A DNA stretch of 32,537 nucleotides, from the UHGV virus genome UHGV-0139594. One strand, given 5' to 3'. The notes under the pieces were generated by a model that saw nothing but the letters and a program-made list of their open reading frames with translations, ran no database searches and had not been told where the DNA came from. Made by a program: the position numbers and the translations under genes. Position 1 is the stretch's first letter; every line of letters begins with the position of its first letter. The DNA is from a virus. This document shows positions 1-32,537 of the stretch, in pieces.

Positions 1-78
1 ACAAGGCCATTGACGCATCGCCCGGTTAGTTTTAACCTTGTCCACCGTGATTCACGTTCGTGAACATGTCCTTTCAGG

Positions 79-154
79 GCCGATATAGCTCAGTTGGTAG
101 AGCAGCGCATTCGTAATGCGAAGGTCGTAGGTTCGACTCCTATTATCGGCACCA
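79..154 (+). tRNA. thrW: tRNA-Thr (anticodon CGT), thrW-type; 76 nt with encoded CCA
   Basis: Sequence GCCGATATAGCTCAGTTGGTAGAGCAGCGCATTCGTAATGCGAAGGTCGTAGGTTCGACTCCTATTATCGGCACCA folds as a canonical cloverleaf (acceptor stem GCCGATA/TATCGGC, anticodon CGT at 112..114). Matches my recollection of enterobacterial thrW. Confidence 0.93.
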
Positions 155-168
155 TTAAAATCAATAAG

Positions 169-1332
169 TTACACATCATTAGTACCTTCCTTATTTTTTG
201 ACTGGGACAAATTTGGGACCGATGGGTTCAGGATCGAGTCTATTTGCCGTGCGTGTTCGGTAAGGTGATTAGGTGCAAGGTGAGCATATCGACGAACCAT
301 TTCGATAGACTCCCAGCCTCCCATTTCCTGTAACACTGACAACGGGACTCCGGCTTGAACCAGCCAACTTGCCCAGGTGTGTCTCAAGTCGTGAAATCTG
401 AAATCATCAATACCAGCCCGTCTCAGCGCCGCTTTCCAGGCTGTGTTTGCGTCATACCGCATCTTCCTTACTGTTGGCGCTTTCGTTCCGTCTGGTTTGG
501 TACAGCTTTCCTTGTACACAAATACCCAACGGTGATGATTCCCGATTTGTTTTTTCAATACGCGACATGCAGTATCATTCAGCGCAACGCCAATTGCGCG
601 GTTTGATTTACTCTCTTCCGGGTTTATCCATGCCACCCGGCGCTGCATATCTATTTGTTGCCATTCAAGGTTGATGATGTTCGAGCGTCTTAAGCCTGTT
701 GCCAGTGCAAATTCAACAACAGACTTTAATGGCTCCGGACATTCATCAATCAGCCTTTGTGCTTCATGGGGCTCCAGCCAGCGGATCCGTTTATTCTTTG
801 GTTGAGGCACTTTAATAATTGGTGCCTTATCCAGCATTTTCCATTCACGCTCTGCGGCTCTTAGTAGGGCCTTTATAAATGAAAGATGCGTAGCCTTCGT
901 TGCAACTGACGCTGGTTTTGGCGTGTATTCTGGAACAGGTTTCCCTTTTTTTCTGCATGCTTCTGCCCTGAGTTTCCAGTTTTCCTCATGACGCCGGTTC
1001 GTCATTTTCTGCATTGCTGAATAAATTTTTGATTCAGTAATGTCTCTTAGTTGCATTCCTGCGAAATGTTGAAGCCAGAATCCGATCCGGCTTTTGTCAT
1101 CGTCCAGCGATTTTTTATGTGCTTTCTCTTCAAGCCACCTGACACACGCTTCCTCGAACGTTATATCAGGTATTTCACCAAGTTTGCTGACCCGCCATGC
1201 TTCAGCCTTTAGCTTGTCATGGAGTTCTGTCGCCTGCCTTTTGTCCTTTGTTCCAAGAGACTGTTTAAATCTTTTACCGTTCGGCAATGTGAAACTGGCG
1301 TACCATATTTCACCTCTGCGGAAGAGTGACAT
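169..1332 (-). CDS. int: Tyrosine recombinase / phage integrase, P22 Int-like
   Basis: 387-aa ORF starting [14 protein letters not shown], with C-terminal catalytic region [15 protein letters not shown]...VRRYAHL (R-H-R-Y signature). Lies 15 bp from the tRNA 3' end and is transcribed toward it. Confidence 0.95.
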
Positions 1333-1559
1333 TTTCTTTCCTCTGTTATGCCATCACCCGCGCTCACCTGGACAGTATGCAGCGGAGACTGAAGAGCCGC
1401 AATGCAGGCTTGTCGTGTTGTGAGGTAAGGAGATTTATTCTTAGTGGGATCTTTGCGTGTTGCCTGAAGACGCCCTGTGCGTATCCAGTTAATGGCAGTC
1501 GGTCTGGATATCTTGAGAAAATGACAGGCCTCATCGAGTGTGAGGCTGTATGGCTCCAT
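1209..1559 (-). CDS. xis: Excisionase (Xis), P22-like
   Basis: Internal start [36 protein letters not shown] gives a 116-aa winged-helix excisionase-like protein. Its ATG overlaps the stop of the upstream gene (TAATG), and its 3' end overlaps int in another frame, as in lambdoid int-xis pairs. Confidence 0.75.
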
Positions 1560-1864
1560 TATTTCACCTCTTGTTGTGACATTGTTGAAAAATGGATACC
1601 TGCTCGTTGCTGCCAGACGATCCAACCGAGAGTCATATCCCATGCCATGTATTCGTTATCGCCGTTTTTTGCTCTCCGACGATCTACTAAGTCACCGAAA
1701 CGCTTTTCCATGAATAATTCATAAGCTTCGCGTTCATCTGGTTCTACTTCCAGAGATAGGAGTGCGATTTCATAAGCACGGCGCTCAATATCGTCTCGCA
1801 CGTCAAGGCTGCTGATACGCTCTTTAATTTCTTTAATCAGTTCTTTGTCGGTAAAAGTGGTCAT
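1559..1864 (-). CDS. Hypothetical early-left operon protein (acidic, 101 aa)
   Basis: ORF in translationally coupled chain (stop/start overlaps at both ends). No recognisable domain. Confidence 0.55.
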   Translation of the reverse strand: MTTFTDKELIKEIKERISSLDVRDDIERRAYEIALLSLEVEPDEREAYELFMEKRFGDLVDRRRAKNGDNEYMAWDMTLGWIVWQQRAGIHFSTMSQQEVK

Positions 1865-2226
1865 TATGCTCCAGCCTCCGGTGCTTTTGGCATTACTGCC
1901 CAGTGAGTGATATTGACGTTTTCAAGGTCCCCGACCTGAAATGTCCACTGCCATTCTCCGGTTTCTTTTTGTCCCCAGGTGTACCAGAGAGAACGCCAGC
2001 CAATTAGCCAGCCTTCTCCGTTAGCATCGAATAACAAAACACTTTCATTTGCTGGTGGCAGTTCAGTTGACACTGGTATTACTTTGTTTTCCTGTGCTGC
2101 ACATTTAGCTTCAAGCGCATCGAATTTACGCACCAGGTATTCAGCATCTGTTTCATTCACTTTCAGATCTCGCGGTACACATCTCCCACGAAGAAACCCT
2201 TCCATTTCGAAAACATTCATGCGCAT
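1864..2226 (-). CDS. Hypothetical early-left operon protein (Eaa-like, 120 aa)
   Basis: ORF coupled to downstream gene; position and size typical of lambdoid ea-region proteins. No firm domain call. Confidence 0.55.
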   Translation of the reverse strand: MRMNVFEMEGFLRGRCVPRDLKVNETDAEYLVRKFDALEAKCAAQENKVIPVSTELPPANESVLLFDANGEGWLIGWRSLWYTWGQKETGEWQWTFQVGDLENVNITHWAVMPKAPEAGA

Positions 2227-2780
2227 TTGCGTAACTCCGATAACTCGTTAAAACGTTCCATAAACATCCCGTAGGCATGGCCCGGTGCCTGTGGAATCAC
2301 TTTGAACATCTCTGTTGCCGGGATACCTTCCAGTACAGGCCAGAAAGAGCCATCATCAAGCCCGAGATCGCGGCGTTCGGTTGCCAGCATAATGAGATCG
2401 GCATATTTCACTGGCGTGCTCATAACAGGAGGTAACCCGTATTTCTCACGGATTACGGCGTCTATTTTTTCTTCCATCCGTTTATAGTCAGGAAGAAGTC
2501 GTTTCAGTGGTGCGGGGATGTCCTAGCAATATGCTTCTGTTGCATCATGCATTAAAGCTTCAAAAGCAAATTCCTGTGGCACCAGCTGGCTGCAAAGCAC
2601 CGCATGTTGGGCGACACTGTAGAAGTGTGAAAGATGTCCTGCAAAGCGACAGATATTTGAAAGGGAAACCGCGATATCGTTAATAACGATGTCGTCTTTA
2701 TTTATCCTGTCATAATAAAAATGCTTCCCGGAAAAAGTTTTAATAAATGACATTTTGTTCTCCACGTATATGCGCTGCAC
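2217..2780 (-). pseudogene. HD-domain phosphohydrolase (YfbR-like 5'-deoxynucleotidase family) interrupted by a single in-frame amber codon
   Basis: Track ORFs 2523..2780 and 2217..2477 are in the same frame, separated only by TAG at 2523..2525. Read-through translation gives ...LMHDATEAYC*DIPAPLKRLL..., reconstituting the HD...E...GDhPxPxK motif across the stop. Confidence 0.6.
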
Positions 2781-2789
2781 CGCGCTGAA

Positions 2790-3260
2790 TTCGGGTAAAA
2801 GGAAGCCCTCACCGTCCGGCGATTATTGAGTCAATTACATTTCCATAAATGCCCCCGTAGGGGCGGTTAGTTTCTCCACAAAACAGAGAAGAACACCTGC
2901 GGTGGCAGCCGCCCGGATGGATTGGGTTATGAGCCCGTCGTCCGGTGATGCTCTTCTCTGTTTTGTAAAAAGGACGGTACCAGCCGGAAGCAAGGGTACA
3001 AGCTGGTACCGCCAAGACTACACACAGCATAAAGTTGTGGTGCCGGGTGCCTCCCGGTGCCTGGCGAAGGTTGCACACCAGGCGGGTGGGTATCCACAGA
3101 AGGTCGACTGTCAGCCTCAACCTTAACCCGCGTGCGCTGAGCCGCATTCACCACAACGCTAAGGATTCTCTCTGGTTGAAAATACTTAGCTGTTATGTGC
3201 CTGTCTTTTCACCACTTCAGGCTCGGTGGTATCCTTTTAAGCCCGTATACATAAAAGGAA
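2790..3260. other. GC-rich, ORF-poor segment with nested inverted repeats; candidate structured RNA or degraded insert
   Basis: No convincing ORF; several overlapping junk ORFs in multiple frames. Long-range complementary segments: ACAAAACAGAGAAGA/TCTTCTCTGTTTTGT, GGTACCAGC/GCTGGTACC, GTTGTGGTG/CACCACAAC, CCCCGTAGGGG. Confidence 0.25.
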
Positions 3261-3266
3261 AATCAA

Positions 3267-3512
3267 ATGACTTTTGATGAAAAAGAACTTGATAATGCAA
3301 TTAATAAAATCATCGTAACGTCGCTCTTTTCCTGTCTCAGCGACACTCAGCAAAAACAGTTCTACGAATCGGCTTTCAACATGATCGAGCGTTGTTGTTT
3401 CTGCGATGCCGACGAGTTACCTGAAAAAATCAGGAAACAGTTGGCTGATGCTCTTCGAGTGCGACTTTCTGACCAATTTTCTGAAATGTACTCTCCGAAT
3501 TTGGACAAATAG
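3267..3512 (+). CDS. Hypothetical protein (81 aa)
   Basis: ORF with AAGGAA-type RBS upstream of ATG. Plus-strand gene inside an otherwise minus-strand early-left region. Confidence 0.45.
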   Translation: MTFDEKELDNAINKIIVTSLFSCLSDTQQKQFYESAFNMIERCCFCDADELPEKIRKQLADALRVRLSDQFSEMYSPNLDK

Positions 3513-3705
3513 AAAAAGGCCATTTCCATTCAGGGTCTGATGGAAAGACTTCAGCCTGTTCTAAAGCACGGCGTAAAGAGAACACAACTCCAGCCATAAT
3601 CTGATGTTTCCCATTGGTCCAGCTATCGCCGCTCTGATCTACAGGAGCGGCTATGTCGTATGACCAAACGACTTCACCACTATTGTTTAAAATCTGGACT
3701 TTCAT
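3430..3705 (-). CDS. Hypothetical protein (91 aa)
   Basis: ORF downstream of the zinc-finger gene in the leftward operon. Its 3' end overlaps the convergent 3267..3512 ORF, so true extent is uncertain. Confidence 0.35.
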   Translation of the reverse strand: MKVQILNNSGEVVWSYDIAAPVDQSGDSWTNGKHQIMAGVVFSLRRALEQAEVFPSDPEWKWPFSICPNSESTFQKIGQKVALEEHQPTVS

Positions 3706-3713
3706 TTTGTTCT

Positions 3714-3917
3714 TTAACCTCCAGATTTCCGCGCATCTAAAGGCGCATTCTCATTTGGTGTGAACTGAATAGTTGTGCTGATATTGATTAATGCCCCGAC
3801 ACACAAGACTACGCACTCAGAGCAGATAGCAACTTCATCTTTTCCGCCTTTGGCGATGATTTTTTTTGCCTGCAGCTCGTTTGCGCCACAAAACGAGCAT
3901 GTGAAATAACGGTTCAT
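3714..3917 (-). CDS. Small ClpX-type C4 zinc-finger protein (first gene of leftward early operon)
   Basis: MNRYFTCSFCGANELQAKKIIAKGGKDEVAICSECVVLC resembles the ClpX N-terminal zinc-binding domain (CxxC...CxxC). Start chosen at the second ATG, which has an AAGAGAG RBS. Confidence 0.55.
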   Translation of the reverse strand: MNRYFTCSFCGANELQAKKIIAKGGKDEVAICSECVVLCVGALINISTTIQFTPNENAPLDARKSGG

Positions 3918-4004
3918 TTGCGCTCTCTTACACATAGTATTTAACGAATCATCCGGTCATTCATACGCCACCGGCGGCTACTTCGTGGGCGTCCTGCCTG
4001 TTCG

Positions 4005-4080
4005 TTGTTTTAACACCTTTAAGTTGTAATTTAGTTGTGGTTTTGAATGTTGTCAACAACTTTATGTGGTTTGAACGAGT
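4005..4080. promoter_or_regulatory. OL-like operator/promoter region (divergent promoters)
   Basis: Contains motif blocks CACCTTTAAGTTGT, AGTTGT, ATGTTGT and ACAACTTTATGT that recur, rearranged, in the cI-cro intergenic region. Confidence 0.45.
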
Positions 4081-4119
4081 AGCCAAGGAGTGCAAGGATT
4101 ATCAAAAAAAGGAGGTTGT

Positions 4120-5010
4120 ATGGAAGACGCGCTTTACGCTTTTAATTACACACAGAACCGGGACAAGTTATTTGCTAACTTGATTAGCATCATTGATGGA
4201 ATCATTGCAGATGGAGTTGTCCGTGAAGAGGAGGTTCTTTACTTAGATACATGGTTACTTGAAGCAAAGCAGATTATCAATAATGGAGTTATAAAAAGTC
4301 TATCAGCACGGGTGTCGGATATTCTTGCGGATGGAATAATCACATCAGAAGAACGTGATGACCTTAAAAATAGCCTTCTCCAAATACAGAGGGAAATTCT
4401 TGATATCCCTGAAATTGATTTTTACTCCAAGGATGTAGATGTCCATTTACTTAATGGACTATGTAAAGGATTAATTGCTGATCGGAACTTAACTCAAGAA
4501 GAAATAAGATATCTTAATTGGTGGCTTGAGCAAAATGGAGCTTTGAAGAACAACTACCCAGGAAAAAAACTTTATGCACTTGTAAAGGAAATTCTTAAAG
4601 ATGGTGTTATTACTGAAGATGAGAGTTTAACTCTACATAAGGCATTAGTAGACTTCACAGGATGTGACTTGGAAAGTGGGGTGGTGGATGGTTTGGCGAC
4701 CAGGCTGCCTATTGATGTAGGGGCTTCGATAGAGTTAGAGGGTAAAACCTATTGTCTTACAGGCACTTTTGTTGCAGGAAAGAGAGCCGTAGTTGAAAAT
4801 TTGATTAAAAATGCTGGTGGGAACATCAGTAGTGGAATTACTCAAAAGTTGGATTTTTTAGTAATTGGGACGCTTTCCTCCCGTGATTGGAAATTCTCAA
4901 GTCACGGAAGGAAGATCGAAAAGGCTATATCTTATAGGGATGATAATGGTGCAAAACTTAAAATTATTTCTGAAGAAATGCTTTTCGATGCATTACCAAG
5001 TTCGCGATGA
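4120..5010 (+). CDS. Accessory protein with four tandem TerB-like (ADG...EE) helical repeats and a C-terminal BRCT domain
   Basis: GGAGG RBS 4 nt before ATG 4120. Repeats IADGVVREEEVLYLDTWLL, LADGIITSEERDDLKNSLL, IADRNLTQEEIRYLNWWLE, LKDGVITEDESLTLHKALV. C-terminus GKTYCLTGTF...GKRAVVENLIKNAGGNISSGITQKLDFLVIG resembles the LigA-type BRCT domain. Confidence 0.8.
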   Translation: MEDALYAFNYTQNRDKLFANLISIIDGIIADGVVREEEVLYLDTWLLEAKQIINNGVIKSLSARVSDILADGIITSEERDDLKNSLLQIQREILDIPEIDFYSKDVDVHLLNGLCKGLIADRNLTQEEIRYLNWWLEQNGALKNNYPGKKLYALVKEILKDGVITEDESLTLHKALVDFTGCDLESGVVDGLATRLPIDVGASIELEGKTYCLTGTFVAGKRAVVENLIKNAGGNISSGITQKLDFLVIGTLSSRDWKFSSHGRKIEKAISYRDDNGAKLKIISEEMLFDALPSSR

Positions 5011-5679
5011 CCAGAATACCCTACCTATAACATGAATTCTGGCTCGTCTATCTTCAAAGGTGAGTATTTCATCTGGGTACTCATCTTTGTTGAAGCTTCT
5101 AAGAATCAAGCCACCGTCAGGTAAGTTGATAAGTATTTTAACCCTTAGCAATACACCATCTCGTACGGCATAAAGATCGCCATCACGAATAGGAACGGTT
5201 TGAGAAATATCAACGGCAACAAGATCTCCATTATTGAGAACCGGTAATAAACTGTTCCCCCATATTTTTACGATCTTGGCATTAGATGCACATACGCCAG
5301 ATTTTCTCAAATCTGCTCTTCTTAATGGAAACCAGTCAATAGCTGATTCAACTATTTCAGCCAGACATCCGTTACCTGCCGATAACTCGACATCTAAAAC
5401 AGGAATGTTTACGAAAATATCGGGGTCTAATGCGGTGCTTTCTGCTTCTTTTACAACAAGATCAGGTATGGATGCGTTGTCTTCAATACCAAGTTGTAAC
5501 CACTTTTGTGATACACCTAAAACTTTTGCAATTTCTTTAATTTTGCGCGGTTGTAGAGTTTCGCCATTCTCTATTTTGGCTACAGATTGTTGTGAAAGTC
5601 CAATTTTTTCAGCTAGTTGAGCTTGGCTCATGCCAGCTTTCTCTCTACCTATCTTTAATCGTTCTGCCAGTGTTTTCAC
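4993..5679 (-). CDS. cI: CI-like prophage repressor (XRE-type HTH + S24 LexA-like peptidase domain)
   Basis: N-terminal HTH (MSQAQLAEKIGLSQQSVAKIENGE) and C-terminal S24 autopeptidase-like region. Divergent from the cro-like gene across an operator-rich intergenic region. Confidence 0.88.
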   Translation of the reverse strand: MKTLAERLKIGREKAGMSQAQLAEKIGLSQQSVAKIENGETLQPRKIKEIAKVLGVSQKWLQLGIEDNASIPDLVVKEAESTALDPDIFVNIPVLDVELSAGNGCLAEIVESAIDWFPLRRADLRKSGVCASNAKIVKIWGNSLLPVLNNGDLVAVDISQTVPIRDGDLYAVRDGVLLRVKILINLPDGGLILRSFNKDEYPDEILTFEDRRARIHVIGRVFWSSRTW

Positions 5680-5689
5680 AACATATCCC

Positions 5690-5805
5690 TCTCTTTTTTG
5701 ATGAGGTTACAACTTTATGTTTTAGCTTTCCAACACCTAAAAGTTGTGATAAAAGTTGTTAATGTTGTATTCTTGCAACTCGTAACAACTTAACTACCTA
5801 AAAAG
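5690..5805. promoter_or_regulatory. OR-like operator/promoter region between cI and cro
   Basis: Repeated half-site-like motifs ACAACTTTATGT, CACCTAAAAGTTGT, AAGTTGT, ATGTTGT, CAACTCGTAACAACTT. Confidence 0.5.
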
Positions 5806-5814
5806 GAGAAAGCT

Positions 5815-6063
5815 ATGACACCTGAGCAATTAGCCTTATCGGAGGCAATCGCTCTGGCTGGTGGTCAATCAGAATTGGCTCGGAAGCTCACAGCCAGCAG
5901 CGGTCATTTAGTAAAGCAACAACATGTCTGGAACTGGTTGAACAGAGAAAAGCGTCCCCCTGCAAAGCTCTCGATATTCATTGAAAAGACCACTGGCATA
6001 TCAAAAGAAAAATTACGTCCAGATATTTTTCAAAAGATTAAAGATTCATCAGATGAAAAGTAA
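5815..6063 (+). CDS. cro: Cro-like (YdaS-like) HTH regulator
   Basis: 82-aa ORF with AAGGAG RBS, divergent from the repressor; HTH-like segment and typical position. Confidence 0.75.
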   Translation: MTPEQLALSEAIALAGGQSELARKLTASSGHLVKQQHVWNWLNREKRPPAKLSIFIEKTTGISKEKLRPDIFQKIKDSSDEK

Positions 6064-6085
6064 CCACAGTTTTAAGGAGATAGCC

Positions 6086-6637
6086 GTGGGTAAGCATCAC
6101 TGGAAAGTAGAAAAACAGCCTAAGTGGTACGTGAAAGCTGTCAGAAAAACTATCGCGGCGTTGCCGGGTGGTTACGCTGAAGCTGCTGACTGGCTGGATG
6201 TAACAGAGAACGCATTATTTAACCGCCTTCGTGCCGATGGCGATCAGATTTTCCCGCTGGGATGGGCAATGGTTTTACAGCGCGCAGCTGGCACTCACTA
6301 CATTGCGGATGCTGTCGCACAGTCTGCTGGTGGGGTGTTCGTATCGCTTCCTGAAATTGAGGAAGTAGAGAACGCCGATATAAACCAGCGCCTGCTGGAA
6401 GTCATCGAACAGATCGGGAGTTACTCAAAGCAGATTCGTTCGGCAATCGAAGATGGGGTAGTGGAGCCACACGAGCAGACAGCAATTAACGACGAGCTGT
6501 ATCTCTCAATTTCGAAGCTGCAGGAGCATGCAGCACTGGTCTACAAAATCTTTTGCATTTCAGAAAGTAATGACGCCCGCGAGTGTGCAGCTCCGGGCGC
6601 CGTGGCGTGTCGTGACTGTGGAGAAACTAACGCATGA
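6086..6637 (+). CDS. CII-like regulatory protein (phage 186 CII / CP76 family-like)
   Basis: Directly after cro. GTG at 6086 has an AAGGAG RBS; ATG at 6053 is an alternative start. Family call is weak recollection only. Confidence 0.55.
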
Positions 6638-6992
6638 ACAGTTTAACAACACACTACCGTCGCTCGCAACTGATTGCGCTTCCTGTACCGGGTGGAAAAG
6701 CGAAGGTGGAGTATTGCTATGCAGTTAATGTACCTGGTGACAGGGAAATTGTAACCCACAGCTTTGCTGAGTGGGCTGTGGGTGATTTCAACCGGCAGAA
6801 GGAGACAGTCCTTTGCGACAAGTTAACCGCTGGTTCAAAGATCACTACGGAGTGCCCGTCAGAGTCATTCGTTGGGAGCCGGAAACACAACGAGTTATCT
6901 ACCTCCGCGAAGGCTATGAGCATGAGTGCTTCAGCCCGCTCGAACAGTTTCGTCGTAAATTCAGGGAAATAGAGGTCGGTCATGAGCACTAA
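6634..6992 (+). pseudogene. Hypothetical protein with apparent frameshift (two frames needed for a protein-like product)
   Basis: Frame of ORF 6634..6972 is protein-like to about residue 59, then turns into a Ser-rich tail. The -1 frame from about 6786 to its stop at 6990..6992 reads [61 protein letters not shown]-run at about 6811..6815 is the likely shift site. Confidence 0.5.
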
Positions 6993-7923
6993 ATTAACCG
7001 GCTATGTATGGGATGGTTGCGCTGCATCAGGCATGAAATTATCCAGCGTGGCAATTATGGCCCGCCTGGCTGATTTCAGTAATGACGAAGGTGTGTGCTG
7101 GCCATCAATTGAAACTATTGCCCGTCAGATTGGCGCGGGGATGAGTACCGTCAGGACGGCTATCGCACGGCTGGAAGCAGAAGGCTGGTTAACGCGTAAG
7201 GCGCGTCGCCAGGGTAACCGCAATGCGTCGAATGTTTATCAGCTTAACGTTGCGAAGCTTCAGGCAGCGGCATTTTCTCAACTGTCAGATTCTGACCCGT
7301 CAAAATCTGACGCATCAAAATCTGACCCGTCAAAATTTGATGCGTCGAAATCTGGCAAAAAAGCGGGTTTTCACCCGTCAGAATCTGGCGGGGATCCGTC
7401 AGTAAAATCAAAACATGATCCGTCAGATAAAAAACCTTCTCGTCCGGACGCTTCGCAACCGGACACGCAGACGGCTGAACAGGAGTTTTTAACTCGCCAT
7501 CCTGATGCGGTTGTATTCAGCCCTAAAAAGCGCCAGTGGGGAACGCAGGATGATTTGACCTGCGCACAGTGGCTCTGGAAAAAAATCATCGCCCTGTACG
7601 AGCAGGCCGCCGAATGTGACGGCGAGGTGGTTCGTCCCAAAGAACCGAACTGGACAGCCTGGGCAAACGAAATTCGCCTGATGTGTGTGCAGGATGGTCG
7701 TACTCACAAACAAATCTGCGAGATGTACAGCCGCGTCAGCCGCGATCCGTTCTGGTGCCGTAACGTGCTCAGCCCGTCGAAGTTGCGGGAAAAATGGGAT
7801 GAGCTTTCCCTGCGCTTATCACCGTCCGTCAGCACGTACACCGAAAAACGCGAAGACCCGTACTTCAAATCCAGTTACGACAACGTGGACTACAGCCAGA
7901 TCCCGGCAGGATTCAGGGGGTGA
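6982..7923 (+). CDS. Replication initiator / replisome organizer (lambda O-like role) with N-terminal wHTH
   Basis: N-terminus MARLADFSNDEGVCWPSIETIARQIGAGMSTVRTAIARLEAEGWL is a typical phage replication-protein wHTH; the gene contains an internal iteron array. Confidence 0.8.
   Translation: MSTKLTGYVWDGCAASGMKLSSVAIMARLADFSNDEGVCWPSIETIARQIGAGMSTVRTAIARLEAEGWLTRKARRQGNRNASNVYQLNVAKLQAAAFSQLSDSDPSKSDASKSDPSKFDASKSGKKAGFHPSESGGDPSVKSKHDPSDKKPSRPDASQPDTQTAEQEFLTRHPDAVVFSPKKRQWGTQDDLTCAQWLWKKIIALYEQAAECDGEVVRPKEPNWTAWANEIRLMCVQDGRTHKQICEMYSRVSRDPFWCRNVLSPSKLREKWDELSLRLSPSVSTYTEKREDPYFKSSYDNVDYSQIPAGFRG
7283..7402. repeat. Iteron array (putative ori) inside the replication initiator gene
   Basis: Tandem 15-bp units ACCCGTCAAAATCTG / ACGCATCAAAATCTG / ACCCGTCAAAATTTG / ATGCGTCGAAATCTG / ACCCGTCAGAATCTG plus degenerate copies, followed by an A-rich stretch. 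Encodes the SDSDPSKSDASKSDPSK low-complexity linker. Confidence 0.7.
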
Positions 7924-8414
7924 TCATGAGTCTTTTGAATGACGTTCAGAAATTCATTGAAGCCCATCCGGGGTGTACTTCCGGAGACATTGCGGATGCT
8001 TTTGCAGGTTACTCACGGCAGCGCGTTCTGCAGTCAGCAAGCAAGTTACGTCAGAGTGGGCGTGTGGCTCACCGTTGTGAAGGGGATACACGCAGACATT
8101 TCCCGCGCCAGACAAAGATATCGCAGGAGGCGGAACCGCAACCAGTTCGTGAAACCAGACCTGTGCGCAATTTCTATGTCGGCACTAACGATCCCCGGGT
8201 GATTTTGTGCCTGACCCGCCAGGCGGAAGAACTGGAGTCGAGGGGCTTATACCGTCGTGCTGCAACCGTGTGGATGGCGGCATTCCGTGAAAGCCACTCC
8301 CAGCCAGAGCGAAACAATTTTCTTGCGCGTCGTGAGCGGTGTTTACGGAAAAGCAGCAAGCGCGCTGTACCGGGTGATGAGTGGTATCTGTCAGGGAATT
8401 ACGTGGGGGCTTAA
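7920..8414 (+). CDS. Hypothetical protein with PerC-like C-terminal region
   Basis: ATGA start/stop overlap with the rep gene. AEELESRGLYRRAATVWMAAF resembles the PerC-family signature (recollection only). Confidence 0.45.
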   Translation: MIMSLLNDVQKFIEAHPGCTSGDIADAFAGYSRQRVLQSASKLRQSGRVAHRCEGDTRRHFPRQTKISQEAEPQPVRETRPVRNFYVGTNDPRVILCLTRQAEELESRGLYRRAATVWMAAFRESHSQPERNNFLARRERCLRKSSKRAVPGDEWYLSGNYVGA

Positions 8415-9067
8415 TGAGTAATAAATATTGCCAGGCGCTGGTCGAACTGCGGAACAAACCAGCCCATGAACTGAAGGAAGTGGGCGATCAGTGGCGCACG
8501 CCGGATAACATTTTCTGGGGAATTAACACCCTGTTTGGCCCGTTTGTTCTGGATCTGTTCACTGACGGTGATAACGCCAAATGTGCCGCGTATTACACGG
8601 CGGAAGACAACGCGCTGGCGCATGACTGGTCAGAACGTCTTGCGGAGCTTAAAGGTGCTGCCTTTGGTAATCCCCCATACAGCCGCGCCAGTCAGCATGA
8701 GGGGCAATACATCACCGGCATGCGTTACATCATGAAGCATGCCAGTGCCATGCGTGATAAAGGCGGGCGCTATGTTTTCCTGATCAAAGCTGCCACCAGC
8801 GAAGTGTGGTGGCCGGAAGATGCAGATCATATTGCTTTTATTCGCGGGCGTATTGGTTTTGAACTGCCTGTCTGGTTTATCCCGAAAGACGAGAAGCAGG
8901 TACCGACAGGCGCTTTCTTCGCTGGTGCTATTGCTGTTTTCGACAAGACCTGGAAGGGACCGGCAATCAGCTACATCGGGCGCGATGAACTTGAGGCATG
9001 TGGTGAGGCCTTTCTGGCGCAGGTTCGCCAGCAGGCGGAAAAACTGGTCAGGGAGATGGCGGCATGA
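8414..9067 (+). CDS. Phage Dam-type N6-adenine DNA methyltransferase
   Basis: NPPY motif (GNPPYS); start ATG overlaps the upstream stop (TAATG). Confidence 0.75.
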   Translation: MSNKYCQALVELRNKPAHELKEVGDQWRTPDNIFWGINTLFGPFVLDLFTDGDNAKCAAYYTAEDNALAHDWSERLAELKGAAFGNPPYSRASQHEGQYITGMRYIMKHASAMRDKGGRYVFLIKAATSEVWWPEDADHIAFIRGRIGFELPVWFIPKDEKQVPTGAFFAGAIAVFDKTWKGPAISYIGRDELEACGEAFLAQVRQQAEKLVREMAA

Positions 9068-9390
9068 CGACGTTAACTCAATGCCAGCAGCAGGTGCTGG
9101 ATATGCTGATTTCTTACCAGAAAGAACGTGGCTTCCCGCCAACCAATCAGGAGGTGGCAACCATGCTGGGATACCGTTCGGTGAATGCAGCGGTGGAGCA
9201 TCTTCGCGCACTGGAGAAAAAAGGCGTCATCACGATAAAGCGTGGCGTGGCCCGGGGGATAACGCTTCATACCGCGGTGAAGGACGACGACAGTGAGGCG
9301 GTCGGGATTATCCGCGCACTGCTTGCCGGTGAGGAAAACGCCAGGCTGCGTGCAGCCCACTGGTTACATGAGAGGGGCCTGAAAGTATGA
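9064..9390 (+). CDS. Orphan LexA-like DNA-binding domain protein (no S24 peptidase domain)
   Basis: LTQCQQQVLDMLISYQKERGFPPTNQEVATMLGYRSVNAAVEHLRALEKKGVITIKRGVARGITL aligns closely with the LexA N-terminal wHTH ([65 protein letters not shown]). Protein is only 108 aa. Confidence 0.7.
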   Translation: MTTLTQCQQQVLDMLISYQKERGFPPTNQEVATMLGYRSVNAAVEHLRALEKKGVITIKRGVARGITLHTAVKDDDSEAVGIIRALLAGEENARLRAAHWLHERGLKV

Positions 9391-9776
9391 AGCTGATCTT
9401 GCCTTTCCCGCCCAGCGTGAACACGTATTGGCGACACCCCAACAAAGGGGCATTTGCAGGTAAGAGCCTGATAAGCGCGGCGGGGCGAAAATTTCAGAGC
9501 GCGGCGTGCGCAGCAATAGTTGAACAGTTACGTCGTCTGCCGAAACCAACGTCGGCACCTGCTTCAGTGGAGATCGTGTTGTTTCCTCCGGATAACAGGA
9601 TCCGCGATCTGGACAACTATAACAAGGCGCTGTTTGACGTTCTGACCCACGCGGGTGTGTGGGAAGACGACAGCCAGGTGAAAAGAATGCTGGTGGAGTG
9701 GGGACCGGTTATCCCGGGAGGGAAGGTCGAGATCACTATCAGTAAGTACGAGAAAACGGCGGGTGCAGCCGCCTGA
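9387..9776 (+). CDS. rusA: RusA-family Holliday junction resolvase
   Basis: LPFPPSVNTYWRH ... DLDNYNKALFDVLTHAGVWEDDSQV matches RusA motifs; typical Nin-region position. Confidence 0.85.
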   Translation: MKLILPFPPSVNTYWRHPNKGAFAGKSLISAAGRKFQSAACAAIVEQLRRLPKPTSAPASVEIVLFPPDNRIRDLDNYNKALFDVLTHAGVWEDDSQVKRMLVEWGPVIPGGKVEITISKYEKTAGAAA

Positions 9777-9795
9777 TTAAGAGGAGAAACGAAGT

Positions 9796-10605
9796 ATGAA
9801 TAATCTGATGGTCATTGATGGTATTGAAGTTCGTCGTGATGCTTATGGGCGTTACAGCCTGAACGATCTGCATCGCGCAGCAGTAGCATCTGGTGCAAAT
9901 GCCAGAACCAAGGAGCCAGGAAAGTTTCTTTCCAGCCAACAAACTGTTGAACTTGTTCATGAATTGACCAACACCCAGAATTTGGGTGTTGACCCGGTGA
10001 GTGTGATTCATGGGGGAAATGAACGGGGAACTTATGTCTGCAAGGAACTGGTGTATGCCTATACAATGTGGATCAGCCCGTCATTCCATCTGAAGGTGAT
10101 CCGTACTTTCGACATGGTAACCAGCGCACCGGAAAAATTATCCGGACAGGCTGCTGACAAGATGCAGGCTGGTGTGATTCTGCTGGACTTTATGCGCCGG
10201 GAATTAAACCTGTCTAACTCTTCAGTGCTTGGTGCCTGTCAGAAACTCCAGGAGGCTGTTGGCTTACCGAATCTGGCACCGCGCTATGCCATTGATGCTC
10301 CTGCTGACGCGCCTGATGGTTCAAGCCGCCCCACGCTGTCACTGAGTGCACTGCTGAAGCAGTATGGTATCCACCTGACAGCTAATCAGGCATATCACCA
10401 GATGGTGAAGCTGGGGATCGTCGAGCAGCGCGAACGATACAGCCGTACCGCGATTAACAACATCAAAAAATTCTGGTCGCTGACAGCGAAAGGCTGCATG
10501 TTCGGCAAGAACATCACCAGTCCCGCAAATCCGCGCGAGACGCAGCCGCATTTCTTCGAATCCCGATTCCCTGAGCTGTTAAAGCTGCTCGATACCGTTC
10601 ATTGA
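9796..10605 (+). CDS. KilA-N domain protein (antirepressor-like)
   Basis: N-terminal MVIDGIEVRRDAYGRYSLNDLHRAA is KilA-N-like. Confidence 0.7.
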   Translation: MNNLMVIDGIEVRRDAYGRYSLNDLHRAAVASGANARTKEPGKFLSSQQTVELVHELTNTQNLGVDPVSVIHGGNERGTYVCKELVYAYTMWISPSFHLKVIRTFDMVTSAPEKLSGQAADKMQAGVILLDFMRRELNLSNSSVLGACQKLQEAVGLPNLAPRYAIDAPADAPDGSSRPTLSLSALLKQYGIHLTANQAYHQMVKLGIVEQRERYSRTAINNIKKFWSLTAKGCMFGKNITSPANPRETQPHFFESRFPELLKLLDTVH

Positions 10606-10606
10606 G

Positions 10607-11602
10607 GTGACCGTGAGAGCACTACTGACCCCTGAAATTGCCCCGCGTATGGGGATCGTATTGTTCAGGCCAGGTTCAGAGCTGATGCCCCTGTTTATGC
10701 AGGGGCGTGTCCTGCTGGAGCCTGAGCCGGAACGTTATTCATCTTTCGCCAGTGGTGCCGTTCCCGCGGCATCACAACCGCTGGCGGATGATCCTGCTGT
10801 TCGGGCCGTGTTCCGCAATGAGGCAGTGATCCGTCGTGCTGGTGGCGTGGAATGTCTTGAAAGCTGGTTACTTCGTGAAAAAGGCTGCCAGTGGCCTCAT
10901 TCCGACTGGCACAGCGAGAACATGACCACAATGCGACACGCTCCTGGCGCAATCCGTCTGTGCTGGCACTGCGATAACCAGCTGCGTGATCAGTTCACGG
11001 AACGGCTGGAATCAATGGCAACGGATAACTGTGCCCGCTGGGTGTTGTCTGTCGTGCGTCGGGATCTCGGTTTTGATGACAGTCACGTTGTGACAATGCC
11101 GGAACTGTGCTGGTGGCTGGTTCGTAATGACCTGGCGGATGCCTTACCGGAAAGTGCAGCCTGTAAGGCACTGAGATTACCAAAGCCTGTTGTGCCGTCT
11201 GTCACCCGGGAAAGTGACCTTGTGCCTTCGGTTCCTGCCACCAGCATCATCCAGGATAAGGCGAAAAAGGTGCTGGCGCTGAAAGTGGATCCGGAGTCGC
11301 CGGAGTCTTTTATGTTACGCCCAAAACGTCGCCGCTGGGTTAATGAAAAGTACACGCGCTGGGTTAAGACACAGCCGTGTGCATGTTGTGGAAAGCCCGC
11401 TGATGATCCCCACCACCTGATAGGCCACGGTCAGGGGGGAATAGGTACAAAAGCGCATGACCTTTTTGTGTTGCCTTTGTGCAGAAAGCATCACGACGAG
11501 CTGCACGCGGATACCGTGGCATTTGAAGAGAAGTATGGCTTTCAACTGGAGCTGATGTTTCGTTTTATCGATCGTGCGCTGGCAACAGGCGTACTGGCGT
11601 AA
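10607..11602 (+). CDS. DUF968-family protein (YdfU-like)
   Basis: C-terminal CACCGKPADDPHHLIGHGQGGIGTKAHDLFVLPLCRKHHDELH Cys/His cluster typical of DUF968. Start codon uncertain (GTG). Confidence 0.65.
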   Translation: MTVRALLTPEIAPRMGIVLFRPGSELMPLFMQGRVLLEPEPERYSSFASGAVPAASQPLADDPAVRAVFRNEAVIRRAGGVECLESWLLREKGCQWPHSDWHSENMTTMRHAPGAIRLCWHCDNQLRDQFTERLESMATDNCARWVLSVVRRDLGFDDSHVVTMPELCWWLVRNDLADALPESAACKALRLPKPVVPSVTRESDLVPSVPATSIIQDKAKKVLALKVDPESPESFMLRPKRRRWVNEKYTRWVKTQPCACCGKPADDPHHLIGHGQGGIGTKAHDLFVLPLCRKHHDELHADTVAFEEKYGFQLELMFRFIDRALATGVLA

Positions 11603-11616
11603 GTGGAGAACTCTAA

Positions 11617-12195
11617 ATGATTAATCCTTCTGAAATTGGCAAAACGGGTGAAATGGTTCGTCTTCGTACTCTGGAAAGTATCTGGGTTCAGGGTAAGCTC
11701 CGCATGTGGGGACGCTGGTCTTATATCGGCGGTGGTAGTGGTGGGAACATGTTTAACCAGCTACTGGCATCTGGAAAAATTACCAAAACGGCAATTAAAG
11801 AAGCGCTACGCCGGATGAAAAAAGCGGGTATCAGCAAACCAGAGCTGGAAGCGTTTTTCAAAGAGATTCAGGAAGGGCAGAATAAAAGCGGTCTGGCGTT
11901 CTGTACCGATGAGGAAGCGCTGACCATCAACGCTGTACTCAGCGATGTCCTTGTGCAGTCAGGACATAAGAATTTATACGCTCTTATTGAAGATCGTTAT
12001 ATCAAACGCCTTAGCAAAAAGGCAATGGCAAGAGACCTAAATAAAAAGCATCCTGAATGGTGTTTGCGAACCTGTGAAAGCCGGATTGATGTTTGGCTAA
12101 ATGTAGCAGAATCGATGCTATACAAGCCAATGTGTGATGCATTTGGCACAAATGGCGACAGATTCCGCTTGAATAGTTGCGCGGAAAGTGCTTGA
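11617..12195 (+). CDS. Putative late-gene antiterminator (Q-like) by position
   Basis: Last gene before a strong intrinsic terminator and the lysis cassette; no confident family assignment. Confidence 0.45.
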   Translation: MINPSEIGKTGEMVRLRTLESIWVQGKLRMWGRWSYIGGGSGGNMFNQLLASGKITKTAIKEALRRMKKAGISKPELEAFFKEIQEGQNKSGLAFCTDEEALTINAVLSDVLVQSGHKNLYALIEDRYIKRLSKKAMARDLNKKHPEWCLRTCESRIDVWLNVAESMLYKPMCDAFGTNGDRFRLNSCAESA

Positions 12196-12244
12196 ATTAT
12201 GTTAAGCTCAGAGCGTTAAAGCGAACTGATGCAACAGAACAAAT

Positions 12245-12270
12245 AAAAACCCGCCATTGTGCGGGTTTTT
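12245..12270. terminator. Bidirectional rho-independent terminator
   Basis: AAAAACCCGCCATTGTGCGGGTTTTT: GC stem with 6-nt loop, A-tract upstream and T-tract downstream. Sits between convergent genes. Confidence 0.8.
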
Positions 12271-12276
12271 GCATAT

Positions 12277-12756
12277 CTAGAGCAGACCTATAGCGCCACC
12301 GGCAATAGCAGTAAGTAAAGGATGTTCTGCTAACTTTCTTAGCAGCCCCTTTGCTTCTTCTTTCTGCTGTGGCGTACCCTGAGAGCTATTTATTAAGTTA
12401 TTCAGCGTCTCGATGCTATTGGTAATCTCCTGACGGTTATGATCTCCAATCTGTACATTCCCTCCGTGAATGTTGATTTGCTGAGAAGAAATAGTTGGTT
12501 GTATCTTTTTGGGGCCAACCTTGAGTTGGAAGTGTGGGCCAAAACCGCCAATGCTAGTGTCGTAAAAATTAGCTTTATAAATTTCTTTATGTTCTTCCTT
12601 ACCGTTTGGAAGGAGTCGAACAACAGTATCCCCGTCATCGATGTCGGCCATTTGGTCGTTTACGATAATTGTATCACCTGCAAACTTGGCCTTATACGGG
12701 CCGCATCTGCTGCCATCACGTTTTAAGATGTAGGCATCGTCTTTAGCTGTAAACAT
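12277..12756 (-). CDS. Moron: hypothetical 159-aa protein between Q-like gene and holin
   Basis: Opposite-strand ORF in the Q-S intergenic hotspot, ending at the bidirectional terminator. C-terminal hydrophobic tail LLTAIAGGAIGLL. Confidence 0.6.
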   Translation of the reverse strand: MFTAKDDAYILKRDGSRCGPYKAKFAGDTIIVNDQMADIDDGDTVVRLLPNGKEEHKEIYKANFYDTSIGGFGPHFQLKVGPKKIQPTISSQQINIHGGNVQIGDHNRQEITNSIETLNNLINSSQGTPQQKEEAKGLLRKLAEHPLLTAIAGGAIGLL

Positions 12757-12868
12757 TTCTACTCCTGTGTAAAGTCATAGCCAGAAAACGCTGACGCTAA
12801 ACATTTACCGTTAAATGTCAGGGAAGTATGAGATATAGGTCAAAAAAGACAATTTAATGAAACATAAG

Positions 12869-12894
12869 GCCTCGCAATTAAGCGGGGCTTTTTT
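12869..12894 (+). terminator. Rho-independent terminator upstream of lysis genes (tR'-like position)
   Basis: GCCTCGC-AATTAA-GCGGGGC stem-loop followed by TTTTTT. Confidence 0.55.
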
Positions 12895-13008
12895 CATTTC
12901 AGGCTCACGGGAATCATCCGCTACGTGCTTTGGTGATAAATACAGCCCGAGAAACCTGATACACCTTTCATCATTAAGCGCCATCCGAACTATCGGAGGT
13001 GAGAGACC

Positions 13009-13350
13009 ATGAAAATGCATAACGATCCTCATTCCTGGCCTGACTTACTTGAATTGTTTCAGAGCTGGTGGCGTGGAGACACACCGCTGGGCGCAGTGAT
13101 TATGTCGATTGTTATGGCTGGCTTGCGCATTGCATATTTTGGCGGTGGTGGGGGCTGGAAACGAAAAACGCTCGAGATTTTGCTCTGTGGTGCTCTGACG
13201 CTGACTTTTGCATCCGCTCTTGAGTATGTCGGATGGCCTAAATCTCTTTCTGTTGCCATTGGTGGTGGCGTTGGGTTGATCGGTGTCGATGCTATTCGTG
13301 GGGCTGCAATGAGTGTAATCGGTAATAAGTTTGGTGGCTCTAAGGAGTAA
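13009..13350 (+). CDS. Holin with dual-start MKM motif (lambda S-like arrangement)
   Basis: GGAGG RBS; starts MKM (two possible starts as in S107/S105); transmembrane segments; immediately precedes the endolysin. Confidence 0.8.
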   Translation: MKMHNDPHSWPDLLELFQSWWRGDTPLGAVIMSIVMAGLRIAYFGGGGGWKRKTLEILLCGALTLTFASALEYVGWPKSLSVAIGGGVGLIGVDAIRGAAMSVIGNKFGGSKE

Positions 13351-13353
13351 TTT

Positions 13354-13830
13354 ATGCAGGTACTAAATTCCCAGCGTAAAGCTTTCCTTGATATGGTGGC
13401 TTGGTCAGAAGGAACGGATAACGGGCGACAACCGACACGTAATCACGGTTATGATGTTATTGTTGGCGGCGAACTGTTTACTGATTACTCTGATCACCCT
13501 CGCAAACTTGTCACGTTAAACCCCAAACTCAAATCAACAGCCGCCGGACGTTATCAGCTTCTTTCACGCTGGTGGGATGCTTACCGTAAACAGCTTGGTT
13601 TGAAAGACTTCTCCCCCAAAAGCCAGGACGCAGTGGCATTGCAGCAGATTAAAGAGCGTGGCGCTTTACCGATGATTGATCGCGGTGATATCCGTCAGGC
13701 TATCGATCGTTGCAGCAATATCTGGGCGTCGTTACCTGGTGCAGGTTACGGTCAGTATGAACATAAAATCGGTGACCTGATTTCCCGGTTTAAAGAGGCT
13801 GGTGGGGGGGTAAATGAAGTTGAGCTATAA
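13354..13830 (+). CDS. R: Endolysin, lambda R-like lytic transglycosylase
   Basis: 158 aa, near-identical over long stretches to my recollection of lambda R (QRKAFLDM.AWSEGTDNGRQ.TRNHGYDVIVGGELFTDYSDHPRKLVTLNPKLKST.AGRYQLLSRWWDAYRKQLGLKDFSPKSQDAVALQQIKERGALPMIDRGDIRQAIDRCSNIWASLPGAGYGQ). Confidence 0.92.
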   Translation: MQVLNSQRKAFLDMVAWSEGTDNGRQPTRNHGYDVIVGGELFTDYSDHPRKLVTLNPKLKSTAAGRYQLLSRWWDAYRKQLGLKDFSPKSQDAVALQQIKERGALPMIDRGDIRQAIDRCSNIWASLPGAGYGQYEHKIGDLISRFKEAGGGVNEVEL

Positions 13831-14206
13831 GCTGGTTATCGCTGCATTCTTCTTTACTGTCATCGGTTCTTTCATCTGGTCTGCCAACCACTACTACAGC
13901 AAATATCAGCACGAAAAGAAACGTGCTGATGAGGCTGTACAAAATGTTGAATCTGCAACAGCCATTACCCGTAACGTCCTGCAATCACTGCAAATCGTCA
14001 ATACAGTTATAGAGGTTAACCAGCATGCAAAACAGCAGATCGCACTGGAGTCACAGAGAACCCAGGAAGATATCAAAGTGGCTGTTGCGGATGATGATTG
14101 TGCTTCACGTCCTGTGCCTGCTGCCGCTGCTGACCGGTTGCGGAAATTCGCGAACGGTTTACGTGAGCGCTCCGGTGGCACCACTGCCAGCCAGCCTGAC
14201 TTCTGA
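13814..14206 (+). CDS. Rz: Rz-like i-spanin
   Basis: N-terminal transmembrane helix (LVIAAFFFTVIGSFIW), coiled-coil body, position after endolysin. Confidence 0.7.
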   Translation: MKLSYKLVIAAFFFTVIGSFIWSANHYYSKYQHEKKRADEAVQNVESATAITRNVLQSLQIVNTVIEVNQHAKQQIALESQRTQEDIKVAVADDDCASRPVPAAAADRLRKFANGLRERSGGTTASQPDF

Positions 14207-14348
14207 TACTCCTGTACCGTTTATACCCAATCCGCTGACGTATGGTGCCAGCCTGGAGCTGAATGTGAGTCTGTTGTCTGCACTGGCTAACTGCAATCGG
14301 GATAAAGCTGATATTCGTAAAATAGATGCAGAGAGAACTAACCATTAA
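14091..14348 (+). CDS. Rz1: Rz1-like o-spanin lipoprotein, overlapping Rz in +1 frame
   Basis: Signal peptide with lipobox MMIVLHVLCLLPLLTGC; Pro-rich mature part; begins inside Rz and extends past its stop. Confidence 0.65.
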   Translation: MMIVLHVLCLLPLLTGCGNSRTVYVSAPVAPLPASLTSDTPVPFIPNPLTYGASLELNVSLLSALANCNRDKADIRKIDAERTNH

Positions 14349-14369
14349 GCAATAAAATTGTCAAATTGA

Positions 14370-14996
14370 TCAGTTGTCAAATGAATATACGTTAAAGGTA
14401 TATGTCGACATAATTTCACCAAGTACCTCAATACATATACTTTTTTTATGAAAATTACTGGGAAATGAACTTAGCTCTTCAAGGTATTGCACATAAGTGC
14501 TGATATCACTTGCATCACGTTCAAGGAATTTCACTTGGCCAAAAGAAGGAGTATTAATCCTGGTTCTTTGCTGGATTATATGGATAAAATGTGTAGTTGG
14601 TGAAACTATTACTCTTGAAATATCGGAAATGATGTCTTCTTGAACTTGCCGATAAAGTAAATCCTTTGGGTAATGGTGTTTTATCTCGATGGTTGCAACA
14701 TTGCCATTATGTTCAGACGTTAATATCGACTGGTTATAAAGTGATATGTCAACAGCGCCGATACCGAGTTTTGGATGCTCACTTAAAGCAGTTAGTGTGC
14801 TGATTTGATTGAGTATAACAACTAACTCATCACGTATTTGTGTTTCATGTTTGCGATTGTAGAAGTAGCCATTCAGTTCATTTAACTTTTTATGCATCCT
14901 ATCGTGACTAATTGCTTCGATCAGTAAATCCTGAATCATACTTTTCTCTAGGTAATCCGAACGGTTGTAAGTGACAGTATTGTGCTGGCATGTCAT
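14370..14996 (-). CDS. Moron cassette gene B: hypothetical 208-aa protein with a possible PD-(D/E)xK-like motif
   Basis: AT-rich ORF on the opposite strand in the bor position. Segment GIGAVDISLY ... VATIEIKHH loosely fits D...(D/E)xK spacing; speculative. Confidence 0.55.
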   Translation of the reverse strand: MTCQHNTVTYNRSDYLEKSMIQDLLIEAISHDRMHKKLNELNGYFYNRKHETQIRDELVVILNQISTLTALSEHPKLGIGAVDISLYNQSILTSEHNGNVATIEIKHHYPKDLLYRQVQEDIISDISRVIVSPTTHFIHIIQQRTRINTPSFGQVKFLERDASDISTYVQYLEELSSFPSNFHKKSICIEVLGEIMSTYTFNVYSFDN

Positions 14997-15039
14997 TAAT
15001 ATGTAAAGGTATTGTGAATGCCAGAAAGATAACGAAGTA

Positions 15040-15375
15040 TCATCGATAGAAAAACTTTACAGCCCACTCGTAAACAGCTTTGTAAATCGGTTCATGGTAA
15101 ATACTATCGATACTATTCAGATGTGCGATCATCGCCTCCACAGTTGTAGTGGTTGTTTCTAATATTTCGATTATTGCAGGGCGGTCATCATCTTCATCGA
15201 AGTATTCGAACAGCAGTACAGGTTTACCATGCCATTCAGCATCAGAGACTCTAAGGTTACAACTACCGCTCAACTCAAAGTGAATTTTGTAATTACCTTC
15301 TACAGAATGGCCTACGGGGAAAAAGTATAGGGTGTCATCTTTGTTCAAAAGCCATTCCCATTCATAACTATTCAT
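15040..15375 (-). CDS. Moron cassette gene A: hypothetical acidic 111-aa protein
   Basis: AT-rich ORF upstream of gene B on the same strand, 43-bp gap. AGGAG RBS before the second ATG (MNSYEWEWLL). Confidence 0.55.
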   Translation of the reverse strand: MNSYEWEWLLNKDDTLYFFPVGHSVEGNYKIHFELSGSCNLRVSDAEWHGKPVLLFEYFDEDDDRPAIIEILETTTTTVEAMIAHLNSIDSIYHEPIYKAVYEWAVKFFYR

Positions 15376-15525
15376 TTGTGAACTCCTGTTCATTGAGTTT
15401 CAACAACTATCAACTACATCCAGCGAAGCATAAAAGATCGTTTATGGCAAAACCGGAATGGAGTGCGATTCGATTCTGAGAAGGATGCCACGTATCGTAC
15501 GCGAACCATCCAAGAGGATTATGCA

Positions 15526-15876
15526 ATGCCCCTACGAACCCCAAAAGCCTGCCGTGTTCGCGGCTGCCGCCATACCACTACTGACCCGTCAGGCTACTGC
15601 GAAAGCCACAAAAGCGAAGGCTGGAAGCAATACAAACCTGGACAATCCCGTCATCAGCGCGGCTACGGTTCGAAGTGGGACAGTATCCGCGCGCGTGTTC
15701 TGAAGCGTGACAAAGGTCTGTGTCAGTTATGTCTGCGTGCTGGTGTGGTGCGTGAGGCGAAAACTGTTGACCACATCATCCCTAAAGCGCATGGCGGCAC
15801 TGATGCTGACAGTAATCTGCAGAGTCTGTGCTGGCCGTGTCATAAGGCGAAGACGGCCCGTGAACGGTTAAAGTGA
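15526..15876 (+). CDS. HNH endonuclease (terminase-associated)
   Basis: CxxC ... DHIIPKAHGGTDADSNLQSLCWPCH HNH motif; directly upstream of the small terminase as in HK97-like cos phages. Confidence 0.8.
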   Translation: MPLRTPKACRVRGCRHTTTDPSGYCESHKSEGWKQYKPGQSRHQRGYGSKWDSIRARVLKRDKGLCQLCLRAGVVREAKTVDHIIPKAHGGTDADSNLQSLCWPCHKAKTARERLK

Positions 15877-15885
15877 TAATAATTC

Positions 15886-15962
15886 TCAACTGTCTGAGGG
15901 GAGGGGCGGGTCAAATCCCTGCAGCCTGACGTCTTCCGGACTGCCCGCCCCATCGTTTTTTT
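15886..15962. other. GC-rich inverted repeat plus T-tract between HNH and terS; terminator and/or cos-region candidate
   Basis: GGGGCGGG (about 15903..15910) pairs with CCCGCCCC (about 15944..15951), followed by TTTTTTT. Confidence 0.3.
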
Positions 15963-16001
15963 ATACCCGCGAAAAATGAAATTTAACCAGGAGTGCCGCA
16001 T

Positions 16002-16496
16002 ATGGCTGGAACGGCGGGGCGTTCCGGGCGTCGCCCCAAGCCAACGGCGCGCAAGGCGCTGGCCGGAAACCCCGGCAAGCGAGCCCTGAACAAAGATGAA
16101 CCTGTTTTTACGCCCATCAAAGGTGTTGAGCCACCGGAGTGGTTCGCAGAAGAAAATCTCCCTCTCGCCACGATCATGTGGCAACTGACAACCAAAGAAC
16201 TCTGCGGTCAGGGCCTGCTGTGCGTGACTGACCTCGCGGTGCTTGAGCGGTGGTGCGTAGCCTATGAGTTCTGGCGACGTGCCGTGAAAAATATTGCCAG
16301 CCAGGGCAACACCATCACCGGTGCAATGGGCGGTATGGTCAAAAATCCGGAGCTGACCGCCAAGAAAGAACAGGAGTCCGAGATGAGCAGCACGGGGGCA
16401 ATGCTCGGACTCGACCCCAGCAGCCGCCAGCGTCTGATTGGCCTGGCGGGGCAGAAGAAAGCCACTAACCCGTTTCTGAAAATTATCGAATCATGA
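16002..16496 (+). CDS. Terminase small subunit (P27-family-like)
   Basis: AGGAG RBS before ATG 16002; basic N-terminus [14 protein letters not shown] typical of P27-type TerS; precedes the large terminase. Confidence 0.75.
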
Positions 16497-17344
16497 GCCG
16501 GAAATCTTACCCCAACGTAAATGCAGCCAATCAGTATGCCCGTCATGTCGTGCGCGGAAAGATTGTGGCCTGCCAGTTTGTGATTCAGGCCTGCCAGCGC
16601 CATCTTGATGACCTGATGGCGGAAAAAAGTAAGTCGTTTCGTTACCGCTTCGACAAGGACCTGGCTGAACGGGCCGCGAAATTTATTCAGCTGTTGCCGC
16701 ACACCAAGGGTGAGTGGGCATTCAAACGGATGCCCATCACGCTGGAGCCGTGGCAGCTATTTGTGATCTGCTGTGCGTTTGGCTGGGTCAATAAAGGCAC
16801 CCGGTTGCGCCGCTTCCGGGAGGTGTATACCGAAATCCCCCGTAAGAACGGCAAATCAGCAATCTCTGCCGGTGTTGCCCTGTATTGTTTTGCCTGTGAT
16901 AACGAGTTTGGCGCGGAAGTGTATTCCGGTGCCACGACAGAGAAACAGGCGTGGGAAGTCTTTCGCCCGGCGCGACTGATGTGTAAACGCACACCCATGC
17001 TGACGGAAGCGTTCGGGATTGAGGTTAACGCCTCAAACATGAACCGTCCGGAGGATGGCGCGCGGTTTGAACCGCTGATCGGTAACCCCGGTGATGGTTC
17101 ATCACCCCACTGTGCGGTGGTGGATGAATATCACGAGCACGCCACCGATGCGCTTTATACCACGATGCTTACCGGGATGGGGGCGCGACGTCAGCCACTG
17201 ATGTGGGCCATCACCACCGCCGGGTACAACATTGAGGGGCCGTGCTACGACAAGCGGCGGGAAGTTATCGAGATGCTCAACGGTTCGGTAACCCTGCGCA
17301 CATTATCGGTTATGGATCGGTGTTTGACTGTCGTTCTGAGCTGA
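16493..17344 (+). pseudogene. Terminase large subunit, truncated after the ATPase domain
   Basis: Walker B-like AVVDEYHEH and ITTAG motif present, but ORF is only 283 aa. Its last ~36 codons are an out-of-frame read of the prohead protease gene. No nuclease domain and no portal gene follow. Confidence 0.65.
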
Positions 17345-17832
17345 TATTTGGTTCATTCCGCGAAATCATCCGGCCCGGCGCTTTTGACGATGTGCTTGGT
17401 GATGATGTACGCGCACTGTTTAACCACGATCCTAATTTTATTCTTGGGCGTAGTGCAGCAGGCACGCTGAATCTTTCAGTTGATGAGCGCGGATTGCGCT
17501 ATGACATCCAGGCTCCGGAGACACAGACCATTCGTGATCTGGTGCTGGCCCCGATGCAACGTGGAGATATTAACCAGTCATCTTTTGCTTTCCGTGTCGC
17601 CCGTGACGGCGAGGAGTGGTATCAGGATGAGGACGGGGTTGTTATTCGCGAGATAACCCGCTTTTCCCGTCTGCTGGATGTCAGTCCTGTGACATATCCT
17701 GCCTATCAGGAGGCTGACTCGGCTGTTCGCTCCATGAAAGCATGGCAGGAGGCGCGCAACAGCGGCGCGCTACAGAAAGCCATTAATCAACGTATGGCGC
17801 GTGAGCGCGTCCTGACCCTTCTTAACGCGTAA
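17242..17832 (+). CDS. Prohead protease, HK97 family
   Basis: [10 protein letters not shown]...[12 protein letters not shown]...ALFNHD...[21 protein letters not shown] matches HK97 gp4-type protease motifs. Frame opens only at 17236, so start (GTG 17242) is uncertain. Confidence 0.75.
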
Positions 17833-17842
17833 AGGAAACATC

Positions 17843-19072
17843 ATGAAACTGCATGAACTGAAACAGAAACGTAATACTATCGCAACTGACATGCGTGCCC
17901 TGAATGAAAAAATTGGTGATAACGCATGGACGGAAGAGCAGCGCACTGAGTGGAACAAAGCAAAATCCGAACTGGAAGCGCTTGATGAACGAATTGCACG
18001 CGAAGAAGAACTGCGTCGTCAGGATCAGGCGTACATTGAAAGCAATGAGGAAGAGCAGCGTCAGAATCTTGATCCGGAAAACAATCCGCAACAGGATGAG
18101 AAACGAGCTCAGGTTTTTGATAAGTGGATGCGTCACGGTGCCAGTGAGCTGACATCAGAAGAACGAAAGGCGTTGCGTGAACTTCGTGCCCAGGGCGTAG
18201 CTCAGGATGAAAAGGGCGGATATACCGTACCAGAAACATTCCTGGCGAAAGTTGTTGAGAAGATGAAATCCTACGGTGGCATCGCCAGTGTGGCGCAGAT
18301 TCTTACCACTTCAGACGGTCGCACTATGGAGTGGGCAACAGCTGATGGTACTTCCGAAGTTGGTGTTCTGCTGGGCGAAAATGAAGAAGCCGGTGAAGAA
18401 GACACCGATTTCGGTATGGGAAGCCTTGGGGCGCTCAAAATGACATCGAAAATAATTCGTGTGTCTAATGAGTTGCTGCAGGACAGTGCGATCGATATGG
18501 AAGCTTATCTTGCCCGTCGCATTGCTGAACGTATTGGTCGTGGTGAAGCCCGTTATCTGATTCAGGGGACGGGGGCTGGTACGCCTAAACAACCCAAAGG
18601 GCTGGCAGCATCAGTGACCGGCACAACACAGACTGCCGCGGCAAATGCGGTGAAGTGGCAGGAAATTCTGGCTCTGAAACACAGCATTGATCCTGCATAT
18701 CGTCGCGGACCGAAATTCCGCCTGGCGTTTAACGATAATACGCTGAAACTGATCAGTGAGATGGAAGACGGTCAGGGACGCCCTTTATGGTTGCCGGATA
18801 TTGTTGGTGTGGCACCTGCTTCAGTGTTGAATGTACCGTATGTCATTGATCAGGAAATTGATGATATCGGGGCGGGTAAAAAATTCATGTTCTGTGGTGA
18901 CTTTGATCGCTTCATTATCCGTCGTGTGCGATACATGATTCTTAAACGTCTGGTTGAGCGTTACGCGGAATATGATCAGACCGGTTTTCTGGCCTTCCAT
19001 CGTTTTGACTGTATCCTGGAAGACACCTCTGCCATTAAAGCGCTGGTGGGGAAAGGTAGCGTTGGTGGTTGA
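17843..19072 (+). CDS. Major capsid protein, HK97 fold, with N-terminal coiled-coil delta (scaffold) domain
   Basis: 409 aa; N-terminal ~120 aa charged coiled coil; follows protease. Confidence 0.85.
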   Translation: MKLHELKQKRNTIATDMRALNEKIGDNAWTEEQRTEWNKAKSELEALDERIAREEELRRQDQAYIESNEEEQRQNLDPENNPQQDEKRAQVFDKWMRHGASELTSEERKALRELRAQGVAQDEKGGYTVPETFLAKVVEKMKSYGGIASVAQILTTSDGRTMEWATADGTSEVGVLLGENEEAGEEDTDFGMGSLGALKMTSKIIRVSNELLQDSAIDMEAYLARRIAERIGRGEARYLIQGTGAGTPKQPKGLAASVTGTTQTAAANAVKWQEILALKHSIDPAYRRGPKFRLAFNDNTLKLISEMEDGQGRPLWLPDIVGVAPASVLNVPYVIDQEIDDIGAGKKFMFCGDFDRFIIRRVRYMILKRLVERYAEYDQTGFLAFHRFDCILEDTSAIKALVGKGSVGG

Positions 19073-19150
19073 TTAGTCTTTTTACGTAATACAGCACGCC
19101 GCGTAATGCGGTTTTTTTGTGCCCGCGTTCTGGCGGGCACAGGAGGTTTT

Positions 19151-19474
19151 ATGCTGTTAAAAATGGAAGAGATTAAGCTTCAGCTTCGTCTGGATGATGA
19201 TTTCTCTGATGAAGATGAGTTGCTTGAACTACTTGGGAAGGCCGCTCAGAGTCGGACGGAAAACTTCCTTAACCGTACGTTGTATGCAACCGCAGATGAC
19301 AGGCCTGCGGATGATCCTGATGGGCTTGTGATATCTGATGATGTGAAGCTGGCGCTCCTGCTACTTGTCAGCCATTTCTACGAAAACCGCTCAACGGTTA
19401 CAGACGTTGAGAAAATGGAGTTGCCAATGAGCTTTAACTGGTTGGTTGCTCCTTATCGCCTTATACCACTATGA
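19151..19474 (+). CDS. Head-tail connector protein (gp6-like)
   Basis: AGGAGG RBS; MLLKMEEIKLQLRLDDDFSDEDELLELLGKAAQ matches the gp6-like head-tail connector signature. Confidence 0.75.
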   Translation: MLLKMEEIKLQLRLDDDFSDEDELLELLGKAAQSRTENFLNRTLYATADDRPADDPDGLVISDDVKLALLLLVSHFYENRSTVTDVEKMELPMSFNWLVAPYRLIPL

Positions 19475-19881
19475 AAATTCGTCAGGCGCAGACCAGCGCA
19501 ACCTACATTCTGCCTGACCCAGGCGAGCTGAATAAACGCGTCCTGATCCGCCAGCGGGTGGATATGCCCGTGGATAACTTTGGCGTGGAGCCTCAATACC
19601 CGGTTGCGTTCCGGGCATGGGCGAAGGTTATCCAGACCAGTGCCACCACCTGGCAGGAAACCGCGCAGATCGGAGATGCCATCACCCATTACATCACCAT
19701 TCGCTACCGCCGGGGGATCACTGCTGATTATGAGGTGGTCTGTGATGACAGTGTGTACCGGGTGAAACGTCAGCGTGATCTGAACGGGGCGCGGCGCTTT
19801 CTGCTGCTGGAGTGTACGGAACTGGGTGCCGAAGAACAAATGGGAGGACGCAGTGGAGCAGACAGCATTTTTACACGTTGA
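19471..19881 (+). CDS. Head-tail adaptor / head closure protein
   Basis: Size and position in the HK97-like head completion module; ATGA overlap with upstream gene. Confidence 0.65.
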   Translation: MKIRQAQTSATYILPDPGELNKRVLIRQRVDMPVDNFGVEPQYPVAFRAWAKVIQTSATTWQETAQIGDAITHYITIRYRRGITADYEVVCDDSVYRVKRQRDLNGARRFLLLECTELGAEEQMGGRSGADSIFTR

Positions 19882-20377
19882 TTTCAAACAACCGGAGGAG
19901 ATGGAGTTTAATCGTGCCAGGCTCCGAAGGGCATTTGTTCAAATCGGGCGTGTCTATATGCGTGATGCCCGGCGGCTGGTGATGCGACGTGGTCGGTCTG
20001 CTCCAGGTGAAAACCCCGGCTATCAGACCGGACGACTTGCGCGTTCTATAGGTTATTACGTCCCCCGTAAAAGCTCCCGTCGTTCTGGCCTGATGGTCAG
20101 AATTTCCCCTAACCAGAAAAACGGGCAGGGTAACCGGCGTTTTCCTGAAGGTTCTGCGTATTATCCGGCGTTTCTGTATTACGGTGTGCGTCATGCCGCA
20201 TACGGGATGAGCAAAAAGGATAAGCGCCAGAAAAAGCAGCATTCATCCCGCTGGCGGCTGGCACCACGTAATAACTTTATGGCTGATGTCATCGACCAGC
20301 GTCGTTACTGGACACAAAAGTTACTGTCCCGTGAGTTACAGCGGTCATTACGTCCTGTAAGAAGGAAAAAAACATGA
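19853..20377 (+). CDS. HK97 gp10-family tail component
   Basis: Position and basic composition. GTG 19853 preceded by GGGAGG; other starts at 19826 or 19901 are possible. Confidence 0.55.
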   Translation: MEQTAFLHVDFKQPEEMEFNRARLRRAFVQIGRVYMRDARRLVMRRGRSAPGENPGYQTGRLARSIGYYVPRKSSRRSGLMVRISPNQKNGQGNRRFPEGSAYYPAFLYYGVRHAAYGMSKKDKRQKKQHSSRWRLAPRNNFMADVIDQRRYWTQKLLSRELQRSLRPVRRKKT

Positions 20378-20934
20378 AACTGACGCCTGTTATTGCTGCG
20401 CTGCGTGCCCGCTGCCCGTATTTTGAAAACCGGGTGGCAGGTGCGGCCCAGTTCAAAAATCTGCCGGAGGTCGGAAAGCTGAAACTCCCGGCGGCATATG
20501 TGGTACCGGGGGATGATTCTCCGGGAGAAAACAAAAGCCAGACCGACTACTGGCAGGAACTGAAAGAGGGCTTCTCCGTGATTGTCATACTGAGTAACGG
20601 GCGTGATGAGCGCGGTCAGTTTGCCTCGTATGATGTGGTGGACGATGTCCGGCAGATGCTCTTTAAGGCCCTGCTGGGCTGGAACCCGGAAGCGTGCGGT
20701 AACCCGATTACCTATGACGGCGGCACGCTGCTGGATCTGAATCGTCATGAGCTGATTTATCAGTTCGATTTTTCGGTCATCAGCGAGCTGACCGAAGACG
20801 ATACCCGCCAGCAGGATGAGCTGAACAGTCTGGATGAACTGCGAACGCTGGCGATTGATGTTGATTATCTCGATCCCGGTAACGGGCCTGACGGCGATAT
20901 CGAACATCACACCGAAATACCCCTTCCTTCCTGA
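20374..20934 (+). CDS. Putative tail completion/terminator protein (found upstream of Mu-like sheath genes)
   Basis: ATGA overlap with upstream gene; position upstream of the sheath. Confidence 0.55.
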   Translation: MKLTPVIAALRARCPYFENRVAGAAQFKNLPEVGKLKLPAAYVVPGDDSPGENKSQTDYWQELKEGFSVIVILSNGRDERGQFASYDVVDDVRQMLFKALLGWNPEACGNPITYDGGTLLDLNRHELIYQFDFSVISELTEDDTRQQDELNSLDELRTLAIDVDYLDPGNGPDGDIEHHTEIPLPS

Positions 20935-20942
20935 GAATCTTC

Positions 20943-21113
20943 ATGTTTGTGAAACCTGTTAAAGGGCGGTCAGTGCCTGACCCTGCCCGCGGTGACCTTT
21001 TGCCCACCGAAGGGCGAAATGTTGATGAGAACAACTACTGGCTGCGCCGTGAAGCAGCGGGTGATATCCGGCGCGTGAATAAAAAGGTGAACACCGATGA
21101 CGATAAGCTTTAA
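20943..21113 (+). CDS. Small conserved protein preceding the tail sheath (DUF2635-like, 56 aa)
   Basis: MFVKPVKGRSVPDPARGDLLPTEGRNVDENNYWLRREAAGDIRRV; below the 60-aa track cutoff; overlaps the sheath start. Confidence 0.6.
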   Translation: MFVKPVKGRSVPDPARGDLLPTEGRNVDENNYWLRREAAGDIRRVNKKVNTDDDKL

Positions 21114-22344
21114 CACCATTCCGTCGAATACGCTGGTTCCGCTGTTTTATGCGGAAATGGATAACTCGGCGGCGAATACTGCACAGGACAGCGGGGCATC
21201 GTTGCTGATTGGTCACGCCAATAACGGTGCAGAGATTGTTGCCAACAGTCTGGTGCTGATGCCGTCGGCAGACTATGCACGCCAGATTTGTGGTGCGGGA
21301 AGTCAGCTGGCGCGTATGGTCGAGGCTTATCGCCAGACCGATCCGTTTGGCGAGCTGTATGTGATTGCCGTTCCGGAAGCCACAGGCGCGGCGGCAACGG
21401 TTACGCTGACGGTGACCGGAGCAGCAACCGAAACCGGCACGGTGAATGTTTATGTGGGACGTACCCGCGTGCAGGCACCGGTGACCAACGGCGATAACGT
21501 CACGACGATTGCCAGCAGTATCCAGGATGCCATCAATGCCGTTCCGGCCCTGCCGTTTACGGCCTCATCTTCGGCAGGCGTGGTCACGCTGACCGCGCGT
21601 CATAAGGGGCTTTGCGGGAATGAAATTCCTGTCAGCCTCAATTACTACGGCTTTGGTGGGGGCGAAGTGCTGCCAGCGGGCGTACAGATTGCCGTGGCGA
21701 CGGGGAGCGCCGGAACGGGCGCTCCGGTTCTCACCGGTGCGGTGGCTGCAATGGCGGATGAGCCGTTTGATTATATTGGCTTGCCGTTCAACGACACGGC
21801 CTCCGTTAACACGCTGGTGACCGAGATGAACGATACCAGCGGTCGCTGGAGCTATGCGCGTCAGCTGTATGGTCATGTGTATACGGCAAAGATCGGCACG
21901 CTGTCAGAACTGGTGACCGCAGGTGACCAGTTTAACCAGCAGCACATTACCCTGGCGGGATACGAAAAAGACACTCAGACGCCAGCCGACGAGCTGGCGG
22001 CAAGCCGTACCGCCCGCGCAGCGGTGTTTATTCGCAACGATCCGGCACGTCCCACGCAGACCGGTGAGCTGGTGGGTATGCTGCCTGCACCGAAGGGGAA
22101 ACGGTTCACGATGACCGAGCAACAGACCCTGCTGTCTCATGGCGTGGCAACGGCGTATGTCGAAAGTGGGGTAAACGCTCTACGTGGCATACACAACGAT
22201 TTACAAGAGCTAAACGAAAGGCTTTACCGTGGTTTTAGCCTGACCGTCGAGGAAGTCGAGATCACCTTGTCCGGCATATTCAGATTCAACTTTCAGGCCC
22301 AGCAGCGCGGTAATCAGATCCACTTCAACACGGTTTGCGTGTGA
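21097..22344 (+). CDS. Contractile tail sheath protein (Mu gpL-like), probably 3'-truncated
   Basis: MTISFNTIPSNTLVPLFYAEMDNS ... GSQLARM ... VTLTARHKGLCGNEIPVSLNYYG match Mu-like sheath signatures. Protein is 415 aa against an expected ~490, and the sheath-like sequence seems to stop near 22150. Confidence 0.7.
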   Translation: MTISFNTIPSNTLVPLFYAEMDNSAANTAQDSGASLLIGHANNGAEIVANSLVLMPSADYARQICGAGSQLARMVEAYRQTDPFGELYVIAVPEATGAAATVTLTVTGAATETGTVNVYVGRTRVQAPVTNGDNVTTIASSIQDAINAVPALPFTASSSAGVVTLTARHKGLCGNEIPVSLNYYGFGGGEVLPAGVQIAVATGSAGTGAPVLTGAVAAMADEPFDYIGLPFNDTASVNTLVTEMNDTSGRWSYARQLYGHVYTAKIGTLSELVTAGDQFNQQHITLAGYEKDTQTPADELAASRTARAAVFIRNDPARPTQTGELVGMLPAPKGKRFTMTEQQTLLSHGVATAYVESGVNALRGIHNDLQELNERLYRGFSLTVEEVEITLSGIFRFNFQAQQRGNQIHFNTVCV

Positions 22345-22716
22345 ACGGTAATGAGCCTCAGAGAAATCATTAACCGCTACCAGCATAGCATCAGAACGGT
22401 TTGGATATTGGCGGCTGTATTGTTCCAGGTCACGAGAAGTAACAGCGTTAATACTGCCGACGTGTTTCATCTGGAAAAGTTTGTTTGACCATTCCTGACG
22501 TTTAGAGGCGTTCCAGTCGCTTTGAGCGTAAGGCGAGGTTTCCCCAGCTACCTGCACAAACTGATCAATCAGGTCGGTAAGAAGAATGCTGTTTTCTGTA
22601 TGATATTGCACATCGAACAGATCGAGATTAGTAATCAGGGTATTAAGTGCATTCTCATAAGCAAAAGGAGTTACTACCGCAGTATTAACGCCAAAATATG
22701 TTGATAAATCATTCAT
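22210..22716 (-). CDS. Hypothetical protein (168 aa), last gene of a minus-strand operon
   Basis: ORF in a 3-gene minus-strand cluster; its 3' end overlaps the sheath ORF tail. No confident homology. Confidence 0.45.
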   Translation of the reverse strand: MNDLSTYFGVNTAVVTPFAYENALNTLITNLDLFDVQYHTENSILLTDLIDQFVQVAGETSPYAQSDWNASKRQEWSNKLFQMKHVGSINAVTSRDLEQYSRQYPNRSDAMLVAVNDFSEAHYRSHANRVEVDLITALLGLKVESEYAGQGDLDFLDGQAKTTVKPFV

Positions 22717-22730
22717 TATTATTTTCCTTG

Positions 22731-23114
22731 TTAAGTCGTAGGGATCGCAAGTTCTTCATAACTAGCAATTACAAAGCCGAGAGATTGCAGTTTTGCAATA
22801 ACACTTGCCTTTTCCATGCTGTTAAATTCAATCCCATCTTCAGCCAGAATAACGAAAGTAGGATGTGCAACCACTACGCTTTCCTGTCCTTCATAAGCCG
22901 GTTCAACTACTACGTGAGCAATATCAGATGCGGTTGTTGCTTTGGTGCCATCGGCTTTCAGCAAAGCCCCGACAATAAGATCGTCAGTGAGAGGTGAAGC
23001 CAGTTTGACGAGGCGATCTTGCAGCACCGGATCAGCAGCGTAAGCTACTACCTTACAGCGTGAACGGGAGTTATCCGCATTCACTACTTTTAATTTTCCA
23101 TATGGGTTAGCCAT
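22731..23114 (-). CDS. Hypothetical protein (127 aa)
   Basis: ORF in the same operon. Weak resemblance to head-decoration-type proteins (ADGTKATTASDIAHVVVE), not reliable. Confidence 0.45.
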   Translation of the reverse strand: MANPYGKLKVVNADNSRSRCKVVAYAADPVLQDRLVKLASPLTDDLIVGALLKADGTKATTASDIAHVVVEPAYEGQESVVVAHPTFVILAEDGIEFNSMEKASVIAKLQSLGFVIASYEELAIPTT

Positions 23115-23118
23115 AAGA

Positions 23119-23316
23119 TTATTTTCCTTTCAGTTGTTTAATTTTAGATTTAAGGGCATCAGCAAGACTAACCGCATCAGCCGATTTAAATAATTGAGCA
23201 GTGGTAGAACGAAGACTTTCGGGAGTAACTCCCAACAGTGCGGCAACCTTAATGAGGTTTTCATCACTAACAATCATCGTTTCCCCGTCTTTGCTGATAA
23301 TCATTTCTTGTTTCAT
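23119..23316 (-). CDS. Hypothetical small protein (65 aa)
   Basis: Start taken at the internal ATG (MKQEMIISKDG) with an AGGAA-type RBS; first gene of the cluster. Confidence 0.4.
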   Translation of the reverse strand: MKQEMIISKDGETMIVSDENLIKVAALLGVTPESLRSTTAQLFKSADAVSLADALKSKIKQLKGK

Positions 23317-24300
23317 AAATAACGTTCCTGTTAGTGCCAGACAAATAAAAAGCCCCAATGCCGTAAGAGGTTAATTCTGACCAGCAAAGGGGCTTTAACG
23401 TGCGGGCAATTACATAATTGATAAGTTAAACTATAAGAGGATTAAACATATCAGCAAATACACTTTTTAAATATACTTGATGATATGCTTAAAGGGTGAA
23501 TAGATACTCCTGAAAACATGCTCTTAGGAAAACATGCGGAATCAATCAGGAATATCTATTCGGGGCGCGGTGGCCAACCGCTATCTTTCATGGTGTGGAT
23601 GCACCAGTCAGATTTTAAGGAATCACTATTCCAATCTACTCACAGATTAAATTTTTAATAATGATTAACTACACCAACAGTAATCTACCGTTTCAGAAAA
23701 TCGTTTTTACAACCAAAGCTTATAGATCCGCATTCTATAAAACCCGTTTTGCTATCAATATTTCCAAAGTTTATTGCACCATTCTTAGCTAAACTCTCTC
23801 TGCTTGCGGCTAACGCTATGCAGATGATTGTTTTTGACAACAACTTAATAGATTGTTCTGTTACTAACTTCTGTCATTAAATAATAGTTTAATGATGTTA
23901 GTAAATAGTTATAAAATATAACTATCAGTGTAAGGCTCTTTAATATTTTCTGACAAAATAAGGAGCTTTAGGATAAGCATAGATGAAAAATAAGAGCGGG
24001 AAGGGCAAGGAGATAACACCTACCCGCTTTTATCAAAATTAAGCACAATGCCTAACAACATTCATCAACACAACGTAGAAACAATCAACAATCAAAGAGG
24101 GAGTTATGATTATTCTAAAACTTCTTGAGAGATGGAAGGTAATATTTGTTAGAGGTTAATGCCACTCAACCTTTGAGGCTATCACCTTCCATATGCAGGG
24201 ATTTATGACAGTAGAAGGATTAACACCAGTCAAAACCTTTTTATCTACCCCTAATATCATTATATAATGAAATCGTTATAAATGCAAATGATTTTCATTA

Positions 24301-24609
24301 TCATTTAGAGAAAATAGCACTTTTTGCTAAATCGTCTACTAATTGCTGAATCTCTTCACTTGCAGCCTTTAACGTGCTGGCGGTGTCTGTGATGGTTTGA
24401 GTGCACATCTTGGCATCGTCCTCAATTAGCTCTAAATCGCTCACCAGAGAGATAAAATCGTCAAGGCTTACATTCACCTTCATTAAGCTAATAACGCATT
24501 GAGAGAGCGTGTAATCGCATAAATCTGAATAGGCTTGATTTATTCTTGTTTGTAGTGAGATAGTCAGATCTAAAAGTTGTTCCATTGCATTGCTAATATC
24601 TTCTTCCAT
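24301..24609 (-). CDS. Hypothetical acidic protein (102 aa)
   Basis: AAGGAG RBS; start overlaps upstream stop (TAATG); AT-rich. Confidence 0.5.
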   Translation of the reverse strand: MEEDISNAMEQLLDLTISLQTRINQAYSDLCDYTLSQCVISLMKVNVSLDDFISLVSDLELIEDDAKMCTQTITDTASTLKAASEEIQQLVDDLAKSAIFSK

Positions 24610-24854
24610 TATGCGGCTTCTCCTTGTAATGCATCATTAATCATATTCAATACGATGTTAAAAGGTGTCTTGAGCGTCAGCACTTCATCACGATAACGCT
24701 CTAATGCTTCGTAGTCTTCTGTTTCTTTTGCCAGTCGGATTAACTCAGCATAGTTTTTTGCATCAGACAGGATCATCTGAAATAATTGTGTTTCTTGAAT
24801 ATAGCCAATCATTATTTTTCCTTTTTCGAATATTTTCATTGGGCGCTTATACAT
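24609..24854 (-). CDS. Hypothetical protein (81 aa or shorter)
   Basis: Coupled to downstream gene; alternative start at internal Met with AAAGGA RBS. Confidence 0.45.
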   Translation of the reverse strand: MYKRPMKIFEKGKIMIGYIQETQLFQMILSDAKNYAELIRLAKETEDYEALERYRDEVLTLKTPFNIVLNMINDALQGEAA

Positions 24855-24869
24855 ACACCCATCATTTTA

Positions 24870-25253
24870 TTAGTTAGAACGTTTGTTAGAAGCTAATGTA
24901 TCTTCTAAATGAGCCATCAGATCGACTTCCGATGCACCACCTACACAATTATTGAAAGCGTTAAATCCCAAAAAATGATGATAGGAGCTAAACCCTAAAA
25001 GTTGCCAACGCTTCAGAGTGCCATCAGAAATTATTGTTTGTTTTCTTGTTCTTGGGCGAAAGTAAACGCCTGGCATTGACTGGATTATTTCTAATTCTTT
25101 ATTACTTAATTCAGGGGATTCTATTTCAAGAATAAATATTATCTCTTCCCCTGGAATTTCATTATTGGTATGTGTCGGTGGACGTTGTCTTTTTGAATTG
25201 AAATTACTGTTTTTTTCAATACGTTTTAAGTTATTCTTTTTCTTTCTTCCCAT
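24870..25253 (-). CDS. Hypothetical protein with basic N-terminus (127 aa)
   Basis: AAGAGGG RBS; N-terminal Lys/Arg-rich segment MGRKKKNNLKRIEKN. Confidence 0.5.
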   Translation of the reverse strand: MGRKKKNNLKRIEKNSNFNSKRQRPPTHTNNEIPGEEIIFILEIESPELSNKELEIIQSMPGVYFRPRTRKQTIISDGTLKRWQLLGFSSYHHFLGFNAFNNCVGGASEVDLMAHLEDTLASNKRSN

Positions 25254-25627
25254 TTTCCCTCTTTTTATGTGGATTATAAAAACTTAATGCCATTGTTACG
25301 ATGAATATCGCCATAAATGCATTTGCCATATGTATTGCCCGATCTGTTGTTATTGATTGTTTGTGAGAAACAATTCAAAATCTTTGTTTAATTTCAAAAG
25401 ACGAAATGTAGTGCTGTTAATCCCTTCATAATCCAGCACACCGAACGATGTAAAATGATTTAACCAACAATTTCTGATAGTGCGCTGTAGCCGCCTAAAC
25501 TACAAAAGCTAACCACTGTCGGTGGTGAAAACTCTATTTCCAAAATAGCTTTTAAAATGTTGTATCCGCTTTCAGTTATTTCAATAGTTTTGTTTCCTAT
25601 AGTGATGTTATAAGTCATTTATTCTCC

Positions 25628-26221
25628 TTAGAAGGGTAGTGAATCATATATTGTGCTCTCACTTTTGAGATCAATTATCAAAGAGTCAAAATCATTTTCA
25701 CAAAGATAGATATTCTTTGAATCTAATGCTCGTTTTACAAAATCTTCTGTTTCTTCGTGCGGTGGTTTCTTCTTATCAAGGGAAAGAAGCCAAGTAAAAA
25801 TTTCGGGCCGCTCAGGGAACTCTGGCTCTTGTGTTTCTTCTTCAACGATGATTTCGGAAACATTCAATATTTCATTAGATTCGTCTTCTTTCTCAGAAGG
25901 ATCAGGTAGTGATGATTCTCCTTTTGGAATATCAAGCACTCGATAAAGGTTAGAGCTTCCTGGTCGTGCATCTTTTATAATTAATCCCATTTCGAGCAAT
26001 TTCTTAACCCTTTCTTCTGCTGCTCTTGGTGTTATGCCAAAAACATCGCCTATCTTAGCGTAAGAGGGAAATGCACGATCAAACCCTCTCAGATAGCAGT
26101 AAAGGTTTTTAGCACTATCTGTAAATTTATGCCCGTTTACTTGGCTTATTTTTAGAATCCACATAGGAACTTTTACAAATTGTTCTTCATTAATCATTAA
26201 AAATCTCCTTGATGTAATCAC
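25628..26221 (-). CDS. Rep-like winged-helix protein (putative replication initiator of an iteron replicon)
   Basis: N-terminal wHTH (NLYCYLRGF...SYAKIGDVFGITPRAAEERVKKLLEMGLI) resembling replication-initiator DNA-binding domains; acidic C-terminal half; iteron array about 1.2 kb upstream. Confidence 0.55.
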   Translation of the reverse strand: MITSRRFLMINEEQFVKVPMWILKISQVNGHKFTDSAKNLYCYLRGFDRAFPSYAKIGDVFGITPRAAEERVKKLLEMGLIIKDARPGSSNLYRVLDIPKGESSLPDPSEKEDESNEILNVSEIIVEEETQEPEFPERPEIFTWLLSLDKKKPPHEETEDFVKRALDSKNIYLCENDFDSLIIDLKSESTIYDSLPF

Positions 26222-26250
26222 GCTCTACGGCGCTACTATGGTGATAAAAA

Positions 26251-26421
26251 TCACTTGCTTTTGTTTGAGAGTGTTTCAGCCTCTCTTTTCAACATATCAA
26301 GAATGTAATCTGTAACAGTGATACGTTTACTTCTGGCTTCTTTAAACAACACCTGAAATACTTCATCAGGAATATGAAAGCAAGTGCGTGGTTGTCTTTT
26401 CTTTTCTGTAGTTTCGCTCAT
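26251..26421 (-). CDS. Small ribbon-helix-helix-like protein (56 aa)
   Basis: MSETTEKKRQPRTCFHIPDEVFQVLFKEARSKRITVTDYILDMLKREAETLSNKSK; GGAGAAGGAGAA RBS; below track cutoff. Confidence 0.5.
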   Translation of the reverse strand: MSETTEKKRQPRTCFHIPDEVFQVLFKEARSKRITVTDYILDMLKREAETLSNKSK

Positions 26422-26442
26422 AGTTTTCTCCTTCTCCTGTTA

Positions 26443-26625
26443 TTATTCTTTCTCTGCTTCTGCCTTACGCAGTTCATCAATAATTTTTAGTGCATCGTCA
26501 AAGCATTTTTCACGCTCTGGATAACCTCTACTCCTTGCCATATTACGATTCATTACTATTTGATGTCGTGTTAGCTCACCTTTTTTAAATGCCTCTGCGA
26601 CGTGTTTCGGTGTAAACCATTTCAT
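26443..26625 (-). CDS. Hypothetical small basic protein (60 aa)
   Basis: ORF immediately upstream of the RHH gene on the same strand. Confidence 0.45.
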   Translation of the reverse strand: MKWFTPKHVAEAFKKGELTRHQIVMNRNMARSRGYPEREKCFDDALKIIDELRKAEAEKE

Positions 26626-27454
26626 AAAAACTCCTTATTCAGTTAAAAGAAAAAAAACACCTTGCAAGCCTGACGGCTTCAAAGTGCATTGATTTTGATT
26701 ATTTAGAGAAGAATGTTTTTCTGTCCCTCTAATACCTATTATTACATATAAAGAAACATTTGTCAATACCCTTTTCGCAAAAATACGATCTTTTTCAGCA
26801 GCTTAAAATTTTTCTTAGCAATTCGTGCTCTTATGAGTACTCCTATTCTTCCTTATTCTCTAAAACGCTCTCTGACGAGGTTTTGATAAATACAATACAT
26901 TCCCTTATGTAGAGGCTGTTTAGCTCGCCAGAGGCTTATTTAAGCGGTAGAAACTTATTTAACCTTCAACTACTAAAACCATTCTTTCTTTTTTGTTTGT
27001 TGTTGGTTGTTGTCTGTGTCTATGTGCTAACATCGCTAATGCGTAGCACACAAGGTTATTGCACTCGTCAGAGTATTGCACAATAGATTTTCTCTTAAAT
27101 AGATTGATGATCGTTAGATTGGCGTAAGCCTCATCAATGGAACTATTGAAGCGCACAGCGCATAGACACTAACAACCATTCGCTTACGCTCAGGTTATTG
27201 CACATAGTAGATTACATATTCGTTGTGAGCGGCATTAGCGAACATAGATCTACTAACTAACATCAACAAACAAAAACTATGTGTTATGACAAGCAGTCTA
27301 ACGACTAACACTCTAACTTGTGCAAGGTTCTGGCGAATGCCAATAGATTAAGGGATAGTCGTTAGACTCCCCTAACGGGTATCCCTATAATTATTCTTTA
27401 AAGATAAAGGAATTTATAAAAGATAATTTAATTGTAGTTTGATAGTTGATCTAA

Positions 27455-27600
27455 TAGGTAACAAAATTCTGTAGGGGTGGCTAACAGTTTTCTGTGGGGG
27501 TGTCTAACATAATTCTGTTAGGGTTGGGGTAACAGTTTTCTGTTAGGGTGCATATTTCTTTAAAAGTTAAGGATAACAGAATTCTGTGGGGGTAGCTCAC
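27455..27600. repeat. Iteron array: five copies of a ~23-bp unit (AACAnnnTTCTGTnGGGGTnG)
   Basis: AACAAAATTCTGTAGGGGTGG, AACAGTTTTCTGTGGGGGTG, AACATAATTCTGTTAGGGTTGG, AACAGTTTTCTGTTAGGGTG, AACAGAATTCTGTGGGGGTAG at roughly 23-bp phasing. Confidence 0.7.
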
Positions 27601-28709
27601 AGTGACCTACCGTTACATCCATTTATCACATAACATCTGTGCAATGATCTTCTAAAAGTGTTTCTTGCTACCAAAATTAAACATCTAAAACAGGCTTAAA
27701 TTCAATGTAATTGATGATTAATCCCTGTGTAATTCCTACGTAAAAATTCAATGAAAAGTAGCTTAAAAGTGCAATTCTTACTTTCTTCACTTTTACATCA
27801 CTTTCGCAAAGCCTTGTGTAATGCGGCTACAGCGCACTATCAGAAATTGTTGATTAAAAATCAATCTATTATTTGTCGAACAAGTTTCTTTCACGTGTTG
27901 AAAATTTATGTTTAAATTTGCTTTCAATCTTTAATGTGCAATCACTATCAACATAAAAATAAAAAACCTTCTATTATATTTCATAGCATACAAAAGTCAA
28001 TAGAAGCCCTCTCGTGCTCCTACGTAAAAAATCCACCACTTTTCCCCTGATACATCAACTCAAGGCGTTCCATGTGTTCCTTAGTGCATATTACGATTAT
28101 TATGTTAAATGGATTTTGGCCCATATTTTGACCTGCACCCGCATAAACACTGGTTTCATCGCTTACAGCCCTTGTGAGACGTGGTGCTGTTTCTAGCATC
28201 TGATCCGACATAAAACCGATCATTCTCGTGTTTAGTGAAAGTTTAGTGAGAGACATTACAGAAAGGCTTTCTGTGTAATGATTTAATAGGTAAAAACGAT
28301 GTTGATTACGCAAGAAAATTCCTTGCTGATATTTGGGGATTCTGGATTTTCCAGATCGGGGGGCGGTGAAAATCGCGTTAAGCACTTCTCGCAATCTAGC
28401 CATAAGGGAAGGGATAAAGGTATTTAGATGTATTTATAGCTATTTATGGCTATTTATTTTTTATTTACCTTAATTTAAAAATAGCCTTATAAATCAATAA
28501 GATACAGGACTATCTGTTTATATTTTAATCAATTAAATCAAGTTTAATACCCTTAAACCACCTGAAAATAACCTTAAATACCCCAATAATTAATTTTAAC
28601 GATTCCTGTGCTCTCTCCTACTTTGCAAAAAGGCAAAAAAAGCCCATAGAGGCACAAAAATATTAAAACCAATAACTCAATAATGCCTCTACAAGAGCTT
28701 CTCTAACTG

Positions 28710-29261
28710 TTATTTTTGATTGAGCTTACATCGATCCCATTGTTCTGTCGTTCTTGTGATACGATCGCTTATTGCAAAATTTAATAGCCAAGAATCATAA
28801 GCATAAACCTTGCTTTTATCATCTGCCATCATAAACTTGCCGTTAGCATTCAGTTTTGGCGATATCAAATATGTTCCATTTAATCTGTTAGCCTTGAAGC
28901 TATCTGCATATAAAGTTACTTGTGCGTATCCCTGAACACGTAATGCCCCTAAACGTCCGTTTTCGATTGATGCAATAGAGTATTGGCAAAGATAATTTTT
29001 GGCAGCAGGAGTCGTTTTCACTCCTTCAGTTTTTCGTGAATTATTTGATTGCGAGCTTCGAATAGAGGATGAAGGATAAGAGTATGAATGATTTTTATAA
29101 GATGAAGGGGCATAAGAGCCAATCCGGCACGTCTTACCAACAGCTATACACGAGTTACCACAAGGTATTCCTTTTTTGCAGTTTTTAGCAACTGCGGTAG
29201 AAGTTCCCCCTACAAACAACGTTGTAAAAATCATCATCCTCACAAATGCAGACCTGCGCAT
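28710..29261 (-). CDS. Secreted Cys-rich protein of unknown function (183 aa)
   Basis: N-terminal signal peptide (MMIFTTLFVGGTSTAVA), Cys cluster CKKGIPCGNSCIAVGKTC, Ser-rich linker, ~100-aa C-terminal domain; AT-rich. Confidence 0.55.
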   Translation of the reverse strand: MRRSAFVRMMIFTTLFVGGTSTAVAKNCKKGIPCGNSCIAVGKTCRIGSYAPSSYKNHSYSYPSSSIRSSQSNNSRKTEGVKTTPAAKNYLCQYSIASIENGRLGALRVQGYAQVTLYADSFKANRLNGTYLISPKLNANGKFMMADDKSKVYAYDSWLLNFAISDRITRTTEQWDRCKLNQK

Positions 29262-29655
29262 ATAACCTCCCTTTTTAGATTATTCTTATGCTATACACTT
29301 GCTTAAAAAAATAAAAGTGCCCTCTAACCTTTATCGTTCTCCATCACAATTTGAGAAGTAAGAGCAGCAACCTCAAGCGATGATCACGTTTGCGCCGATT
29401 TCAGAGAAAAAGACAGTAACTGAACTCACTATGAAGGCTAAACGTATCTTTACACTTGATGAAAACGTTCAAAAAACAACCTAACCCCAAAATTCAACAA
29501 ATAACAACATATTGTTTTTAAAAGAAAATTAAATCTACATCAAATATTGGTTGACGTAGATTGAGGTGAATAGTAGACTATTAGGGTAAATTGCCATTCT
29601 TGCAACATCATTTAATGCATGTTCTAATCCTCCTATCCCAAAACCGGAGGAAGTT

Positions 29656-29814
29656 ATGCATTTACTTTCAAAACATCTTCACACTATTCACTTTCTCGTT
29701 ATTGATGTATTCATTGTGGCTATTAGTTACCGCATTTGCATCGCTTCCAGTGAAGAGATGGACGCTGTTGCAATTATTGCTCAAGCAATGGCGATGTTAA
29801 CTAAACGACTTTAA
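29656..29814 (+). CDS. Hypothetical small hydrophobic protein (52 aa)
   Basis: GGAGG RBS 5 nt before ATG; converges on a hairpin shared with the next small gene. Confidence 0.35.
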   Translation: MHLLSKHLHTIHFLVIDVFIVAISYRICIASSEEMDAVAIIAQAMAMLTKRL

Positions 29815-29880
29815 TAATTTCACTATCAGGCGCATAAACACATCTTTGATCGCTGGATGTGTTATGCGCCTACTGGTGAT

Positions 29881-30033
29881 TCAATCCTTAAGCCATTTCA
29901 ACTCACTAAGGAGTTTTCTTTCTTCGTTCTCTCTCTGTTTACGCTCTAGCCAGGCTTTTCCTTCTGGCGTAGGCAGGAACTTACGAGCGTGAATCTTGCG
30001 GTTATTACGTTTGATAGCTGCAATGTTTTTCAT
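29881..30033 (-). CDS. Hypothetical small basic protein (50 aa)
   Basis: AGAGG RBS; MKNIAAIKRNNRKIHARKFLPTPEGKAWLERKQRENEERKLLSELKWLKD. Confidence 0.35.
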   Translation of the reverse strand: MKNIAAIKRNNRKIHARKFLPTPEGKAWLERKQRENEERKLLSELKWLKD

Positions 30034-30639
30034 CGTGTGCCTCTGTATTCATATGAAAATTAACAAGTTACATACTACACAGGGAGACTACGCATAAAAC
30101 ACAATACAAGTAAAGATACATTTTCAAGACAATAGGAGCCATAAAGCGCCTTTGATGGTTATACCAAAAAATAAGCGCCGTAGGCGTATCCACTAAAAAG
30201 GGCTTTTTCACAAAAGCTATGAAGTCTTAGCAGTTCTTCTCTTATCAGGCACCCGTTGTACTCCGGTGGACGAAACCGTGCTAGAGCTTGATTCTTTCCC
30301 GATCAAGTTAGGTTTTGAAGAGGTGGGCTTTAATCCACTATTGCACTTAAAACTCTTCCCATCATTTAGCCTGTTTATCCTCTGCAACGTCTCACGACGT
30401 GTAGCATCATTGGACACCGCGCCAGGTGTGGAACATCTTGCTAAGAGTTTTGGTAGAAGGTTTAGAGACGGTGGCACGTCTTCCAGCTTCAAAGGAACTT
30501 GTTACGAGGTTGAGCCTGGGAACTACTCGCCCATACGTGTTAAACTACCAAAAGCCCATAACAACGTATAGGCGTTTGTAAGTGATAACAGAAGATACAA
30601 TTTCTTAGAGAAGTTAAGCTAAGTTATTGATTTTCTTGA

Positions 30640-30685
30640 TGGTGCCGATAATAGGAGTCGAACCTACGACCTTCGCATTACGAAT
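30640..30685 (-). repeat. Inverted 46-bp copy of the thrW 3' end (anticodon loop to CCA): att core remnant
   Basis: TGGTGCCGATAATAGGAGTCGAACCTACGACCTTCGCATTACGAAT is the exact reverse complement of tRNA positions 31..76 (window 109..154). Confidence 0.85.
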
Positions 30686-30889
30686 TATAAGAATCCGCTT
30701 CTAATTCAAAGCATTACCCCATCAACACTGCGCTCACACGTCCCGCCACATCAAAACATGTAAAGCCTTGCAAGCCATTGTGAGGCCTTATGTGTCTCAG
30801 TTTTGTCCCACTACGACCTGCACAGAAAATAAGAAAATAGCGGTGATATCAAACAGTACAGAAGTCTTTTTTCTTTCAAATGGAGAAAC

Positions 30890-31168
30890 TGATTAACCCG
30901 TTTAATTGTACTCCTCATGGGCAATCAGCAGTCCTCAGAGTAATGGAATGGCAGAAAGGTTCGTGAAAACGATGAAGGAAGACTACATCGCGTTCATGCC
31001 GAAACCGAATGTAAGAACGGCATTGCATAATCTTGCAGTGGCGATCGAACATTACAATGGAAACCATCCGCACAGTGCGTTGGGTTATCGCTCTCTGCGA
31101 GAATATCGACGTCAGCGGGTAACGTTAACTTAAGATACACCCCCTGTCTGGAAATAAGGGGGCAAGAA
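30890..31168 (+). mobile_element. IS2-like (IS3 family) remnant: 3' end of transposase OrfB plus terminal repeat
   Basis: [59 protein letters not shown] resembles the IS2 OrfB C-terminus; downstream TGTCTGGAAATAAGGGGGCAA resembles the IS2 right end. No upstream transposase sequence. Confidence 0.6.
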
Positions 31169-31174
31169 CAATGA

Positions 31175-31927
31175 TCAGATTCCCTGGTGAGTAAGAATTT
31201 TACTTTCTGAACTCCTCTGAGAGTATTGACTTGGAGAAATACCAAAATAACGTCTAAATACATAAGTAAAGTATGAGACACTGGCATAACCACAGACCTT
31301 AGCTACTTTACTAATAGGATAACAACGAGTGCTGAGTAAATATTCAGCCATTTGCATCCTCTCATCAAGTATGATCTTACTGAATGATACCCCCTCTTCT
31401 TTCAATTTCCTCTTTAGTAAACTTTCGCTGAGATATAATCTTGATGATATATCCTTAAGACGCCATGGTGCAGATAAATCCGTATGAATAATCGTTTTAA
31501 CTTTAGCCCCTGTGCTTTTCAAACATCCAAACAGAAATACTCCAAATTGTTTTTCAGAAGAAAATGCAGAGAGACATGTAAAAGCAATAGACTCATCAAA
31601 AATTTCTATGTATTCAGCACAGTGATTAGCCCAACTAATTAATCCTTTAATTAAACTGAAGTCAGCAAAGTTTATTTTTAAATAAGATGGATATTCCCTA
31701 CAATCAGAAATATCCCTTAAGTTATTAGCTTTCAAATAGCGACTAATAAACTCAGCGCCAAAATCCGCCACTATCACTCTTTCAGGATACGTCAGGAAAA
31801 AATCTCTAGAGCTAGAGTCGACAAGTACAGATGAACCTCTCTCCAGAAACACAATCTCTTTTCCTAAATAAACATCAAAGGACTCCAAAATCAATATAAC
31901 TGAACATGTAGTTGCCATATCATCCAC
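31175..31927 (-). CDS. AraC-family transcriptional regulator, AppY/Rns-like
   Basis: C-terminal double HTH (WRLKDISSRLYLSESLLKRKLKEEGVSFSKIILDERMQMAEYLL...VAKVCGYASVSYFTYVFRRYFGISPSQY); AT-rich gene with AT-rich upstream region. Confidence 0.8.
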   Translation of the reverse strand: MDDMATTCSVILILESFDVYLGKEIVFLERGSSVLVDSSSRDFFLTYPERVIVADFGAEFISRYLKANNLRDISDCREYPSYLKINFADFSLIKGLISWANHCAEYIEIFDESIAFTCLSAFSSEKQFGVFLFGCLKSTGAKVKTIIHTDLSAPWRLKDISSRLYLSESLLKRKLKEEGVSFSKIILDERMQMAEYLLSTRCYPISKVAKVCGYASVSYFTYVFRRYFGISPSQYSQRSSESKILTHQGI

Positions 31928-32410
31928 CCAATTTAACTGAAACTAGGATGAAGTATATGCATATAAAGTTCACTTTGCCAAACTTCAGTATAAAAAACCA
32001 CATAAAAAATAGGGTGTGATAAAAAATACCGTAACAATAAAGCAAAGGATTATAAATTCCGTTACAGTTACAAATGATACTCAAGAAACAATTCCTTAGG
32101 AAAAACTTATTTACAGCCAATAAGTAAGACACTTATATGATATCAAGTTTTCATAAAACATAACTAGGCTAAATAGCTTCGCCTAATACCGCTACACTTT
32201 TGCCAGCCCATGTGTGCCTCCGGGTATTGACCCCTTCTCTACGCAACTTCAGTTCCCACCACCAACTTTGCGGCAGCTTTGTAGGATCAATGTCTAAAAG
32301 AATAATGGTGACCGATAAGAAAACGACTGAATAACTGCAGATTTTCGCTCGAAATCTTCCTGTCAGATCCATAGCGAATCAAGTGCTGAATGTCACAGTA
32401 TCGAACAGAA

Positions 32411-32537
32411 GGTAATGACTCCAACTTATTGATAGTGTTTTATGTTCAGATAATGCCCGATGACTTTGTCATGCAGCTCCACCGATTTTGAGAACGACAG
32501 CGACTTCCGTCCCAGCCGTGCCAGGTGCTGCCTCAGA
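32411..32537 (-). mobile_element. IS1, partial (terminal inverted repeat and insB 3' end), cut by window edge
   Basis: GGTAATGACTCCAACTTATTGATAGTGTTTTATGTTCAGATAATGCCCGATGACTTTGTCATGCAGCTCCACCGATTTTGAGAACGACAGCGACTTCCGTCCCAGCC matches the IS1 end as I recall it. Confidence 0.85.

Follow-up and report, generated by a model that had tools for sequence, protein, structure and literature searches.

What kind of element adjoins the replication origin in the DNA of UHGV-0139594, a sequence of 32,537 nt that was analyzed at its full length (the window), and is a palindrome the right description of it? A preliminary description had placed a large imperfect palindrome at 26980-27290, between replicon genes and iterons, and had pointed to single-strand origins (sso), oriT sites, and regulatory regions of plasmids as the places where such structures occur. 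The location is correct, with an initiator-like gene (25628-26221, minus strand) on one side and five iterons (27459-27603) on the other.

The island and its replicon

The window is part of an E. coli chromosome and opens with a tRNA-Thr(CGT) gene (79-154), followed by a truncated myovirus-like prophage, which encodes an integrase, a large terminase, an HK97-type capsid, and a tail sheath. From ~22.7 kb on, the GC content drops to 35%, marking a small, phage-like, integrative island of the CP4-6 family. The copy of this island in strain FORC 064, NZ_CP022664, encodes a tyrosine integrase and Dit-like and tape-measure-like proteins; its 343-aa protein is only a weak match to head proteins, and the 343-aa counterpart at the same position in L063 (lineages are referred to by L numbers) matches a lambda-E-type capsid protein. 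The island family, which encodes capsid- and tail-like proteins, may consist of phage satellites. The K-12 relative is the cryptic prophage CP4-6, in which yagK is present and the non-coding DNA of the hairpin region is absent. In the window, 26980-27290 falls inside 2.08 kb without RefSeq annotation (26626-28709), with the initiator operon on the left, on the minus strand, and a stretch of 82% A+T and the iterons to the right of the hairpin region.

The operon encodes proteins of 60 and 56 aa and a 197-aa winged-helix initiator-like protein. The last of these matched PHROG 270, "replication initiation protein" (1.2e-8), and three PHROG families of "replication initiation O-like" proteins (1.7e-5 to 1.8e-4), and its match to Pfam HTH_36 was below the cutoff. 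Its identity to the common E. coli clusters, of 208-222 aa, is 48-58%, and we regard the protein as a YagK homologue. The DNA-binding part at the N terminus changes with the iteron type, and the C-terminal ~100 aa are constant. The 56-aa protein looks like a ribbon-helix-helix (RHH) protein, an assignment made by reading its sequence and not from a database match; the 60-aa protein showed a faint match to an "RNA-binding regulator", and PDB sequence searches with both small proteins gave nothing. The 5' leader of the operon appears to be a conserved terminator-like attenuator, whose stem is preserved in L002 and L011 by a paired A/T deletion. No primase or helicase family was recognized among the island proteins scanned, and neither a HUH/rolling-circle Rep or relaxase nor a coupling protein was found in the window or in the related elements scanned. 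The replicon is of the theta type, with a lambda-O-like initiator, dyad-containing iterons, and an AT-rich region (Table 1).

Table 1. Features of the replicon region, with positions in the window
Feature	Position	Strand	Remarks
Initiator-like wHTH protein, 197 aa	25628-26221	-	PHROG 270 and O-like families; context, outside the palindrome
Promoter and leader of the 60-aa/RHH/initiator operon	26651-26766	-	combined span
Terminator-like leader hairpin and T8 of the operon	~26651-26691	-	read from sequence
Operon promoter TTGACA-17-AATAAT	26766 to 26738	-	score 11/12; conserved in L024, L053
T/G-rich left arm	26990-27024	+	partner 27243-27276; I2: 22 nt, 86% complementary
Stem-loop TGTGCTA...TAGCACA, inner CGC/GCG	27023-27050	+	MFE folds, compensatory changes
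Two ATTGCAC motifs around small hairpin ACTC-GTCA-GAGT (27063-27074)	27058-27082	+	
Unit A	27122-27204	+	hairpin, G motif, then ATTGCACA
Long hairpin of unit A, GCGTAAGC...GCTTACGC	27122-27189	+	encloses G motif
R1 covariance model match	27146-27349	+	model from distant L024-type lineage; 11.9 bits, E = 0.25
G motif GCGCACAGCGCA	27151-27162	+	invariant across lineages with different iterons
ATTGCACA after unit A hairpin	27197-27204	+	
Hairpin TAGTAGAT...ATCTACTA, inner TTCGTT/AGCGAA	27205-27255	+	one T.G wobble on plus strand
E motif TGAGCGG	27226-27232	+	inside hairpin 27205-27255; in most lineages
A/C-rich right arm	27243-27276	+	partner of 26990-27024
GATC	27247	+	inside hairpin 27205-27255
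Hairpin GGGATA...TATCCC, inner AGTC-loop-GACT	27352-27391	+	overlaps promoter-like site
AT-rich stretch, 82% A+T	27386-27458		presumed DNA-unwinding element
Five iterons of ~23 nt, each with dyad ACAGAATTCTGT	27459-27603	+	repeat family D1
ATTRCACR motifs, opposite orientation, right of iterons	27638, 27726, 27815, 27935; fifth 28272	-	
Right-side ATTRCACR array	27638-27942	-	

Self-complementarity of the segment and its composition

The arm sequences named in the preliminary description are all present, each once: GTGTCTATG at 27016 and CATAGACAC at 27161, and TTGTTTGTTGTTGG at 26993 and CAACAAACAAAAAC at 27264. Three copies of TTATTGCAC had also been claimed. Two were found in the region (27056 and 27195); the third is GTATTGCAC, and thus only ATTGCAC, at 27075, is in common. 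An open reading frame called across the segment (26959-27156, minus strand, 65 aa, GTG start) is unannotated in RefSeq and broken in relatives, the longest stop-free stretch there being 31-33 aa in L003, L004, L009, and L019. Because it is neither annotated nor conserved, it had fairly been called spurious.

The self-complementarity exceeds what is expected by chance of AT-rich DNA, as judged by folding and by dinucleotide shuffling of 26980-27290 (500 shuffles). The longest exact inverted repeat (TTTTTGTTTGTTG/CAACAAACAAAAA, within the long-range arms) is 13 nt, against 7.9 +/- 1.0 nt in the shuffles, a length that 2 of the 500 reached. There are three exact inverted repeats of at least 9 nt where 0.2 are expected (0/500 shuffles) and 11 of at least 7 nt where 3.3 are expected (1/300 shuffles). 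RNA folding gave z-scores of -3.47 (plus strand) and -2.32 (minus strand) for 26980-27290 and of -5.05 and -3.57 for 26960-27400; those of the controls, two coding segments and the right flank of the iterons, lay between -0.9 and +2.0. The outer arms consist of runs of T/G and of A/C, and the GC content is only 38%, as chance self-complementarity of low-complexity DNA would have it; this explanation is nevertheless ruled out, at a negligible probability, by the shuffle tests together with the conservation across lineages and the covariation presented below. The hairpin-rich segment is real and non-random, and forms part of a conserved domain that flanks the origin.

The single large palindrome, in contrast to the self-complementarity itself, is not the conserved unit. 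Among 19 distinct close variants, taken from E. coli genomes, from viral contigs, and from metagenomes, the GTGTCTATG/CATAGACAC pair is not co-inherited: L012 keeps GTGTCTATG without CATAGACAC, and L015/L002 keeps CATAGACAC and has lost GTCTATG. In a consensus fold computed from 14 close variants, neither pair of arms is used. The outer T/G-rich and A/C-rich arms are low-complexity and altered, yet kept in all close variants. The "palindrome" is thus more fittingly described as several short, local stem-loops patched together than as one hairpin. Local stems are what the variants maintain, by compensatory changes. In L003 and L005 types, the stem at 27023-27050 has GCGTTA/TAACGC in place of GTGCTA/TAGCAC and CCCC/GGGG in place of CGC/GCG. 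The hairpin at 27063-27074 reads TTC-GCCA-GAA in the L003 type, and that at 27352-27385 shows a compensatory GGGCTA/TAGCCC in L003, the stem being kept with a loop of 3 or 4 nt.

Two units recur among the variants. Unit A has the order ...CGTTAGATTGG-GCGTAAGC...GCGCACAGCGCA...GCTTACGC-TCAGGTTATTGCACA and unit B the order ...CGTTAGATGG...GCGCACAGCGCA-AGACTATTTAGCCTTACGCAAGCCGTAGGC-TATTTGCACA, and variants carry unit A only, unit B only, A and B in tandem, or A/B hybrids. The G motif contained in both resembles a tandem heptad and is present in three copies in L018. The best explanation of the segment is that the window carries a mosaic copy, degenerate in part, of a folded domain that is conserved.

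Conservation of the fold across lineages

The relatives comprise ~120 loci, with 48 clusters of the non-coding region and at least six iteron types. Matches confined to the first 48 nt of the query pointed to islands in which the gene order is the same and the non-coding region has diverged, such as L024 beside thiM and L025 at tRNA-Leu; a protein-based scan found one such island in Franconibacter, and the leader hairpin and T8 of the operon, used as a search pattern, gave 95 further loci. Gene order and layout are the same in the divergent E. coli lineages and in Franconibacter, and the domain is present in E. coli and other Enterobacteriaceae.

Most clusters share one layout regardless of iteron type. 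One to three ATTRCAC motifs are followed by the G motif GCGCACAGCGCA, a small hairpin, a three-way junction with the closing stem GTGC(A/C)...(T/G)GCAC, and the E motif TGAGCGG, after which GC-richer lineages have ~90 nt of additional hairpins; GATC, the AT-rich stretch, and the iterons come next, and beyond the iterons the ATTRCAC motif appears again in the opposite orientation. The AT-rich stretch adjoins the iterons in all lineages, and other lineages have different iteron types at the same place. Stem-loops in relatives are closed by GTGYAA...TTRCAC, and these recurrent closing stems identify TTATTGCAC as their 3' strand. ATTRCACR occurs 13 times in the window against 5.4 expected, with seven copies within 1.2 kb that lie on the plus strand left of the iterons and on the minus strand right of them. 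The same strand flip across the iterons was found in L024, L025, and L011.

Copies of the window type were found in 707 of 5,426 complete E. coli genomes and those of the L024 sister type in 438 of the 5,426, and the island occurs in roughly one-fifth of these genomes, the two types having been counted separately and the overlap between the counts not subtracted. Of the 920 places in E. coli, 918 are chromosomal. The plasmid collection contained two records only, one of them a mislabelled chromosome, and a BLAST search of the phage collection returned no match. A genome has one to four places of the window type and one or two of the L024 type, always in island context, and every copy lies within a 2-kb stretch unexplained by annotation. 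A dispersed ERIC/REP-like repeat, which TGAGCG had brought to mind, was rejected because there are only a few copies per genome and because the ERIC primer core was absent from all loci.

The fold is maintained in these relatives. Over 17 lineages, the mean folding z-score was -4.7 on the plus strand and -3.6 on the minus strand, with the right flank and coding controls near 0 or positive. The three-way junction occurs in five unrelated sequence versions. One helix has the versions GGC-CAGCC/GGCTG-ctt-GCC, GGG-TGTCC/GGACA-ttt-CCC, and GGC-TGACC/GGTCA-ctt-GCC, all of which keep the 3-nt bulge. The inner hairpins between motif copies have no common sequence across lineages and are still paired. 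Because alignments made with MAFFT only gave poor consensus folds, we drew the structure by hand on the L024 lineage, realigned the other lineages with Infernal, and searched 26 sources with the resulting covariance model, R1. Twenty-one sources each gave a single full-length match, always in the same orientation, and three very divergent lineages (L070/L099/L104-type) gave none. E-values ranged from 1e-21 to 5e-3 in GC-rich lineages and from 4e-5 to 6e-3 in window-type relatives; the window's own match is weak (E = 0.25), and the GC-rich 3' sub-domain of other lineages is also absent from its copy. In the R1 alignment, which was fitted to the model and in which many rows are close relatives, 95.8% of the cells are standard pairs, compared with 82.0% in shuffles (0/500), and 21 of the 34 pairs show changes on both sides that are compensatory. 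When the partner was slid by 1-3 columns, pairing was only 31-46%. The domain is thus conserved as a structure across lineages with unrelated iterons.

The deviations from Watson-Crick pairing also reveal the strand. Among the non-Watson-Crick cells of the R1 alignment, 17 are of the G.U type, at seven distinct pairs, and one is of the A.C type. Together with the better folding of the plus strand in 12 of the 17 lineages, this excess shows that the fold is read on the plus strand, 5' to 3' toward the origin. Such a reading excludes a purely duplex role and fits a plus-strand RNA and plus-strand single-stranded DNA alike.

Possible roles beside the origin

We tentatively favor the reading that the domain is an origin-auxiliary, folded single-strand initiation or entry signal on the plus strand, a role as single-stranded DNA that is suggested by position and strand. 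The island would replicate by means of a lambda-O-type initiator that binds the dyad-containing iterons, from which the AT-rich unwinding stretch and then the folded domain follow outward. The domain is made up of short stem-loops and three-way junctions, with GTGYAA...TTRCAC stems and, between them, the invariant GCGCACAGCGCA and TGAGCGG. Once the initiator had opened the AT-rich stretch and a helicase had moved left, the plus strand, as the leading-strand template of the leftward fork, could fold into a single-strand initiation signal and offer a landing site for a primase or primosome. The oppositely oriented ATTRCAC motifs across the iterons would serve the rightward fork. Since no primase or helicase encoded by the element was recognized, a host DnaG or PriA route must be assumed. 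The two sides are not equivalent, because to the right of the iterons the motifs occur without any excess of folding (z = +0.7). A DNA role seems to be favored by the constant abutment of the domain on the unwinding element, by the probable identity of the plus strand with the leftward leading-strand template, and by the motif flip, which is as expected of signals for two diverging forks.

An RNA, too, would show just such a fold, with several junctions, covariation, and specificity for one strand. It is possible, and we consider it less probable, that the region specifies a structured non-coding RNA or long leader, transcribed rightward to the AT-rich stretch and iterons, that activates or primes the origin or acts in copy control or immunity. 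The covariation at 21 of 34 pairs, the conserved unpaired motifs, the 3-nt bulges, the three-way junctions, the 17:1 ratio of G.U-type to A.C-type cells on the plus strand, and the better plus-strand folding in 12 of 17 lineages all suit such a molecule. So do a weak promoter-like plus-strand site (26760-26789) that stands back to back with the operon promoter (11/12 in three lineages), the terminator-like leader of the initiator operon, which would fit RNA-based control, and the faint "RNA-binding regulator" match of the adjacent 60-aa protein. Another promoter-like site, TAGACT-17-TATAAT (10/12), overlaps the hairpin at 27352-27385 and points into the origin. However, a sigma-70-like plus-strand promoter upstream of the domain was absent from L053 and represented by a single 9/12 site in L024, and no terminator was found on the 3' side of the domain. 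Rfam gave only tRNA-Thr at gathering score for the window and, at E <= 10, three chance-level matches elsewhere in the gap, with none to the domain, and nothing for L024, L025, or L011. The want of a consistent promoter, a terminator, and an Rfam family points away from RNA; moreover, the core junctions fold equally on both strands, and a DNA role in cis more readily accounts for the fixed position relative to the unwinding element. That the domain constitutes an undescribed class of large (~200-450 nt) plus-strand structured non-coding RNA, coupling transcription to initiation or setting copy number or immunity, is a doubtful proposition.

The repeats might instead act as double-stranded DNA, GTGYAA/TTRCAC and the G and E motifs being sites for the RHH protein, the 60-aa protein, or a host factor that controls divergent promoters and the origin, with folding as a by-product. 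The stem sequences are themselves conserved, ATTRCACR is enriched with seven copies in 1.2 kb, the G motif is heptad-like and triplicated in L018, the RHH-like 56-aa and the 60-aa proteins are encoded next door, and the hairpin at 27352-27385 overlaps a promoter-like site. We nevertheless regard this array as unlikely: the inner hairpins are paired across lineages that have no sequence in common there, and the wobble asymmetry between strands has no explanation in duplex DNA. An invertible switch or resolution site for a small tyrosine or serine recombinase is very unlikely, even though 22-nt inverted repeats flank ~243 nt, a fimS-like size, and such a recombinase gene lies at the right edge of the non-coding region in many relatives (adjacent in L002, L003, L005-7, L024, L053, and L063). 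In ~70 independent sequences the G and E motifs have one order and orientation with respect to the flanks, and this lack of any inverted allele led us to reject the switch; in addition, the low-complexity arms vary from lineage to lineage, the non-coding region is the same with either recombinase type, and no recombinase gene adjoins the hairpin region in the window. For an oriT or a rolling-circle sso, the probability is smaller still. Inverted repeats followed by a conserved short motif, and a CS-6-like TAGCGA at 27236-27241, recall such sites, but TAGCGA is not conserved (AAGCGA in L019 and L005), and both were rejected since relaxase, coupling protein, and HUH Rep are absent from the window and related elements, the copies are chromosomal (918/920 places, with essentially no plasmid and no phage matches), and the replicon is of the iteron/theta type. 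What survives of the preliminary suggestion is a cis-acting structured replicon region beside iterons; the sso and oriT families do not fit.

Other resemblances were set aside. As a DnaA box, TATTGCACA is off the consensus, effectively by a one-base insertion. What we take to be likenesses to a lambda cos site and to lacO (TTGTGAGCGG) come without any supporting feature. A P4-like seqA/B/C immunity, in which TCTAACGAC would pair with two copies of GTCGTTAGA, was dropped because L005-type relatives do not have the segment holding the copy at 27296.

The kind of element is known; the family is undescribed, unannotated, and absent from Rfam, and our search of the literature on yagK/CP4-6, the motif strings, and satellite origins found no description of it. 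The parts define a compact and complete replicon, with a seemingly leader-attenuated initiator operon, the folded domain, an unwinding element, swappable iterons, and a motif array. If the domain is a priming signal, it would show how the leading strand is started in an O-type replicon that has no loader or primase of its own; should it instead be an RNA, it would represent a new and abundant enterobacterial RNA family. Under either reading, the covariance model and the motifs provide a handle for annotating such origins and building mini-replicons.

Host-primed single-strand initiation (ssi) signals, such as the G4 type, the phiX174 n' type, and the R1 G-site, are multi-hairpin signals in single-stranded DNA on the leading-strand template; they lie within a few hundred base pairs of the opening site, start synthesis, and are defined as a class by functional assay. 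The island domain would resemble them in being multi-hairpin and, as we propose, on the leading-strand template. With origin-directed RNAs (ColE1 RNA II, the R6K activator/silencer, and, in PMC7157519, the RNAs of mycobacterial prophage origins), it has in common a structure of several hundred nucleotides directed into the origin. Unlike those systems, the island replicon has a protein initiator and iterons, and no consistent promoter and no terminator was found. Transcriptional activation in lambda is a further precedent for origin-activating transcription.

The oriV of the IncQ plasmid RSF1010 contains, next to its iterons, the hairpin signals ssiA and ssiB, which lie on opposite strands (PMC8567376). 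This oriV is similar to the island origin in that iterons, an AT-rich stretch, and hairpin ssi signals together resemble a large palindrome, and in that the signals are strand-specific, one for each direction (PMC8567376). In every lineage, the island domain likewise lies directly beside the AT stretch (82%) and iterons. IncQ differs in having two near-identical 40-nt hairpins on opposite strands that are read by the plasmid primase RepB', whereas the island domain contains junctions, extends over 200-450 nt on a single side, and has no known sequence in common with ssiA. Only the short ATTRCACR recurs on the other strand, and neither a RepB'-type primase nor a RepA helicase was found among the island proteins scanned.

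The lambda origin lies inside the O gene and consists of four dyad iterons bound by the O protein, an AT-rich region, and a flanking palindrome of ~28 bp. The island replicon has an AT-rich region, iterons that contain an internal dyad, and an O-like initiator whose N-terminal DNA-binding part is swappable, and the order of iterons, AT-rich region, and palindromic sequence is the same as in lambda. In contrast to lambda, its origin is not inside the initiator gene (27459-27603 versus 25628-26221) but 1.2 kb upstream of it, and its structured part is ten times larger and modular.

Leader of the initiator operon

The minus-strand operon that encodes the initiator carries, about 40 nt past its predicted transcription start, a GC-rich hairpin followed by T8, which by its sequence is a putative attenuator resembling an intrinsic terminator. 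Comparison of the relatives with the window revealed a paired A/T deletion in this hairpin that leaves the stem intact. Such a terminator-like leader suggests that the operon depends on antitermination or on some RNA-based form of control. An NCBIfam model named "RNA-binding regulator" matched the 60-aa protein faintly, at E = 0.005 and 17 bits where the cutoff is 100. In L038, a relative from one GC-rich lineage, the leader/promoter region of the initiator operon contains a perfect DnaA box (TGTGGATAA), located some 40-50 nt inside the extracted non-coding segment on its leader/promoter side; the window has no such box.

Features of the window and of related loci (L numbers; each locus has its own coordinates)
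Feature	Position	Strand	Remarks
60-aa protein gene	window 26443-26625	minus	adjoins non-coding region
Initiator operon start codon	window 26625	minus	
Leader hairpin of initiator operon	window 26651-26691	minus	GC-rich stem CACTTTGAAGCC-GTCA-GGCTTGCAAGGTG, then T8
Initiator operon promoter	window 26766->26738	minus	predicted
~48-nt module CATTCCCTTATGTAGAGGCTGTTTAGCTCGCCAGAGGCTTATTTAAG	window 26900-26948; L002 1481-1560 and 1690-1740		
Covarying hairpin GGGATA...TATCCC	window 27352-27391		overlaps promoter-like site TAGACT-17-TATAAT
Small recombinase gene	L002 2980-3531; L005 3217-3687; L024 5706-6245; L053 4420-4998; L063 4512-5072		
Island family, gene content	L001 10619-23334; L063 1299-11764		
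Myovirus-like prophage at tRNA-Thr and island junction	window 169-22344 and 22210-22716		

Conserved elements of the non-coding region

The hairpin GGGATA...TATCCC has GGGCTA...TAGCCC as its counterpart in L003, and the promoter-like site that it overlaps is directed into the AT-rich stretch and the iterons. This site could be an operator-controlled, origin-activating promoter. The ~48-nt module occurs in one or two copies per element and is the sole part of the region that BLAST still finds in diverged lineages. The E motif (TGAGCGG) and its flank, TTGTGAGCGG (window 27219-27232), match the left half of lacO1 exactly over 10 nt; because no matching right half lies beside them, the likeness is probably a coincidence.

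Initiators, iterons and small recombinases

Alignment of the initiators showed that their N-terminal DNA-binding part changes in step with the iteron type, while the C-terminal ~100 residues are near-identical across iteron types. Three different iteron sets are adjacent to one another in L025 (4930-5300). Many relatives carry a small recombinase gene that borders the non-coding region on its right and that the window lacks. Its product is of one of two kinds: a tyrosine recombinase of 186-192 aa consisting of the catalytic domain only, or a 179-183-aa protein resembling serine invertases/resolvases. These enzymes may resolve multimers of the excised circle.

Island family and its junction with the prophage

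Besides a replicon, the islands of this family carry genes for an integrase, a lambda-E-like major capsid protein, and proteins resembling tape-measure and Dit proteins; neither terminase nor portal was recognized in the tabulated stretches of L001 and L063. The family may represent an undescribed kind of phage satellite. The window's own island is cut within the capsid-like gene, and the lambda-E Pfam match belongs to the L063 counterpart of this gene. The myovirus-like prophage (integrase, TerL, HK97 capsid and tail sheath) stops abruptly past its sheath gene and directly adjoins the island; both look to have been truncated by one deletion or recombination.

Follow-up and report, generated by a model that had tools for sequence, protein, structure and literature searches.

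The gene at positions 28710-29261 (minus strand) of the window—the whole stretch of 32,537 nucleotides analyzed here, which is E. coli DNA—is accessory, “moron”-type cargo of tRNA-integrating phage-like elements, and its product is built from two portable modules, a cationic four-cysteine mini-domain and a C-terminal domain predicted to fold as a small beta-barrel. Our main reading of this protein, to which we would give a probability of about 40%, is that it is a non-enzymatic envelope binder consisting of a cationic anchor, a tether and a barrel, and that it probably protects the lysogen. Since databases already list it as a “hypothetical protein,” the existence of the gene is not news; likewise, an exported orphan protein on a prophage-like island belongs to a familiar category. 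It is the specific architecture that is undescribed.

The gene and the anatomy of its product

The coding sequence (28710..29261, minus strand) comprises 183 codons and a stop, begins with ATG, and corresponds to RefSeq WP_001323651.1, a “hypothetical protein” of FORC 064 and BA92. A strong Shine-Dalgarno sequence, AGGGAGGT (29266..29273, minus strand), can be read upstream, where GGGAGG ends 5 nt before the ATG. In our promoter and terminator scan, no sigma-70 promoter rose above the level of shuffled sequence. The gene has a GC content of 38.6% and the block around it ~35-37%; silencing by H-NS would be plausible for DNA so rich in AT.

Comparison with orthologues from four other loci gave a dN/dS of 0.12-0.14, with synonymous sites near saturation; the open reading frame is a real gene under clear purifying selection, beyond a chance ORF. 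The constraint falls in two blocks: the Cys module (pN 0-0.12 vs. pS 0.7-1.1) and the barrel (pN 0.11-0.15), while the linker between them is relaxed, with pN values of 0.34-0.39 for the linker and the signal peptide. The exact 183-aa protein is present on at least 1000 contigs, unnamed every time, and the 1.1-kb locus that carries the gene is complete in 97 of 5426 complete E. coli genomes and partial in ~500 more; K-12 does not have the gene. Other E. coli carry truncated or split alleles (P0103, 61 aa, and P0040, 120 aa), indicating that the gene is decaying in some lineages; the product of the 61-aa allele keeps the signal peptide and the Cys module only.

An earlier note on this DNA had described a secreted protein with a signal peptide, a cysteine cluster, a Ser-rich linker and a C-terminal domain of ~100 aa. 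Both the ORF and this four-part anatomy were confirmed, the signal peptide as a prediction and the C-terminal domain at ~96 aa. Residues 1-25 (29187..29261, minus strand) form the predicted signal peptide, with a charged n-region (MRRSAFVR), a hydrophobic core (Kyte-Doolittle peak 2.3) and then TAVA, an AxA site at which signal peptidase I would cut after A-V-A. The same junction, A-x-A followed directly by [KQ]NC, is kept in unrelated proteins that bear the four-Cys module, and we infer from the sequence that the protein is exported and cleaved after AVA. No lipobox ([LVI][ASTVI][GAS]C) was found at the cleavage site, where T-A-V-A-K-N-C precedes and includes the first Cys; because A-K-N stands before that residue, the protein does not have the form of a bacterial lipoprotein.

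The protein contains six cysteines: C28, C34, C38, C45, C92, and C178. The first four belong to the cationic mini-domain, residues 26-48 (29118..29186, minus strand), KNCKKGIPCGNSCIAVGKTCRIG, which has a net charge of +5 and is nearly invariant in the family; the C28/C34/C38/C45 cluster itself reads NCKKGIPCGNSCIAVGKTC, with the spacing C-x5-CG-x2-CI-x5-C. A low-complexity linker rich in Ser, Tyr and Asn follows (residues 49-87; 29001..29117, minus strand), 64% of which is S/T/Y/N/P; it varies in length in the alignment and is predicted to be disordered (pLDDT 30-40). The remainder, residues 88-183 (28713..29000, minus strand), is the predicted C-terminal beta-barrel, marked by the C92...C178 pair, an S-P motif and T-E-Q-W-x-x-C. 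The charge of the mature protein is about +15, within a family range of +9 to +15. When the whole protein was first modeled with AlphaFold the pLDDT was 63, because residues 1-84 are disordered or unresolved.

Scans of the protein, its relatives and its neighbors against Pfam (E ≤ 1), NCBIfam and PADLOC returned no informative family; NCBIfam HGGxSTG matches were rejected as noise (8-11 bits vs. a cut-off of 29). Searching PDB sequences with both modules produced nothing beyond weak matches to PQQ beta-propeller blades (E 0.1), a similarity that explains the multi-stretch matches of P0083, P0084, and P0090. Homology to a common periplasmic housekeeping protein, which the earlier note had named as grounds for refutation, was not found; every homologue is a “hypothetical protein.”

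Accessory cargo of a tRNA-Thr element

In FORC 064 and BA92 the gene lies within an island between paoD and tRNA-Thr(thrW)/proA that has its own integrase. In the window, a lambda-like prophage whose integrase ORF is at 169-1332 comes after an intact tRNA-Thr gene (79-154), and our gene lies in an AT-rich island (22225-30685) that is the remnant of a tRNA-Thr (thrW) integrative element—the AT-rich, horizontally acquired DNA that the earlier note had suspected. The end of the element nearest the gene is marked by an att core copy, a partial tRNA-Thr 3' end at 30636..30685 (minus strand). This 50-nt stretch is an inverted repeat of 109-158 in the tRNA-Thr (98% complementary), and homology to the FORC 064 island ends at 30685. 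Since the att cores at 109-158 and 30636-30685 are inverted and both the prophage and the remnant lie between them, an inversion or a tandem-integration history at thrW is suggested. The neighboring prophage also contains, at 7270-7392, six direct repeats resembling TCAAAATCTGAC with 15-nt spacing, as is usual for the replication origin that lambdoid phages have within the O gene.

One island ORF (25628-26221, minus strand) matches phage replication-initiator (O-like) PHROGs (E 1e-8), which makes this a phage-like integrative element; the other nine ORFs in the scan matched no PHROG. In appearance the island is a small satellite or resembles a cryptic phage, its type being uncharacterized and common to other Enterobacteriaceae (L014-L016). 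In E. coli it looks degraded, and the remnant in the window has no integrase of its own; taken together with the truncated alleles in other strains, the missing integrase means that the function of the gene may be dispensable.

Several other stretches of the island deserve description. A 36-nt inverted repeat (97%) has arms 2.3 kb apart, at 25459-25494 and 27823-27858; one of these coincides in part with the end of a 52-aa ORF, the other is in gene-free DNA. The ~2 kb downstream of the gene (26650-28700) holds short ORFs only, with no annotated gene in the RefSeq relatives, nothing credible in Rfam and, among phage records, only a 46-nt match to phi92-like phage terminal repeats; as other genera carry variable secreted-protein genes at this position, it may be decayed cargo. 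Beside the att copy, ~200 nt of non-coding DNA (30370-30563, minus strand) are 71% identical to the stretch that follows tRNA-Leu in an Enterobacter locus (L003, 7571-7774), with indels that are not multiples of three. The idea that this is a universal leader or RNA was discarded: only the Enterobacter tRNA-Leu island shares it, the tRNA-Gly islands are without it, and Rfam does not match it. The stretch may belong to the element end or have a regulatory role.

Full-length relatives of the protein (182-193 aa, 56-69% identity) are confined to the Enterobacterales, in genera that include Enterobacter, Klebsiella, Citrobacter, Kosakonia, Serratia, Yokenella, Buttiauxella, Kluyvera, and Scandinavium; Morganella has relatives of 33-37% identity, and a relative in Moellerella is recognizable by its architecture. 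Wherever an examined locus still has its tRNA gene, our gene is the first one next to it: ~500 nt past tRNA-Gly(CCC) in Klebsiella and other Enterobacterales (L011, L014-L017) and ~530 nt past tRNA-Leu(CAA) in Enterobacter (L003). In the window it is ~1.4 kb from the partial tRNA-Thr. The genes that come next vary: among their products are a secreted protein of 165 aa, a membrane protein with DUF3761 and a protein of 134 or 143 aa, and the Klebsiella orthologue has a superinfection-exclusion gene of the SieB family immediately downstream; beyond these variable neighbors are a small integrase-family gene and then phage genes. A search for a conserved operon partner found neighbors that differ from genus to genus, and tblastn of the Enterobacter neighbors against the window found none of them. 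With varying neighbors, none of which occurs in the window, the gene behaves like a “moron,” an accessory unit complete in itself that fills the cargo slot closest to att in several types of element. PADLOC defense models matched neither the protein nor its barrel relatives nor the variable neighbors.

A different association had been proposed in the earlier note, which pointed to a nearby AraC-type regulator on which expression of the gene might depend. The 250-aa AraC-family gene in question (31175-31927) adjoins the C-terminal fragment of an IS3-family transposase (30906-31133); it lies past the att copy at 30636-30685, behind that fragment. The segment with AraC and the IS fragment is found in 549 E. 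coli genomes (≥80% coverage), as against 97 for the 1.1-kb locus of our gene, and the pair recurs at thrW-region islands of different types. In at least one genome, that of ETEC H10407, the AraC segment is by a different integrase and our gene is not in the ~20 kb shown, whereas in strains with our gene, such as FORC 064 and BA92, the AraC position is occupied by IS66 and then directly tRNA-Thr/proA, or by an autotransporter gene. The regulator is thus outside the element and is not co-inherited with the gene at 28710-29261, and the proposed link is not supported.

The loss of this link weighs on the interpretation of the protein as a host-interaction or virulence factor, surface-exposed or released, that would bind a host ligand under AraC control. 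We consider such a role very unlikely, even though the protein is strongly basic, as are heparin-binding proteins such as NHBA, its gene is on horizontally acquired DNA, the carriers of the 1.1-kb locus include ETEC and STEC isolates, and its barrel, as modeled, has a fold in common with Neisseria host-binding barrels. Besides the separate inheritance of the AraC gene, there is no lipobox, autotransporter or secretion-system signal that would take the protein to the surface, genera associated with plants and the environment (such as Kosakonia, Buttiauxella, and Scandinavium) have members of the family, and the barrel has its relatives among phage genes. The protein matches no family of adhesins, toxins or effectors. 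The earlier note had left the choice between an envelope and a host-interaction factor: the envelope location survives as the best reading, but host interaction is without specific support, and the recurrent neighbors are phage and mobile-element genes.

A portable four-cysteine mini-domain

The string AKNCKKGIPCGNSCIAxxKTCRIG, which is almost invariant within the family alignment, is present also in unrelated proteins. A profile search with the four-Cys module matched 529 database proteins. Among the best 120 of these 529 the median length is 83 aa, with one copy of the module in 75 proteins and two copies, joined by Ala/Pro-rich linkers, in 42; the first Cys is found at residues 22-33 in most of 117 module proteins. 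Some matches are 42-aa precursors, from which cleavage is predicted to leave nothing but the module, of ~21 residues. As a consensus we obtained C-x2-G-x-P-C-G-N-[ST]-C-I-x5-C-[HR], which residues 28-45 of our protein fit. The residue after the fourth Cys is His in 94 and Arg in 36 of 159 instances, and the net charge of the module is +2 to +5 in 218 of 233.

A genome scan located 44 loci with the module, across phyla. The lineages that carry it include Enterobacterales, Orbaceae (Gilliamella), Oceanobacter, Pusillimonas, many Gemmatimonadota and the cyanobacterium Nostoc, as well as MAGs labeled Chloroflexi, Bryobacteraceae, Myxococcales, Deltaproteobacteria, Alphaproteobacteria, and Actinomycetes. 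It usually stands directly after the signal peptide and may be alone, in tandem or fused to other domains. The fusion partners, reached past a low-complexity linker, include Endonuclease I (Gilliamella, Orbaceae; E 2e-40), SNase-family nucleases (two cases) and bacterial SH3 domains (SH3b/SH3_3; at least four cases). One of the SH3 fusions is encoded by the P2-like Pseudoalteromonas phage C5a, in an accessory slot that has a transcriptional regulator on one side and the portal gene on the other. A weaker partner match (E 0.02), common among the Gemmatimonadota and metagenome matches, is to an Ada-Zn-binding-like domain. The loci L031-L033 and L039 (Gilliamella/Orbaceae), L044, and L063 encode secreted nucleases of the Endonuclease I or SNase family with the module directly after the signal peptide; fusions of this kind are probably the reason why some tiny module-only proteins are labeled “deoxyribonuclease-1” by JGI.

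The four-Cys module has no match in Pfam, NCBIfam or PDB sequences, and the searchable literature returned nothing relevant for the motif strings, for “sunset domain” or for prophage periplasmic exclusion proteins. AlphaFold gave it a pLDDT of ~40. It is a widespread, portable, conserved and uncatalogued mini-domain.

The company that the module keeps could be taken to mean that the protein is directed at nucleic acids or metals, with the Cys module as a zinc/copper or DNA-binding knuckle that would sequester metal or bind DNA, either in the periplasm or outside the cell. The fusions with Endonuclease I, two SNase-family nucleases and Ada-Zn-like domains are consistent with this, as is the strongly cationic character of both the module and the mature protein. 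The His that follows the fourth Cys in 94 of 159 module instances would also fit, but in the E. coli protein this residue is Arg. Moreover, periplasmic cysteines are disulfide-bonded as a rule; the module is found on peptidoglycan-type SH3b domains as well as on nucleases; and the barrel has no nuclease or known DNA-binding signature. On balance, a nucleic-acid- or metal-directed function appears distinctly unlikely to us. A more sweeping proposal, which we rate as doubtful, is that the 23-residue module is a hitherto undescribed, phylum-spanning extracytoplasmic targeting or anchoring domain (an alternative to a lipid anchor) or a polyanion- or DNA-binding knuckle. Bacteria and phages would add it to secreted nucleases, SH3b domains and the barrels of phages so as to keep these at one defined site of the envelope; in that case the prophage would supply E. 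coli with an envelope-tethered blocker of attack by phages or enzymes.

The barrel domain and a proposed tethered envelope binder

The C-terminal domain, which the earlier note had set apart from the rest of the protein, is confidently predicted to be all-beta. Modeled over residues 84-183 with a broadened alignment, it reached a pLDDT of 95.4 and a pTM of 0.86, and in the predicted model nine antiparallel strands close into a small barrel. Five residues are invariant across 21-22 diverse sequences: C92, Y94, P135, W175, and C178 (C9, Y11, P52, W92, and C95 in domain numbering). As C92 and C178 are in the first and last strands, a disulfide that clamps the barrel is likely.

A HMMER scan of 1.8 billion representatives with the barrel found 30 clusters only. 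In many of them the barrel stands directly after the signal peptide and is followed by IalB/VasI-like and other uncharacterized domains, and a few (P0074, P0078, and P0080) repeat the order of Cys module, linker and barrel; another round of protein searching with the profile of the barrel yielded further “hypothetical” fragments and nothing else. Residues 86-181 match phrog_2578 (E 1.4e-17) and phrog_14768 (E 7e-17), and the HMM search independently recovered the same relatives. Members of these two PHROGs are signal-peptide proteins of temperate phages, for example a 255-aa protein of Klebsiella phage ST11-VIM1phi8.1, and they have in common with the E. coli barrel the signature C...Y...SP...TEQW..C, including the invariant end Cys pair. 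They differ from it in arrangement: in the PHROG proteins the barrel comes first, followed by C-terminal IalB/VasI-like, “KDPxSAKF...NSKNSYGGY” or other domains, whereas in the E. coli protein it is C-terminal, after the Cys module and linker. In the Klebsiella phage and at a metagenomic siphophage locus, the barrel protein is encoded in or beside the tail-gene module, adjoining an Arc/Arc/Bro-N antirepressor cassette; the sieA gene of P22 occupies a comparable slot. The barrel is a recurrent phage-borne exported domain found in accessory slots by immunity genes.

The folds nearest to the barrel model are ligand- and protein-binding barrels: Cap15, PhiA/PliC, NHBA, ACP, and YceI. Two further explanations of the protein start from this list. 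In one, it is a periplasmic inhibitor of lysozyme or peptidoglycan hydrolases like MliC, PliC, PhiA or ACP, with the barrel plugging the active site of an incoming muramidase, be it a phage tail lysozyme, a T6SS amidase/muramidase or host lysozyme. A predicted periplasmic location and a small, disulfide-bearing eight-stranded barrel are features that the protein would have in common with the lysozyme inhibitors, MliC and PliC being exported eight-stranded antiparallel beta-barrels, a description that the prediction for our protein matches; furthermore, a prophage gains by blocking muralytic tail enzymes. The likeness does not extend to the sequences, however, as there is no similarity by sequence or profile to MliC, PliC, PhiA or ACP: aligned by hhalign with E. 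coli MliC, the barrel alignment scored a probability of 0.1%, and Pfam MliC (PF09864) gave no match at E ≤ 1. MliC and PliC carry the signature loops SxSGAxY and YxxxTKG, and these inhibitory motifs are absent from the conserved columns of the barrel. Nor do any of these inhibitors have a counterpart to the extension formed by the Cys module and linker. Since Cap15 and OmpW score as high as PhiA, the likeness to PhiA is at the level of the fold only, and we regard a hydrolase inhibitor as unlikely.

The other is a carrier for small molecules or lipids, akin to calycins or YceI, which would shuttle a hydrophobic ligand through the periplasm. YceI is among the nearest folds, but no family-level sequence match was obtained, the barrel would, with its ~96 residues, be near the lower size limit of barrels that enclose a ligand cavity, and a carrier renders no obvious service as the cargo of a mobile element; such a role is, to our mind, highly improbable.

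The modules, the linker, the basic charge, the barrel and the position of the cargo by immunity and exclusion genes instead led us to infer an anchor-tether-binder design. Guided by its Sec signal peptide, the protein would pass into the periplasm and be cut after AVA, and its six cysteines would be oxidized there, the four N-terminal ones giving a small knotted or metal-bound knuckle and C92-C178 clamping the first and last barrel strands. The mature protein, at ~+15, could then act as a tethered ligand trap: the cationic Cys mini-domain would dock on an anionic component of the envelope (LPS or phospholipid head groups, a peptidoglycan-associated polymer or DNA), the ~40-residue disordered Ser-rich linker would serve as a leash that gives reach, and the beta-barrel would be the specificity domain that binds or blocks an envelope target. 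The most likely benefit would be protection of the lysogen, either by superinfection exclusion or by inhibition of an incoming lytic or penetration enzyme. Both modules sit directly after signal peptides in other architectures.

This plan resembles that of lipoproteins, in which an element after the signal peptide, a disordered tether and a folded domain follow one another in the same order; the anchor of a lipoprotein is an acylated cysteine, however, whereas the putative anchor here is a cationic four-Cys module of 23 residues with no lipobox. In its position as accessory cargo the gene resembles those for SieA and SieB (P22/lambda), Cor, Llp and T4 Sp and Imm, which are accessory genes of temperate elements near att or immunity cassettes with products targeted to the envelope, although there is no relation in sequence or fold. 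Further, most exclusion proteins are membrane proteins or lipoproteins, while the E. coli protein is predicted to be soluble and basic. The cargo position and the SieB neighbor are circumstantial support for protection; morons also encode virulence or fitness factors, and no named homologue or defense-system model backs any function of the protein.

The Cys motif is no quirk of one protein, as it is conserved in lineages as far apart as Enterobacterales, Gemmatimonadota and cyanobacteria. Should the anchor-tether-binder reading prove wrong, the gene is simply another small orphan, carried as cargo by an island in decay. Should it prove right, Gram-negative bacteria would have a further, novel means of placing proteins in their envelope, and the protection of the envelope by prophage genes would gain a new class.

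Follow-up and report, generated by a model that had tools for sequence, protein, structure and literature searches.

An inverted 46-nt copy of the thrW 3' end, the probable attR core of an SfI/P22-type prophage in a rearranged compound prophage region

Phages SfI, SfII, SfV, SfX, and P22 share one attachment system: all of them integrate in thrW next to proA, and the core of SfI attP, attL, and attR (ATTCGTAATGCGAAGGTCGTAGGTTCGACTCCTATTATCGGCACCA) is identical in the other four (PMC3636060). Elements can also be stacked behind this tRNA gene, with 46-nt copies of the tRNA between them, as in O157:H7 Sakai with Sp1 and Sp2 (PMC8190617, PMC2669165) and, alike, in K-12 with CP4-6. The 46-nt repeats are direct at the Sp1/Sp2 boundary of Sakai and at both ends of CP4-6 in K-12. 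Tandem lysogeny is documented also for Sp10 beside Rac, for which attR of the resident prophage was used as attB (PMC2669165).

Here we describe a thrW locus on a DNA stretch of 32,537 nt (the window), which is a whole metaSPAdes contig (ena:ERZ1744290, NODE_413_length_32537_cov_10.7; ~10x coverage). It resembles the SfI/SfII/SfV/SfX/P22 system in the att core, in a P arm with 95-96% identity, in a homologous P' arm, and in an integrase 99% identical to that of SfI (384/387 residues), as well as in its site beside proA and its set of e14/SfV-like myovirus genes. Unlike in that system, the putative attR of the window is inverted with respect to attL and is followed on its B' side by another integrative element, not by the chromosome. 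Furthermore, the position beside attP that is taken by gtrABC in SfI is occupied in the window by a transposase remnant (rve') and an AraC-family regulator gene. The right end of Sakai Sp1 (pinE, GIY-YIG gene, AraC, ISEc48', 46-mer) is 89-99% identical to window 30638-32410, whereas all tRNA copies of Sakai and K-12 are direct and neither of their distal elements (the P4-like Sp2, the CP4-6 IntF module) is related to the AT-rich element found here. Our main reading, to which we assign a probability of about 0.8, is that the inverted copy is the attR core of an SfI/SfV/P22-type prophage in thrW and that it was inverted by one microhomology-mediated rearrangement.

The inverted repeat and the att sites

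The single tRNA gene detected in the window with ARAGORN was that for tRNA-Thr(CGU), i.e., thrW (79-154, + strand). A repeat search of the window revealed inverted arms at 109-158 and 30636-30685 (50 nt, 98% identity), separated by 30,477 nt, which agrees with the ~30.5 kb given in an earlier, sequence-only reading of this DNA. That reading took 30640-30685 for a perfect 46-nt reverse complement of the thrW 3' end, and inspection of both regions confirmed this: the inner 46 nt (109-154 vs. 30640-30685) were exact at every position upon realignment. The copied span corresponds to tRNA nt 31-76; it starts just 5' of the anticodon (34-36) and ends with CCA. A search with a 25-mer from the thrW 3' end, allowing up to three mismatches, returned thrW and 30640-30685 as the only two att-core sites in the window, with no third copy, and gave no match in 100 shuffles. 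By our estimate, the chance of an exact inverted 46-nt match in 32.5 kb is ~1e-19. The 46-nt copy is thus real and beyond chance.

Comparison of the repeat with the published SfI core gave an exact string match over 46 nt. The suggestion, in the sequence-only reading, that P22-type integrases use this span as att core proved correct, as it equals the core of SfI, SfII, SfV, SfX, and P22 (PMC3636060). In an alignment in tRNA-sense orientation, the inverted copy shared the ~125 nt lying 5' of the core (P arm) with both SfI attP and attR of E. coli D1, and the sequence 3' of the core, which runs into int (P' arm), was common to the thrW copy and SfI attP. In an independent search of a phage database, window 30620-30810 matched the attP-int region of SfI and SfIV with 95-96% identity. 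Since the core, P arm, and cargo are found at the copy, and the P' arm with an SfI-like integrase gene at thrW, these comparisons identify the thrW site as the putative attL (B-O-P') and the inverted copy as the putative P-core half of attR, both of one prophage of SfI type. The coordinates of all features are compiled in Table 1.

Table 1. Positions of the att sites, elements, genes, and junctions in the window
Feature	Coordinates	Strand	Basis
thrW, tRNA-Thr(CGU), intact	79-154	+	ARAGORN; adjoins proA in ECCHD184, D1, Sakai, K-12
att core inside thrW, putative core of attL (B-O-P')	109-154	+	equals published SfI/P22 core and reverse complement of 30640-30685
P' arm of putative attL, overlapping int 3' end	155-300	+	alignment to SfI attP 3' of core
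Left 22 kb of e14/SfV-like myovirus prophage (early genes, lysis, terS, terL', head genes, sheath'); defective	155-22173	+	
Tyrosine integrase, intact, 387 aa	169-1332	-	Pfam Phage_integrase, E = 3e-48
Excisionase-like gene, 116 aa	1209-1559	-	Pfam HTH_17; position as xis in SfI
9-bp overlap at 2.36-kb internal deletion	17286-17294	.	blastn vs. strain 7784, tblastn, Pfam
Tail-sheath gene, cut after codon 359/498	21097-22173	+	Pfam Phage_sheath domains
GGTA microhomology at sheath/integrase-gene junction; inversion-type breakpoint	22170-22173	.	
57-bp piece of the AT-rich element's integrase gene, codons 319-337, sense on +	22170-22226	+	100% to 401651 L004 14046-13990
TA overlap at 3.84-kb deletion inside AT-rich element (= L004 10150-13989)	22225-22226	.	
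Left ~8.4 kb of 13-kb AT-rich thrW-specific integrative element, inverted vs. thrW	22225-30639	-	
46-nt att core copy, putative core of prophage attR; its last 19 nt, putative core of the AT-rich element's attL	30640-30685	-	
P arm of putative attR	30686-30810	-	95-96% to SfI/SfIV attP region; aligned with SfI attP and D1 attR
IS3-family transposase remnant (rve_3), phage b-region cargo	30948-31133	+	Pfam rve_3
AraC-family regulator, phage cargo beside attP	31175-31918	-	Pfam HTH_AraC/HTH_18; corresponds to Sakai ECs_0287
End of IS1 copy; contig stops here	32409-32537	.	

The copy shows the identity of core, the P arm on the anticodon side, the cognate integrase, and the partner attL at an intact thrW that an attR half should have. 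It departs from a regular attR in that it is inverted relative to attL, the copies of D1, Sakai, and K-12 being direct. Furthermore, on the CCA side the AT-rich element begins with its left end where the native chromosomal B' flank would be expected, which is also the case in strains BA92 and 401651. The native B' sequence (toward yagP') is present in D1 and after the 19-nt tRNA copy of the AT-rich element. The inverted state of attR would then be due to a secondary rearrangement at 22170-22226.

Canonical arrangement of the two elements behind thrW

In the complete genome of D1, thrW and the 46-nt copy lie on the same strand and bound a full prophage. The gene order is proA, thrW, int, xis, early genes, lysis, terminase, portal, capsid, sheath, tail, and pinE, followed by a right end composed of IS1, an intervening stretch, a second IS1, AraC, rve', the 46-nt copy, yagP', and pao. 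In BA92 the order is tail fibers, fin', cargo, 46-nt copy, AT-rich element, integrase, 19-nt copy, and yagP'. Comparison with the thrW loci of related strains thus gives a direct copy in D1, Sakai, and K-12 vs. an inverted one in the window. Separately, we observed that the stretch between the two IS1 of D1 (L001 10993-12151) carries ysgD-corA, annotated as ordinary non-phage genes inside the prophage right end, and looks like an IS1-mediated translocated chromosomal fragment. In 401651 (NZ_CM129040, record origin; L004/L005), an ISAs1 joins the aspV T6SS/RHS island to the AraC-rve'-46-mer block, and proBA-thrW is not at the expected place, which reflects either another large rearrangement or a scaffolding issue.

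Colinearity of the window with the thrW prophages of ECCHD184, 7784, and D1 extends over positions 1-22173, where it ends at sheath codon 359 of 498. Portal, tail-tube, and tape-measure genes were not found in the window by tblastn. Compared with the prophage of strain 7784, a 2.36-kb deletion has taken away terL after aa 266 (the nuclease half), portal together with a small ORF, and the initial codons of the prohead protease gene. Through this deletion, the prophage is already defective independently of the break in the sheath gene. As side observations on the prophage body, the replication-initiator-like gene at 6982-7923 (HTH_36/DnaD_N) contains at 7270-7392 six overlapping copies of a repeat with a 15-bp period (TCAAAATCTGACCCG-like), which resembles a lambdoid ori with iterons within the O gene. 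Accessory ORFs of low G+C content are located at 4090-5010, 12277-12756, 14370-14996, and 15040-15393; one encodes a BRCT-domain protein beside the XRE repressor, the other three have no Pfam match, and they could be morons or defense genes.

On the right-hand side of the copy, rve' and AraC match the lambdoid phages ev099, mEp332, and PhiR70_1 at 98.6-99%. In these free phages the rve'-AraC module lies between the tail fibers and attP/int (in ev099: tail fibers, AraC, transposase remnant, int, xis), i.e., in the slot beside attP in which SfI carries gtrABC. In Sakai, prophage Sp1 closes with this module and, next to it, a 46-nt copy in direct orientation; the remnant at the right end of Sp1 is annotated as 'ISEc48 partial'. 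The proposal of the sequence-only reading that the AraC/IS side is the former prophage end is borne out by this cargo, which is found between the tail fibers and int in ev099 and at the right end in D1 and Sakai Sp1. The insertion point of the IS1 copy at the end of the window is identical in D1 and many other genomes.

The left-hand side of the copy had been supposed to be former chromosomal or island DNA, and it turned out to be an island, namely a 13-kb integrative element specific for thrW. Window 22225-30639 has ~35-40% G+C and matches a block of BA92 and other strains with 99.7% identity. Used as an 8.4-kb query, it was covered to at least 80% in 83 complete E. coli genomes. In BA92/401651, the full element measures ~13 kb (L004 2190-15160, L009 14931-28417) and has the 46-nt copy at one end. 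At its other end are located a tyrosine integrase gene (DUF6538, SAM-like, and Phage_integrase domains), a 19-nt tRNA copy (ACTCCTATTATCGGCACCA), and the native flank with yagP'-paoD. The core of the AT-rich element is thus 19 nt only, corresponding to the last 19 nt of the 46-nt span. In other genomes the orientation of the element is direct throughout, whether it adjoins a complete thrW, as it does in several of them, or follows the 46-nt copy. The region hence has the make-up of a tandem array of integrative elements at a tRNA gene, with two elements that have integrases of their own and with partial tRNA copies between them.

The element encodes an O-like replication initiator (25628-26197, PHROG) and gives weak PHROG matches to major head, tape-measure, and tail-fiber/endolysin families; judged from this gene content, it may be an uncharacterized small prophage or a phage satellite. 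Its assignment to a Sakai Sp2-like element was rejected, as Sp2 is an unrelated P4-like element. Likewise, a K-12 CP4-6-like identity was rejected, with IntF only 24% identical over 152 aa and CP4-6 sharing no DNA with 22.2-30.6 kb. The ORF at 30266-30571 was considered as an integrase remnant beside the copy and gave no Pfam match.

Several further observations were made within the AT-rich element. A pair of 36-nt inverted repeats (25459-25494 and 27823-27858; 97%) surrounds 2.3 kb with the O-like initiator gene, and four copies of a direct repeat of 20-31 nt (TAACAGnnTTCTGTnGGGGT-like) are present at 27456-27601; the direct repeats and the inverted pair are candidate origin iterons. At 27892-29374 the cargo has been swapped: 401651 carries a serine recombinase gene at that place, and the window unrelated ORFs of 183 aa and 127 aa, the former matching only PHROGs of unknown function. 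The assemblies L007 and L008, made from other read sets, both end at the position equivalent to 23868/23869, a shared break that suggests a strain-level branch in those samples.

The junction at 22170-22226 and its possible origins

At this place, the sheath gene breaks off at codon 359 and the sequence continues, via GGTA, with the integrase gene of the AT-rich element from codon 319 on. From 22225 onward, the window matches with 100% identity a position 3.84 kb deeper in the AT-rich element, and then runs through the left end of the element, the 46-mer, the P arm, rve', AraC, and IS1. The orientation of the ~10 kb from 22174 to 32537 is opposite to the canonical one relative to thrW; since everything up to the contig end is flipped, attR is inverted as well. 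That an inverted copy implies a later rearrangement had been argued from the sequence alone, and the inversion-type junction at 22170-22226 is in line with this argument. The inversion of an attR-containing segment, put forward in the same reading as one option, gains support from the flipped block and the direct copies of complete genomes. We refine it in one point: the breakpoint lies not at an att site or an IS but in the sheath and integrase genes, at a microhomology of 4 bp.

No IS, att sequence, or inverted repeat was found at the 22.17-kb junction, which by its sequence appears to be an illegitimate, microhomology-type join. Prophage decay through microhomology-mediated illegitimate recombination is well known in E. 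coli. The window fits this pattern with three junctions that have overlaps of 2-9 bp, yet differs in that one of the three is an inversion-type join, not a deletion. IS1-mediated inversion at 22.17 kb was considered and rejected, as there is no IS sequence there. An inversion by a serine invertase (Pin/Fin/YagL-type) was rejected too: the window lacks the recombinase gene of 401651, and no inverted repeat lies at the junction.

The history that we propose starts with an SfI-type phage that would have integrated into thrW and left an attR scar with the P arm and rve'-AraC on the anticodon side. The AT-rich 13-kb element would also have targeted the thrW 3' end via its 19-nt core and become stacked on the CCA side, so that the two elements behind thrW were presumably brought together by successive integration. 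Either order of integration is conceivable: the AT-rich element may have come first at thrW, or the prophage attR may have been used as its attB. The tandem lysogeny of Sp10 and Rac (PMC2669165) is alike in that it accounts for a partial tRNA copy between two elements, and unlike in that, at thrW, the AT-rich element may equally have arrived first. The ancestral order would have been proA, thrW/attL, int, prophage, tail genes, IS1, AraC, rve', attR, AT-rich element with its integrase, 19-nt copy, and yagP', with all tRNA-derived repeats direct. A later microhomology event would have joined sheath codon 359 to codon 319 of the element's integrase gene and flipped the DNA between them, with a 3.8-kb deletion 57 bp beyond the join; attR would finally have come to face attL.

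On a circular chromosome this history needs a second, polarity-restoring junction, which should lie beyond IS1. In the simplest model, a reciprocal inversion of ~26-30 kb, integrase codons 1-319 would be followed by sheath codon 360 onward, beside yagP'. The predicted DNA is ...GAACGTGCTGACGGTA joined to CTGCGC..., or in allele form ...ACAGAACGTGCTGACGGTA joined to CT(G/A)CGCATTCAGCGTGATG..., and the predicted product would be out of frame and end in ...ERADGT(A/T)HSA before the stop. None of ten exact-sequence look-ups matched this product, which is a weak negative since the alleles were guessed, and a homology search for the reciprocal junction returned only partial integrases at contig ends. 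A scan of JGI metagenome DNA gave no match to the predicted junction, but the observed junction was equally absent from that collection. The inversion was presumably simple and reciprocal; an event more complex than one inversion is possible.

The corresponding alternative, which we regard as unlikely, is a non-reciprocal or multi-step rearrangement. In its first form, an inverted extra block of IS1, AraC, attR, and element was placed in the sheath gene and the canonical copy persists beside it; in the second, the other breakpoint was elsewhere, e.g., at IS1, and the tail genes were lost. The missing reciprocal product speaks for such a course, as do the distance of only 57 bp between two junctions, suggestive of a complex event, the end of the contig in IS1, and the proneness of the region to rearrangement in other strains, e.g., at the ISAs1 junction of 401651. 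Against it, a duplicated 10-kb block should, as we infer, branch the assembly graph at the junction, whereas the contig runs through; moreover, the look-ups for the reciprocal product rested on guessed exact alleles.

That the junction might be an artefact, with a short-read assembler having misjoined two E. coli strains or loci whose true orientation is direct, is suggested by the nature of the window as a whole metaSPAdes contig at ~10x coverage. Its left end is 37 nt short of the proA stop codon and its right end 129 nt into IS1, both typical break points of short-read metagenome assembly. In addition, the junction was found in 0 of 5,426 complete E. coli genomes. However, 22170-22226 is the sole non-canonical adjacency of the window, and its overlaps of only 4 bp and 2 bp, by our inference far below typical assembler k-mers, make a repeat-induced misjoin of the de Bruijn graph implausible; the adjacency at the 46-mer is natural, as it occurs also in BA92 and 401651. 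The fusion ORF (21097-22344) is present on five contigs, and the three that were fetched, namely the window itself (ERZ1744290), a contig of a second ENA assembly (ERZ1744294), and a Logan contig of run SRR1818227, are 100% identical across the junction. Because of this identity in three separately deposited assemblies, whose samples may be related, the junction is unlikely to be a chimera and is treated here as real DNA; we consider the artefact very improbable.

Inversion by Int/Xis between the att sites, which would be compatible with the intact Int, the Xis-like gene, and the seemingly intact arms, is extremely improbable as the origin of the present arrangement: integration yields direct repeats, on which lambda-type Int excises rather than inverts, both sites have their parental flanks (B-O-P' at thrW, P-O at the copy), and the new adjacency falls within two coding genes, at a distance of 8.4 kb from the copy and of 22 kb from thrW. 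The other option of the sequence-only reading, a second element that integrated in the opposite direction and brought or created its own inverted att copy, has hardly any likelihood, for the 13-kb AT-rich element does abut the copy but its own core is the last 19 nt only, the 46-nt span, like the P arm and the cargo, is that of the SfI-type phage, element and copy are direct vs. thrW in every complete genome examined, and the direction of integration is set by core polarity.

Possible flipping and the fate of the compound prophage

Lambda-type Int acting on inverted att sites inverts the intervening DNA, both in vitro and in vivo. The window has the geometry of such an invertible substrate, with inverted attL and attR flanking the segment and with int and an xis-like gene nearby. 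These genes and the two att arms are all intact, so that the attL/attR pair could act as an Int/Xis-driven switch. Unlike in the lambda-type reaction, the arrangement in the window would have arisen otherwise, and flipping there is only conceivable: only parental flanks were found at both cores, and the breakpoint lies in the sheath and integrase genes. Our literature search on inverted att sites gave only papers on serine integrases. A natural switch that flips the intervening 30.5 kb seems quite improbable. If flipping were true, it would restore the adjacency of thrW to the AT-rich element, create a chromosomal attP beside rve'-AraC, and reorient the early and lysis genes of the prophage; the expected junctions would have TCAAGAAAATCAATAACTTAGC after thrW and TTAAAATCAATAAGTTACACATC after the P arm and core. 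If Int/Xis still recombine the inverted sites, the locus would be a large natural invertible segment.

The rearrangement presumably destroyed both the sheath gene and the integrase gene of the AT-rich element. The prophage would be immobile, being devoid of portal and of the terL nuclease half, with a truncated sheath gene and split from its tail genes, and the AT-rich element would be immobile through the loss of its integrase. Since the att sites are no longer direct or have been separated, neither element would be able to excise, and the region can be regarded as a locked, decaying compound prophage.

Both the att core and this type of compound thrW prophage region are known, and the unusual orientation, which we ascribe to a lineage-specific rearrangement, reflects ordinary genome decay, not a new system. 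The case calls for caution, as an inverted tRNA fragment near a tRNA-borne prophage can mimic a new recombination feature, and programs that look for direct repeats when calling prophage boundaries will place the limits of such compound regions wrongly. At the same time, it documents how two integrative elements become locked in place.

Follow-up and report, generated by a model that had tools for sequence, protein, structure and literature searches.

The window analysed here, the whole 32,537-nucleotide stretch of the virus genome UHGV-0139594, begins with the proA-thrW spacer and the thrW gene, followed by an integrase gene at 169-1332 and then by repressor, replication, DUF968, terminase and capsid genes, the terminase reading frame being short or split. 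At the opposite end lies an AraC-family regulator gene with insertion sequences on both sides, an IS3-family remnant beyond its stop codon and the end of an IS1 element upstream of its start (Table 1). The view put forward in the original prediction, that IS activity has shaped this locus, is borne out by this arrangement.

Table 1. Features of the thrW tRNA gene and of the right-hand end of the window, in window coordinates.
Feature	Position	Strand	Description
Intact tRNA-Thr(CGT) thrW	79-154		
thrW 3'-half copy, right attachment repeat	30636-30685	-	50 nt, 98% complementary to 109-158, inverted relative to thrW
Sp1-type right-end sequence between repeat and IS remnant	30686-30811	.	Two terminator-like hairpins, 30765-30799
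IS3-family, IS2-like remnant, 5'-truncated	30920-31170	+	251 bp; last ~70 transposase codons and terminal inverted repeat
AraC-family regulator (patE allele)	31175-31918	-	ATG start, 247 aa; stop codon 31175-31177
Sigma-70-like promoter, predicted	31952-31981	-	TTGGCA, 18-nt spacer, TATACT; 10/12
serU downstream-flank relic	32225-32410	.	95.7-96% identical to K-12 yodB-serU intergenic region
IS1 end (IRR side), cut by window end	32411-32537	-	Transposase genes co-directional with patE

The regulator had been described as an AraC-family protein of 250 residues, a length that derives from the mechanical six-frame open reading frame at 31175-31927 on the minus strand, which opens with GTG. The start codon in 11 homologs, and in the PGAP annotation of the identical gene of strain D1, is the ATG at 31918, giving 247 residues, and a Shine-Dalgarno-like GGTGGA is found 4 nt before this ATG. 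On these observations the ATG is the most likely start and the GTG at 31927 is rejected; the family assignment and the intactness of the gene stand, and only the length has to be corrected. The protein aligns end to end with homologs of 243-247 residues, and a homolog of 79% identity is equal to it in length and has a matching C-terminus, from which we conclude that the IS junction 4 bp past the stop codon left the coding sequence unaltered. A truncated or extended regulator was considered and rejected, since the relatives of 306-308 residues (P0003-P0006) represent this 247-residue protein lengthened by read-through or by an upstream extension; shorter database entries, of 167-179 residues, are decayed alleles elsewhere. 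The gene is convergent with the IS remnant, and in O157:H7 Sakai a spacer of 824 bp parts its counterpart from a GIY-YIG gene that is read divergently; it is therefore monocistronic. Neither truncation nor membership of an intact operon, the two outcomes that had been named as telling against the original prediction, is therefore seen.

Comparison with Escherichia coli O157:H7 identifies the gene. The protein shares 244 of its 247 residues (98.8%) with ECs_0287 of Sakai, the substitutions relative to Sakai being F18L, S22I and V227I, and is identical to the D1 protein WP_032170462.1; at the nucleotide level the O157:H7 copies are 99.5% identical to the window gene. ECs_0287, a gene of 744 nt annotated as 'transcription regulator', occupies the right end of prophage Sp1 at tRNA-Thr thrW; beyond it come, in this order, an ISEc48 remnant and the thrW repeat between Sp1 and Sp2. 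The AraC gene of EDL933, at 309101-309844, has the same coordinates and layout as that of Sakai and is the single AraC-type gene of the EDL933 thrW prophage. Positions 30920-32410 of the window are 98.9% identical to Sp1 DNA, and the order of repeat, IS remnant, regulator and AT-rich spacer is the same; positions 30638-30811 likewise show 98.9% identity to the Sp1 right end (locus piece 14647-14474). Full-length near-identity is thus combined with the position expected of a PatE ortholog, at the right end of a thrW prophage with an IS3-family remnant and a thrW repeat adjoining. We conclude that the window gene is an intact allele of patE (Z0321/ECs_0287), an identification that is strong but not formally closed, the link between Z0321 and ECs_0287 being made through position, annotation and review text. 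The regulator, first presented as one of virulence type, is therefore not an uncharacterised protein but one that has already been studied.

The family relationships of the protein agree in part with the earlier label of an AppY/Rns-like, virulence-type regulator. The protein matches the Pfam families HTH_18 (residues 161-238, 58.2 bits; cut-off 33.6) and HTH_AraC (60.6 bits; cut-off 26.6) above the gathering score, and the two helix-turn-helix motifs fall within the C-terminal ~100 residues, as in the AraC/XylS family, whereas the N-terminal domain is YdeO/GadW-like. Over its full length the regulator is 36%, 33% and 28% identical to YdeO, GadW and AppY of K-12 respectively; K-12 GadX is 35% identical, in the C-terminal part only. 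The NCBIfam profile for YdeO (NF007407) aligns with residues 4-238 of the 250-residue reading frame with a score of 148.1 bits, below its cut-off of 348, and that for GadX (NF007432) aligns with the C-terminal part only, at 110.9 bits against a cut-off of 500. By these comparisons the regulator is a paralog of YdeO, GadW, GadX and AppY and an ortholog of none of them. A group of E. coli proteins of 243 residues (P0013 and P0014) shows ~53% identity to it.

The Rns-like part of the label would make the protein an activator of the Rns/CfaD/AggR type, controlling an adhesin or fimbrial operon. A phmmer search does return CsvR, Rns and ToxT (54-62 bits, E values of ~1e-14 to 1e-16), with CsvR and Rns at 61-62 bits in the C-terminal part of the regulator, but these matches cover residues ~70-232 only and score below the DNA-binding domain of GadX, which is the nearest solved structure (89 bits), and it is with YdeO, GadW and AppY that the homology extends over the full length. 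In the window, Sakai, D1, WCHEC020031 and EDL933 the gene has no operon for fimbriae or adhesins next to it, and its carriers are not only pathogens but also isolates from dogs, chickens, food and wastewater. We consider a virulence activator of this type very improbable, and retain the AppY-like half of the label, in the sense of the YdeO/GadW/AppY group, whereas the resemblance to Rns is confined to partial matches.

The published studies of PatE indicate what the window gene is likely to do. According to a 2024 review, the gene, z0321 on OI-8 of EDL933, encodes an AraC/XylS activator of gadB, gadC, gadE and hdeAB that acts at the hdeA promoter between -132 and -45 and reduces the expression of six LEE genes (PMC10877973). 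Z0321, listed as 'putative regulator (prophage CP-933H), O-island 8', is six-fold RpoS-dependent and is well expressed in stationary phase on EDL933 arrays (PMC2907692), and induction of ECs0287 accompanies entry into stationary phase (PMC2241611). Good expression together with RpoS dependence implies that the allele without IS1 is at least not simply silent. From its family, and from its near-identity to the published protein, the window PatE would be expected to bind AT-rich DNA at promoters, for example the -132 to -45 region of hdeA, through its C-terminal double helix-turn-helix, to switch on the glutamate-dependent acid-resistance regulon (gadE, gadBC and hdeAB), and to lower LEE expression indirectly; patE itself would be turned on in stationary phase in an RpoS-dependent manner. 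We assume that the window allele, with Leu18, Ile22 and Ile227 (L18, I22, I227), would share the activity of the published PatE.

Database comparisons show that patE is not confined to EHEC. At a coverage of at least 80% it is present in 654 of 5426 complete E. coli genomes (~12%), well beyond EHEC, and many E. coli genomes, those of O157:H7 strains included, carry it at an identity of at least 99%. A homolog of 84% identity (P0007) lies in a lambdoid prophage with antiterminator Q on one side and the holin gene on the other, a position typical of prophage cargo ('moron') genes, and patE too has the appearance of such a gene. The position of P0007 agrees with the literature, in which PatE, PsrA/B and AppY are seen as regulators that prophages contribute to GAD (PMC10057817).

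Downstream, 4 bp separate the regulator stop codon from the end of the IS remnant. The transposase reading frame at 30906-31133 (plus strand, 75 residues) matches rve_3 with 55.8 bits and the NCBIfam IS2 TnpB family at positions 223-290 of 301. The DNA corresponds to positions 1090-1326 of the 1331 of K-12 IS2 at 73% identity, and the protein is 68% identical to residues 223-290 of InsD. The terminal repeat of the remnant, TGTCTGGAAATAAGGGGGCAAGAACA, ends at 31170, its IS2 counterpart being TGTCTGGAAATATAGGGGCAAATCCA; the alignment of the remnant with the last ~240 bp of the K-12 element IS2A takes in a similar terminal repeat, TGTCTGGAAATA..GGGGCAA. A DDE (rve) transposase and an IS2-type terminal repeat place the sequence in the IS2 group of the IS3 family, for the 3' 251 bp only, and the levels of nucleotide and amino acid identity mark it as a relative of IS2 and not as IS2 itself; the Sakai record names the homologous stretch 'ISEc48, family IS3, partial'. 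The prediction of a 5'-truncated IS2-like element a few base pairs from the stop codon is thus confirmed, although the IS homology begins near 30920 and not at 30890, where the region first described starts. Missing ~80% of the element, the remnant is unable to transpose.

The junction between patE and the remnant is common to Sakai, EDL933, D1 and WCHEC020031, and must therefore be old. Two forms of the remnant are found, one of 470 bp in Sakai and one of 251 bp, with ~108 bp of diverged sequence to its left, in the window, D1 and WCHEC020031. These comparisons show the remnant to be an ancestral scar that was inherited with patE, and not a local event.

The region upstream of the regulator is AT-rich, as originally described, with 33.6% G+C over the 305 bp before the gene against ~50-58% in the prophage body; the G+C content of the gene itself is 34.9%. 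Such a composition, in patE and in the DNA upstream, is compatible with H-NS binding. The best sigma-70-like match, a predicted promoter, lies ~34 nt upstream of the patE ATG and ~430 bp from IS1, and is one of only two promoter-like sites in 30600-32537, fewer than in shuffled sequence; it is a consensus match, and hence a prediction only, as distinct from a mapped promoter. The 186 bp beside IS1 were considered as a part of IS1 or of another mobile element, and this was rejected because they represent a relic of the serU flank, which Sakai shows at its whole length of 349 bp, comprising the 3' 71 nt of serU and 278 bp of flank. The yodB-serU intergenic sequence that it matches is present at its own locus in almost all E. 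coli genomes. An Rfam scan of 29000-32537 (E at most 0.1) found no RNA family.

The element that carries patE is very probably the lambdoid/e14-like prophage that integrates at tRNA-Thr thrW, corresponding to Sp1 in Sakai and to CP-933H/O-island 8 in EDL933. Its prophage matches all stop at 22172-22173, inside a tail-sheath gene that is without its C-terminal domain, and from 22225 an AT-rich island with few open reading frames, which in other strains adjoins a thrW copy, runs in the opposite direction. The simplest reading is an inversion, with its ends in the sheath gene and the island, that would have carried the patE module along. The 22173/22225 junction is absent from the 5426 complete E. 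coli genomes, from the GTDB species representatives and from IMG/VR, and is either rare or an assembly artefact.

Such damage raises the question of whether patE might be a silent relic, the H-NS-silenced cargo of a decayed and rearranged prophage, which contributes nothing in the source strain. The tail-sheath gene, truncated at 22173 and fused to the inverted island, and the short or split terminase frame speak for decay of the prophage, the patE DNA is AT-rich, and truncated and frameshifted patE alleles do occur in the population (P0003-P0006, P0009 and P0010). The patE reading frame of the window is nevertheless intact and apparently under constraint, with three amino acid changes from Sakai across distant lineages, and both the promoter-like site and the Shine-Dalgarno-like motif have been kept. 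Moreover, O157 strains express an almost identical gene, for which phenotypes are described (PMC10877973, PMC2241611, PMC2907692). A silent relic therefore seems unlikely.

At the upstream boundary, homology to Sakai, which is free of IS1 here, stops at 32410, and the sequence that begins at 32411, GGTAATGACTCC..., is an end that we take to be the IRR of IS1. All of the 127 nucleotides of this portion are identical to annotated IS1A copies in D1 (127/127), where the IS1 coding sequence is on the strand of the regulator. The distance from the start of IS1 is 492 nt to the ATG and 483 nt to the GTG, in good agreement with the ~480 bp first estimated. A 200-bp query spanning the junction identifies it in 11 of the 5426 complete E. 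coli genomes. A count of 442 genomes as IS1 carriers, obtained with a query at 80% coverage or more, was discarded as invalid, since that coverage does not require the IS1 part, and junction queries were used instead. A second IS1 insertion, of the same orientation, is present in 27 genomes (WCHEC020031, AMA1167, YD786 and others), with a target duplication at the equivalent of window positions 32338-32347, 64-73 bp closer to patE. Two independent IS1 insertions of one orientation, ~70 bp apart, might speak against neutrality of the IS.

In D1, the IS1 of the window type bounds one side of a structure, IS1-(hypothetical fragment, ysgD, corA)-IS1, that replaces 180 bp of the intergenic region; no target duplication is found at this D1 structure, which has the 180-bp deletion instead. 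IS1 has therefore acted as a substrate for rearrangement at the locus. Set against the 654 genomes with patE, the 11 with the window junction mark it as recent, rare and lineage-specific. Comparison across strains, which had been proposed as a check, accordingly separates its two IS boundaries: the remnant junction, common to distant strains, is old, and only that of IS1 is recent.

A rival reading gives the IS1 a functional role. By breaking the AT tract, or through read-through or an outward promoter, it might derepress patE and so increase acid resistance, and its recurrence would then be a sign of selection. It is established that an IS can activate operons silenced by H-NS, bgl being one of them, and the features of the locus that favour a similar event here are the low G+C content of the DNA upstream of patE and the two independent insertions, both in the orientation of patE and found in 11 and 27 genomes. 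These insertions account for only ~38 of the ~654 patE-positive genomes, however, and each of the two counts may represent one clonal lineage. IS1 favours AT-rich targets, so that recurrence is expected even without selection. Transcription from IS1 is weak and the element is polar, and its distance from the promoter-like site is that given above, ~430 bp. The IS1 of D1 belongs to a larger rearrangement, with its 180-bp deletion, that resembles genome scrambling more than fine-tuning, and Z0321 is well expressed without any IS1 (PMC2907692). We regard a functional IS1 as quite unlikely. In our judgement the IS1 is probably neutral here, and its insertion into the AT-rich intergenic region disrupts neither the patE reading frame nor the promoter-like site close to it.

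Taken together, the locus very probably consists of an intact patE cargo allele, encoding an activator of acid resistance, with an old IS2-like scar and a recent IS1, both of the IS sequences being passive scars or substrates for rearrangement. The feature is thus a known one: the gene is patE, its IS scar is ancestral, and the IS1 polymorphism is of recent origin. The gene should be annotated as patE, an activator of acid resistance carried by the thrW prophage, rather than as a virulence regulator of unknown identity; beyond correct annotation the locus has little importance, although the comparative picture is mildly useful. The strain-level polymorphism of IS1 could be used to mark lineages, or could offer a natural experiment in how patE is regulated. 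Were the IS1 insertions to relieve silencing or to raise patE expression in some other way, commensal and multidrug-resistant E. coli lineages would have become more acid-resistant repeatedly by means of an IS, a reading to which we give a slim chance.

Among known regulators of acid resistance, YdeO, GadW, GadX and AppY differ from PatE in genomic location and regulation. AppY is itself prophage-encoded and activates gadE (PMC10057817). PsrA and PsrB, prophage cargo of O-islands 50 and 57, activate gadE and hdeA and repress type III secretion by way of the hdeA promoter region on which PatE acts (PMC10877973), a likeness drawn from their description. A blastn search at 'distant' sensitivity gave no second patE match in O157 genomes, and PsrA and PsrB are therefore not close to patE at the DNA level. 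With PatE of EHEC O157:H7 the window shares the right end of the thrW prophage, the downstream ISEc48 remnant, the attachment repeat and the AT-rich spacer with its serU relic. The Sakai and EDL933 copies are without the upstream IS1 that the window carries 492 bp from the patE ATG, and, compared with Sakai, the module of the window is inverted relative to thrW and adjoins the AT-rich island in place of prophage Sp2.

The 3′ half of thrW, the tRNA-Thr gene at which prophages of this type integrate, is present in two 50 nt copies separated by 30.5 kb. An element that had integrated in the normal way would be bounded by direct repeats, whereas the two half-copies here are in inverted orientation. 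Within the prophage, homology of the tail-sheath gene ends at about codon 359, and the gene is followed by ∼51 bp of unassigned sequence and then by an AT-rich island in the reverse reading direction. Since the tail-sheath gene is thus fused to a reversed island, we conclude that the whole segment from position 22225 to the end of the window, including the acid-resistance activator gene patE, is inverted with respect to thrW and the integrase gene. The junction itself has no match in 5426 complete E. coli genomes, the GTDB representatives or IMG/VR.

Locations of features in the window and at related loci
Feature	Window	Other locus
thrW 3′ half-copies	109-158; 30636-30685	
Iteron-like repeats (enclosing ORF)	7270-7392 (6982-7923)	
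Terminase large subunit	16493-17832	
Tail-sheath/island junction (context)	22173-22225 (21097-22716)	
AT-rich island	22225-30635	
Inverted repeat in island	25459-25494; 27823-27858	
Direct repeats in island	27456-27601	
serU relic	32225-32410	O157:H7 Sakai, L003 12449-12797
Second IS1	32338-32347 (equivalent position)	WCHEC020031, L005 7708-8475
Double-IS1 structure		D1, L001 13776-17017
PatE homolog P0007		L006 6001-6735

The island spans ∼8.4 kb, has a G+C content of 35–39% and contains few long open reading frames; in a Pfam scan of three island ORFs, two gave no match and the third only a sub-threshold match to HTH_36. It carries a 36-nt inverted repeat, 97% complementary, that encloses 2.3 kb, and a cluster of four direct repeats of ∼31 nt, of the type GGxTAACAGxxTTCTGTxGGGGT. 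In strain BA92 the same island extends to its own tyrosine integrase, adjoining a yagP fragment.

Elsewhere in the prophage, the terminase large subunit appears to be split into a 283-residue ORF comprising only the ATPase domain and, after it, an overlapping 196-residue ORF, which suggests that the prophage is defective. Six iteron-like repeats of the type TCAAAATCTGACCCG, spaced at 15 bp, look like a lambdoid replication origin inside an O-type gene.

The spacer upstream of patE holds a relic of a different tRNA locus, comprising the 3′ 71 nt of the tRNA-Ser gene serU and 278 bp of the DNA that lies downstream of this gene in K-12 (96% identity). Its presence suggests either that serU was formerly the site of the patE module or of the end of the prophage, or that flanking DNA was acquired through aberrant excision. 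The same spacer is a site of IS1 insertion in other strains as well. A second, independent IS1, found in 27 complete genomes and represented by WCHEC020031, is inserted in the same orientation, with an overlap of ∼10 bp that is consistent with target duplication. In strain D1, 180 bp of the spacer is replaced by two inverted IS1 copies, their IRR ends outward, flanking a 1.7-kb piece that carries a hypothetical-gene fragment, ysgD and corA; target duplication is absent from this structure.

A PatE homolog with 84% identity, P0007, is encoded in a lambdoid prophage, where it is flanked by the genes for antiterminator Q and the holin; this is also the slot of the Shiga toxin genes.
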